Source: Cycas panzhihuaensis (Eukaryota; Plantae; Cycadophyta). From it: a stretch of 64,000 nucleotides of DNA. Position numbers and translations under genes: made by a program. The notes under the pieces were generated by a model, which was not told the origin of the DNA, did no database searches, and worked only from the letters and a program-made list of their open reading frames with translations. The stretch spans positions 95,239,741-95,303,740 of the forward strand of contig CM041465.1 of assembly GCA_023213395.1 (NCBI GenBank). The letters run 5' to 3'. The first letter of the stretch is position 1; the number at the start of each line of letters is the position of its first letter. Of this stretch, positions 1-64,000 are shown one piece after another.

Positions 1-870
1 TTGTATGCGATCACAACCCTAAATTTACTAGCTCCTTTTGGTAAGAGCTATTCCGTGCATCAGGAACATCATTCAACATGAGTTCCGCATACCATCCATA
101 GACCAAGGTCCTTAAAAAAACTCTAGAGACCTACTTACGTTGCTTTGCATATAACCACCAGTCTAAATGGATATCAGGGCTAGCTCTAGCTGAGTATTGG
201 TACAACTCCTCACACCATTTAGCCATTAGAATGTCCCCATTTTTGGCTCTCTATAAGTATCCCCCACCGTCCCATCACACCTTAGCTTCCAACCTCCATA
301 CAATAACAATTCAACAAAAATTACAACATATGGACCAAATTCTCTACACCCTTAAACAAAACCTATCCATGGCCCAAAATCAAATGAAATAATTAGTAGA
401 TCGGCACCACTCTGATCGCTCCTTCAATATTGGGGATCTGGTATTTCTTCATTTCCAACCTTATAAGAAACAATCCCTTCGCCATCATAAGAATTATAAA
501 CTTAGCCCTCGTTATTATGACCCCTATAAAGTCCTTAAACGTATTGGTGAAGTTGCATATGCTCTCGACCTTTCCCCCACCATAAACATCCATAATGTTT
601 TTCATGTCTCTTGTCTTTGGAAGTGTCTAAGTAAAACCCATACTCCCCAGACAACCCTTCTAATTTTGGATGAAGATCAAACCTTGTCCATACCTCCAAA
701 ATATATCCTGGCTACCAGACAATGATGTCTCCAAAATCGGTCCATTTCAGAATATTTGATACAGTGGACAGGCTGCACCTCTAATGAAGCAACTTGGGAG
801 TCCATTGAGTTTTTCAAAAGGAACCCACATCTCACATGTCTTGAGGACTCGACATCTTAGGGGAGGGGAC
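1..870 (+). pseudogene. Ty3/gypsy chromovirus (Reina-like) integrase C-terminal half plus chromodomain, degenerate
   Basis: Manual + strand translation gives PKFTSSFW*ELFRASGTSFNMSSAYHP, LETYLRCF, LALAEYWYNSSHH, KLSPRYYDPYKVLKRIGEVAYALDL (GPY/F region), IHNVFHVSCL and chromodomain EYLIQW...EATWE. It ends in a purine tract AGGGGAGGGGAC (~859-870). Multiple stops. Confidence 0.9.
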
Positions 871-871
871 T

Positions 872-1241
872 TATTACATAACTTATCTAACTAAGTTATG
901 TAAACCACTATGGAACTTTGTGCATGTGTCGTATAGCGGGCCAATAGTATGCATAGGCACTGCCATCTAATAGAATGTAAGGCCGCCAATAGGATTACAT
1001 GTATAAGACCCTATTTTGTCTATATAAGGGTCATAAATTGTAAATGATGGTTATCTTGATAGAACATTTTTATAAAAATTGTGATGTAGTACTTTCTATA
1101 TTTTGGTGATTATTTAGCATTCTAGTGTTCCTCTGAAACTTTTGGTTAACTTGTTTACTCTATTGGATAAGAAGACGCTACTGCGATTGTCAAATTCTCT
1201 ACTATCTCAAGAGTATTAGCGAGAAGAAACGTCCCACTACA
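872..1241 (+). repeat. 3' LTR of the chromovirus element
   Basis: Starts right after the PPT (TATTAC, TG>TA decay), contains CCAAT and TATATAAGG, and ends ...CACTACA. Shares ccgc(c/t)aataggat...tatataagg...attgtaaa with the LTR at 60461-60879 (minus). Right end approximate. Confidence 0.65.
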
Positions 1242-2559
1242 TAATTAGTTGCAACCAGTAATATAAGAAAATAAAACTCTATAAGCATAAAATATAAGTA
1301 TAAATAATAGAATTAAGTAATTACATAAGGCTTGGAGTGAAAACATATTTATTAAACTTCTAAAGGAAGGACCTGCACTTAAAATTGAGAAAGTGATATA
1401 AAATATAGGAGTGGTTGCTAGGAGTTTATAGTTCATAATAGGCTTGGTAAATAAGTTATGTAAAGAAGAGGAGTACTTGACACTTTTGCTCAAGGATCTC
1501 ATCAAATGGAACTTTTAGTTTCTCGAGAAGGATCAAAAGGCATATTAAATTAATAGGCAAGGTTCTCTTAATCTATCAAAAGGAGCTATAAGAAGGTAAT
1601 AATTTTTGTAATCTTAATAATCAATTAGATATTGGTAACATTTAAGCTAGCCTAACCCATAATCCATTTATCCATAAATGATAATATATTCTAGATGCAA
1701 GGATGGAAAGGGGCAAGTAGGTGGCATAAGGGGTTAAGGAATTAGATAAAACACTATATCTTTTTGTGTTTAAAATTTCATATATTGCTCCCAATTTTGA
1801 TCCAAGTATATTAACAAATTAGGAGATTATTAATAAAAATATTTATTATGATATGGTAGCTAATAAGATAAATTTGGATTAATAGTAATTAAAATTTAGT
1901 TAAGAAGGTTGACTAAAGGAGTCAAAAGATAAATCATTAGCTTAGAAGGCCAATTGAGAAGTTTTGAAATATGTATTAGAAAGGTAGGACCAAAAGTTGA
2001 TACCATTTGAGGAATAAGTATACAAATTAGAAAGAGCTATTGAAATGGAAAATCTACACTTAATTCAAATTTTGCATAAGGAGATAGTGGAAAAAATGGG
2101 TACATCTTCATCAATTCTATCTTCATAGGAATGAAAGAGAGTTGTCTATTAAAGTTATCTCTACATATCTTATGATTATATATAATGGCATTAATAATCA
2201 AGTAATTAATTGCTAAAATAGAGGTAAACAATTAAACACATATATTTTGGCAGATGATCAATTATCATGCACATTACTAGTATATTTAAAATTTGAGATG
2301 GTGAGAAGAATGGAAGTAGTGGCTAACTAATTTCCCATAATCATATCTAACTCAACACTAATACTATTGATTTTCTCTGTAATAGATATTCAAAAAGAAA
2401 AAAGAAAAAGAGTATAAATGATGAGAGGATAAAAGAGAAAGCGTTTGGTTTGACTGCATTATATTTGATTCTTTTCTAGATGCTATAATTGTAGTGGGTA
2501 TATATGGTATGCCCAATGCATTGTTCTTTGTTCTTTTCTTTTTATTTTTCTTCATTAGC

Positions 2560-3290
2560 TTTTTTCTTAGTTGTATATTATATCTCATCATATTTTCTTA
2601 TATTTTCCCTCCTTACATTCTTTTCCTTTAAATATTTTTGAATATCTATTAATCCACTTTTCTTTCTTCTCAGTAGGTTGCATGTGCTTGTGGAGAAGAG
2701 GTTCCATTTATTCTCAATCCATTATGAAATTTGTCCAATGGTTTATTAGTGAATGATTTATTTTCTTCGAGGATCAGAGGCATACTTTGTATTATGTCCT
2801 CTACATATGAACAAATTCTTTCTTATACTTTCCTTAAAACCCATTATTGATGATCATGTAAATGCTAGCTTGAGATATCTAGTTATATTATATTTTTTTC
2901 ACATTAAGATGTTAAGGACATGTAATTTGTTGTTTTATTCCTTATGTTGGTGTTGATAAAAATTATTCTGAATGTTTAGCTAATGCTAATAGAGATGAGC
3001 TTATCATAACACCCACATTTTATCTTATTTCTCTCCCTTCTTATCTAAAACACTAATCCAACAAGAGTCATTTGCCTCACTAGTTCAATTTTAATTAATC
3101 AAGATTGTGAATAATATTACTATTAGAATCATATAGTGAATAGGATAGGGTATTTTAATCCATATAAATAAATTTCACCCATGAGTTGTGCACTTTCCTA
3201 TTGTTTACTTGTGAACATGTGGACCAATACATAAAAGGTAATTTGGACTAGCATTACGAATAATTAAAGTATCAACAACCTCCTACTCAA
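2560..3290 (-). repeat. Dispersed repeat C, copy 1 (most diverged)
   Basis: Aligns by eye to 15780-16815 and 41950-43015 (e.g. tttattc-tcaatccattatgaa; aaaggtaa-ttgga...aataatt-aagta-caac). Boundaries approximate. Confidence 0.65.
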
Positions 3291-3489
3291 ATATATCAAA
3301 TTTTAAAACTCAAAACCTAGTATAATACTTTGACTTTTGATATTATAAAAATCTCTAATGAGATCATGAAGCTCTTCAAGTTGATATTTAACATACCATC
3401 CTTCTCCAATGCATTTGCCACTTTTCCACCCCCTCCACCTTCTCTTCTTACACCTTTAGCATATCATTACTTACTCCATCAAAAAAATA

Positions 3490-4420
3490 CTATTTTAATT
3501 TTTAAATCCAACCTTAATAGTGATATTACACTAAGTTAGATCAATAAGTTAGAATCTTATTTCAACCTCAACCCTATGTCCCTTGATGAAAATCTCATAT
3601 TTACCTCTCTTCATATTGAAGGCAAAGCACATTATTGGTTCCATTGGTGGTAGTATGAAATCCCACCAACTAAATGTGGGACATTTTTTCTAAATACTTT
3701 TGTTGTCTAGCATGAAGACACCTAGAATAGATTCTTCTTCAATTAACTTACCCATCTTCAATAGTTAACATCAGCTGAAGTATACATAGAAGAGTTTCAA
3801 ACTACACAGAATTGAGTTTTTCAATCCATTGGTCAACATACTCTTATTGATTATATGTGTTTATTTTAAAGGATCACATCTAGATGTGACTTAAAGTGAT
3901 TCCTTTAATAACTCTATGACAAGCCATGTCCATTAGGTATGTAGAAAAATAGACCCATAATCATGGTAAACTGTGTAAAGCTTGATGCATGGTTTTCATT
4001 ATTGATCTTTTTTTTTTTTGTAGAAAAGCACTCAAACTTAGAGTAGGATATAAGTGATAACTCCCCTTATGAAGCCTTCCCTATCATTGAATCTTAAGTA
4101 TCATTGGCCACTCTCTCTTCTACCTTCTATCCCAAACTCCTCAAGTTCAAAGGTATACCACATAAAATTCTAACTATTCTTATTAATAGTGGTGCCTCAC
4201 TTAATTTTATTGATATCTCCCTTGATCAACAACTACATCTATATATTATTCTAAAAATTAATTTCACTTACTCCCTCCTTAGATACCAAGTGCTTTACTA
4301 TACATGAATCATCAAAAGCCTTTATATTTATATAGGGACATATTAATTAGTATTAATTTCTATGCTCTCTCCATTGGACGATCAGATGCCATCTTAAGAC
4401 TTTAATGACTCTAAACTTTA
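3490..4420 (+). pseudogene. Chromovirus-type gag and aspartic protease relic
   Basis: KLESYFNLNPMSLDENLIFTSLHIEGKAHYWFHWW (retrotransposon gag). ORF 4104-4307 contains ILINSGASLNFID, a degenerate LIDSGA(S/T)HNFI protease motif. Confidence 0.8.
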
Positions 4421-4844
4421 GGTATTTATAGTACCAATAAATCATCTACCAATCCATTTATATTTTTCAAAGATCATCTTGGGAATTCCTATAAGCTGCA
4501 TGGCATTTGGCCACTTCTTAGCTAGAAATACCAAAAGAATAACTTAGGATTTATAACCCATCTTAATAATATCAAAGTCCCTCCTTCATACATGATAACA
4601 ATCCATAATTTTTTATGTTATTCATAATGTCCTTCATACTTTCTATTTTAATAAATTTTATCTACTACTTCTTAAATATTTCTCCTAATTACCAATAAAA
4701 AATAAGGTATCACTCACTCCCCTGATAATATTTGAACTCAACACAATATCTCTAAGTTCCTAGTCTAAGCTACCAACTCTAAAATAGAAGCAATAGAATG
4801 AGAACTAGTAATAGAGTTTATCTATCAACTTCAACATGATCTCA

Positions 4845-5250
4845 ACTTTAAGGACTCAATATCTCAGTGGAGGGGATATATAATGTAAATATTCTAACTA
4901 TAGGACCTAACTAGTAGTATATGAAACTATATGACATGACAGTTAGTGCTAGCCTTTAACATATATGTGGGCCACTTATTTTACCTATAGTATTCATGTA
5001 GAGAGACCGCTCTTATTTATATAAAGCCTTATAGAAATAGAGCAAGGATTATTTTATATTTGAGTTATTATATATCTAGTATATTATGGTATCACATTAG
5101 CTTCCTTTAGTGCTCTAATTTGTATTTGGATCTCTTTTGGTAATAAAGGTTGATTTGTTGAATCTTTATTTTATTTATTATATCATTTAAGGTCTTTTCT
5201 TTTAATATTTATGGTGATTATTAGAACATGTTCATCCCATGCTTCTTGAG
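4845..5250 (+). repeat. Chromovirus 3' end (PPT) and probable LTR
   Basis: ctttaaggactcaatatctcagtggagggga resembles the cttgaggactcgacatcttaggggagggga terminus at ~840-870. It is followed by an LTR-like sequence with gagacc...tatataaag. Right boundary uncertain. Confidence 0.5.
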
Positions 5251-5807
5251 TTGACATGACTCTTCTATCAACCTTATGTTGCCTTTAGGTGCCTTTTATA
5301 CTAGAGACCTATTCTTCTATTTTCTATAATATTTCTAGGTTAATGTTATGTCTATCTTCTAGAATTTTCCAACTTAATGATGTACTACATATTTCTCTAT
5401 ACAAGGCTTTAAATAAACTCTTATTAATAGATGTAAGATAATTATTATTACAGGTAAACACTATTAGATATACATAGGCTTTTTGTTTAGATAGTTGCTC
5501 CATCATGCATATTTGTAACATGTCTTTAAGCACTTAATTAACTCATTCTATTTTTATGTGATAAGATATATTAAATTTCTTAAATAATTACCAAAATTTA
5601 TATGTAATTGTGTAAAACCTCACATATGTTCATTATATATACATCATTCTATATTTTATTCCTTTAAGTTTTACTTAATGTTCTAATAAAATACATCCCT
5701 CATTATAAAATGAGAGATTTCTAATTCCCTATTATGTGTGGGATATGCCTTAAAACATTTTGTATTCATAATTATGATATTTTATGTTAAGGGTCTAATT
5801 TCAGGTC

Positions 5808-5809
<2 letters not shown>

Positions 5810-5884
<75 letters not shown>
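5810..5884. repeat. (TA)n microsatellite
   Basis: Near-perfect TA run of ~75 bp. Confidence 0.98.
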
Positions 5885-5886
<2 letters not shown>

Positions 5887-6539
5887 AAAATATTTTAGGG
5901 GTCAAGTACCCAAAATTATGTATTTGTAATTAATAAAATTGAGTTAAATTGCTTAAGGAAAAATAAAAATAAATAGTAAAAGTATATTATATAAACAAGA
6001 AAAGAATTATTAGGGTAGAATGGAGGAATCTAGAAGTCATTATCCTTATGTCAGATTCCCTATGTTTAATGAACTATTTACTTATTAGTGTAGCTATAGT
6101 AATAAGATTATAGCTCACAACTACATATAAGAAATATTCCTTTTAGAATGGATCTTGAAGGGAAATTTATTGTAAATATTCCCTAACCACCTTAATTTCC
6201 TCTAATCACTTTGACCTTAAGGCAAACTAGTTAAGCCCTTACCAAAAATATAAAGGAGGTGGAGTATTTTAAGCTAATTATTATTATTTTTTTTTGAGAG
6301 GATTATGAGTGAAATTAGGGAGTTATGTAACTAGTGGGTTGCATATGCATTCTTTTAGAGAGAACTTCAAATACATGACTTATTCATGTGTATAAACGAG
6401 AGTGTATTGTACCTAGTTTTGAGTAATACCTTAGTGTTAAAGTCTTAAAAGGACCTATTCTGTGTATATAAATATTTACTTATGAGGAGGGGGTTCTATT
6501 TTTTCCAACTAGGAAATACTTAAAGCCAAGATAAACCCT

Positions 6540-7770
6540 AAAAGAAAATGATAAATTTAGGTCTTATAAGTAACATATTCATATGACTGATAAATATATT
6601 TGTAGAGTACAATAAATTATCTTTCATAAAGAATCTTTGAGGTCTTTTATTGCATTGATTTATTTTGTATATTCTCTCAAAATAAATGAATATATTTATT
6701 TATATTATTTCCTTTACTAAATCTATCAAATAGAGCATGTAAAATAAATCAAATAAGATATGTAATAATTCTCACCTATTATTTTCTTTAAAAGGTGCCT
6801 CTACTCGGTGATAAGTGAGTGCATGAGTATTTCTTCCATTTGTAATCTTCTTCTTCCTACAAAATAATATTAAAAAGAATGTTATTAAATACTTATTAAT
6901 GTTAGAATAAAATATATAAGGGTGATAGGGTGTTGCCTTATAATTGGGATAAGGCCATCTGAGTGCACTTAACAGTCACTTCGAAGTAATCTTTAAGAGA
7001 ATAAAATAAGAGGAATAAATAATTATATAAGAGTGAAGGAAAATAATCAATTAAATAATCAATTGTAAGAGACATAATTAAAAAAAAAAAAAATGAAAGA
7101 GAGAAAGAGAGAAAGAAAACTAATAAACTATATTATCAAAATATATTTGTCTAACTAATAAATATTACAAAAGCAATATTGACAAAATAATAAATAACAT
7201 AAAATATGCAATATAATATTATAGTTATACAATATAAATTATATAATAAATGTGTAATATAGTGTGTGTGTGATACCATAAAAGTATAATAATTAGCCTA
7301 TGATGATACCACAAGTGTTATTTAGAGGACCTATCATATGGTAAATTAATATCACAAAATAACAATATGAGGTTTGTAATGATACCATAAAAGGTCAATA
7401 GAAAAAGCATGGTATGACCTGAATAATATTATAGGAATAGAGAAATAAATTTATAGTATGGTTAGAAGATATATGCAATAGTCTATGTAAAACCAATAAT
7501 TACATTCAAAATCAAGGTAAAAAAATATAAAATAGATTATAATATGAGTAAAAAATAATAAAGAATACTCATATTGACTAAAATAAATTACTTAGAGGGG
7601 TACTAACTCATCTTTAACCTATATGATAATTAACTCAAGTGGGAACTTAATTTGTGTTTAACCCATATAAGTAAACATATAGGAATATGGACTTATATCA
7701 ACTTCAAAAAGTCACTTAGAGGAGCTAAATAAGAATACAAAATAAATAAAAGAGAAGTAAGTTGCCATAA
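6540..7770 (+). repeat. Dispersed repeat A, copy 1 (probably LTR/UTR of an old element)
   Basis: Collinear with ~58740-60460 (e.g. ttagaataaaatatataaggg; tgtgataccataaaagta; aaaataaattacttagag). Confidence 0.75.
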
Positions 7771-8010
7771 AAGAAATATTTCATAATGACTACCATGAGT
7801 ATTAAATCAACCAACAAATTTTCAGCTCCATAACATGAGAGTATTAAAGAAGATAGAACCCTTTTCTATAACTAATGAGTGAGCGTTATGTAATATATAT
7901 CAATAAATAAATAAATACTCAGTCTGATTAAACCATAAGATAAAATAATAAATAAATACATATAATCAAATGCAACATAAGTCAAATGAAAAGTAGCAAA
8001 TATGTATTTA

Positions 8011-8011
<1 letters not shown>

Positions 8012-8090
<79 letters not shown>
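8012..8090. repeat. Compound (GT)n(GA)n microsatellite
   Basis: Directly visible. Confidence 0.98.
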
Positions 8091-8094
<4 letters not shown>

Positions 8095-8248
8095 ACTTAA
8101 TGTTTCCAAAGTTAGGAAAAGGGGCCCAAAATTGAGGAAATAATTTGTCCCCTTAGAAATATAGCTCATATAATAAATAGTAAATGGTTCTAATGTTGTA
8201 TCTTATGCGTATATATATAATATTTATAATATTCTATATCTTGCTAAG

Positions 8249-11200
8249 TGTTAGGAAACACAAATGAAAGTAAAGGTCAATAACATCTTTCACATTAGGC
8301 AGATCGTAGCAAAAATCATGCACTTGGGACATCAAATTGCCATGGGAAACCCTTACGAGTAAAAGTCCATAATAATATTATTCATATTTTTGACAATCTA
8401 ATGTTATACATAGTTTGGACTTTGATATATATATATATTTATAGATCTAAAGTGCTTAAATATAATTACAATTACATCTATTGGCTCACTTATATCAAGA
8501 ATATTCGACCTATATATTAAATACATAAATAGGACTACTTTATATTAATCAATATATTAATATATTCCAACAACCCTTCTTAATATAAATGTGGGGTAAT
8601 AAGGTTTATCCTTGGGAATGGATCCCTTCTCAAGGATAACCTTACCTAATATGCATGAACATTGATGTAGTGATCTTCAGTTTGGGCTTGGCAAACATGT
8701 CCATAAGTCAATCTCTACTTGGATAAACTTTAACTTACATCTTTCTTAATATGATCTTCTCTTGGATATAATGGTGTTATGCCTCGTATGTACTTATTTT
8801 TTTGGATGTGACTCCAAAAATCCTTATAACCATACAACTCTCTTAGCACCTGACACTTTATCTATATAACTCATCCATAGTCCTTTGACCAAACTAAGAG
8901 GTTGATCGACTTGAGCCATGTGAATCTCTTCTTTAGGTCTCCATTAAGGAACACTGATATCTCATTCATTTAATATGATACCCAACTATTTGAAGATGTT
9001 CAAGTAAGGATCAAACATACTAATGTAAATGTCTTATCATATATTAATCCTACTTCTACATAAAATCTCCTATGCAACAAGTCTTTCCAACTTATAAATA
9101 GACCAAGATCTTGAGGGAGGAAAGAGACCCATATTACATATATTATTCTTCATTAATGCAACTCTCTATTGCAAATCTTCACCCATTGGAACATTGGTAT
9201 CTATCATAAGCTTTGACTGACATACTGATCCATGATCTTTAATTATCCTATAAGTCTTCAACCATCAATGGAACATGGGGTTGTAATCCATATCTACTTA
9301 ACCAATAGCTCCTCATCATCAATCTTCAACTAGGTCTTGCTTCCATCTTAAGCATAATGTCAAGTAATCAAACCTCCACATCTACTAAATAAAGACTCAT
9401 AAAAGTAAATAAATAAAGGATAAAACATATAATCAGATGACACTCATTATGATACATTATAAACTCTTCAATTAACATCTAGACTAATTACAATGCATTC
9501 CCCTACAAATCATTTTGTTTGTAAGCTAAACAACCCATAGTCTTCAAACTCTTACAATCCTACTGCTACAATCTTCATCTAAAATATGTGCACTCCAATG
9601 CACTGAAGGAATAAATAAAAGGATTTTAACTTAGTCCAAATATAACATGAGGGAAATATGCAATGAACAATCATAACAAGGGAACCCAATACCTATTTAC
9701 TATAACTTCTACCATAAATCTATGGGAGACAATCCATAATATGTACTAACCTCACCATCTACATCATGATACTCACTATAATGGAACTTTATAGGACAAC
9801 TGTATATACCATGATAAAAGCATCACTAATTTTAAGGCATCTTGTCTTAGACCTTTCTATTCACACTTGAAATTTCATAAAATACACTATCTTGATTCCA
9901 CATCAGACTTGTTCAAATATGGACCCATGTTGAACTAGCATCAAATAGGCCATAAACCTTCATGCTATCATCAGTACAACTATCAAAGTATAATGGTTAA
10001 TCATTAATTGACAACCACTTATATAAACAAATTCTAAACCTTGTATCACCTTATATGCATATGATGCAACAAAACTCAAATATAAAACTTAATGAACACA
10101 CTTATTTCATTGAATAATCACATATATATGAACTTTGTGCAATGATCTATGCCACACTAATAATAGTATTTATATCATTGGCAATTAAGGTATGTCACTG
10201 CTCTTGCCTTTCTTCACTAATTCATGCTTACTTCTCACCCTACCTATCAATTAGTGAACTTAACTACCTTGACACATGCCCATATTGCCCTCAAAGTCAC
10301 CCAATTAACTTGCCATGTACCTCACATGTAACAAGTATACCTTCACCTCATATTGCCATCTTTTCCCATAAACTCCCCCATGTAAAATATATGCTAGAGA
10401 GTATCAATTTACCTCACCAGCTCTCCTATGCAATCGCATGTAAGAGAATCAAAATATCGCCTCATGCCACCAATAAATATCTAGCTAAGTATTTAAAGAC
10501 ACTCATAAGCATCGCCATATCACAAAGTTACCTCATGTTGCCATACACACCTCTTTATTCAAAATAATAAACACCCATTTTCACAAAACATCATATTATC
10601 ACTAAGAGAAACAAGTGCGATAGAGCATGGAAAGCCCTAATTATTAAACTCTATCATCCTTAATTCCTTAAAGTCATTTAATCATCTTAATATGACATCA
10701 AAAATAGGGATTCTCAATAAAGGACATAATGTTATGTCATACCATTGATATTACTCTCCTTCATCAATAGGTGACTCAACAAAAGCATTTGGCCATTAAA
10801 TACATCAAATAACTTTTGATAAAAGGTCTCTTCATTGAATAAACAAATGATGGAATATTAGTATATCAAAGGTGAATTAAAATCAATGCACATTATTCAT
10901 AATATTAAAATAAAAAATATTGACATATCAATATTTATAAGGTCACAATGATTAGTAAGATCTAAAATGACTTTATAAAAATTGAATATTGATATGATAT
11001 ATAAAAATGGCAACTAAAATGTAAAGATATTATTTGAAATTAAATAATATCAATGGCTATGTGAATATATAGGTATCAAAGTTGATAAATGATGGCTAAA
11101 TATTTTAGATGATTAATTTACTCAACACAAGTAACAATGATTAAATCTTATAGGGTGATAGATTTATCAATCAACGAGCAGAAATATATCACACAGATTT

Positions 11201-11448
11201 AATAAATAGAGGTGACAGAGAAATATAACAAAAATGGGTAACTTCATTTATACATATGCATAGGGCTTATATATTTATCAAATACAATGGATAGATTGTG
11301 ATTAAATATATTAGCAATAGTATATGTATGACTAGAGGGATAATATGAATCCACAGATGAGCAATCATAAAAATGTGATTTACTATTACTCAAAATAGGC
11401 AGCCAGACTTACTCACATAATAGTGATATATAACAATAGGTGACGGCA

Positions 11449-11514
<66 letters not shown>

Positions 11515-12315
11515 TTTTCAAATCCTAAATTATTAAATAGGTAAATATATATTATGCATACCTCTGGTATATCATCATATTATTATCTCATGGCTCTACA
11601 ACTACTTTGGTAAAGTTCTACACTCTTCCACTAGTCTTATGACATCAATAAAGGTTTGGAAGTTATCTCCATGGCTTACAAACTTAGTGGCACCATTAAA
11701 CAAGGATCTGGCACATCCAATAGGTTCAAACATGCATTTATGGTTGACAATAGAGTAATCGGGGCTTTAAAACAACTTGAACTCATCCACACACGTCTAT
11801 GGAGTATTAAAATCCTATAAAAAATAAATCAAAGGATACCAAGAGCCAACAAAAATTATCTGCATCTCCATGATTGTTTTGTAGGTTCATCAGACATTCC
11901 AATCCTCAAAGGGCAAGTCATCATGACCTAGTAATGATGATAGGACCATTCGATAATAATACTCTGCTTATGCATGACCTACAAGCTCTAATACCATGTT
12001 AGGAAACATAAATAAAAGTAAAGGTTGATAGGATCTTTCACATCAGGTAGATCACAATAGAAGTCATGCACATAAGACATCAGATGGCCATGGGAAACCC
12101 TTATAGATGAAAACCCACAATAATATTATTCACTTTTTTTTACAATCTAATGTTATATATAGTTTAGACTTTGATCTATATTTATAGATCTAAAGTGCAC
12201 AAATATAATTACAATTATATTTGTCAGCTCACCCATATCGGGAATATTCTACCTATATATTAGGCATGTAAATAGGCCCACTTTATATTAATCAATATAT
12301 TAACATATTCCAACA
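8249..12315 (-). mobile_element. Non-autonomous/degenerate Ty1/copia LTR retrotransposon with short LTRs
   Basis: LTRs 8249-8572 and 11997-12315 (TGTT...CAACA). Perfect TSD CTAAG (8244-8248 / 12316-12320). iMet PBS at 11985-11996 (TGGTATTAGAGC on minus). PPT next to 8573. Copia RNase H-end relic (HYIQEKI...DMFAKP) at ~8680-8800 minus. Confidence 0.9.
11451..11518. repeat. (TA)n microsatellite plus poly-T inside the copia derivative
   Basis: Directly visible. Confidence 0.97.
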
Positions 12316-13019
12316 CTAAGGATTTATGTGAGTGTGTCATGTTAGAGATAAATTTAAAATGTTAGGTTTTACAATTTTGTGAGTGTATAGAAAATGAAAT
12401 TAACAACCCTACACTAATACAACATTACTAGTGTGGTTTTTTAATAATCTAAGTAATGACAAAAGGACCAATTTTCTTTAGCATTTCCCATATATATGAG
12501 TGAATAATATAATGAGAAATGTAATAATAATTTAAGACTTATGCTAGGAAGTATAATCTAATAGATATAGAAGCGTATGATAGTTAATTGATAAGGAATA
12601 CTATCTAGAGACATGGAATCTCAACATTCTAACTAAGATCCCCTCAAGGAAATGTATCAAAGAGTGTTGATTTCTTTAACTTATGCCATCTAACTATAAT
12701 AATCACTGATAATCAAGCTATGAATTCAATGATGACAATGTAAGGCTTATGAATTAACCACCACTAAACCTATTGGTCAAGATGATATATATGTATGAGA
12801 TTAAACAAGTCTATGGTTTAATGAATGATAATATAAGATGTGTAAACTAGTCACCATTGAACCTATAGAAGTGTTAATATATGTGTGCAGTCACTTAAAG
12901 GTTGGCAATTCAATGAAAATGTAAGATTCATAAGTTGGTCACCCTTAAACCTACAAGATATTGATGAATGCTATAGATTTTTTTTTTTTTTCTTTTTACC
13001 TTTCTTCTTTTCTTTTCTA

Positions 13020-13058
<39 letters not shown>

Positions 13059-13599
13059 AAGACATATCAAATCTTTTATAATAACTCAAGTTAATGATTC
13101 AACAAATGATGAATAAAGCTTAGAAATTAATCATTATTGGAACCATTTGATGAGTTATTATGAGAGTGTTAAATAAAAAACACCTTTAAGTACAAATGAA
13201 GAGAAATCAATCCACTCAAGGATGCATGCCCTTTAGAATATATTAGCTATATGAACATTTAACAAAACATGAGCTCAATAACTACCCTATTAAGCCAAAT
13301 TGTGAGAATTAAGGAGTGTGTAAACTAGATGTAAATTCCTAATGTCAATCAAGGGTATTGATATAAGAGAGTATGTGTAAAGAAATATTAAGGTATGACT
13401 AAATATTTGTAGCAATCCTATGTTATAGAGATCATGAATGATTACACTAGTAAGTGTAGTAAGAATAAGAAGTATCAAACTAATGTGTAAGTATAAGAGG
13501 ATAAAAGGTATTAAAGTAGGAGTGTGTGCTTAATTTATACTTATGGTAGAGTATGCATATGACTTACTTTATCTTATACTCTTTAGTAGCTAAATGTTT

Positions 13600-13780
13600 A
13601 GGGCCATAGTTTCTCCTAATTATGGAGATGAGCTATAATTTACAGTTGTTATAGAGTAGGCCATATTTTATACTCATTATAAAGTGAGCTATAGTTTATG
13701 CTCATTACAAAATGGGTTGTAATTTACATTCATTACAAAGTGTTCACGATTTATACTCATTGCAAAGTAGGCCACACATT
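13600..13780 (+). repeat. Degenerate ~28-bp tandem array (~6-7 units)
   Basis: Units resembling GGGCCATAATTTACACTCATTACAAAGT. Confidence 0.75.
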
Positions 13781-14214
13781 TGAATTTTAATTAGTTATTC
13801 TTTTCCCTTCACTAGTGATAGGAAGATCTTCTTTAGAAGAAATAACTTACTTTTTACTAGGCAAATAGCTATCCTCTTTAGAATATATAGAAAGGGCCTT
13901 AGATTTGAGTCATTGATTTAGAGAATTATTATTCTTATTATTTGCTTGTCTTTAAAATTATCTTCTTTTATTATTATTGTCGTTGTAAGTGAATTGACCC
14001 AAGGTAGGCCTAGATTGGGTTTGCATATAACCTTGGAACTTTCTTACAAAGAGTTTAATGCTCATCATTGAAATGACTCTTTATTATATAAAGAGTACAC
14101 GAAGGACATATAACTCCTTAGAGTATAACATAAAAGATTAAAAGACTACATAATAATAATAATGGAGTAAATAATATAAGTAAAAGTTGATTTTTATAAT
14201 GGATATATAAATAA

Positions 14215-15680
14215 GTTTGAATGAGCTAGTAAGTTTGAATATACATAATGAAGGGAAGATCAATGAAGATAGTTACACTAATTTAGGGTCTTTGTTAAGC
14301 TTAACATTAATTATTAGGATGAATAAGGTGTAGGAAAAAAGTCTGCAAGATAGAAGTATATGCGATAGAAGGCAACATGCTACATTATTTATATGAATGA
14401 ATGATTAAGTAGACAATTTTTATATAAACACCTACAATCTAGTATTCTCTTTAAAGCACTTCCCTATAGAAGGACATCATTCTAAAGAATTTCTCAAAAA
14501 GATGGAGTTTAGAAGAAATTTTTTTATAGGATTAAGGTTTATAAGAGAGCAATTTATGGGGAGGATAATTCATAAGAGTTGTTCTATAAAAAAGATAGAT
14601 AAAAAAGAGATATCCCACATAGAAATTTTTATACATGTGGCTTCCCACATAAAAGACTAGAATAAAAAATGACTTTATGGGATACATGTATACAAGTTTA
14701 CATTTTTATAATTATGAAGTTCCATAAGATGGGATTGAATACCCATAAAGTAAAACACCTGTAGAATAGGATTACTACAAGTATATAAGGTCAAATGAGA
14801 TTTAATTTAGACCATTGATTAAGTGAGTGCCATTAAATTATAAACATAAATTTGTAGTGTTGATTACAGTTAAATCCTAATGGTTTATTTTGATAATATA
14901 TCACTAACATAATTGAAATAAGAATGAATATGATTTGACACACATCTTATAAGAAATAAACACATGATGGAAAGATTATTGAATCAAAGATTAGCCATAA
15001 TATGAATTCTAATTCACATAATACATATTATAAGCAAATTTAATTAATATAAGATAAATCTAAGAGAGGGCATAATTGCATAGAATATGAAATATGAAGG
15101 TGAAAATATTGATGATATGAACCACAAAGATTTACAGAGGTAGAATTTGATTAAATCTATAGATGATAACGGAGAGTTGATAAGATCTAATTCATTGTTG
15201 ATATTGCAGTGACATTGAAAGCTACAACTAGTAAATAGTTTATAGTAGAGTAATTAATTAATAATTAATTATAAAAAATTAGATTAACTCAAATTTAGGT
15301 AGTACCTAATGTAAAGATATTCTCTTACCCAAAATTATAGGCCCTAGTTTATAAGGTTTGGTGGAACAAATTTGAATATATACAAGATATTTTCCATGGA
15401 AGTAAAGCTAGAAATAAGTAGTAGAGGTGATTAAGGTGAAAGAAAGAGGAGACAAAGGTTAATGAAGTGTATTTTCATAAATTTTATCCACATAGGACTA
15501 AAATATGACAGGATATTAAGTTATGTGTGTATACCTAATAAATACATCAACATTAACCATTAGGCAATCAATTGTTAAAGTAAGGTTAATACAACCATTA
15601 TAACCATCTCAACGATAGTACTAAAGAATGGAGTTTATATAACTATTATAATCATCTCAATAGTAGTACTAAAGAATGAA
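14215..15680 (+). repeat. Direct repeat B, copy 1 (~1.4 kb)
   Basis: Collinear with 19760-21150 (atga-ctagtaagtttgaatatacataatgaag...; ggacaaaggttaatgaagtgtattttcat). Confidence 0.9.
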
Positions 15681-15779
15681 TCATAATGGCTATACTCAAA
15701 GAGGAAATTTATAAAAAGGAAGAGGAAGACAATGGCAGGATTTCTTTGAAGATAGATATTTTTTTTTTTAGAGGAAGAC

Positions 15780-16815
15780 AATGGCAGAATTTATAAGTTT
15801 ATTTTATTATGTTCTTATCTATAGCTATTCTAATTGGCTTGTGTTGTAAATACAAAACATTTTTTTTTTAAATTCTTCTATTATCTTTACCATTCCTTAA
15901 ATATTCTCAATGGTTGTATGTAATTGTGCAAAATACTTTTTAGTAAGCATGTTTTAGCTACTAAAGATTTCATAAGGTCTTATCATATTAGTTTGTATTA
16001 GGAAGTTATTCTAGATAGAAATTTATGCTCAACTATATCTTTATAATAAAAGTATCAATGCTCCATTCTTATATCATTATAATGTAGTTTCTCTAGGAAT
16101 AAATAAAATATCTTCATTTATTCTTCAATCCATTATGAAGTTATTAGGTGGTTTGATAGTGGATGGGTTATTTTACTTAAGAACTTGAGATAAATTATAC
16201 ATTTAAGTTACTATATTACATGTTCTTTTTAATAGTCTCCCTAAAAAACATTGTTGAAAGTCATGTGAATGTATTCTAAGAAGTGTTAGGTTACATATGT
16301 TACTTGATCTTGGTTTGTTGAGGGTATAAAATCACACTTTTCATTCTATTTATTTATGTTAGTGAAAGATTTTGTGAGAGGCTAGTAACTATGATTGCAA
16401 GTAAGTTGGCTATGATATCATCACTTTTGTTTCTTTTCCTTTTGTTGTTCCTTATATGTGTTGGTGTTAATAAGAGATTTTATGAAGAGCTAGTATTTTT
16501 TACCATAAATTAATCTATCACAGTGCGATTCTTTTTGCATTTGGATTATCATTTTACTAGAGATCTTTGCCTACTAGCTAGTCTTAGGCAAATCAAGACA
16601 TTGATATATAATATAGTTAGATTCATGCAATAGATAGAAATAGTGGAGGGTTAAACTTATTTCTAATAAATTAACTTCATAAGGGTCATTATACCTAATT
16701 ACTAGTATAATATACTTTAGAGTTCTATACTTTCTTTATGTTGAGCCTTTGAACACGCAAACTAATAATCCAAAAGGTAACTTGAATAGAGTGTAAGAAA
16801 TAATTTAAGTAGCAA
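15780..16815 (-). repeat. Dispersed repeat C, copy 2
   Basis: Collinear with 41950-43015. The minus-strand frame reads KLPFGLLVCVFK...RYNDPYEVN with stops. Confidence 0.85.
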
Positions 16816-17129
16816 CCAAAAATTAGTAGCTATATTAGGGATGAAACAATCTAATTAAATTTCAATTTAAGTATCCATGTATATATTATTTTATTTTTTG
16901 TATAGACATTTTTTTAAAATTCTACTCTTTTGGAAATAAAGGATTAGATCAATAAACTAGGAGGCCTATTAATAATCTCAGGATGGTTGAAGAGGTATAC
17001 AAAGAAAAATTCTATTCAGACTAAGAATATTTAGAGCAAAACATTTTAGCATATTATAGAGACATTCTTCCCTAGATTCACAACAATCTTTTAGATCTTA
17101 GAGGTCAGTAACATGAGCTATTTAACAAG

Positions 17130-17620
17130 GCCCTAGAGGTCTATCCTAAGTTTAGTGGAGACATGATGATTATATTAGAACATGTAAAAATATTTTCTAT
17201 CACATGTAACTTGCTTAGAATCATTGAGCCTAATTTAGCCATTAGATTGTATGTTTATTCATTAATTGAAAATGCATCTACCTAAGCTTTATTCATTGCC
17301 CTATTCTTCCATAAGAAATTAGGAGGTTTCAATGTATGCATTCAAAACTAAATATGCTAGTAAGAAGACTCTTATTACACTCACATAAGCATTATACATA
17401 ATAAGGAAAGGAGTTAGATAAAGCACCACATATAATATTAAGTGATTTAAGAAATATCTAAATCAATCTAATGCCAAATACATACTTGCATAAGACATTC
17501 TAATCGAATGGTTTTTGAATGGTCTTGATCTTGAACCCATAATGATGATGATTTTCAAAGAACTAAATAGTCCCCAAGTTGCTAAAGTAATTGCTATAAA
17601 CCTTGAAGTAGTGATGGAGA
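17130..17620 (+). pseudogene. Tat-type gag relic
   Basis: EVYPKFSGDMMIILEHVKIFSITCNLLRIIEPNLAIRLYVYSL resembles PEVPKFDG...PTEHVRSFSMVC...ILMKLFLRSL in the gag of the central Tat element. Confidence 0.75.
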
Positions 17621-18344
17621 GATAAGGAATAAATTCTTTTCTTTCTTAAACAAATCTAAGAGAGGAGAATCCTTCACTAAATTCACATGTAGGGGAAAAT
17701 AATTTAGACACAATCAAAAGGCTAAATGAGAAGTTGTATTATTAAATGAGTAATGCACATAATTTGAATTGTTACTAGACTACATTAAGATTATGATTAA
17801 GACTTTAATACTAGACCATGTAAATCATTGGAAGATTTATGAAAATGATAAGCAAATCTTTCCCTTTATTCAAGAGCAAGAGGAATTTGTAGACATAGTA
17901 ACTACTACTAAAGAAACTCATGTAAGTGAAGCAGTTAATGATATGATTTTAAATAAAGATCATGTATAGTTTGAATCTAATAAAATCCCTAAAAGGATGA
18001 TGATTTGTAGCCATTAGTTGATTCTAATGATGTAATTAAATAAAGAAGCTAGTCCCTTAGCCAACAAAGGGTTATTATTAAATTTCTTAAGAGATCTATT
18101 TTTTTTTTCAAAGTAACCCAAGATAATATTTCAGTTACAACCATCATATAATTGATGCATTCTCCATCAATAATAATTTTAAGACCTGTAATAAACAATA
18201 AGATAATGAAAATGCTATCCTCATAGAAATCATGGAAGATCTAATCGATTTGGGAATATGCACAATTTAGACTCAAGTTGAAACTAATGATCAATTATTC
18301 ATAGAAGAATTAGAATATTAAATAAATTTAGAAGGATAAATTCA

Positions 18345-18720
18345 ATGTAGGAGATGTAATTTGTTGGAGTAAAATCTAAAAAAGGAATAAGAGTTAGTAT
18401 CATGCTATAATCCTCTAATGGTGAGTGTTTTCCTTATGCATTTAATCTAACATTTGAGAATAATAATGGTGTAGCTAAATATGAAATTTCAATCCTTAGA
18501 CTTCAAAAGGATTTGTATTTATAAGTTAGGTTATTATAAATCTAAAGATATTCAAAACTAATTATAAATCAAATTACAAATATTAGTTCCATTGAATATA
18601 ACTAGTTAAAAGGGTATAGGTAGAAGATTTATAATATCTCATAACAATTTGAAACAATTGTAGTGGAATATATTCCTATGGAGGATAATCAATTAGATGA
18701 ATCCCTTGTAATGATAGCCT
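18345..18720 (+). pseudogene. Degenerate archaeal-type RNase H (aRH) of an old Tat element
   Basis: *EM*FVGVKSKKG...YAFNLTFENNNGVAKYE...RYSKLIINQI...EYIPMEDNQLDESLVMIA matches the W.M.FDG / TNN.AEYE / GDS.LII.Q / HIPR..N..AD.LA pattern, with decay. Confidence 0.8.
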
Positions 18721-19759
18721 CTTTTCTTAATGTAACTCATGGTGCTATGTATAAATCAAATTTTATTTAGTTGATCACCAGATCCATAATGCTAGATAAA
18801 GTAAATCAATGGCAAACTTGTAAAAAAGATGAGCTTATCTTTCCTTTCATGCAAGAAAATGAGGATTATATTGATATTATGACTATCAATGAGGAGTTTA
18901 TAGGCTATAAAATTGTCATTGAAGGAGATTAGGCATCAAAGAAAGTTTTAAGTGCAATCTTAAAAGAAAACTCAATTTAGCTAAAATTAATTAAAATTCT
19001 AAAGGGCACAAATTATTTGGATCCATGGTTTAAGTCCAATGATATATCAAATACTAAAATAATTCAATAGGAACCTTTAGAAATGATGATTCAAAAATTG
19101 GATCTATTGGTCTAACCACTAAAGTTGGTAAAGGAACAAGCTTTTTGTAAGTTAGCAAGTAGTCTAACATATAAATCTCTATAGATTGAAGGAAAACAAG
19201 ATGAATAGGGAATATCAGCAGCTGATTTGTATCTACTTCAAGGAGTTTATAATCTTGAACAATCACACCCTTACTTACATTATATGATTCTATACTTAAA
19301 GAGTGATTTTTCTCCTAAGTTATGTGATGAAAAGAAAAGGTAGTTTTTAAATTTAAGATCTAAACTTGAGATTTTGATTGAAGGATTCTTATATAAAAAG
19401 ATATATTGCCCATATTTGTTCATACATGGAAAGGAAATTTTCATGCCTCATGTGTTTTGTAGTTGGTAGTTTTTGAAGAGTATATTTCAAATCATGGATT
19501 ATTTTTATAAACTTAGGGGTGTAGATGGAAGAGTGCTATCAATCTTTGTTGATGAGCCATATTTTCACTTCATTTTAGTCATGTCATATATATAATGAAT
19601 TAAATCAAAATAAGAAGTTACTTCAAACCACTTGTTGGGGGATGATCTAAAGTAAGGAGTCTGATTTTACCCCTTTAAAGTTTAACACTAATGATTTCAA
19701 GACTACATGTTGATAATAATGAAGTAAGAAATATACGTAGAAGTCATTTTTTATAAGGA

Positions 19760-21150
19760 ATATATGAACTAGTAAGTTTGAATATACATAATGAAGAGAA
19801 GATTAATGAATATAGTTACATTGACATGGGTCCTTTCTTAATCATAACATTGATTATTAGGATGAGTAAGGTGTAAGACAAAATGTTATAGGATACATTA
19901 TTTATGGGAATGAAGGATTAAATAAGATAAGTTTTATATAAACACTCACAATATAGTCTTCCCATAAAAGCATTTCCCCATGGAAGGATATTGTTATAAA
20001 GTATTTCTTAAATAGATGGAGTTTTATAGGAAATTTTTTTATGGGATTGATATTTTTAGGAGAATAATTTATAGGGAGGATGATTAACAAGAGTTGCCCT
20101 AAATTGAAGACAAATAAGAAAGAGATGTCCCATGTAGAATTTTCTATATGAGTGGCTTCCCATATAAAAGGCTATCATAAAATGAAAACATTGTGGGATA
20201 CATATATATGATTTTATATTTTTATAATTATAAAGCTCTATAAAAGGGGATTAAATACTTATAAAGTGAAACACTCATGGAATAGGATCCCCACAAGTAT
20301 ATAAGGTTGAATTAGACTTATTCTAGACCATTAATCAAGTGAGCACCATTAAATTATAAACACTAATCTTTAACACTGATTATAATTAAATCCTATTGGT
20401 TCATTTCAATGGAATATCACTAACATCATTGATATTAGAATAAATATGATTTGACATACAACTTGTAAGAAGCAAGCACATGATGGTGAGGTTATTGAAT
20501 CATAGATTGGCCATGATACACATTTTAATTCACATAATGCATGTCATAAGTATATTTAATTAATATAAAGTAAAGCTAGGATAGGGGGTAATTGCATAGA
20601 ATATGAAGTATGAAGGTGGAAGTGCTAATGATATGAATCATAGAGATTTTCATAGGTAGAATTTGATCAAGTCTACATATGATAATAAAGGATTGATAAG
20701 ATGCAATTTATCATGGATATTATGGTGAGCCTAAAATGTGTAATTAGAAAAGAGTTTATAATAGAGTAGCAAATTAATAATCAATTGTAGAAAATTAGAT
20801 TATATAAATTAAGTTAGTGCCTAATGTAAGGATGTTCTTTTATCTAGAATTATCGAGTAGAGGTTGTAATGTTTGGCATAGTAGAGTTAAACACACACAA
20901 GACATATGCCATAGAAGTAAAGCTAGAAAAAAGTGATGGCTACAATGAAGGTGAGATAAGGGTGGGACAAAGGTTAATGAAGTGTATTTTCATCAATTCT
21001 ACCCTCATATAACTAAAAGATAATAGGCTATCAAGTTATCTATGTATACCTAATAAAGACATCAACATTGATAGTTAGGCAATTAATTGCTAAAGTAGGG
21101 TTAATATAACTATTATAACCATCTCAATGATAATACTACATAATGAATAA
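19760..21150 (+). repeat. Direct repeat B, copy 2
   Basis: Collinear with 14215-15680. Confidence 0.9.
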
Positions 21151-23609
21151 TAATTCCTAGACTTATCATAGACTTTCCTCTTTAAATGATAAACTATCAT
21201 GGTCTAATCCAACTCATAACTTAGCCTTAATGAAAATTCACCAAAATGTTTCTAAGTAGATGAACACCTAATTGTCTATATGACTTGAATTTAGAAAGGC
21301 TTTTATATGTTATTTGTGTTAGAAAATATATGATAGGCCTAAGATTATACAAGATCCCTAATACTACATGAAGAGAAATACACATACCCAAGATCAAGAC
21401 TATGAATTATAAAGCCATATAAGTGAACAAATAGAGAACAAATATATACAAACATATAACATAATATACTTGTAGGAAATTATCACTTCTAAATTATATT
21501 ATAACAAACCAATATATATTTATAATACACACCACCTCATAGCTATCTAATCATATTTCAAGATCCATTTGATGAAATAATAACCTTTTACATAAAGAAG
21601 TGTCTATATTATGACCTACTAGTGCATATCAAAGGGGTAATTATATTAATTTAATATTCCCATGGGTTTAACATTATCCAATATTCCCCCCTTAATATTT
21701 AACCATGTTATATATCTACTTTAAACATGATGATGGATTTATATAAAATCTAAACATCTATTAGAGCATATACCCACAAGTCTTCTAAAATGACCTTTGC
21801 ATAAAAAAATTACTAATAAGCATTCAATGGTGAAGTGAAAAAACTAGCTAAAACTATGTGGAGGAGAATGAGAAATAATGCTTAGTTAATAAACATGATG
21901 AAGTAGCATCTAGTTATGATATAGGTCCTTGTATGATATATGATGGTGGTCGCTGACATGAAGTGCTAAGTTGTAGAAATAAAGGAAAAAGTTGTAGATG
22001 TTAGTAACCTGTACCATTTTGCATAGTGTTGAAGTTGTTCATGGATGAAGTAGAAGCAACTATAAGAGAGGAAGAAAATACAACCATGTGAATGGAAGAA
22101 GAGACACCCAAATCTTATATAGAGTAGATGACTGCCCATGGTGAAAAGGCTATTTGTAGGGTTTAAATGCTTTCCATTGATGATGCATATAATTTGTAGA
22201 AGAGAAAATAATTATAGTTATTGATGAAAGATTTGACCACCATAATGATGAAGAAGAGTATAAAGGATAAAGGTGCCCAACCATAAATGAATAACATTAG
22301 TAAAGGAAGGAGATTTATCCATAAAGAGGAGGGAATACCTATAGATATCTAACTAGGGAAAAGGAAGCCACCATACATCCACATGGAAGGAAAGCATAGT
22401 TGTAGCTAAAGGAGGGAATTTATTTTAATGTTAATGGGCAATTTATTTTTATGTGCTCCATCACTATGAATGGTGCTTCTCCATTCATTCCTCTATTATT
22501 ATAAGTTTGTTTGCAAAGTAATGTAGGATGACTTATATAGAATGGGTGATGTGAATATAATGAATGCATTAAATAAAATGCTCCACATTTAATGATATTA
22601 TAAAACTTCTAAAAATCTATTGGCTCTTCCAAAGATTTGCCTATTAGTCTTCTATAATAAGTTAATTCCATACTTTTAGATTTGATTCTCAAGTATTTCC
22701 ATTTCTATTAACCATTGGGATATCTAATAAAGAACAAAAAATATTTAATGAAAAGGTTTTGTGAATTGATTTTATCAACAGACAACCTTAAAATGAAACC
22801 CTTGGTTGATCTTATAACTTGAGTGCTTATAGGATTGATTGAAGAAAAATAATCTGAGAATTTATTCTTTCTTTTGTTAAATGATCTCACTAAGGGAGAG
22901 AATCTTGATTCTTAAACCAACCATATGCATAGAAAAGAAAGTAGTTGTGAGAGAAATATTTACAATAAGCATGATTGAAGTTTACTTATATGTTTTGGTA
23001 GCCTCTCTTGAGCACATAGTACGAGAATCCTACTATTAAAAAAATAACCTATACACAGGTGAAATTGAAGCTAAGATAATTTTTAAAGTTATGAATCAAA
23101 TTTAATTAGATTAGAATCTATTTTGAAATCTACAAACACCAAATTAGATAGGGTGGATTTTTTTTTTTTTGTAAGTTTAAAACTAAATTTAACCAGATTT
23201 GATATATTTTAAAGCCTACTATCAACTTAGAATTTTAGCCCTTGATCATATGCAATGATCAAATAAGCAGGTGCTACAGTGAAAAAGGTGCTTAAGCCCT
23301 CTATCCTTCAATTTCATTATTTTTAGAAAAGGTATTTGTATATTTTCTCTCATAACCTTTCATCCAAGAGCTTGATTTACAAATTATATGAACCAATGGG
23401 ATCATGATTTAGAAATGAAGAATTTGAGCTATGTTTTGAAGTATTTTGGTGTTGATTTGATTAAGTTATTTTAGTTTGAAATGGATGCACAAGAATCTAT
23501 GTGATGTATACTTGAGCAACTTATACTTATAGCCATGGAGGTTAATGTCATAATTATATTTGTACTTAAAAAGAATTAGTATTACTTTAAAGACTTTCTC
23601 TTCCCTATA

Positions 23610-23890
23610 CCTAAGTACATAGGAACAAACTATCATTGTTGGGTAGACAAAATAAAAAGTGTATTCATATATAAAAGGTTATGGGAAATTATTATTGATG
23701 GATATGATGTTCCTATTGATGAAGAAGGAAAAGAAAAACTTAAGGAGAATGATAATATAATAATAATAATAATTATTTTTTCCATATTAAATGAAGATAA
23801 ACTTCCTTCTTCCTATCATTTTCTCATTCTCGTAGTTCACCATGCTAGTAATGCCAAAGAAACCTAAAACATTTTGAAGAATACATCAAA
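23610..23890 (+). pseudogene. Copia gag N-terminal relic (DUF4219/UBN2-like), antisense to its host element
   Basis: PKYIGTNYHCWVDKIKSVFIYKRLWEIIIDGYDVP...NAKET*NIL matches the copia gag pattern NY..W..KM...L...LW..V..G / AK..W..L. It is followed by an acidic 120-aa ORF (23937-24299). Confidence 0.75.
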
Positions 23891-24635
23891 AGAGACTCCT
23901 AAGGAGATATAATGAGTTGTTAAAAAAGTAGTTAAAATGGTAAATAAGATTTTTGATGATTATGATATAAGTGATGATGATAATAGCACTTTTAATGAGG
24001 TTATTAATGAATATGTAGCTAACTATGAAGACTTTATTATTGAAGAATTTCTAGCTAGATATGAAGAAACCTTTGTTATTGAAGAACTTGCTATAGGCAC
24101 TAAAGATTCTACTCAAAAAGTTGAAGAAGTTCTTATAAGATATATTGGTCAAGAAGAAGAGTTTATACAGAATACTAATGCTTATTTTATAAATGATCCT
24201 AATGGTGTTGATTCTTCTATTAATGTTTTCCCTTTAATTTCTGATATTGATTCAATTGATACTAATTATTCATATATTGAGAAAAACGAAGACAAATAGG
24301 CTGTGATTAAAGTTATGATTGAAGATATAATTGATGTAAATTTTAAATTTCAAAATGTTGCTAGTATTCATGAAGATGATTACCTATAGAATTACCTACA
24401 GGATCTACATCATAATCAAATTAGACCAACTATGATTTACAATATTTTTCATATGGTGAAGAATCTATATTTACACACCAGAATAAAGAATATAAAGTTC
24501 AAGGATCATTACTATTAAGAGATACTACAACAAATACATCATTATAAGATTGATCATGATATTATATATTTTCTATTAAATAATTCAATAGGACCAATGG
24601 ATATCCTTAAGATGCTTATCAACGGGGTAGCATGC

Positions 24636-27188
24636 TGAAACGCTCGCTACGGGGCGGTGATCCTACGTCTAGCAAAGGGATATAAAAGGGCACTATGCTA
24701 ACTAAGCTAGGCCGTGAGGATCTCACCTCGTAGGACGTCCGTGCACCGGAGCACAGGTTTGGGACTGCAAGGTGCCTAGTTGCTTCCAGGTAGCCATGCA
24801 AAAACAAGGCCTTCCTACCCTTCGGATGGCCGGGAAGGAAAGGAAACGCCTTGCGCATTACGTCTTCTTAAGGCAATGAGAAGGCAACAAAGATAGGGGC
24901 AACTAATCCAATATGCAAGCAGATATGGTGAAAGGTGCAACAAAAGGGTGGCTCGAGTATGATACAAATAGGCTATCTATGCTATGCTATGTAAAGCAGG
25001 AAATAATGCAAAAGACGAATGTTTTCCCCTTTTATCCTTTATGTTCTTTTAACTTTTCTTATCTATTCAGACAAATGCATGAAAAAAGAAATAGCATAAA
25101 AGGAAACACGCGGGAAGCGAGGGGAATACCTGGATCCAGCATTTGAGTGGAGGTGTGGCTTGTCTCTCTAAGTTCCACTCCTTCTTTCTCCTTTCCCTGC
25201 GCATGCAAGGCCGATTGACGGTGGTAGAGGGGTCCACTTACCTCCCCTTGAGCATGCCAAACTAGATGAAATGAAAGGAACTGAAAAGAAGCTTGAAACT
25301 AAGAAAGAGGAGTACCATGCGGGAGCTAACCGGTAATGGGCTCGTCTCACGTATCACTCCGCCAACGCGATCCTACAAACAAGTAAGAAAGGCACCTTCC
25401 TCTCCGAAGGGAGGCCGCAAGATCTACTAAGAAATATATGTATATGTATGAACTGAAATCAACGGAAACTAAGATCTGAACTATGCATCAGAATGTAGCA
25501 AAATGAAATAAAAGCATATGAGAAACACTCACACTACCATATACCATAAAAACATACGAACTGGAACTGAGTATAGCCTCAGGATGGCTAACTCACCCAC
25601 CGGAGGTCCCCACGGAGTTCGGGAAGGAAACACCAGTTGGCAACAAGATGGAGGCGGGTTATCTTAGGCCGGTCGGGATGCCCTGACTAAATCCCCTAAA
25701 CTTCCTTAGCCCGTTCCTTAGGAAAGTGTGAGTGGCAAAGGGAAGAGGATAAGGGACAGAACCCTTGGGGAGAAGGACAGTAATGGGGGATGGAACCCTG
25801 CCTACCTCCCTCAAATCCTCGTGTACACCTTTACACCGGCTAACTAAGGAAAGAGTGAAAGAGAGCTTAGAGAAAATAGAGGGGCTCCAAAGAAGCACCA
25901 GGAAAGTACCTCTAGTCTAGAATAACACTATGGGAGAGTTGTGGCTAATTAGGATTACATTCATTTAGAAGCAAAAGAAATAAAACTAACAGAAAAAAGA
26001 AAGAAATGAACTATTTGCAAGTAAAGACAAGAAGTTGCAAATAAAAACCAAGAGGTTGCAAGTAAGAACCAAGAAGTTGCAAGTAAAAACCAAGAAGTTG
26101 CAAGTAAAAACCAAGAAGTACCTTGTATAGGGAGATTAAGCATGCACTTTCCCACTTGGAACAGCAGTAATAGATAACAAACAGAGGCTAGTTGTGAGTA
26201 GTTCTTGCAAGGGTATGGCTGAAGGAAGCTGCTTGTAAGTTTAGAGCTTTGGAGTTGACCCTTGAGACAGCTTTTTGGGTGAAGAAGACCCTTGAATCCT
26301 TGAGCACCTGCAGAAAGAATGGAGCTGGCTATGGAAAGCAGTAAGGGGCAGCAATGGCCCTACAAAATCCAACTGATGGCAGCCCACTTCACCTTCTCCA
26401 GTTACTGTGTATGAAGTTTTTTGTTTCTGTGTATTTTTTCTATGTAAAGTCTTTAAAATTCTTCTTGGGAGTTTGAAAAATGAGCAAAAAGTCCTGAAAC
26501 AATGGGAGGAAAATTCCCTTTATCCTCTGTTCACAGTAGGTGAATGTTGGGGATGTCAGGGCATCTCCAATCGAACGAAGCCACGTGGCAGTTTCGCGAA
26601 AAAAGCGGAAACTGTCGCGTGGTTCTCTTTTTTTAAATTTCAAACAGTCGTACTGCGGCAAACTCTGCGGTACCGCTAAGTTTACCACGGTATCAGCCTG
26701 GAATTAAAAAAAAAGAAAAATAAACAGAAAAATTAGGTTTTGAGGAAAAAACAAAGGCTAAACATGAGTTAGAGCAGCTGAGGGAATGCCCAGGCAGTGG
26801 GCAAGTACCCAAAACAATGCAAGGAGTCCTAACTAAGGCTTAAATCAGACTTAGGAAGGACTGCAACATAAGCAACATGTTGCAACAAGAGCAAATAAGA
26901 TTGATGGAAACATCTTAGAGGACCGTGGGGACACCGTGGGTGGCTGTGCGCCATACGGGGTATAGCATTTACTGAGGAATACCCCCGCTGTGAGTCGTCA
27001 TAGGCTGAAGGCATGCCGTAGGCATATGCATAATGAACAAGTAGAAAAGCAATGTGTGCAGGCAGGCATATGTCAAACAACCTACTCTAAATAACCTTAA
27101 TCAAACCAAGGCAAGAAAAGTAAGAGAATATACCTGAACAAACACAAGGCCGATGTGTCTCGAGTCCATTCCTAGTAGCTGGGAAACA
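24636..27188 (-). repeat. 3' LTR of the Tat element (2553 bp)
   Basis: Direct repeat of 35986-38536. Minus strand reads TGTTTCCC...GTTTCA. Confidence 0.97.
26015..26119. repeat. 21-bp tandem repeat (~5 units) inside the LTR; also at ~37363-37467
   Basis: Units GTAAAAACCAAGAAGTTGCAA. These explain the repetitive LATSWFL ORFs in the track. Confidence 0.92.
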
Positions 27189-27200
27189 CTGCCCCCTTGG
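27189..27200 (-). promoter_or_regulatory. Polypurine tract of the Tat element
   Basis: CCAAGGGGGCAG on minus, abutting the TG of the 3' LTR. Confidence 0.85.
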
Positions 27201-27270
27201 CAGCAGAGCCTCACTGCTCGGAAGCGTAATGTGATGGCAAATGCTGACAATCAAAAGTATGAGTAGCACA

Positions 27271-27273
<3 letters not shown>

Positions 27274-27327
<54 letters not shown>
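27274..27327. repeat. (TA)n microsatellite in the Tat 3' region, downstream of the aRH ORF
   Basis: Directly visible. Confidence 0.97.
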
Positions 27328-27330
<3 letters not shown>

Positions 27331-27586
27331 CAATAAAGAGCAGCACGTGGACCAAGGGTGTAAGCAAGTGTCGTGGTAGAACGCGTGGACAAGGGAGACG
27401 GAGACAAGGACAACGTAGGGGCTGCCTACGCGTCATCTAACATCGACCTGTAACTGGAATGAGCAAGTGAAAGGGGATGCCCCCATTATCGAAGTGCAAC
27501 GCGAAGTAGGAAGGCATTTAACAAATAGAGCAAGCAATCTAACTAACAGCAACCGGAGACTTGGGCACGGGCTGGCCAGGCAAGCC

Positions 27587-28009
27587 TTAGGAGTGGTTAT
27601 CTGGAAGAGGGAGGTGAAGCTCAAGGATGAGGCGGACGAGGCTGTCAGCCTCAGCGTTGAGGTGCTTAGGTATATGTTGAATATCCACTGACGAGAAACA
27701 AGCCAGAAGAGACCTGGCAGCAGACGCGAGGGTTCTCAGGTGAGGGCATCGCACCTGGTAAACCTGGGTGAGAAGGGACACCACGAGCTGAGAATCGTAA
27801 AACAACACGATGGGCCCGCGATGGAAGTGGAGAGCATTGGTAAGGGCCTCAATAACGGCCATGTACTCGGCTTCGTTATTGGTAGCCTCGGGAAGAAAGA
27901 CCCTGGAACGCAAGAAATCGTGTCCGGAGGGGCTGCGAAGAATCCACACAGCGGCGGAAGGCCCGAGGTTACTGCGGCTTCCACCATCGGTAAAAATGAG
28001 GAGAGACAT
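27587..28009 (-). CDS. Stand-alone archaeal-type ribonuclease H (aRH, RNase HI-like), 140 aa, intact
   Basis: IFTDGGSRSNLGPS (D), TNNEAEY (E), YDSQLVV (D), QHIPKHLNAEADSL (H, D): the full catalytic set. ATG start, uninterrupted frame. Confidence 0.93.
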   Translation of the reverse strand: MSLLIFTDGGSRSNLGPSAAVWILRSPSGHDFLRSRVFLPEATNNEAEYMAVIEALTNALHFHRGPIVLFYDSQLVVSLLTQVYQVRCPHLRTLASAARSLLACFSSVDIQHIPKHLNAEADSLVRLILELHLPLPDNHS

Positions 28010-28528
28010 GACTAGATACTAAGCTCTGGTAATCACACAAATAGCAATGAAAGTAAAAGAAAGACCCAAATGGCGAGGAAAAAGGTGGTCGAGAAGGGTA
28101 GGAGGACCTAGCAATGAGGTTACCCGAGAACAAAAGCAAGCAATCCGGCTACTAGCTAAAAGTGGGCGGAGAAAAGACGCCCTAGAGTGCCAAAGGTTGC
28201 CTTGGGAAGCAAAACATGCCCCCAGACGGGGGAGCATTTCCTTTGGGGACCCCAGGAGCGAGAAAGGGCTGCAAAAACAAGTCCAGGGCGGCGAAATGAG
28301 CCAAACGAGTATAAACTCGGGCACGCACGGGAGTAGCGCGTAAAACGATGCAGAAGGGCCTTGGCAAACCAGGGGATGGCACCCCAGGATCAGGACAGCA
28401 GCAGCGGATGAGATGTACATATATATGGTTTTGACAGGAAAGCACAAGCCTCCAGGGGGTCATATATAGGCTCACATGATTGTACCCCCCCTGCAAGGAT
28501 CCCGGCTTCCCACATGCACGATGTACTA

Positions 28529-28530
<2 letters not shown>

Positions 28531-28605
<75 letters not shown>
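28531..28605. repeat. (TA)n microsatellite between the integrase stop and the aRH ORF
   Basis: Directly visible. Short ATGTAAAT repeats also at ~28720-28750. Confidence 0.97.
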
Positions 28606-28610
<5 letters not shown>

Positions 28611-29164
28611 GGGTAATTGGAACCCCATTTTGACATGAAATGGTGTGTATCATGTATGATAGAGGTAGCATATATGATTTACTTTATAGATGAAAATGCT
28701 TGTATGTTGCAAATGTTTGTATGTAAATATGTAAATATGTAGATATGTAAATTTTTGTTGTTAATATTTAGTTGTAACTATGCATGTGTTTCCTTCCATG
28801 TATGGCCATATGTCTAACAGGAGCACACACATCCACCGTAAGTAGAGGTGATCTAGAGGTGTGAGGTTAGAAATAGAGCGGCATGCACGTCCACAGGGGA
28901 GCATAGCAGAATATTCGAAGGAAACGATAGGCAGGAGAATGAAGTAATGATACTCCACAGCGCCGTCCTAGTTGGGGGATGCCCAAATAGGAGGACAGAG
29001 GTTCCCAAGAGTGCACGGGAATGCGGGTTCCACAGGAGGAACCAGAAGAAGAAATGCAAATCCACCTTAAATTGCCATTCTACTCATGGTTGGGAGGAAT
29101 GGGAACAATTTAAAATGGTAGTTTAGGCTCGTTTCGGAGCATGGCGAAGAAAAGAGTGGAAAGA

Positions 29165-30400
29165 TCACGCGTAAAATTTCTTGAGGAACTTTCCGTTGAC
29201 CGCTTTCTCAAATTCCAAGCCGTCTAAGGTGGCGATCCTGTATGCGCCGTTATTGAGGCTTTCGAGAACGACGAAGGGGCCCACCTACTTGGGCCTGAAT
29301 TTGGACAAGCGATCGTAAAGATACTCCAATTTGAGGACGTGGTCCCCGGGACACAAAGGACGAGCATGAAGACGTTTGTCGTGTGTCCTTTGTAAGTAGG
29401 CTTTCGAAGTGAAGTTCGCTTGATAAGCCGTTAAATGCCTCTCATCCAAGGCTTCGAGGTCTAGGAGGCGAGCCTTATGAATAGACTCCTCGTCAATGAG
29501 GCCTCGACGAGAAACCCGAAGAGAAGGGATCTCCACTTCCAATGGGAGTATCGCCTTGGTTCCGTAGACTAACGAGAATGGGGTCATTCCGGTAGCCGTG
29601 CGGATGGAAGTGCGATAAGCCCATAGAGCGGAAGGGAGTTGGATGTGCCAGTCTCTTTGAGACTGGGCAATGGTTTTCTTCAAAATGCCAACGAGCATTT
29701 TGTTGAAAGATTCAACTTGCCCGTTCGCTTGGGGGTAATAAGGGGATGACGTCTTATGCGAGATCTTGAATTTCTCGCACAATTCGTCCATTTCCTTATT
29801 ACAGAAGGAAGTTCCATTATCCGTAATTAGGACATCTGGAATTAAAGCGGCAGATAATATCTTTGGTAGACGAATGTGGCTATCGTCTTGCGGGGTAGTG
29901 GATGTGGGATTGCCTCTGCCCATTTAGTGAAGTATTCAGTAGCAGTTAAGATGTATTTGTGTTATGCGGAAGATGGCGGTGATATAGCCCCAATGAGGTA
30001 TAAACCCCATTGAGAAAAGGGCCACGGAGACACGATATGGTGCAACGCCTCAGAAGGTATGTGAGAGACGTTGGCGTGCTCCTGACAACGCTGACATCTA
30101 AGAGCACAAGCGTGGGCGTCCTTGAATAAGGACGGCCAGTAATAGCCCATACGGAGGATCCTTTGGGCCATGGATTGGCCCCAAAAGTGGCCCCCACAGA
30201 TGCCATGGTGGCAATCGTAGAGTATTTGGTCCGCTTCGTAAGGGGCGACGCAGCGAAGCAGGATCCCATCGAAAGATCTCTTGTACAACACTTCATCTAC
30301 GAGGAAGTATTGCCTCGCAGTGGCGCGGATACATGACCTAACCTTGTTACTGGTTTCAGTCAGATATCGCACAATGTCGCCATACCACTTGATGTCGGCG
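29165..30400 (-). pseudogene. Tat integrase (disrupted)
   Basis: HHCC zinc finger (CHHGICGGH...GYYWP...CQRCQ), WGLYLIG (first catalytic D>Y), LITDNGTSF, QVESFNK, GPF motif, then ...NGKFLKKFYA* ending at 29165. Contains internal stops and a frameshift. Confidence 0.93.
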
Positions 30401-30420
30401 AGTGGGTGAGGAGAAGCATC

Positions 30421-31080
30421 TTAGACGGTCATAATAGACTCGTCCGAGAAAGAGTCGTCAACGGGAACGTCGCTCGCGTTGGGAATGGCGGCATCGGCTA
30501 ATTGCTCCGCTACTATCATTCCCTTCTTTGACTTCCTGTTAACGACTTGTAAGTCGAACTCTTGCAGCAGGACGGCCCAATGTCCCGCCCTACCCGTCAA
30601 GTTCGAACGGGTAAGTAAATAACGCAAGGGATCGGATTGGACGATCACCTTGGTTGTATTACCAAGCAAGTAATGCCGAAACTTTTTGGTCGCATGGACC
30701 AAGGAGAGGCACTCCTTTTCGGCGGGGGGATAGTTTAATTCAGTGGCAACGAGAGTGCGGCTAATGAAATAAATGGCCCTCTCGGTTCCCGAATCGTCCT
30801 CCTGCACGAGCATTGCGCCCAGGAATTCATCGGTTGCCAAGGTGTATAGGATGAAGGGCCTATCAAAGCGAGGAGGCGCCAGCGTAGGGGCGGAAATGAG
30901 AGCTTCCTTGAGCCCTACGAAGGCCTTTTGGGTCTTGTCTGACCAGACAAAAGGGACTCCTTTCTTCAATAGGTTCATAAGAGGCTTGGCGTTTATGGCG
31001 AAATCTGCCAAAAAATGCCTCAAGAAACCAAGCCTGCCTAGAAACGACTTAATTTGTCGTTGGGTCCTAGGCAGCAGCAT
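30421..31080 (-). pseudogene. Canonical gypsy RNase H domain, catalytically degenerate
   Basis: FILYTLATDEFLGAML (Leu where TDAS has Asp), AEKECLSL, WAVLLQEFD. Passes directly to the integrase linker (WYGDIVRYL) with no aRH in between. Confidence 0.88.
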
Positions 31081-31122
31081 GTCAAGGATTGCCTTGACTT
31101 TTTCTGGATTGATTTGGATTCC

Positions 31123-32145
31123 TTATTGGGACACGAGGAAACCTAAGAGTTTGCCTGAAGTGACGGCAAACACGCATTTCAGCGGGTTTAGACTAACATG
31201 GTATTTGCAGCATCTCACAAAGATGGCGTGCAAGTCGGAGGAATGATGGGCTCTGGAATGAGAAAGGCCCATCATATCGTCCATGAAGACCTCCATCGTG
31301 TTGTTGATGAGGTCGTGAAGGATAAAATGCATGTCTCTTTGATAAGTAGCCCCTGCATTCTTAAGGCCAAAGGGCATTGCCTTATAGGCAAAGGTACCCC
31401 ATGGCGTAGTGAAGGCAGTCTTATGGCGGTCTTCAGGAGAAATCTGAATCTGGTTGTAACCGGAGAAGCCGTCCATCAAGGACATAACTTCGAATCTGGT
31501 CGTACAATCGATTATTTGATCGATGAAGGGGAGAGGAAAGTTGTCCTTAGGACAAGCGTTGTTTATGTCGCGAAAATCGACACAAATACGAATGGTCCCG
31601 TTCTTCTTAGCAACGGGAACGATATTCGATACCCACTTAGGGTAATCGATGGAAGAAATGAGTCCCGCCTCCAGAAGCTTCTCAACTTCCATCTTAATAG
31701 CAGCTGAAAGCTTCGGGTGAAGGGGACGCTACTTTTAATGCATGGGGCCAGCGTCAGGAAAGGTCGTAAGGTTATGCGTGACGATGGAGGGATCAATGCC
31801 CTTCATGTCCGAGTTGTCCCATGCGAATACATCACAGAATTCCTGGAACAGGAGGGTGTATTCCCTCACTTCGTCAGGAGTACATTCCGCTCCTACCTTG
31901 ATGACCTTGTCCGGGGCAAGGACTATGTCCTGAGTTGCCCCCATGCACATGGCATTCCCCTCCTCGAAATGGAGAGGGGCAAGATCAACCGAAAGGGAGG
32001 AAACAGAAGAGGGGATTGGGTCGGCTAATGGGGACCCAATCACTAAGACCTTCTGGTGGCCAAGCTTGTGGTGACCAGGAGGCAAACTCAGCATGGAACC
32101 AGCTAAGTGTTCCAGCAAAGCCTCATCGTCTTTGAAGTAGTCCAC
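31123..32145 (-). pseudogene. Tat reverse transcriptase (with frameshifts/stops)
   Basis: DVFAW..SDMKGIDP, WVSNIVPVAKKNGTIRICVDFRDIN.ACPKDNFPLP, DGFSGYNQI, MPFGLKNAGATYQR, FMDD. Confidence 0.95.
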
Positions 32146-33209
32146 CCCATGGATGACCTGACTGGGAATGGATGAGGCGCGGGATAGCGTGGGAGCGATA
32201 GGGACCCAGATGGCCCGAACTGCCCATCATCCCTAAGAGACTCCGAAGGAGAGTCAATGAGAGGTCCGTCGTAAAAAGCAAGAGGGAAACTCTCAACATC
32301 ATCACCTACGGGAGGTGATGGGACGGAAGAGCCAGGAGTGTGATGATCAACATGCGCAATGTCATGTGACATGTGAAAATGACCAGGCTCTATAACAAAA
32401 GGGGTCATAGGAGGAAACCTAGAACTAGGAGGATGCCCCGCACTAGTGCGGAGGAATGAAACTGGGTGAGGACGATCCTCATCCTCGCTATGGGACCCGT
32501 CGTCGTCAAACACGGTGAGATACCCATAGCTCCCGACACCAATGGGGGCAAAGCGCGTCAAACCTGGAGAAGAAGGTGTGGGATCTTCTTCTCGGTAAGA
32601 GGAATCGGGAATTCCAATGGAGCAAGCTGAGGCATGGTCAGAAGGGCGCTTGTTTCCCTTCGTATGGCCATGGCTTGCCTGGGTGGAAGGCCTGGCTGGT
32701 TTGGCGAGCGATTGCTCGTGGGAGACAACCTTCATTTGTCCATTATGGACAAATTTAAGTTGCCCCCAACGGGTAGAACACACGGCTCCCATTTGGTCAA
32801 GCCATGGTCGACCCAGATGCAAGTTGTAATCAATGTCAACATCGAGGACAACAATGTCAGTGACGATAGTCTTGTCCTCGAGGGTAAGAGGTATCGAGAC
32901 AGATCCTAAGGGAGTCTTCTCGCTACCATCACAACCCTGACAGCGCCATGGAACAGGTTCCAAGGCAGAAATGCCAAGCTCTTGCATAACACGCAAGGGC
33001 ATGGCATTGACGGAAGAACCGTTGTCCACGACGGTTCTTCGCAACGTACAATCAGGAGTATCTATGGTAATGGTGAAAGGGAAGTTCCATTGGCATTCCC
33101 TTCCACTAGATGCGGGAAGATCTCTAGGATCGAAAGAGATAACGGGTTCGCACCTTTGGGTTGTGCCCAAGGCATGAACAGACGCGTCATTCGATCCTAG
33201 AGCTTCCAA
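32103..33209 (-). pseudogene. Tat aspartic protease region
   Basis: VVDNGSSVNAMP...YNLHLGRPWL protease motifs in the 368-aa ORF. Confidence 0.9.
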
Positions 33210-33221
33210 GAGAAGCGCTCG

Positions 33222-35804
33222 CTACTTGGGGTAACTTCTCAAGACGTCCATGATGGACATCCCGGCAGCCACAATGAGAAGCTCTTTGACTATGGAGAAG
33301 GGCTTACCCCTCCCTGTGGGTTGGGTAAGGGCTCTCCTAAAGTTGAATCTACCAGGGTGGACGGGAATGCTCTTGGGAAGTGCAGGAATCTCCGGAGGAA
33401 CAGCTTCCAGAGGGGGATCGAGCTGCGAGGTAGATGTGGAGGCACCAGCTACCTCCTTCGTGGCTTGAGACCGGGTTAACTCATAAAGCGGAGTGGTCTC
33501 GAGCATTTGGATCACCTTCTTTCCCTTATTACGGGGCTGCGAAGGTGATGGAGCACGGCGGTCAGGGGAGCACGAAGGGGAAGATGACCTTCGCACACCC
33601 TTCCCTCTACCATGCGAAGGGCGAGAATCGGGAGACCTATCCCGATTCTGATTGTTCCTTTGCTAAACATCATGACCTTGTTCCCCATGTTTGGGGAACG
33701 GGTCTCTATGAACGGTCTGATCGAGGTTGGGCCTCGATGCCCGCCTAGGGGACGAAACGTGCAGCAGGGCGTCGCGCGGGTGCTGTGCCTAGCAATGCGA
33801 ATCGTCATGAAAACACTCCCCGTGGATGGAACACCACCTCTTCTCAAGGGGAGGATCGATCCTCCTTGCTTGAGAAGGTTGGGTGTTACCCCCTTTGGGG
33901 GGCATCGCACGAGAAGCTTGCTGGATTGGTTTATGGGAGGTCGGTGACGAAGGAGGTTAGAGTTTTAGCTCCTTCATCATGCGCTCAAATGAGCGAATAG
34001 CGGAGGTGAGGGGATCTAGGGTCCTCTCAGTCAGATGAGAGGTGGACCTAACAGGCTGCAAAGGTTTGGTTTCCTTCACTGGAGGAGGCGCCTCGCGATG
34101 TTGCAAGGGCTTAGGAGGTTTCTTGAGTCCAGCTTGGATCTCAATGGCCTCCAACGCCAAATACCTCGTAATCGTGGAGTCACATGTAGTCGCCCCCATC
34201 TTGAGGACTTCCACATGCACTTCAGGGTGAAGTGCATTGACAAAGAGATCTCGCTTCAACTCCTCAGGCAACGTAGCCTTGGTGGAGTGAAGAAGATCAT
34301 GAAAGCATCACACAAAGTCACGATTCATCTTGTCGTGACCTTGTTTGAGCGACAGAAGTGCTTTCATTCCGCTTTCGAATGGACGGGCTACGTTAAAATA
34401 GTTGACGAACTCATCCACCAATTGCTGGAATGAAGAAATCGAATGAGCGGGAAGGCGGTAAAACCACTTGAGGGTGTCGCCCTGTAAGGATCGCAGAAAT
34501 AGCTTCATAAGGATATGGTCGTAAGCCCAATAATTGATGCACACCATAGAGAAACTGCGTACATGCTCGGTTGGGTCTTGCGACGAAGTTCCATCGAATT
34601 TGGGAACTTCAGGAGGGTGAGGCGGCAGGTTAGTCCTTAGCGCCTCAATAGACAATGGCGTCAACCTATAGTCCATGAAAGGACGTGTCCTCACTTGGGC
34701 TAATGGATCGATGACCAGCAAAGGAATGGATGGGGGTGGTAAACCCATCCCTCCTTGGGGAAACGCCTCTTGTTGGAAAGGGGGTTGCAGGTAGACGCTC
34801 TGGAAAGGAGGTATGCTCCCTTGCGATGACGTAGCAATGGGAGTTGCGCTAGATGATGGAAACGACGGGTGAGGGACCGGGTTTTGCCCATATGGGCCAC
34901 TCGTAGGTGGCGCAACTCCATATGGGTGCAATGGGTCCACCCCGTAAGTAGGAAGATGGTTTCCCCTAGCTTGCCCCCAAGGTTGAGACGTGTAACCTGT
35001 GGGCACGTAAAGGGAAGGACCACCAGTAGAGCTTTGAACGTATGTAGGAGTAGGTCCTACATAGTTAACAACAGCAACGCTAGTAGGGCCTCGAGGCCTA
35101 CTAGGGAATGCATGTACCACGTTCGAAGGTGGCACATGCGTTTGGCTCGAAAACGTCATGCTAACCCTAAGTTGGGGAAAGGACATGCCACGAACGGGTC
35201 TGGAAGAAGTAGGACCTCGGCTAGAAGTAGGCGGCGCAACGCTTGCCCTGGGAGCCGGGGTAGACACGGCATAGGACGAGTGTGCGCGGGCGGAAGCATC
35301 AATCGTTGTAGAAGGCGCAGGGACGGATGAAGAAGATGCTATATTGCGTAACACTTCTTCAAACCATCTAGGGTGCGGCTGGCGGCGAGTTGTTCGAAAG
35401 TACTCGCTAATCGCCTCGACTACGTCGGCAGGAGGGGCATCCTCGTAGCCATACAAAGTCGACGGGATCTCGAAAGTAGGGGATCCCTCAGGACGCTCCT
35501 CGTAAGGCTCACCCGTGGGATGGCAAGTCTCGTGAGGAGCTGAATCTTCCGCTGTGTGAGCGGAAGGATGAAAGTCATCAGGATGGAATTGGTCATCTGG
35601 ATAGTAGATGGAATCATCGCCCCCATGGGCGGATTCCGGAATAGATGTAGGGAACTCTTGAGTTCCCGAAGTCATGGTATGGTAGGCCCAATCAGACGGG
35701 TAACCTTCCATTGTCGAATCGGGTTTCGACGACGGGAGGGAACAAGGCGATTGGTCTTCTAACAACGGAGGTAAACCTCGCAAGTGAAGCGAGAAACGTC
35801 GCAT
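33222..35804 (-). pseudogene. Tat gag (long Pro/Ser-rich N-terminus, capsid domain, CHHC knuckle)
   Basis: PKFDG...DPTEHV..F...MKLFLRSLQGDTLKWFYRLP..SISSF..L...F. The zinc knuckle WCSIHGECFHDDSHC (Cx2Hx4Hx4C) was read by hand at ~33792-33836. Confidence 0.9.
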
Positions 35805-35966
35805 GCAATGCCTTTGCGAGCGTTGTTAGAAGAAACAAAAGAGGGAAAGAGGAAAAGTGAAGCGTGCATGTTGGGGGTTGCCCAACTAAAAACACGGAAT
35901 ACGAAACTACCTAGAGGCAAGAACACTGATAAGAAGGGGAAGCGAATTTAGCTCCCTTACTGGTAG

Positions 35967-35984
35967 TCCCCAGTATGGTCGCCA
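35967..35984 (-). promoter_or_regulatory. Primer-binding site (tRNA-Arg type)
   Basis: TGGCGACCATACTGGGGA, 1 nt from the 5' LTR. It resembles the TGGCGAC....CTGGGGA Arg-type PBS of Ogre/Tat elements. Confidence 0.85.
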
Positions 35985-35985
35985 G

Positions 35986-38536
35986 TGAAACGCTCGCTAC
36001 GGGGCGATGATCCTACGTCTATCAAAGGGATATAAAAAGGCACTATGCTAACTAAGCTAGGCCGCGAGGATCTCACCTCGTAGGACGTCCGTGCGCCAGA
36101 GCGCAGGTTCGGGACTGCAAGGTGCCTGGTTGCTTCCGTGTAGTCAGTAAAACAAGGCCTTCCTACCCTTCGGATGGCCGGGAAGGAAAGGAAACACCTT
36201 GCGCGTTATGTCTTCTCAAGGCAATGAGAAGGCAACGAAGATAGGGGCAACTAATCCAATATGCAAGTAGATGTGGTGAAAGGTGCAACGAAAGGGTGGC
36301 TTGAGTACGATACAAATAGGCTATCTATGCTATGCTATGTAAAGCAGGAAATAATGCAAAACACAAATGTTTTCCCCTTTTATCCTTTATGTTCTTTTAT
36401 CTTTTCTTATCTATTCAGACAAATGCATGAAAAAAGAAATAGCGTAAAAGGAAACACATGGGAAGTGAGGGGAATACCTGGATTCGGTGTTTGAGTGGAG
36501 GTGCGGCTTGTCTCTCTAAGTCCCGCTCCTTCTTTCTCCTTTCCCCGCGCATGCAAGGTCGATCGACAGTGGTAGAGGGGTCCACTTACCTCCCCTTGAG
36601 CATGCCAAACTAGATGAAACAAAAGGAACTGAAAAGAAGCTTGAAACTAAGAAAGAGGAGTACCGTGCGGGAGCTAACCGGCAATGGGCTCGTCTCATGT
36701 ATCACTCCGCCAACGCGATCCTGCAAACAAGTAAGAAAGGCACCTTCCTCTCGGAAGGGAGGCCGCAAGATCTACCAAGAAATATATGTATATGTATGAA
36801 CTGAAATCAACGGAAACTAAGATCTGAACTATGCATCAGAATGTAGCAAAATGAAATAAAAGCATATGGGAAACACTCACACCACCATATACCATAAAAA
36901 CATACGAACTGGAACTGAGTATAGTCTTGGGATGGCTAACTCACCCACGGGAGGTCCCCATAGAGTTTGGGAAGGAAACGCCAATTGGCAACAAGATGGA
37001 GGCGGGTTATCTTAGGCCGGTCGGGATGCCCTGACTAAATCCCCTAAACTTCCTTAGCCCGTTCCTTAGGAAAGCATGAGTGGCAAAGGGAAGAGGATAA
37101 GGGATGGAACCCTTGGGGAGAAGGACAACAATGGGGGACGGAACCCTGCCTACCTCCCTCAAATCCTCGTGTACACCTTTACACCGGCTAACTAAGGAAA
37201 GAGTGAAAGAGAGCTTAGAGAAAATAGAGGGGCTCCAAAGAAGCACTAGGAAAGTACCTCTAGTCTAAAACAACACTATGGGAGAGTTGTGGTTAACTAG
37301 GATTACATTCATTTAGAAGCAAAAGAAATAAAACCAACAGAAAAAAGAAAGAAATGAACTATTTGTAAGTAAAGACAAGAAGTTGCAAATAAAAACCAAG
37401 AGGTTGTAAGTAAGAACCAAGAAGTTACAAGCAAAAACCAAGAAGTTGCAAGTAAAAACCAAGAAGTACCTTGTATAGGGAGATTAAGCATGCACTTTGC
37501 CACTTGGAAGAACAGCAATAGATAACAAACAGAGGCTGGTTATGAGTAGTTCCTGCAAGGCTATGGCTGAAGGAAGCTCCTTGCAAGTTTGGAGCTTTGG
37601 AGTTGACCCTTGAGATAGCTTTTTGGGTGAAGAAGACCCTTGAATCCTTGAGCACCTGCAGAAAGAATAGAGCTGGCTGTGGAAAGTAGTAGGGGGCAGT
37701 AATGGACCTGCAAAATCCAGCTGATGGCAGCCCACTTCACCTTCTCCAGTTGCTGTGTATGAAGTTTTTTGTTTCTGTGTGTTTTTTCCGTGTAAAGTCT
37801 TTGAAATTCTTCTTGGGAGTTTGAAAAATGAGCAAAAAGTCCTGAAAAAATGGGAGGAAAATTCCCTTTATCCTCTGTTCACAGCAGGTGAACGTTGGGG
37901 ATGTCAAGGCATCTCTAATCGAATGAAGCCACGTGGCAGTTTTGCGAAAAAAGCAGAAACTGTCGCGTGGTTCTCTTTTTTTAAATTTCAAGCGATCGTC
38001 AAGAAACTGCATCACAGAAACTCAAGCAGACTACTGTACCACTAAGTTTACCGCGGTATCAGGTTGGAATTAAAAAAAGAGAAAAATAAATAGAAAAATT
38101 AGGTTTTGAGGAAAAAACAAAGGCTAAACATGAGTTAGAGCAGCTGAGGGAATGCCCGGGCAATGGGCAAGTACCCAAAACAATGCAAGGAGTCCTAACT
38201 AAGGCTTAAATCAGACTTAGGAAGGACTGCAACATAAGCAACATGTTGCAACAAGAGCAAATAAGACTGACAGAAACATCCCAGAGGACCGTGGGTGGCT
38301 GTGCGCCATACGGGGTGTAGCATTCGCTGAGGAATGCCCCTGCTGTGAGTCGTCATAGTCAAGGCGTCTTAGAGGCACATGCATAATGAACAAGTAGAAA
38401 AGCAATGTGTGCAGGCATATGTCAAACAACCTACTCTAAATAACCTTAATCAAACCAAGGCAAGAAAAGTAAGAGAATATACCTAAACAAACCTGCGTCG
38501 ATGCGTCTCGAGTCCATTCCTAGTAGCTGAGAAACA
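35986..38536 (-). repeat. 5' LTR of the Tat element (2551 bp)
   Basis: Direct repeat of 24636-27188, followed by TSD CATGC. Confidence 0.97.
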
Positions 38537-40184
38537 CATGCTTTTAATCTAACCTAAATAAAACTACTCTTCTCGTAGTACATACACACTATCAATAGCT
38601 TTCTTTATATGCATAAGTTTAAATCATGATCAATAAGATCTACATCTTATAACCCTAATACACAAGTGTTCTCTTATGAGCCAAACTATCTATTATACCA
38701 ACTCATTCAATAAAACCCTCCTCTTTGATCACAATCACTTTATCATATGACATAGGAAATAATGACCTACTTGCCATAACATTAGCTTCAACACAGTGAT
38801 CGAGCCTACTTTATAAGCCTTATTCTCAAATATACATATAACGTCTATAAGTACACTAGTAAGACATGCATATAATATCCCAAAATAAATTAAAACACAT
38901 GGAGAACCTCCCTCGTATTTAAAATAACTACAACACTTATATTCATAACTAAAGTTTTAATGCTCAGGTACTAATATACTTTAGACTCATGACACCAACA
39001 TACTCTAGGTGCCTTACAAAATTATGGTTTATAAGCTTCCATAACATATAGAATATCTTTACTTAATAAATAGAATACCCCCATCATTGGTCATAAATAA
39101 GTATACATAAACAAATTCGGAATTAACACATTGATAGGTGGACGCAATCATAGTCTTTTAACCTAATTAGGGTCAAATTGGGCTTAAATTATAGCTCTAA
39201 TAAACCTAGCTCTAATACCACTATTAGATAATATATGATAGGACCAATATCATACAAGATCTTTGATATCAAATAAAAAGAAATATACATGTCCAAGAAC
39301 AAGACTATAAATTATAAAGTCATATGAATGAACAAGTAAACAACAACCTATATTTATAATACACACAAATGATATACTATATAAAAAATAATCACTTCCA
39401 AATTATATTATGATAAACTAATATATATTTATAATACACACAACATTGTGGCTATCTAATCATAATTCAAGAGCCACTTGGTCAACCAATGATCTATTAC
39501 ATAAAGAAATATATATCCTATTACAATAATCTAATATTCTCATGGGTTTAACATTACGCAATAATTTACACAGAGGAATTATTTATCCAAAGAAAATAAA
39601 AATAAAAATACATAGAAGTGCTTAATTAGTAACATTAGACCATATCATAGCATTTATTAATAAGACAACATATTAAATATATATTAAAAAAAATTTGTCA
39701 ACCAACTAAGCTACTTTTGATGGATTCACCATCCAACCTTTCATAGTCTTAAAGAGGAAAGTACCCCTGAGTTAGAGAATATGATATAAATGTAAGATTA
39801 TTAGTAATTCTCTCTTCACATAGTTCCTTTATAATCTATCCTATCAAGAAGATGTCTTAATAGTTACTACCATAGTATTTTTATTTTTATCTGATTTCAA
39901 GTCAGTTGTTGTAATATTTTCCTTAATAAAATGGTATAGGGTGCTAAACTCAACCTATGCACATCAAAAAATCAAGGAGAGCTTCAAAAAATCCAAGTTT
40001 TCTTACTTATTACTATAATCTTCAATCATTATTACATGCTTTTATTTCCTTATATATTTTCCTTGTACATCAAGATAAAACTAGAAATACCATGTCTTAT
40101 ATGGCTCACTATTAAAATAATCTTAATGGACTATCTTATTGTGTAACTTCATATCCCATACTACACATCCAATCATGAACAAGA

Positions 40185-40345
40185 TGTGGATTCACTCAAC
40201 TCCTAAAGGAAATATGGATTCATTCCACTCTCATAAGGATTATGGATTTGTTCCACTCTTTAAGGGAAATGTGGATTTACTCCACTCTTAAGGAAATATG
40301 GATTTACTTTAGCCTTAAAAAATTTATGGATTCACTCCATTCTAT
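40185..40345 (+). repeat. Degenerate ~28-29-bp tandem array (~6 units)
   Basis: Units resembling ATGGATTCACTCCACTCTTAAGGGAAAT. Confidence 0.85.
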
Positions 40346-41949
40346 CTTAAAGCTATAATTTAACACCCATAAAATAGTCCAAGTAGATTATACTAGTGGT
40401 CCATATACATTTTTATGACATAGTCCAGACATGTCCCTTCATAGGTTTGTTAGTGCTCATTAAGAGTATATGAAATAATCAATATTAAGCTATAAAAAGA
40501 TCATAAAATATAAACTAATTAAAAGGGAGATTCACTCAACCTAAGATCCTTCAACTAAGTCTAGAGCATATGGGAGACACACTTAACATCCTAACTCATT
40601 GAATTAGATTTATAAATCCTTTTTAGAGTTACAATTCTATCTATCAAATCATATGTTAGCTAATTTTACCAAATTTAGAACTATCAAAAATTATTCTACC
40701 GCTACTTTTACCTTATCTTCCTAGTAATCTATACTCTCAAAAGAATAATTAGTCTTCTTGATTCACTCTCTTACTTATTACAGAGGTATATGTAAACTTT
40801 ATTCTCTTCTTCTCTAAGATCCTTCTTATGCTTTCCTCTTCTCTAAGAATCTCTCTTATATTCGTCCTATTTTGTGTGTTCTATTTGTTCATTTCCCCCC
40901 ACTCTGGATGAGTTGTTATTTTCTAACCATTCATAGTAACTAATCTAACATGGATTCATTCATGAATTAGAGAGTTCCCACTTGATTCTTGAATATCTGC
41001 ATTATATTTCTTTGTCTACATATTTTTGTACCTATTTGAATAGTTATTCACACTTGGATTCTTATTGTGGGTTTGTGAGCAATGTCCCATTGTAATCTAC
41101 TTACTTCTATCCATGTAGGCAATCTCTTTATATTTATAAGCTTGAAGTCTAATGATCAAGTGGCCCCCACTTTCTTACTCATTTATAAATTTATGGCTAA
41201 GATTTATATAATAATGAACTTAAACTTTAGAGCTTAATAACCTTTTATTCTAGAGTTAGTTTTTAGTAATTGATCACTTGTCAAAATGTTAAATAACTTC
41301 TCTTCACTTTGGTGGGTTTAACCTTAATAAAATTTCATGCTAATAAACTAGAATTATATCTCAAAGAAAGTCAAATAAGTATTTAATAACTATCACCTAC
41401 CTTTACATTTATTTGTATCCCTCTATTCCTCCTTATTCATATTATTTGGTCCCTCATATATATTGTCCACCAAAAGTATTTTATTTAGATTTCATATTTA
41501 TTCAAACTATAACAAAATAAAGGTTACATCATGTGAAGTATTAGAGTAAAGAGTCCAACATCTTGTAATATCTCATATCGTAAGCAAACTACCTATTCTA
41601 AACATAAAATGGTACATCCTAATACCTAGTAGAATATAAAATAAACTTCTACTTCATAAGGATGAATAAGAAAATAAAATGGTACACCCTCATACTTGGT
41701 GGCATATGAAATAAGCTTCCACCTTATATAGGGTGAATAAGACTATGAAATGAAAAGTATACCAAGCTACGAGAAAAAGGAAGAAGTTATATACACACTT
41801 AGTTGAGGGATAATCTATCCATGGGGAATGGAATACCAAGTCATAAGTCACCTTAGGGTTGGATCATTACAAGACTAAAGGAGGAAACATATAATAGTGT
41901 AAGAGGAAGATAATAATGGGGAATTTATTGAAGATAATTTTTTTTAGAG

Positions 41950-43015
41950 AAGAGGGAGAAGAAATTTAATTCACTACAATCCTATGGGTGACTATTCTGA
42001 TTAGCTATTGTTATGAATGTACAGTATTTTTCTTTTGTTCATTTCTTTTCTTTATCATTCCTCGTGTCTTCTTGGTGGTTGTATATAATTATAAAGAAGA
42101 CTTTATACTTAATAAACTCAGAATTTGCAAGATCTTCAATGACCATGCTTTACTTATTGAATATTTTGTAAGATTTTATCATATTAGTTTAAATTAGGAA
42201 GTTATTGTAAGTAGTAATTCATACTCATTTATATCTTTGTAATCAAACTACCAAAGCTCTATTCTTATATCATTGTAGTGTAATTTCTCTAGGAATACAT
42301 AATGTATCTTTGTTTATTCTTTAATATATTATAAACTTGTCAAATGGTTTGATAATAGATGGGCTATTATATTTAAGCATTGGAGATATATTATGTATTT
42401 AAGTTTACTATATTACATGTTTTATTTCATAATATCCTTGAAAACTAATGCTAAAGATCATGTGAATGTATTCTAGGAAACATCTCATTGCATCATGTTA
42501 CTTAATCTTGGCTTGCTTAGGGTATACAATTGTATTTTTTTTTTCTTTGTGTTAATGTTAGCAAAATATTTTATGAGAGGATTGCAATTACAATCATAAA
42601 TAAGTCTAATACAATATCATCACCTTTATTTTTATTTCTTTAGTTGTTCTTTATATGTGGTGGTGTTAATGAGAGATGATGTGAAGGGTTAATATTTATG
42701 ACCATAAATAAATCTATCATGGTGCCATTCTTTTTGCATCTAGACTATCATTTCACTAAAGATCTTTGCCTAAGCATTGAGCTCAAGCAAATTTAGATAT
42801 TGATCTATAATATAGTTAGATCCATGCAATAAATAAAGATAGTAGAGGTTAAACTTATTTGTTATATATTAACTTCATAAGATTCATTATAACTAATTGC
42901 TAGTATAATTTACTCAAGAGTATTATACTTTCCTTGTGCTAAGGCTTTAAATATATAGACTAATAATCCATAAGGTAACTTGGATTGAGTGTAAGGAATA
43001 ATTTAAGCAACAACA
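41950..43015 (-). repeat. Dispersed repeat C, copy 3
   Basis: Collinear with 15780-16815. The minus frame reads IIPYTQSKLPYGLLVYIFKALAQGKYNTL. Confidence 0.85.
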
Positions 43016-44227
43016 TGACTTATATATCCTTATGGGCATATAATATAGTTTTTAGTGAGAGCAGTAATTTTAGATTCTTCTTCTCAGTTTCCAAAATTTT
43101 AAGAGTTGACACTCAATTTACATTCTAAGCTTTAAAATGCCTATAAATAAGCTTAATCATCTATCTTAAGTGAGAGGCTTAGGTTCTTTCTGAGGCTTAG
43201 GCTTATCCTATTTTCAAGAAAAAAGGTTCTGGAATAGGCTTGATACCAACTTGAATTTCAAATTTCTTGTAAACAAGGCCTTATTAAGGGCATCTTAATA
43301 GAAAGAGGGGTATATATCTAGCACTTCAAGATGGAATTATGGTTTAAGAGCATCTAAGAATAAGTTGGTAAGAAGACCATTAAGATACTTATATTTGAAA
43401 TCAAAGACTAAATCTTAAAATAATTTGGCAAATTTGCAAATGTTTCTTTAAAATCTTGTTTAGTGGATAAGAGGGAATTGATCCCTAAATTAAAACATAG
43501 ATAGAGTGTAAGGGTGATTGACAAAACTATCTGAGAGTGTCATTAAAAAGCATTGTGGAAAGAGAAGGAAAAGAATGTTATTATTTTATTATCATCATGA
43601 GCATGCCAAATAAAAGGCATGAATATAAGCTTGTGGATCTTCTCTTTGAGTTCTCTCAAGGTGATGCTATGAAGGTATAATGAGGGGAATATTAGTCATT
43701 TAAATATTTATGGTAAGTGGGTTATTCATATTTTATTTGTATAAGACCTATAGATGCCTTAAGTAAGAGGAATCATACTTATGGTAGGGTATAAAGTGTT
43801 TGATGCTACTATATCACTTTCATATTAAAGAAATCTAGGAGATGGACTTTAGTGAGTGAAAATAGGTTGTGTGACACTCACATTAGGCTAAATAGGTTGA
43901 ATATATTCCATAAGAGGGTTCAAGTATTGTCTAGATTATGAGGGTACAAAAGTGGGAATAAATTAATATTGGGATTGAGAAATTTAGTAGGATGGTTAAG
44001 GACTACTATAACTATAAGGTAATGCTTGAAAATTCAATGCCCTCATGAGGTTAAGTGCCACAAAACTTTATGATAAAATAGGTTGAGATAAAACACCTAA
44101 ACCTAACTAAGAAGAAGGTCTTACTTAAAGATATAAATTATTTAGTAATGAGAGCACTATTATAAAAATTCATTACTTTTAATTTATGGGTTTGAATAGC
44201 CTGGAGTTCTAAATTAACTATTTACAC

Positions 44228-47200
44228 TTTTTTTTTTTTTTATAAGGTAAAATAATATTAAAGGGGTTTTAACTGGGTCCCCAAACCGTGTACAACAGGC
44301 CTAACAGCTCAAAAGAGATGACCATGATAGGCCCATGGTCTAGCCTCAATGTGGAGTCTCAAGCTCCCCTATTTGCCTCCCCCATATGTGCATCCACCCT
44401 AACCAGTCTCAGTAGCTCTTCTGGGAAATCTTCCTTCCAAACTTTAGTTCTTTTGGTTATCACAGCCCAGTTAGCACCAATCAGAATGAGTTCCCTTCCC
44501 TATAAATATGCTTTATCTGAACCCCCATTTTGGAACTCAAAACATCCTGGACATCCCTAAAGATATCAATATTGTCCCACCCAGGATCCGCTTCCCCTCT
44601 TAAACATTTTATGACATACATAGAATCACACTCTATGATCACCTTCTGCATATCCTCCCCCTCCATCAGGGTAGGCGCCCTCATCATGGCCCTAACCTCA
44701 GCTTTCTGATTTGATTGAACACCAAGGTACTCTGTGAAGGTCCATTTCATGTTTCTCGTATGATCCCTACAGAGGCCTCCCTTTTGCCTCCCACAGGTTG
44801 CCTTTAGCCGCCCCATCAAAATTGATTTTTCCCTAAGATACATCAGGCGGGCTCCATCTAACCTCTTTGCTCCTCTCCCTACCTCCTTTCAGGGGAGCTA
44901 AACCCCACTCCTCAATAATTCCTTCTTCCACCTTGGGGATCCTATCCTCTTTTGGCATAACCATCATTTCTGAAATACCCTTCCTTATCTCAGAAAGCAA
45001 GATTGACTTTTCATTTTCTTTTCCCTCAAAAATCCTACTATTACGTTCTTTCCAAATGTACCATGATCCAACTAGGAGGACCATCTTCTAAAGGCTAGCA
45101 AGGGTTTTGCTTTTAAAAGGGGAAGTCCAAGCTATCCACTGATCTTTTAGAGATTTTGATGAAACCCAGACTATCCTCAACCTGACCCAGATGCCATTCC
45201 AAATTCCTGAGTTGTATGAGCAGTGAATAAATAGGTGATCCAAAGTTTCTGCTTCCATCTTACACAGCACACATTGCTAGCCAACTGGAAGCCCCTTTTC
45301 GAGAGATTGTCCAACGTTAGCAGTTTGTTTTGAAGACATACCCACCAGAAAGCTGCTATCTTTGGGATAATCCCCAACTTCCAGACTCCCACCAGAAGAT
45401 CATTCCTTGCCCAGCCTTCCATGTTCATCAGCAGATTATACCCATCCTTGACAGTATAAGATCCGGAGGGTGCAAGGGGCCAAACCAAAGTATCCAACAC
45501 AGCCCGCTTCGGTATATACTGATTTTCCAGTATCCCTTTCACCCTGAGGATTTCCTCCTCAAAGCCTTGCAACTCCTCAAAGGTTCTCCAATGCCTATCC
45601 TTTCCTTGCCCAACCCAGTAGTTCTTAACAGGAGTGCGATAGCAATTCACACATTCCCTCTTCATGATGTCGATGTCAGGCAGCTCCTCTAATTTAGCAT
45701 GCCCACACCAATGGTCTTCCCAAAACCTGATTCTTTCTCCATCCCCCAGTTTCCATCGCGTACTAGCCCCCAGGAGAGGTCTCAAGAGCCTGATGGCCCT
45801 CCAGATAGGAGAGCCTTCACAACAAAGGCCCTCCTCTAACAGAGAGCTTTTGCCGCCAAAGTACTTTCTTGTGATGATTTTCCCCCAAATCGATCCTGCT
45901 TCTTTTATGAGTCTCCAACCCGTTTTTGCCAATAGAGCTTCATTAAAGAGACTCAACCTTCTGATATTTAGACCTCCTGCCCATTTAGGCTTACAAACCT
46001 TCTCCCATGAAACTAGGTGGACTCTCTTTTTCTCTTCGGCACCCGACCATAGAAATCGCTTCATGATTCCTTCCAGAATGGAGATAACCTTACTCGGCAT
46101 TTTGAAAACAGTCATATGATAAACTGGAATACTCTGCAGGGAGGCCACCACTAACTGAATCTTCCCAGCCCAACTGAGAAGGGCCCCTTTCCAACCTTGA
46201 CTTCTGTTGAATCTGCATACAACTGGATTCCACAAGTCCTGCCCCATCTTACCCACGAAAAGAGGCATACTAAGGTAAGAACTCGGAAGGGAGTTCCTGA
46301 CTACCTCTAGAACCCTACAAATTCTATTTTGCTGCCTCTCTGGGGTGTTGATAAAAAAAACTAAGCTTTTGCCCAAATTAATTTTTTGGTTTGTTGCCCT
46401 CTCATAGGCCTGCAAACCCCTTTTCAGAACCCTGGCCTCCTGCAGTGATGCCCTGCAGAGAAAAATATTGTCGTCTACAAACTGGTGGTGCACGATATTG
46501 TCCAGATTGGAGGAGGCTCTCAACCCAGTTAGCCTCCCTAACTGCTGGGCCTCCAAAATCACCCTCCCTAGCAATTCTGCCATAATAATGAATAAAAATG
46601 GAGAGAGGGGGTCGCCTTGCCTTAAACCCCTGAAGCCAGAAAAGAAAGGGGTCGGCCTCCCGTTAATCAAAACTGAGAAGGAGACCCTGGAAGTACAACA
46701 CCTCATCCAATCCCTCCATACCTCCCCAAAACCAAACGCCTTTAGACAATCCAACAGACAGTCCCAAGCCACCCGATCGTATGCCTTAGACATATCTGTA
46801 TTGATTATCATACCCGGCTCCTTGCGGTGAAGAGTCGAGTGGAGGGTTTCGTGGATGGTAATAATACCATCCATGATCTGTCTTCCTTTAACAAAACCAT
46901 CTTGGTTAGGAGAAATAACTACCGATAGGGTCTCCCGCAGACGATTGGCTGACACCTTTGCCAGAATCTTATATTTTACGTTGCACTAGCTAATCGGTCT
47001 AAAATCCTCTATGACATCTGCTCCCTCCTTTTTCAAAATCAAGGCCAAGAAGGTAGCCTACCACTCTTTCAGAATAGTGCGTCTTAGAAAAAATTCATTA
47101 AGTGCCAACATAAGATCATCCTTTAATATCTCCCAGTATTCTTGGAAAAAACTGGGAGGAAATCCATCCGGCCCCGGGTCCTTATCCCTTCCCATTTTAA

Positions 47201-47435
47201 ATACAGCCTTCTCAACCTCCTCCAGGGATAAGGGTTTCGTCAATTTATTGTTTAGAGCCTCGTTGATCACTTTCGGGATGTATTACATGAGAGCCGCCCT
47301 CATATCAAGCTCCTGACATCCTGGTTCAGTGTATAGCTCCTTAAAGTACTCCATAGCAATTCATCCGATCTGGTCCTCCACCTCGAACACAATGCCATCC
47401 TTACTACAAATTTTGATAATCCTGTTGTGAGCCCT
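44228..47435 (-). mobile_element. 5'-truncated L1-clade LINE
   Basis: Poly(A) tail (T-run 44228-44241). TSD AATTAACTATTTACAC(TT) at 44212-44227 and 47436-47451. ORF2 domains: RT, zf-RVT and RNase H. Confidence 0.96.
44440..47430 (-). pseudogene. LINE ORF2 (RT, zinc finger, C-terminal RNase H), frameshifted
   Basis: PGPDGFP..FFQ..W, DMSKAYDRV.W, GLRQGDPLSPFLF, QFVDD, C..C....ETLDHLFIHC, then KINFDGAAKGN...SNQKAE...IECDS...HIYREGN. Confidence 0.93.
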
Positions 47436-48329
47436 AATTAACTATTTACACTTGATTTTACAAAACACTTAAATTTTGGAGTAATTGGGTAGAACTAGTG
47501 GATAATTAGGGGATAACTTGAGGTGGGACTTATTGAAAAGCTAGTTGTAGGATGTCTTGGATAAGAGTTTATAAATATTGATTGGGACCTATTTGGTATT
47601 ATGATAGAGGAAGCTTGTAAATAGAAATAGGTTGAAGTCCTAATTATAAGCTAAAACCAACAAGGATTAATGAGTGTAAAGATGAGTTTTATATTAAGAG
47701 AAGAGAATTAGAAGGAGAAGGATTAATAACTTGGGCTCCCAAGGTTTGTAATATTAAAGAGAAAATATAACCGTAGAAGCAAGATGATAATAGAACTCTA
47801 AACTATGCAAAGAATAAATAGCATAAACAAGCCAATCACTCAATAAAGAACACCAGGAGATTTAGGTCTAAGTATATACCTTTAATTAATTTAAGTAATA
47901 GCTACAGAATTATAGAGATAAATAAGCCATAACTCTTCTCATTGACTGATCAAAGACTCATCCACAACCATGTTACATGTGTTGTTACATAAGAATACAT
48001 AGACATAGCATTACAAGATACCGCCTTGCAGTTTTACAATACAATGGGCATAAACCATAGGGTGACAAAGACCTCTATAAGACACCCAAAAATTTTTCTT
48101 AGGGGCTCCTGCCCCCAAACCCCTGCCTAATGAATTACTGGCCCCATACACCCCTTGACCTAGGGCCCTACAATGGGCCCCTAGACCACACAAAGGGGCT
48201 CGAGTATAATGCCTATACCCATATAACACTTTCAAAGTGTTTAACATATTTAACAATCTCCCACTTATTTAACACTTTACAAGAACTCTATATACACAAC
48301 TACTTAATACCATAATCACAAACACCTAT

Positions 48330-51300
48330 TATATTTTTACACCATCTGAATTTTTCTGTGCTAACAATCTTGGTCAATGAGTTTATAATATTCTCTTATG
48401 TAGCAATCTTTTGTAAATCCACCTTGTGATCTTGAACCATTTCTCTCAGAAAAAGGAATTGTACATCAATATGCTTTAATCAAGCATGAAAAATAGGGTT
48501 CTTTGCTAAGTAGATTACACTTTGACTATGACAATCTATCCTCATAGCATCTTGCTTGAAGCTAATATCTGTGCATAATCTCTGTAACCAAACTACTTCC
48601 TTGCATGCATGAATTACTACTATATACTCTATTTTTGTGCTAGAAAAAGCCATAATTTACTTGCTCTTTTTTACTCATCCAACTAACTGTGTCACCATAA
48701 AAGGTAAAAGTATATCTGCTTGTGGATCTTTTACTATCAAGATTTCCAACCTAATTAGCATCAACAAACCTCTCACGTTCACTATTCTACTCTCCATGGG
48801 ATCTCCTTGATAGAAAATTTCATAGTCTAATATACCCCGTAGATACCTGAAAATGTTTTTCATAGCCACCCAATGCTCCCTGCCTAGGTTTGAAATATAC
48901 CTACTAACTACTCCTACTATATGGGTAATATTTGGTTGAGTGCAAACCATCCTATACATTAGGCTACCAATAACACTAGCATAAGGGACAAATACCGTAT
49001 CTTCAACTTTTTGGTAAGTCTTTAGGCATTGTTCAACTGATAAGTTTAAACTAACAAGAAGAGGAACATTAACTAGTTTACTATCCTGTAACCTAAATCA
49101 TTACAATATTGCCTCAATATACTATCTTTAGTTAATCCAAATCTTCCTATTTCCCCTATCCCTTTTAATCTCAATGCCCAAAATAAAATATGTAACACCA
49201 AGATCCTTCATCTTAAAATAAGATGCCAATTGGCCTTTCACAAGTTGATTATGATAGATATTAATGTATCAAGGTCATTAGATTAATTATATGAAGATGA
49301 CTTTAGGTTAGCTAAGTCACATAGTTAACTATAATTCCATTTATATTTAAGTGTAATTTTAGGATCATGTCATTAGGAAAATAACTCCTTTAAAATCCCT
49401 AATGTACATCCTCTAATATATAAGGCTAAATGTGAAAGGGAGAGTCATAATTCTCACCCCTCATTTTTGCTCTTAATCTTATTCTCTTTATTTTGCTCTT
49501 ATTATGTGCCATTGCTTTAGTGTAGTGGAGTGTGGCAACTAGATCCTTCACCCAACAACTAGTATCATACCAAAACTCCTTGATGCATTAACATCCATTA
49601 ATCCCCCCATTAATGGTAAAATGTCATTATGATAATTATATAAAGATGACTTTGGGTTAACTAAGTCATATAGTTAAATGCAATTTCATTTATATTTAAG
49701 TATAATTTTAGAATCATGTTATTAGGTGGGAAACTCCTTTAGAAATCCTAATGCATATCCTCTAATATATAAGGCTAAATGTGAAAGGGAGAGTCATAAT
49801 TCTCACCTCTTATTTTTGCTCTCAATCTTGTTCTCTTCGTTTTGCTATTATTATGTGCTATTACTTTAATGTAGTGGAGTGTGACAACTAGATCCTTTAC
49901 CCAATAAATTTATTTCTTTATTGTAACCAACTAAAAGGATATCATTAATATATAAATCTAGAATAACAAAATAATCACCAAAATGCTTATAATAAACATA
50001 ATGATCTACTTTGGTACACATAAAGCTATCTGCCAATATATGTGAATTGAACTTCTGATACCACATCTTTGGTGATTATTTCAAGCTATATAATGACTTT
50101 TTCAACCTACACACTATATTCTCCTTCCTTACAACTTAAAACCTTTCAGGTTGCAATATATAAATTTCTTCCTTGAGGTCACCATGAAGAAATGTAGTCT
50201 TCACATCCATTTGATTACCTGAAGGTCATAGGCAGTTGCTACAACCAATAAAAATCTAATTGAAGCAACTTTTGCAACAAGAGAAAATACCTCACTAAAC
50301 TTTAATCCTTTGACCTAGGAATAACCCTTTGCTATCAAGTGATCCTTATGCTTTTCCATAGTACCATCTACCTAAAATTTCTTCTTGAAGATCCATTTAT
50401 TATCAATAGATTTTCTACCATCAAGTAAATCCACTAAATCCTATGTGTTATTTTTGTCTAAGGTTATCATTTCTTCTTGCATGGCCTTCATCTAGAGTTG
50501 GCTCTTTTTTGACTCCAGAGCCTCTCAAATAGTACCTGGATCATCATTTATAGCAGATAAAATAAAAGATGAGTGATAAATATCTTCAGGAATATACTTG
50601 TTAGGCTATCTTCTCTCACGAGTTGATCTCCTCAAGATGTGGGGTTCTTAAGGTTGAGCTACCTTTATAACTAGTTCTTCCTCTTCAACTAACTCATATT
50701 CTGATGTAGAATCTTCATCCCTTACTTTAAATTATACCTTCTTAGAGTATTCATCCTTTAGTTCTTCATCTTTCTTTAGAGACTTGAACTCCTCTCTAAA
50801 GACAACATCACAGCTATATATAACCTTTTATGTTTCAAGGTTATAAAACTTATACCCTTTAACATCATCACCATAGCCAATGAAAATAGTCTTTTATGCT
50901 TTGAAATCAAGCTTAGTGCTTTTCTGTCTAGGAACATGCACAAAAGCTTCACAACTAAAAACTCTAAGATGACCAAGAGATGGTTTCTTACTAGACCACA
51001 CTTCTTTAGGTGTTTTTTACACTAAGGCAGTTGTCAGTGATCTATTTATTAAGTAGCTTGTAGTTATCATAGTCTTCGTCCAAAATTTCTTCTATAATCT
51101 AGCAGCACTGAGCATACTCCTCGATCTCTTAAGCAAGGTACTATTTATTCTTTTAGCAACTCCATTCTACTATGACATATAGAGAATTATATTTTACCTT
51201 ACTATCACACACTGCTTATAAAACTGCTCAAACTCCTTTTAGTAAAAATTTCCTCTATTATCAGTCCTCAGTACCTTGATCTTCTTATCACTCTAATTCT

Positions 51301-52940
51301 CGACTAAGGCCTTGAATTCTTTAAATTTACTAAAGACTTTAGATTTTTTCTTAAGAAAGTATAGCCATGTATTTTTTGAGAAATCATCTATGAATGCAAC
51401 AAAGTATTTAGACCCACCTAATAAGGGTACATCAATAGGTCCAAAAATATCGATGTGCACCAATTGTAGAATACCCTTTGCTCTCTTTGAGCTTGAAGGA
51501 AAAATGACTCAATTCTATTTGCCATACATACAATGTTTATAAGAATCAAAATCAAAGTAGCCATTAATTCCAGAGATGTCTTCTTCCATACCTTTGGAGA
51601 ATAAATCATGGAGGCCATTCTCTCTAATATAGCCCAATCTCTAAAGCCATAACATAGTTTTACCAACAAGTGATATTTGAGTGCTGCTTTCATTATTGCT
51701 ACTTTTTATAATAGCTAGACTACAACTACTAGCACACATCGTGATTGCATCAAGCTTATATAGTGTTCCAAATTGGACCCCTCTTACTAACACTAATGCT
51801 CTTCAAACTATTTTGCAACTATTTTTATTGAAAATCACTTCTATTTTTGTATCACCCAATTGATTGATAGACAATAGACTCATAACTAAACTAGAAATAT
51901 GACTCAAATCAAGGATAGTTTTAACCCTTCTATCTTTAAATCAAACCTTCACCCTTTTATGACCCACAATTTTATATGGGTAATGATCCCTAACAAATAC
52001 TTTGCCTCCATAAATACTTGTGTATTCATAAAACTAATCCCTATGGGGAGTAACATGAAGTGAAGCATCAAAGTCAATTAATTAAGACTCAATATTTGAT
52101 AACTTACCTAAGGTTGCTAAATAAACATCATTATCAACTTCATTAGAGGTTTTTTCTACCATGGAAGAAGTAGCTTTAGGTGACTTTCCCTTGACAACCT
52201 TGACTTGACATTAGCTCTTTATATGGCCAACCTTCCCATATCTCTAGCATACCAAGGGGCCTCTGCCTAGAGATTTGGATTTTCTTCTAGATTTTGGCCA
52301 TCTATTCCTAGGTTTTTGTTAGTTGTCATCCAATATTTGACCACTTACTACTAATGCTTCTTTTGAATAATCCTTAAAATATTTTTACCTTGTCTCTTTT
52401 GATAATATAGCAACAACAACATCATCAAATTTTAAGGTGGGAGCAATCATGCTACTCATTATCATCACAAGATTATCCTAGGAATTAAGAAGTGAATATA
52501 ATAAGGTAATACACTTATCTTCTTCAAATAGTATTACCCCAATTGAAACAAGCTGGATCACCATAGTATTAAATGCAGTGAAATGATCTATGACTGCATT
52601 TCCATTACTCATCCTGAGTGAATACAACTTTTTCTAAAGATATAACTTATTAGCTAAGGACTTAGTCTGATACAAAATCTTTAACTTTCTCCACAGATCT
52701 TTGGCCATAGACTATATGACAACATTCAATAATACCATGCCTGAAAGGTATACTCCTATCAAATCGATTGCCTTTCAATCAAGCTTCTTCTAGTCTTCAT
52801 TACCCATAGTTGTAGGCTTTGCTCCTACTATAACAATCCACTGATCCTTCTTGACAAGGATATCTTCCATCTTTAACTTTTATGACTTAAAGTTTTGGCA
52901 ATTAAACTTTTCAATCTCCATATTTATAATGCTTACTATG
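48330..52940 (-). pseudogene. Copia gag-pol (gag, PR, INT, RT, RH) with many stops
   Basis: EIEKFN..NF...KLKMEDILV, LYQTKSLANKL, VHIDIFGP, MDVKTTFLHGDL.EEIY, WYQKF, MVCTQPNI...VGVVSRY, KHIDVQ. Confidence 0.92.
49246..49906 (+). mobile_element. TRIM-like miniature LTR element nested in the copia RT
   Basis: Two ~300-bp direct repeats (~49260-49556 and ~49609-49906) ending CCCAACA/CCCAATA. A degenerate iMet PBS (TAGTATCATACC) lies at ~49560-49571 and the spacer is ~50 bp. Interrupts RT between NKEI and VKGQL. Confidence 0.75.
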
Positions 52941-53741
52941 ATCTTCGTACTCAAGTTCATTGAATAAGACTCCCACTTACTAAATGTCTTCCCATAGAAC
53001 TAAAACCTTTAACTCTGATACCAAATGAAGAGAAAATATAACTGTAAAAGTAATATGATAATAGAACTCTAAACCATGAAAAGAATAAATAATTTAAACA
53101 AACCAAGCACTCAATAAAGAACACTAGGAGATTCAAGTCTAAGCATAGGCCTTTTATTAATCTAAGAAATAACTAAATAATTATAGAGATGAATAAATCC
53201 CAACTCTTCTCATCAACTGATTAAAGACTCATCCATAATCATATTGCATATGTCGTTACATAAGAATATATAGACACAACATTACAAGATACTGCCTTGC
53301 AGTTTTACAATATAATGGGCATAAACCACATGCTAATAAAGACCCCTATAAAATGCCTAAAAAATTTTCTCAGGGGCTCCTATGTTCAAACCCCCACTTG
53401 GGGGGCCGTTGGCCCCACAAATCCCTTAGTAAGGGGCCCTACAATGTGCCTTCAGACCCCATAAAGAGGCTCAAGTGTAATGCCTATCCTTGTGTAACAC
53501 TTGCAAAGTGTTCAACATATCTAACAAATATAAGGGTTGGAAGTGTCCAAATTAAGGAAATAATTAATGTTTATGGGGAACCTAATAATTTGGTTACAAG
53601 TATATTATAACTTAAACTATACATATGGTTCTAGGAAAGAAACCCAAAGACCACTATAGGTTGTATAAGATAATATAGAACAAACTATAGAAGTTTATTT
53701 ATGAGTAATAGGAAATTAGTTAAAGACTTGACACAAAGATT

Positions 53742-56700
53742 TGTGAAAATATGTAATAGAATTGCTCTGATACAATATTGGGAATATTGAGATTAGCTTT
53801 AATTCCATAAGATAATATAATATAATAATAAAGAACTTATGAGTATATACACATAGTAAATTAATCAGCATGATTATCAAATATTAAACATGTAAAACAA
53901 GCATGCACCAAGTATAAGCATCATCACAAGATACCAATAATTATACATGGAAAACTCATTGTGGGAAAGACCATGGGAGAAGGTGGAATTAGGACTTCAC
54001 TTATGATCATAAGGTTTACATCTTTCTCCTCTCTCCTTCGTCAAATTCTCAAGTAGTGAGTGTACATATAAATAGTAGGATCACCTCATGAATAACCTAT
54101 CAAATGTAATGAGTCTTTACATCATCCAATAAAGAGATAGTAAGGATATGTATACATATGACATATCTCAATATATATATGAATGGTGGGAAGTATATAT
54201 ATATAATAAACCCATATTAATCATAATATTTTAACAAACCCCTATAATATTTAATATCATGGATCTTGATCTCAAGTCTTTAAGTCTTTAACTTGTATGC
54301 TAGAACTTGTAACTTGTAACTGTATCCTATATCATGTATCTAATATCACCTATAACCTATAAATAACCTATAATGATATGCTTGTATCCATCAAGCATTA
54401 ACTTGTATAAAACTAGCATATGTGAAGTGTTTTATGCACATCTCCATATCTTCACTTGTTTGGCTACTTTCAATTAATATTAAGTTAGATGGTCAATATT
54501 ATGTTAACTATTCATTAAATCAAGAAGTAAGAAAAGTGATATCTGAGTCCATATAAAACAATAACCATTAATCGGAATATATGGATAACTAGCTATTGTA
54601 ATCACTAGTTCACTAGGAAATTACTTCAAATACATGGTTCATCATCCTTCCAAATTATTTATAGCAACAACATAATTAAGTGTGTCATGTAAAGTAGCAT
54701 CACTTGGATCAAGTCGACAATTAGATCACATCTTGAATAACTAACTCTAGGAATAGGCCAAACTGTCTGGCTAAGGCAAGTAACTATAAGAAGGAAAAAT
54801 GTACTCAACATCTTGTTGGATAACATTAATAACTAGTGTCTTATTCCAAATGATAAGTGGATCATGAAAAATTTGTCTAATAACTAGGTGTTCTATAAGT
54901 TTGGTTAGGGGTTTTACCATCCACTAAATAAAATGTGATGATACCAAAGAGGGAAATGAATAACTAATATATCAAAGATATTATATGTCATAAATTCATC
55001 AAATGTTTCTCACTTAATAATCCTTTTAAACTCAAATGGGAATTAAAATATCATAAATGGGCCTTAAAATGCTTAATTCTAAATCAAACTTTAATTTTCA
55101 TCCACCATTCCTTAAAAATATCATAACCATCATGTTTGGAGACATAAAACACATCATAATTAGATAAAATTTTCCTAAAAATATATATGGAATTCATTCT
55201 ATATGAAGTTTAGAGACTTTGCATCAATCTAATATTAATTTTTCCTATCATCTACTGACTAAAGTATGTCATGCAATCACTTGTTATGACTGTCTCAAAG
55301 TTTACTTTCCAATATAATAGATGAAACTTGATTTTGATACATGATTGATGAGATATGAAAGAAAATGTGCTAATGACCCATAAAAAAATATCTAATTCTT
55401 TAAAAATAGAGGATAAAATAAAAAAATAATCAAATATCAAATATATATTTGGAAAAATAAAATATTATTCAATCTTGTTAACTATATTTTGGTGTATGCT
55501 CCTATGATAGCTTAGTCCTTGGTCACATGGACTCTCCATATGATCATTTACTATCCTCTTAAAGCTAAAATTAGATCTAAAAAATTATGTAATTTAATTA
55601 AATTAGATAAATAAAATCCAAATCTTTTTTAGTTTTATAAAAAAATCATCCTTTACATGTCTATATAAAAAAAGAATTTGTTTACCTGCTTACATATCTT
55701 TGATTGATCTATGACTAAATTCTGATCAATCCTCTATTAAGCATTTTGTACATTATCTAACTGTGAGATCATTTAGACAAGGGTGATAGGGAATATTTGT
55801 TTACCAATCCATAGGAAGGCATGGCTATTATCTTTTTTCATTTGTGTATTTATGGCTAGGCCAATTACCCTTGTCCATTTCATGGATAATCTTCGTTTTA
55901 GTGTGGGCATAAGGCAGGTGATAGGGTGTGGATATAATACTAAAAATCCCACTATATGTAGCTTTAGCCTATAGTGAGGTGTAAACTAACCTACCCTATG
56001 ACTAACCTTTGAGATATTTATATTCTATATACATTTATTTTGTAGCATATTTGAACTATAGGCTATTGGTAGTGGTGGTAATGTTTGTTGATGTAAATAG
56101 GCATTATACAAAATGTGGTTATATCTATGGCTATTCTCCATGTAATCTTTCATGGTAGTAGCGTCCATTTATTGGCTAGCATAGATAAACAAGCAATAAT
56201 TACTTCATATAATCCCATAAGTTTGGCTGAGAGAGTAGAGGTCTACTTTCTCTATGTTAGGTGAGTGATTCACACTCTTTATATGGCTATGAATTTCCCT
56301 ACAAGACATGGGGTGAGCATTCTATAAAAAGGATATTCCAACATGGCATTACTTGTGGCTCCTTTCAAGAAGGTGATTGTGGTGAGTAAAGGTTTCCATT
56401 GTACATGCTCTAGCTTCCATATGTGGACTATAATTTTTTTATAAGGTTATGACTAGGGCAGGTAGATCCAAAAGTGTGATATGTGTAGGGGTGTTCATTT
56501 GATGGACAATAGGTAACTAGGGCAGGTAGATCCAAAAGTGTGATATGTGTAGGGGTGTTCATTTGATGGACAATAGGTATGGTTGTGTGATTATAGGTAG
56601 GCGAGCTTAGGTGACCTACCATTTTTTTTTATTTTCTTATGATGGTAAGATATATTGATAGATCTATGTGAGGGCATCATCCTAGATGGCTCTACTTTAG

Positions 56701-58296
56701 TCGTGTTGGGTAAGGTTTTTCATTCAGGTGTGAAGGTTATAGTTTCCATGAAGTGATTACATATGTCCATTGGGGAGTGGCAATGGTTGTTTTATTCAAT
56801 AATAACCAATATGGTATTGATAACCTCTATAGGTTGGGATTGTCCACTTAGACTTGCCATTGCATGATATCTCCATAGATGAGAGGTAGTTGTTGACTTG
56901 AGACCTTTATAGATCTTTGTTCTCAACTCAATAATCTAATAAGTCTATCACCATCGATAATATATTTATCAACCCAAATGAAATTCCTTCATAAATGTGT
57001 CATATACATCAAAATAGATATATGTAATTTGCACATATTCAACATAATCCCTCAACATTTAATGCCCTAAATTGATTCATAATAGCTCTTATATAATGAT
57101 CATCACAAGTTAATATAAAATTCCAATAATATAAATTTGTCCATAAAAAAAAAAAATGTTATCATCTTAACATTCAATCATAATAAATAGGTAATCATGC
57201 CCTTATATATTTTATATTCATCAATTTAACACAATCATGCTATATAAACTTCTTTTCCATGCACCATATATAAGAAAATTTCTTTTATATATATGTGAAT
57301 TAATTGACATAAATATATCATGTTGCCAACCTCGAATATAATCATGCCCTTATGTCTTATAACCATTTTGTGCTTAAATATAATTTTCTATATACCTTTA
57401 TAATGCTATAAAAAATAACCTATACTTATCATCATGTTGTTGTACAAGCCTACTTCTATTAATGGATTAACTGCTTTATTCTAATAGACTACTTTAAGTA
57501 CTTATATGCTTCATGAATATAAGCACCTACATGCATAAATAAATATCTATGATAAACTCAATATATTAACATATTATCAATAACTATTGTATTTATCCTA
57601 TATGCAGCTTTGACAGGCTCCTTTTGCTCTATAAATTATCACATATGTCACTGCCATATATATACATCTAATGCATCAAAAATACCTCATATATGGCCCC
57701 TATCATAGGCTTGATAGGCTAGCTATTGCATAAAATCTTAAAACCATAGGATCTAATACAATGTAAAAATATGTAATAGAATTATTCTAATATAATGATA
57801 AAATACATAGTAGAATTACTCTGATACTATGTTAAAATATTAGAAATATTGAGATTAGCTCCAATTCCATAAGATAACAAGATGCAATAATAACAAACCC
57901 ATGAGTATGTACACATAGTAAATTAATTAATATGATTGTCAAATATTAAACATATAAAGCAAGCATGTACCAAGCATAAGCATCACCACAAGACACCAAT
58001 ATTTATATATGGAAAACCTATTATAGGAAAAACCATAGGAGAAGGTGGAGTTAGGACTCCACTTATGATCATAAGATATACATATTTCTCCTCTCTTCTT
58101 TGTCAAATTCTAAAGTGGTGAGTGTATATATAAATAGTAGGATCACCTCATGAGTAGCCTATCAAATGTAATAAGCCTTTATATCATCCAATAAAGAGAT
58201 AGCATGGATATGTGCGCATCTTACATATATCGATGTATATGAATGGTGGGAAGTGTATATTTATAATAAACCCACACTAAACATTATGTTTTAACA
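53742..58296 (-). mobile_element. Non-autonomous copia-type LTR element
   Basis: LTRs 53742-54236 and 57762-58296. Degenerate iMet PBS at ~57750-57761. PPT-like sequence next to 54237. TSD only partial (AGATT/AGACA). Confidence 0.82.
56452..56579. repeat. Perfect 64-bp tandem duplication
   Basis: actagggcaggtagatcc...ggacaataggta at 56452-56515 and 56516-56579. Confidence 0.95.
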
Positions 58297-58739
58297 AGAC
58301 ACTATCCCTTAAGAAAGACATGTAAAGGGTTGTAAAATGGACAAACCAACATCTCCTTTTGAAGAACATGGAGTAGTAAGAAAAACATTTGGTTGACGCA
58401 CATATTATTAAACTAGTTCATAGGGAGGGGTATTATGCTTAATAATATCCTCTATGAAGACATTCTTCTCAAGAGGACCAAAGGGATAAAGCCCACTTCA
58501 TTTATTATAATAAGGAACTCAAGAGGAAGCCTCTAAGTTCATGAAAATTGTATTATAAAAGAGGAATACTCAACTATAATGTATAAATAGAAATTAGAAT
58601 AAACAAATAAAAGAGAACTCTAATGAGTGATTAAAGGGGGAACTCCCTTGTATTGTCACCAAAATATTTACTTGTCATAGAGGGGTCTTATTCTTTCCAC
58701 CTATGAAATAGTTAAAGCCAAAATAAATTCTAGAAGAAA

Positions 58740-60460
58740 GGGATAAAATTGAATCCTATAAGGAATATATCCCTATAAGTGATGAAAGATATTTATGTAT
58801 GTATCGTTATCAATATGTATATTTATAGAGTATAATAAATTGTTACTTATAAGGGCTTTGTGAGTTCTTTTATTACATTAATTTCTTTTATATATTTTCT
58901 TAAAATAAATTAATATATTACTTTATTATTTTCTTTGATAAATTAATCAAATAAAGCATGAAAAATAAATTAAATAATGTATGTTAATAGCTCTTACCTA
59001 GTTTGTTACTTCTAGTTGATGATGAGCAAGTGTATAAGCATTTCTTCCTTTTCCATTCTTCTTATTTTTACAAAATAACACTAAAGACAATGGTGCTAAG
59101 TGCCCATTATCATTAGAATAAAATATATAAGGGTCATAGGGGCTTACCTTAAGATCAAGATATGGCTATGTGAGTGTATCTAATAATCACTTCAAAGTAA
59201 TATACAAGAGAAGAAAACAAGAAAAATGAGGGGAATAAATAGTTATATGAGAGTGAAGAAAAATAATTAAGCTAGTCATAAGAGAGATAACAAGAAATAA
59301 AATAAATAAAAAGAGAGAAAACTAATAAATTATACTACCAAAATATAGTTGTCAAAGCAATGAATATTATAGAAGAGATATAAATAAAATAACAAATATC
59401 ATAAAATATATGAAAGGCAATCATAATGATACCATATGAATCATATAATAAACATGTAACATAGTGTATGTGATACCATAAAAGTAAAATAAATGGCCTA
59501 TAATAATATTACATATGCTATGTGGAGGAGCTATGATATAATAAATCAATATCATTGAATACTAATATATGAGGTTTATAATGATACTACATAAGCCTAA
59601 TAAAAAGACATGGTATAACCCTAATAATGCTATAAAAATATATATCCATGGCATGGTGAGTGTGATGCTACTAAAACATAATATGAAAGACATGGTATGG
59701 TTAAAGATAGAACAACACGAGATGTGGTATAAAACAAAGGCTAGGAGTATATTAGAAATCAATAAAAATAATATGTAAGATTTTATAATTCAAATGAAAA
59801 TGAATAAACATGAATAAATCCTCAATCTAAAAGTGAAAGTAGATAAAAAATAAATAAGTAATATGTCAAAACCCTCACTTGAGTGTAAGCAAGCAAATGT
59901 GATGGTTGCATTAAGGATATAAACTTTATAATAGAGATCTTCTATGAGATATTTATATTAAGTGTTTAGAGAATAATTCTTTAAATTTATCTTTGAAGTT
60001 AATTTTTTGAGATAATTATGTTGTTTTTAGGGTGTAATTATAAAGTCAGGCTTAAGAATCATGAAACTGGCCTAATGGGAGAAGATAAAAATATAAAAGG
60101 GGCATAACTTCTTCATATGATGTCTACTTTTTAGCCATGACTATTCATTTCATATCTACTTAAGTAGATATCCATTCTGGCTATGTAAAACCAATAAGTA
60201 AATTCAAAATTAATGAAGAAAATGTTAAAATGTATATAATATGACTGAAAATGATAAATAATATTGATTTTAACTAAAATAAATTACTTAGAGAGAAACT
60301 AGTTTATATTTAACCTATATGATAGCCAACTTAGAGGAAACTTAACCCATATAAGTTAACTCAGAGGAATACAAGTTAGTGTCAACTCTAAAAGGTCATT
60401 CATAAGAGCTAAAAAAGAGTGTAAGATAAGGCAAAAGAGAAATGAGTTGGCATAGAAGAA
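58740..60460 (+). repeat. Dispersed repeat A, copy 2 (with an internal extra segment; cut by the chromovirus insertion)
   Basis: Collinear with 6540-7770. Homology stops at ...catagaagaa, where the LTR at 60461 begins. Confidence 0.75.
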
Positions 60461-63400
60461 TGCAATGATTCAATACATAAGTTACACATAATGAAAACTC
60501 TTTTTGAAGAAAATTGGGAGTTCAAAAGTCTTTATTAAAGACTCAATAGCATAATTACATCAAAGGAGTGCAAGAAAGTTTAATAATCACTAAAAGATAA
60601 GACGTACTCTCCTATGATTTCAAATGACAATAAAATAGCATAAGAGTTCCTTTTACAATTGCTTGGCCTTATATAAGCAAACATGGTTGATACTACTAGC
60701 ATCCTATTAGCGGACCATAAGCCCTCCAATCTCATTGGTAGAGATATATGGCTTGTATATATGAACTAACAAAAGTCATTAGTGTTCCTTTCCTTAATTG
60801 CATAATTATGATTTTAGCATTAACATTCTCCATGTGATTAGATGCTCTTGTGCTATTAACCTTAGAAATTTGCTTAACAAGTCTCTCTCCTTAAGATGTT
60901 GAGTTCTAGAAGCACTGAAGATATGAATGTTATTTAATAAATTTCATTGACTCCCATATTACTTCATCAGGGTCACTGCTAGCCCATTGTAGTAAGTACT
61001 TGAAAATGGTTCTATTATAGAGATGGATTTGATGAGAATTTAGAATACCCATGGGAGGAATTGTGAGAACTTCATCTTCATAGAGGATGGGTAGGGTTAT
61101 TTAAGGGATGATAACTTTTCCAAGGTATTTCTTAAAGTAGGAAATATAGAAGACATTATGGATTTTTGATTGAGGGGGAAGGTCTAGAGCATAGGCTTCT
61201 TCACCAATCTTCAAAGAACTTTATAGGGACCATAATAGTTAGGGCTTAGTTTATAGGATTTCTTATGGTAGAGGGATTATTTCTTATAATTCTAGAGATA
61301 AAGGAAGACGAAATCACCTATAATAAATACTCTTTTATATTGGTGGCAATCAACCAATTACTTTATTTAATTTTGAGCAACTACTAAGTTTTTCTTAGGA
61401 GTAAATAAGATATGATCCATGTCTTGAAGTTTTTGTTGTGCTCCCATAGTTTGAAGATTGGCAGCCAATGTATGATGTGATGGTAGGATATCCATAAAGA
61501 GCCATAATTGGGATCATCCCAATGGAAGATTAATGGGAAGAATTATACCAATATTCTACTAATGCTAACTAGGAAGTCCAATGATTTTAATGCTATACTA
61601 AAAAGTAATATAAGTATGTTTCTAATGTTTTATTAAGAACCTCTGACTATCCATCTATTTGTAGATGATACAACAAGCTCAAATAAAAAGAGGTTTTAGA
61701 TGCTCAAAAAAGCTCTTGCCAAAATGTACTCATGAATTTTAGATCTGAATTAGAGATAATTATAGATGGAAAACCATGAAGGTGAGAGATAACCTAGATG
61801 TAGATATCAACCAATCGGGGAGCTTTATAAGTTGTATAAATAGGCAAGAAGTGAGAATACTTGGTTAAGTGGTTGATCATGGCCCAAATAGAGTCATATC
61901 CTATAAATAATGATAGCCCAATAATAAAATCCATGGTAATGTCTTACCATTTACCATGGGGAATTTTCAAGGATTGGAGGAGGCTAGATTAGGCTTTAGT
62001 CTTTACCTTATGTTGTTGGCATGTTTCACATTTTGAGGTATATGTAAGGATAATATACTTCATGTGAGGCTAATAGAATTCTAATCAAATTTAACAATAC
62101 ATTTTGTGAAACCTCAAGTGATTTCCAAGAGGGCTATTGTGATATTTTGCTAGGATGTAGGGGATGAATGGTGATGATAGATAAAAATATAATTTTGATA
62201 TAGAAGATGATTATTATGCTGAGTCTACTCTTTATGATTCTAGAATTTATTGGACCATATGGTAAAATCAACTTGGGCTTGGATGTCATAGATAAGGTCT
62301 TCTAACTAGGAGGGTTAGGGAGAAGAGATGACTTGAATTACTAGTTCTACAAGAAGATGAGAAAGAGAAAATATAATGACATTATCCTTTCCCTTTTTAT
62401 ATGCAATAAAAAAGTTAAAAACTTGAAGTTTGTTAACCCACTTAGATTAATACTTTGTTATGATTAGTTGGTCTAATAGGCATTAGAGGCTATGATGGTC
62501 AGTCAGAATGGTGAATTTGGACCCAAGTATATATTGATTTCACTTATCCATTACATGAAGAATAACCCTCATTTCCTTTTAATGGGTTGATAAGTGACGC
62601 TAATGTTCTTTAAGATTTTGGATTTCAAATGTAATGGGATGGAAATTCTACATAAGGATAACTCTTAGCATAACTCTAGAGGCATCACATTATAATTGAA
62701 AAGGTTATGAAAAATTAGGAGTGGTGAGGACTAATATGGGGATATGAGCATTTTTAGGTGGTTGAATGTATCTTCAACAAATGGTGACCATTGAAATAAA
62801 TCTTTATGTTGTATGTTTATCAGGGGACTTCTATAAATGCATAATTTTTGATAAAACAATGGTAAAATCTAGTCAATTTGAGAAAAACCCTTAATTGTAT
62901 GAGGTTTTTTGGAATGGGCCATTAAATGATGATTAATATTTTATCAAGGTCTACTTATATCCCTTCCATGGAGATGATATGCCCTAGGTATTGTAATTCA
63001 ATTTTGCCAAATTTTCATTTTGATATTTTGGTATATAGTTGGTTTTGCTTGAGAATCTATAAAGTAAACTCTAGATGTTGGACATGTAGAGCCATGATGG
63101 TACTATAGATGAGTATATCATCAAAGAAAATAATGATGAAATTTTTGAAGGTAGGGCACAAAAATTTTATTCATCAAATCTTGGAAGGTAGTAGGATTGT
63201 TGCATAACCCAAAGAGCATGACCTAGAATTCAAAATGGCCATGGTGGGTTCTGAAGGCTATTTTATACTTGTCCTCAAGTACTATGGGGATTTGATAATA
63301 CCTAGATTACAAGTCTAGTTTTGAGAAAAAAGTGGCCATATGGATTTCATCCAATATATCATCTATTTAAGGGGTCAAAAACTTATTCTTAATAGTGAGT

Positions 63401-64000
63401 TTATTAAGATCTTAATAATTAACATAAAGGTAAAAAGAACCATCCTATTTTCAAATAAGCATAATAGGTATGGCATAAGGGCTCTTACTAGGTTGAATGA
63501 TGCCCATATCCAAGAGTTCATTTATGATACACTCAATCTCATTCTTTTAAAAATACAAGTTTTAGTATGGTCATAAACTGATAGGACTATGCAGGTGCTT
63601 TAATTTAAAAGTATGGTAGAATCCATGATCTAGGGGAAGGCTATCCAATAGAGGATGAAAAATGGACTAGTACTTGGTTAAGACTATTTGGATATTCAGA
63701 TGAACCTTAGGTTATGATTGAATACTATTAATTTGGATAGTATAGCCAAGACTCCCATTGGATTACTTACTTATTTTCTTAGGAGAGATTAGTTTATTCA
63801 ATAATAACTGGAGATAATACAATTTATGGGTTTGTTTGAATTCATCTTTAAACATCATAAAAGGATTATTTAGAGAATTATTAGTACTATAAGTTCCTAG
63901 GATTTAGAGCCATTAGATTTCTAATATCACATCTAAGCCCCTAATATATAAGGCATAAAAGTCAAATATGTGTTAATAAATTTCAATTTAAACTTGAAGA
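60461..64000 (-). mobile_element. Ty3/gypsy chromovirus (Reina-like), degenerate, running off the window end
   Basis: 3' LTR 60461-60879 (TGTTAAG...TTGCA on minus) and PPT AAGGAGAGAGAC. Minus translation gives RT (AFRTHHGHFEF*VMLFGLCN.PTTFQ...FFDDILIYS), RH, INT, chromodomain (KYLLQW) and a protease tail (DVILEI*WL). Confidence 0.9.

Follow-up and report, generated by a model that had tools for sequence, protein, structure and literature searches.

The window, a 64,000-nucleotide stretch of Cycas panzhihuaensis DNA, holds a full-length, disabled Ty3/gypsy Tat LTR retrotransposon (TatIII, structure #3) with TG...CA ends, TSD, PBS and PPT, which occupies 13,901 bp of the minus strand (24636..38536); the element features described below lie on that strand. 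Identical 5-bp TSD copies flank the element (left, 24631..24635; right, 38537..38541), the PBS (35965..35984), which we take to be tRNA-Arg-like, begins one base past the 5' LTR, and the PPT (27189..27198) adjoins the 3' LTR. The 5' LTR (35986..38536; 2,551 bp) and the 3' LTR (24636..27188; 2,553 bp) differ by 151 substitutions over 2,533 aligned bases (K2P 0.063), corresponding to an insertion age of ~2–14 million years if 1.3e-8 to 2.2e-9 substitutions are assumed per site and year. Pfam domains follow the Ty3/gypsy order of Gag (weak), RT, RT-RNase H, integrase zinc finger and integrase core, with an archaeal-type RNase H (aRH) ORF last. The gag and protease region (32230..35711) has 5 stops in the scanned frame, a weak Retrotrans_gag match near 34505-34332 and a protease region at ~33340-32560 that was placed by similarity to P0329. 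The reverse transcriptase (31126..31728; RVT_1, E=2e-24) is followed by a catalytically degenerate, tether-like native RNase H (RH; 30555..30945), located by Pfam match and alignment, and by an integrase (29165..30234; H2C2, core and GPF) that contains premature stops and one frameshift.

The first-pass annotation of this DNA had noticed that the RH of pol lacks its first catalytic Asp, and this was borne out: Leu occupies the site, and Asp was found there in 0 of 137 aligned rows, this residue being the one from which RH degradation was judged. Likewise, the RH-aRH-INT fusion is absent as annotated, since the 107-aa gap that separates RH from the zinc finger of the integrase holds no aRH. The pine-linked relative P0334, an unbroken protein of 1,077 aa, has the same RH-INT junction, with RT-RH-INT order, a 106-aa gap from RH to zinc finger and the same end; an aRH was looked for in P0334 and none was present. 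A clean pol stop after the GPF motif had also been described. A TGA does lie at 29165-29167, although an earlier premature stop (29285-29287) falls within the GPF motif itself. The last residues of pol could be aligned in 73 of 92 longer integrase relatives, and 55 of these 73 end within 5 aa of the same point; we read the stop at 29165-29167 as the natural, canonical Tat integrase terminus. Within the same 92 relatives, 53 carry an aRH ahead of INT and none carries one behind it.

Between pol and aRH lies a non-coding spacer (28010..29164), for which the annotated length of about 1155 bp turned out to be exactly 1,155 nt. It includes a (TA)n tract (28531-28606) and 19 ATGs upstream of the aRH start, and its three frames are interrupted by 10, 11 and 7 stops, respectively. 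Close to that start are an in-frame TAG three codons 5' of the ATG (28019..28021) and, 16 nt 5' of the ATG, a candidate 3' splice site consisting of a U-rich tract and CAG (28026..28058), which we treat as a weak hint. The aRH ORF (27587..28009) runs from its ATG for 140 aa free of internal stops, as first described, and is an archaeal-type RNase HI by both Pfam (RVT_3, E=3e-19; RNase_H, E=2e-10) and its match to PDB entry 4e19 (E=1e-17). It had further been annotated as keeping all catalytic residues of a D-E-D-H-D set. The four acidic residues that make up the DEDD core of archaeal-type RNase HI are present (D8, E48, D72, D122), while the fifth active-site residue of this type is described in the relevant section of PMC4408406 as Arg, not His, and is missing here: Lys115 occupies a site that is Arg in at least 90% of 60 aligned relatives, and at this codon 86–96% of sister-copy depth differs from the window. 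Leu15 is similarly placed at a site that is Pro in at least 90% of the same relatives.

The damage to gag-pol is as extensive as annotated: 11 in-frame stops interrupt the path that was scanned, and the frame changes twice. The contrast between this damage and the intact aRH had been taken as telling, a reading that did not hold. At the decay rate of the element, 0.7–1.0 disabling events are expected in 140 codons, giving a probability of 0.37–0.50 that none occurs (~0.32 by hand once the in-frame stop at 29964 is counted), and pol retains stop-free stretches of 201, 233, 152 and 212 aa. Compared with sister copies, 12 of 13 sense-codon differences in aRH alter the amino acid among the 40 of 300 difference rows listed, which are biased toward conserved sites; these replacements comprise Lys115 and 11 others. 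Given this decay rate and these replacements, the unbroken aRH frame is not evidence of selection in this copy. The copy as a whole is dead, aRH having decayed along with everything else in it.

Sister copies tell us about the family, which is abundant. The stretch was matched in 20 of 23 listed public runs (14 organisms, 12 studies), with 16,540–33,318 contigs per run aligned to 27340-28515 and both spacer and ORF covered in all 30 bins; no contig of a sister copy spans integrase, spacer and aRH together. For selection, we used contigs at least 80% alike to the window over 27900-28070 in four further runs, examining all 28 difference rows at a variant threshold of 12%. No variants were found among these rows at the aRH ATG, at Asp8 or at the upstream TAG. 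The coding part of this region had 24 differences, and at 3 of them, all replacements, the window was unlike nearly all copies. Of 21 polymorphic sites, 16 were silent, each of these being a third position, whereas the possible transitions would make 33% silent (p=5e-5); pN/pS was 0.15 over a 110-nt stretch that covers the first ~26–36 aRH codons and whose sites are not independent events. The excess was strong outside CG/CHG context (10/11 silent, p=1e-4), and within CG/CHG context alone 6/10 sites were silent (p=0.06). The check for neutral decay that the first-pass annotation had proposed thus came out against such decay, and purifying selection on aRH in sister copies is supported over the codons tested.

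Other features of the sister copies concern the borders of the ORF. At the aRH stop codon, 78–97% of sister-copy depth carried another stop codon, and changes were only to stops. None of the 7 listed indels fell within the aRH ORF, a weak count given that the indels form about three clusters, and the open stretch upstream of it (28459-28022) contained 1-, 2- and 4-base indels. In three of the four runs, the alignment of 8–15 contigs of greater divergence broke off at 28010, immediately next to the ATG on its 5' side.

The closest aRH proteins in a search of 1.84 billion representatives were 67, 57 and 54% identical, and all three have Met at the aRH start position (two as gene-caller starts, one internal), while in P0348, a more distant relative (47%), the start lies 7 residues further upstream. 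A search of 5.8 billion proteins similar in length to aRH gave 100 matches, none above 43%, and in metagenome contigs aRH matched 15 loci at 26–43% identity. BLASTP detected no relationship between aRH and the L1 RNase H at 44484-44888, and a search of viral and prokaryote genome contigs with P0334 gave no matches. Stand-alone archaeal-type RNase HI enzymes, such as 4e19 and 3u3g, which we take to be Halobacterium RNase H1 and LC11-RNase H1, and Mycobacterium Rv2228c (3hst), are like aRH in size and DEDD core, share 35–45% identity with it, and commonly have their Met seven residues before the first Asp, as aRH does; in contrast to the retroelement-carried aRH, they are cellular housekeeping genes. 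This arrangement, with Asp at position 8, was the commonest among stand-alone RNase HI representatives (23/57). The aRH ORF has the look of an RNase HI gene that was captured whole.

In the aRH tree, the window protein grouped with its three closest relatives (0.98) among prokaryote-type RNase HI, and a 62-member clade with all 61 Pol-embedded aRH domains (0.997) excluded it. This placement agrees with a 2015 report in which, in the part that treats lineage III, the aRH groups with a bacterial RNase H (PMC4408406). A 2023 study describes the deep aRH phylogeny as unresolved (PMC10508981).

In trees of RT and RH, which contained no labelled TatIII reference from REXdb or papers, the element and P0193, which is 84% identical to it, together were sister to a 16-member clade with Pinus taeda PITA_05732 (FastTree 0.99; 98.4/98, with rows identified by their input order; aLRT 93.5). 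P0227 neighbored the element in the first tree with low support and was later dropped as a split match, and P0107 was left out by the length filter. Because aRH is absent from the pine-linked clade both between RH and INT (position #1; P0334) and between PR and RT (position #2; P0329), and because its native RH is degenerate, the clade would by elimination be Tat H, or structure #3. The window pol is ~47% identical to that clade and so belongs to another family, which is perhaps part of Tat I. As far as the relevant sections of these sources go, TatIII corresponds to Tat lineage III (PMC4408406) and to Tat H / Tat I, the post-integrase structure #3 (PMC10508981; PMC13468544).

TatIII is defined in the REXdb survey, in the portion that covers it, by an aRH after INT, and its 39 elements have a 5-bp TSD in 92%, a length of 12,682–17,270 bp and tRNA-Arg in 64% (PMC6317226); the TSD (5 bp) and length (13.9 kb) of the window element fall within these values. 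The element also shares with TatIII the GAG.PR.RT.RH.INT.aRH order, a solo aRH ORF after pol, a degenerate native RH and an aRH nearer to prokaryote-type RNase HI than to Ogre/Retand aRH. It differs in its LTRs, which are 2.55 kb as opposed to 0.2–1.8 kb in the listed structure #3 representatives, and in having no antisense PMD ORF, which occurs in 18% of TatIII members; four plus-strand ORFs of 89–106 aa (in the spacer, 3' region and 3' LTR) had no Pfam match.

Other Tat types resemble the element in part. Ogre and Retand (structure #1) have in common with it the integrase C-terminus, a degenerate native RH, an archaeal-type aRH and long LTRs, but carry aRH inside Pol between RH and INT (53/53 matches with aRH) and form a separate clade of the aRH tree; with no aRH between RH and INT, the element was rejected as Ogre/Retand. 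An assignment to TatI/TatII (structure #2) was also rejected, as no aRH Pfam match was present between PR and RT (ORFs 33221-32106 and 32226-31738). The pre-capsid structure #4 of mosses and Selaginella tamariscina likewise has a separate aRH ORF outside pol, which in contrast to the element described here lies 5' of gag.

The first-pass annotation had regarded a post-integrase aRH as known for one Tat subclade, but its layout as a physically separate gene with its own expression signals as apparently uncharacterized. The separate-ORF layout is already published for this subclade: of five Tat structures described, #3 has aRH as a separate ORF, and the post-integrase ORF is common to Pinaceae, Cycas and Ginkgo elements (PMC10508981); in the pertinent part of a later paper, the structure is named 'post-integrase' and drawn with a 'solo aRH' ORF (PMC13468544). 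The element is therefore a dead copy of a known TatIII type, adding a family and not a kind. Our literature search, which covered few subscription papers, found nothing on expression of the post-integrase aRH ORF.

How this ORF would be translated is constrained by the spacer. Stop-codon read-through from INT to aRH was rejected given the 10 in-frame stops of the spacer (INT and aRH share a frame in this copy, a 1-in-3 chance), and leaky scanning or stop-start reinitiation was rejected given the 1,155 nt and 19 ATGs that intervene. A longer aRH ORF that would include the upstream 146-codon open stretch was rejected as well, since this stretch has no Pfam match and is cut off by the invariant TAG. 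With read-through and scanning ruled out by the spacer, either a separate mRNA or splicing is required to express aRH. The U-rich YAG at 28026 had the top score of 163 YAG sites in the 8.8-kb internal region and ranked 1 of 31 non-coding YAG sites, although with three such sites near the ATG this amounts to a ~1-in-10 chance; its position weakly hints at an env-style spliced mRNA. GTAAG behind the PBS (35960) was considered as the major donor and not accepted, as weight-matrix scoring placed it only 50th among 418 candidates.

A splice could also make aRH the C-terminal domain of Pol, if an Ogre-like intron removed the INT stop and spacer and left INT and aRH in frame. The sections of PMC4408406 on lineage III describe aRH at the C-terminus of Pol and cite Ogre splicing, acceptors could be provided by the AG sites at 28019 (within the invariant TAG at 28019-21) and 28012, and such a fusion would solve the problem of packaging a second protein. 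However, pol retains the canonical Tat end, the aRH Met and stand-alone size are conserved, any fusion made through the best acceptor (28026) would be terminated by the in-frame TAG downstream of it, and no GTAAG/GTGAG-type donor is found between 31869 and 27214. Because of the canonical pol end, the invariant ATG and upstream TAG, and the silent-site bias, the family-level data favor a separate aRH gene, and we consider the fused protein unlikely.

We thus regard it as probable that the window holds a disabled copy of a TatIII family whose RNase H is encoded by a separate, selected gene of 140 codons and likely acts as a free protein that replaces the dead RH of Pol. The first-pass reading of a separate, selected aRH gene in a Tat element with a dead RH is accordingly supported at the level of the family. 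Reverse transcription requires RNase H and, because the native RH is dead and aRH is selected, aRH likely supplies this activity. In functional copies, aRH would be an active enzyme and would be made from its own mRNA. Our first guess for this mRNA, with something near an even chance, is a spliced subgenomic RNA formed via the acceptor-like site at 28026, and our second, rather less favored, is transcription from an internal promoter in the spacer. The free aRH may then enter the particle and cut the RNA/DNA hybrid for RT. Co-packaging with RT had been proposed in the first-pass annotation, along with possible action in trans on other elements or R-loops, and we treat both as conjecture. The full sequence of events, in which an env-like spliced subgenomic mRNA (acceptor 16 nt before the aRH start) yields a free RNase H for packaging alongside Gag-Pol, remains tentative and is the less probable outcome. 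A complex prediction of thumb and native RH with aRH, run without alignments, gave no verdict (score 0.00). A partial precedent exists in the Ty3 RT, an asymmetric homodimer of subunits A and B in which, according to the section cited, RNase H is supplied by another polypeptide (PMC5371799). Polymerase and RNase H thus reside on different polypeptides, as proposed for the window family, but both Ty3 chains are the same Pol product, whereas here RNase H would come from another gene.

Alternatively, aRH could be expressed and selected yet act outside the particle, for example by clearing R-loops that form at the transcripts or cDNA ends of the element itself, with a host RNase H serving RT. A free 15-kDa enzyme with no evident packaging signal would suit such a role, and how the domain might function from a separate ORF has been raised as a question (PMC10508981). 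The same study, however, found native RH degraded in all Tat lineages with aRH, whatever its position, and kept where aRH is absent, which ties aRH to the reverse transcription step and makes a role outside the particle quite improbable. That aRH is only a passenger, derived from a gene fragment by capture, decaying neutrally and intact by chance, describes this one copy, with its replacements and its chance-level frame, but is very improbable and largely refuted for the family by the third-position bias, the invariant start, stop and Asp8, and the sharing of the ORF among Pinaceae, Cycas and Ginkgo elements (PMC10508981).

Our reading of aRH as a separate, selected gene bears on a point left open in the literature: how the aRH domain could work from a separate ORF was posed as a question in 2023 (PMC10508981), and in 2026 the reports on fused versus separate aRH were called controversial in the passage concerned (PMC13468544). 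It names the site at 28026 as a place where RNA data can decide how aRH is expressed. If the proposed spliced mRNA and packaged enzyme are real, these elements would be LTR retroelements with a two-gene reverse-transcription machine, in which splicing would set the ratio of RT to RNase H, and the free aRH could also serve sister lineages whose RNase H is dead. If a free RNase H were confirmed in particles, the family would offer a natural model of the stage that preceded fusion of a captured RNase H to RT, such as took place in retroviruses and in Ogre/Retand.

Within the Ty3/gypsy Tat element, the frame changes between protease and RT at approximately 32210, while one continuous frame spans this junction both in P0193, the sister protein of the window's Tat pol (84% identical), and in P0329, a relative in the pine-linked clade. 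The change is peculiar to this copy. Within each LTR of the element a 21-bp unit is repeated in tandem five times (26015–26119 and 37363–37467), and (TA)n tracts at 27274–27328 and 28531–28606, also inside the element, bracket the stand-alone archaeal-type RNase H (aRH) gene on both sides.

The window also contains a plant L1-type LINE fragment on the minus strand (44481–46985), in which Pfam identified an RT and zf-RVT frame of 602 aa without a stop, followed by the LINE's own RNase H frame. No relationship between this RNase H and the Tat aRH was detectable by BLASTP.

The RT of another LTR retrotransposon, heavily decayed with 6 stops in 129 codons, lies at 63160–63546 (minus strand), and a weak integrase-like match to P0334, an unbroken RT-RH-INT relative, was observed at 3–566 (plus strand; 24%, E=4e-5). 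A perfect 64-bp tandem duplication occupies 56452–56579. The window also contains several old direct-repeat pairs (47757–53327, 53765–58126, 14508–21105, 15939–43014, and 6800–59472), with 75–86% similarity between members, which probably represent decayed LTRs of other elements.
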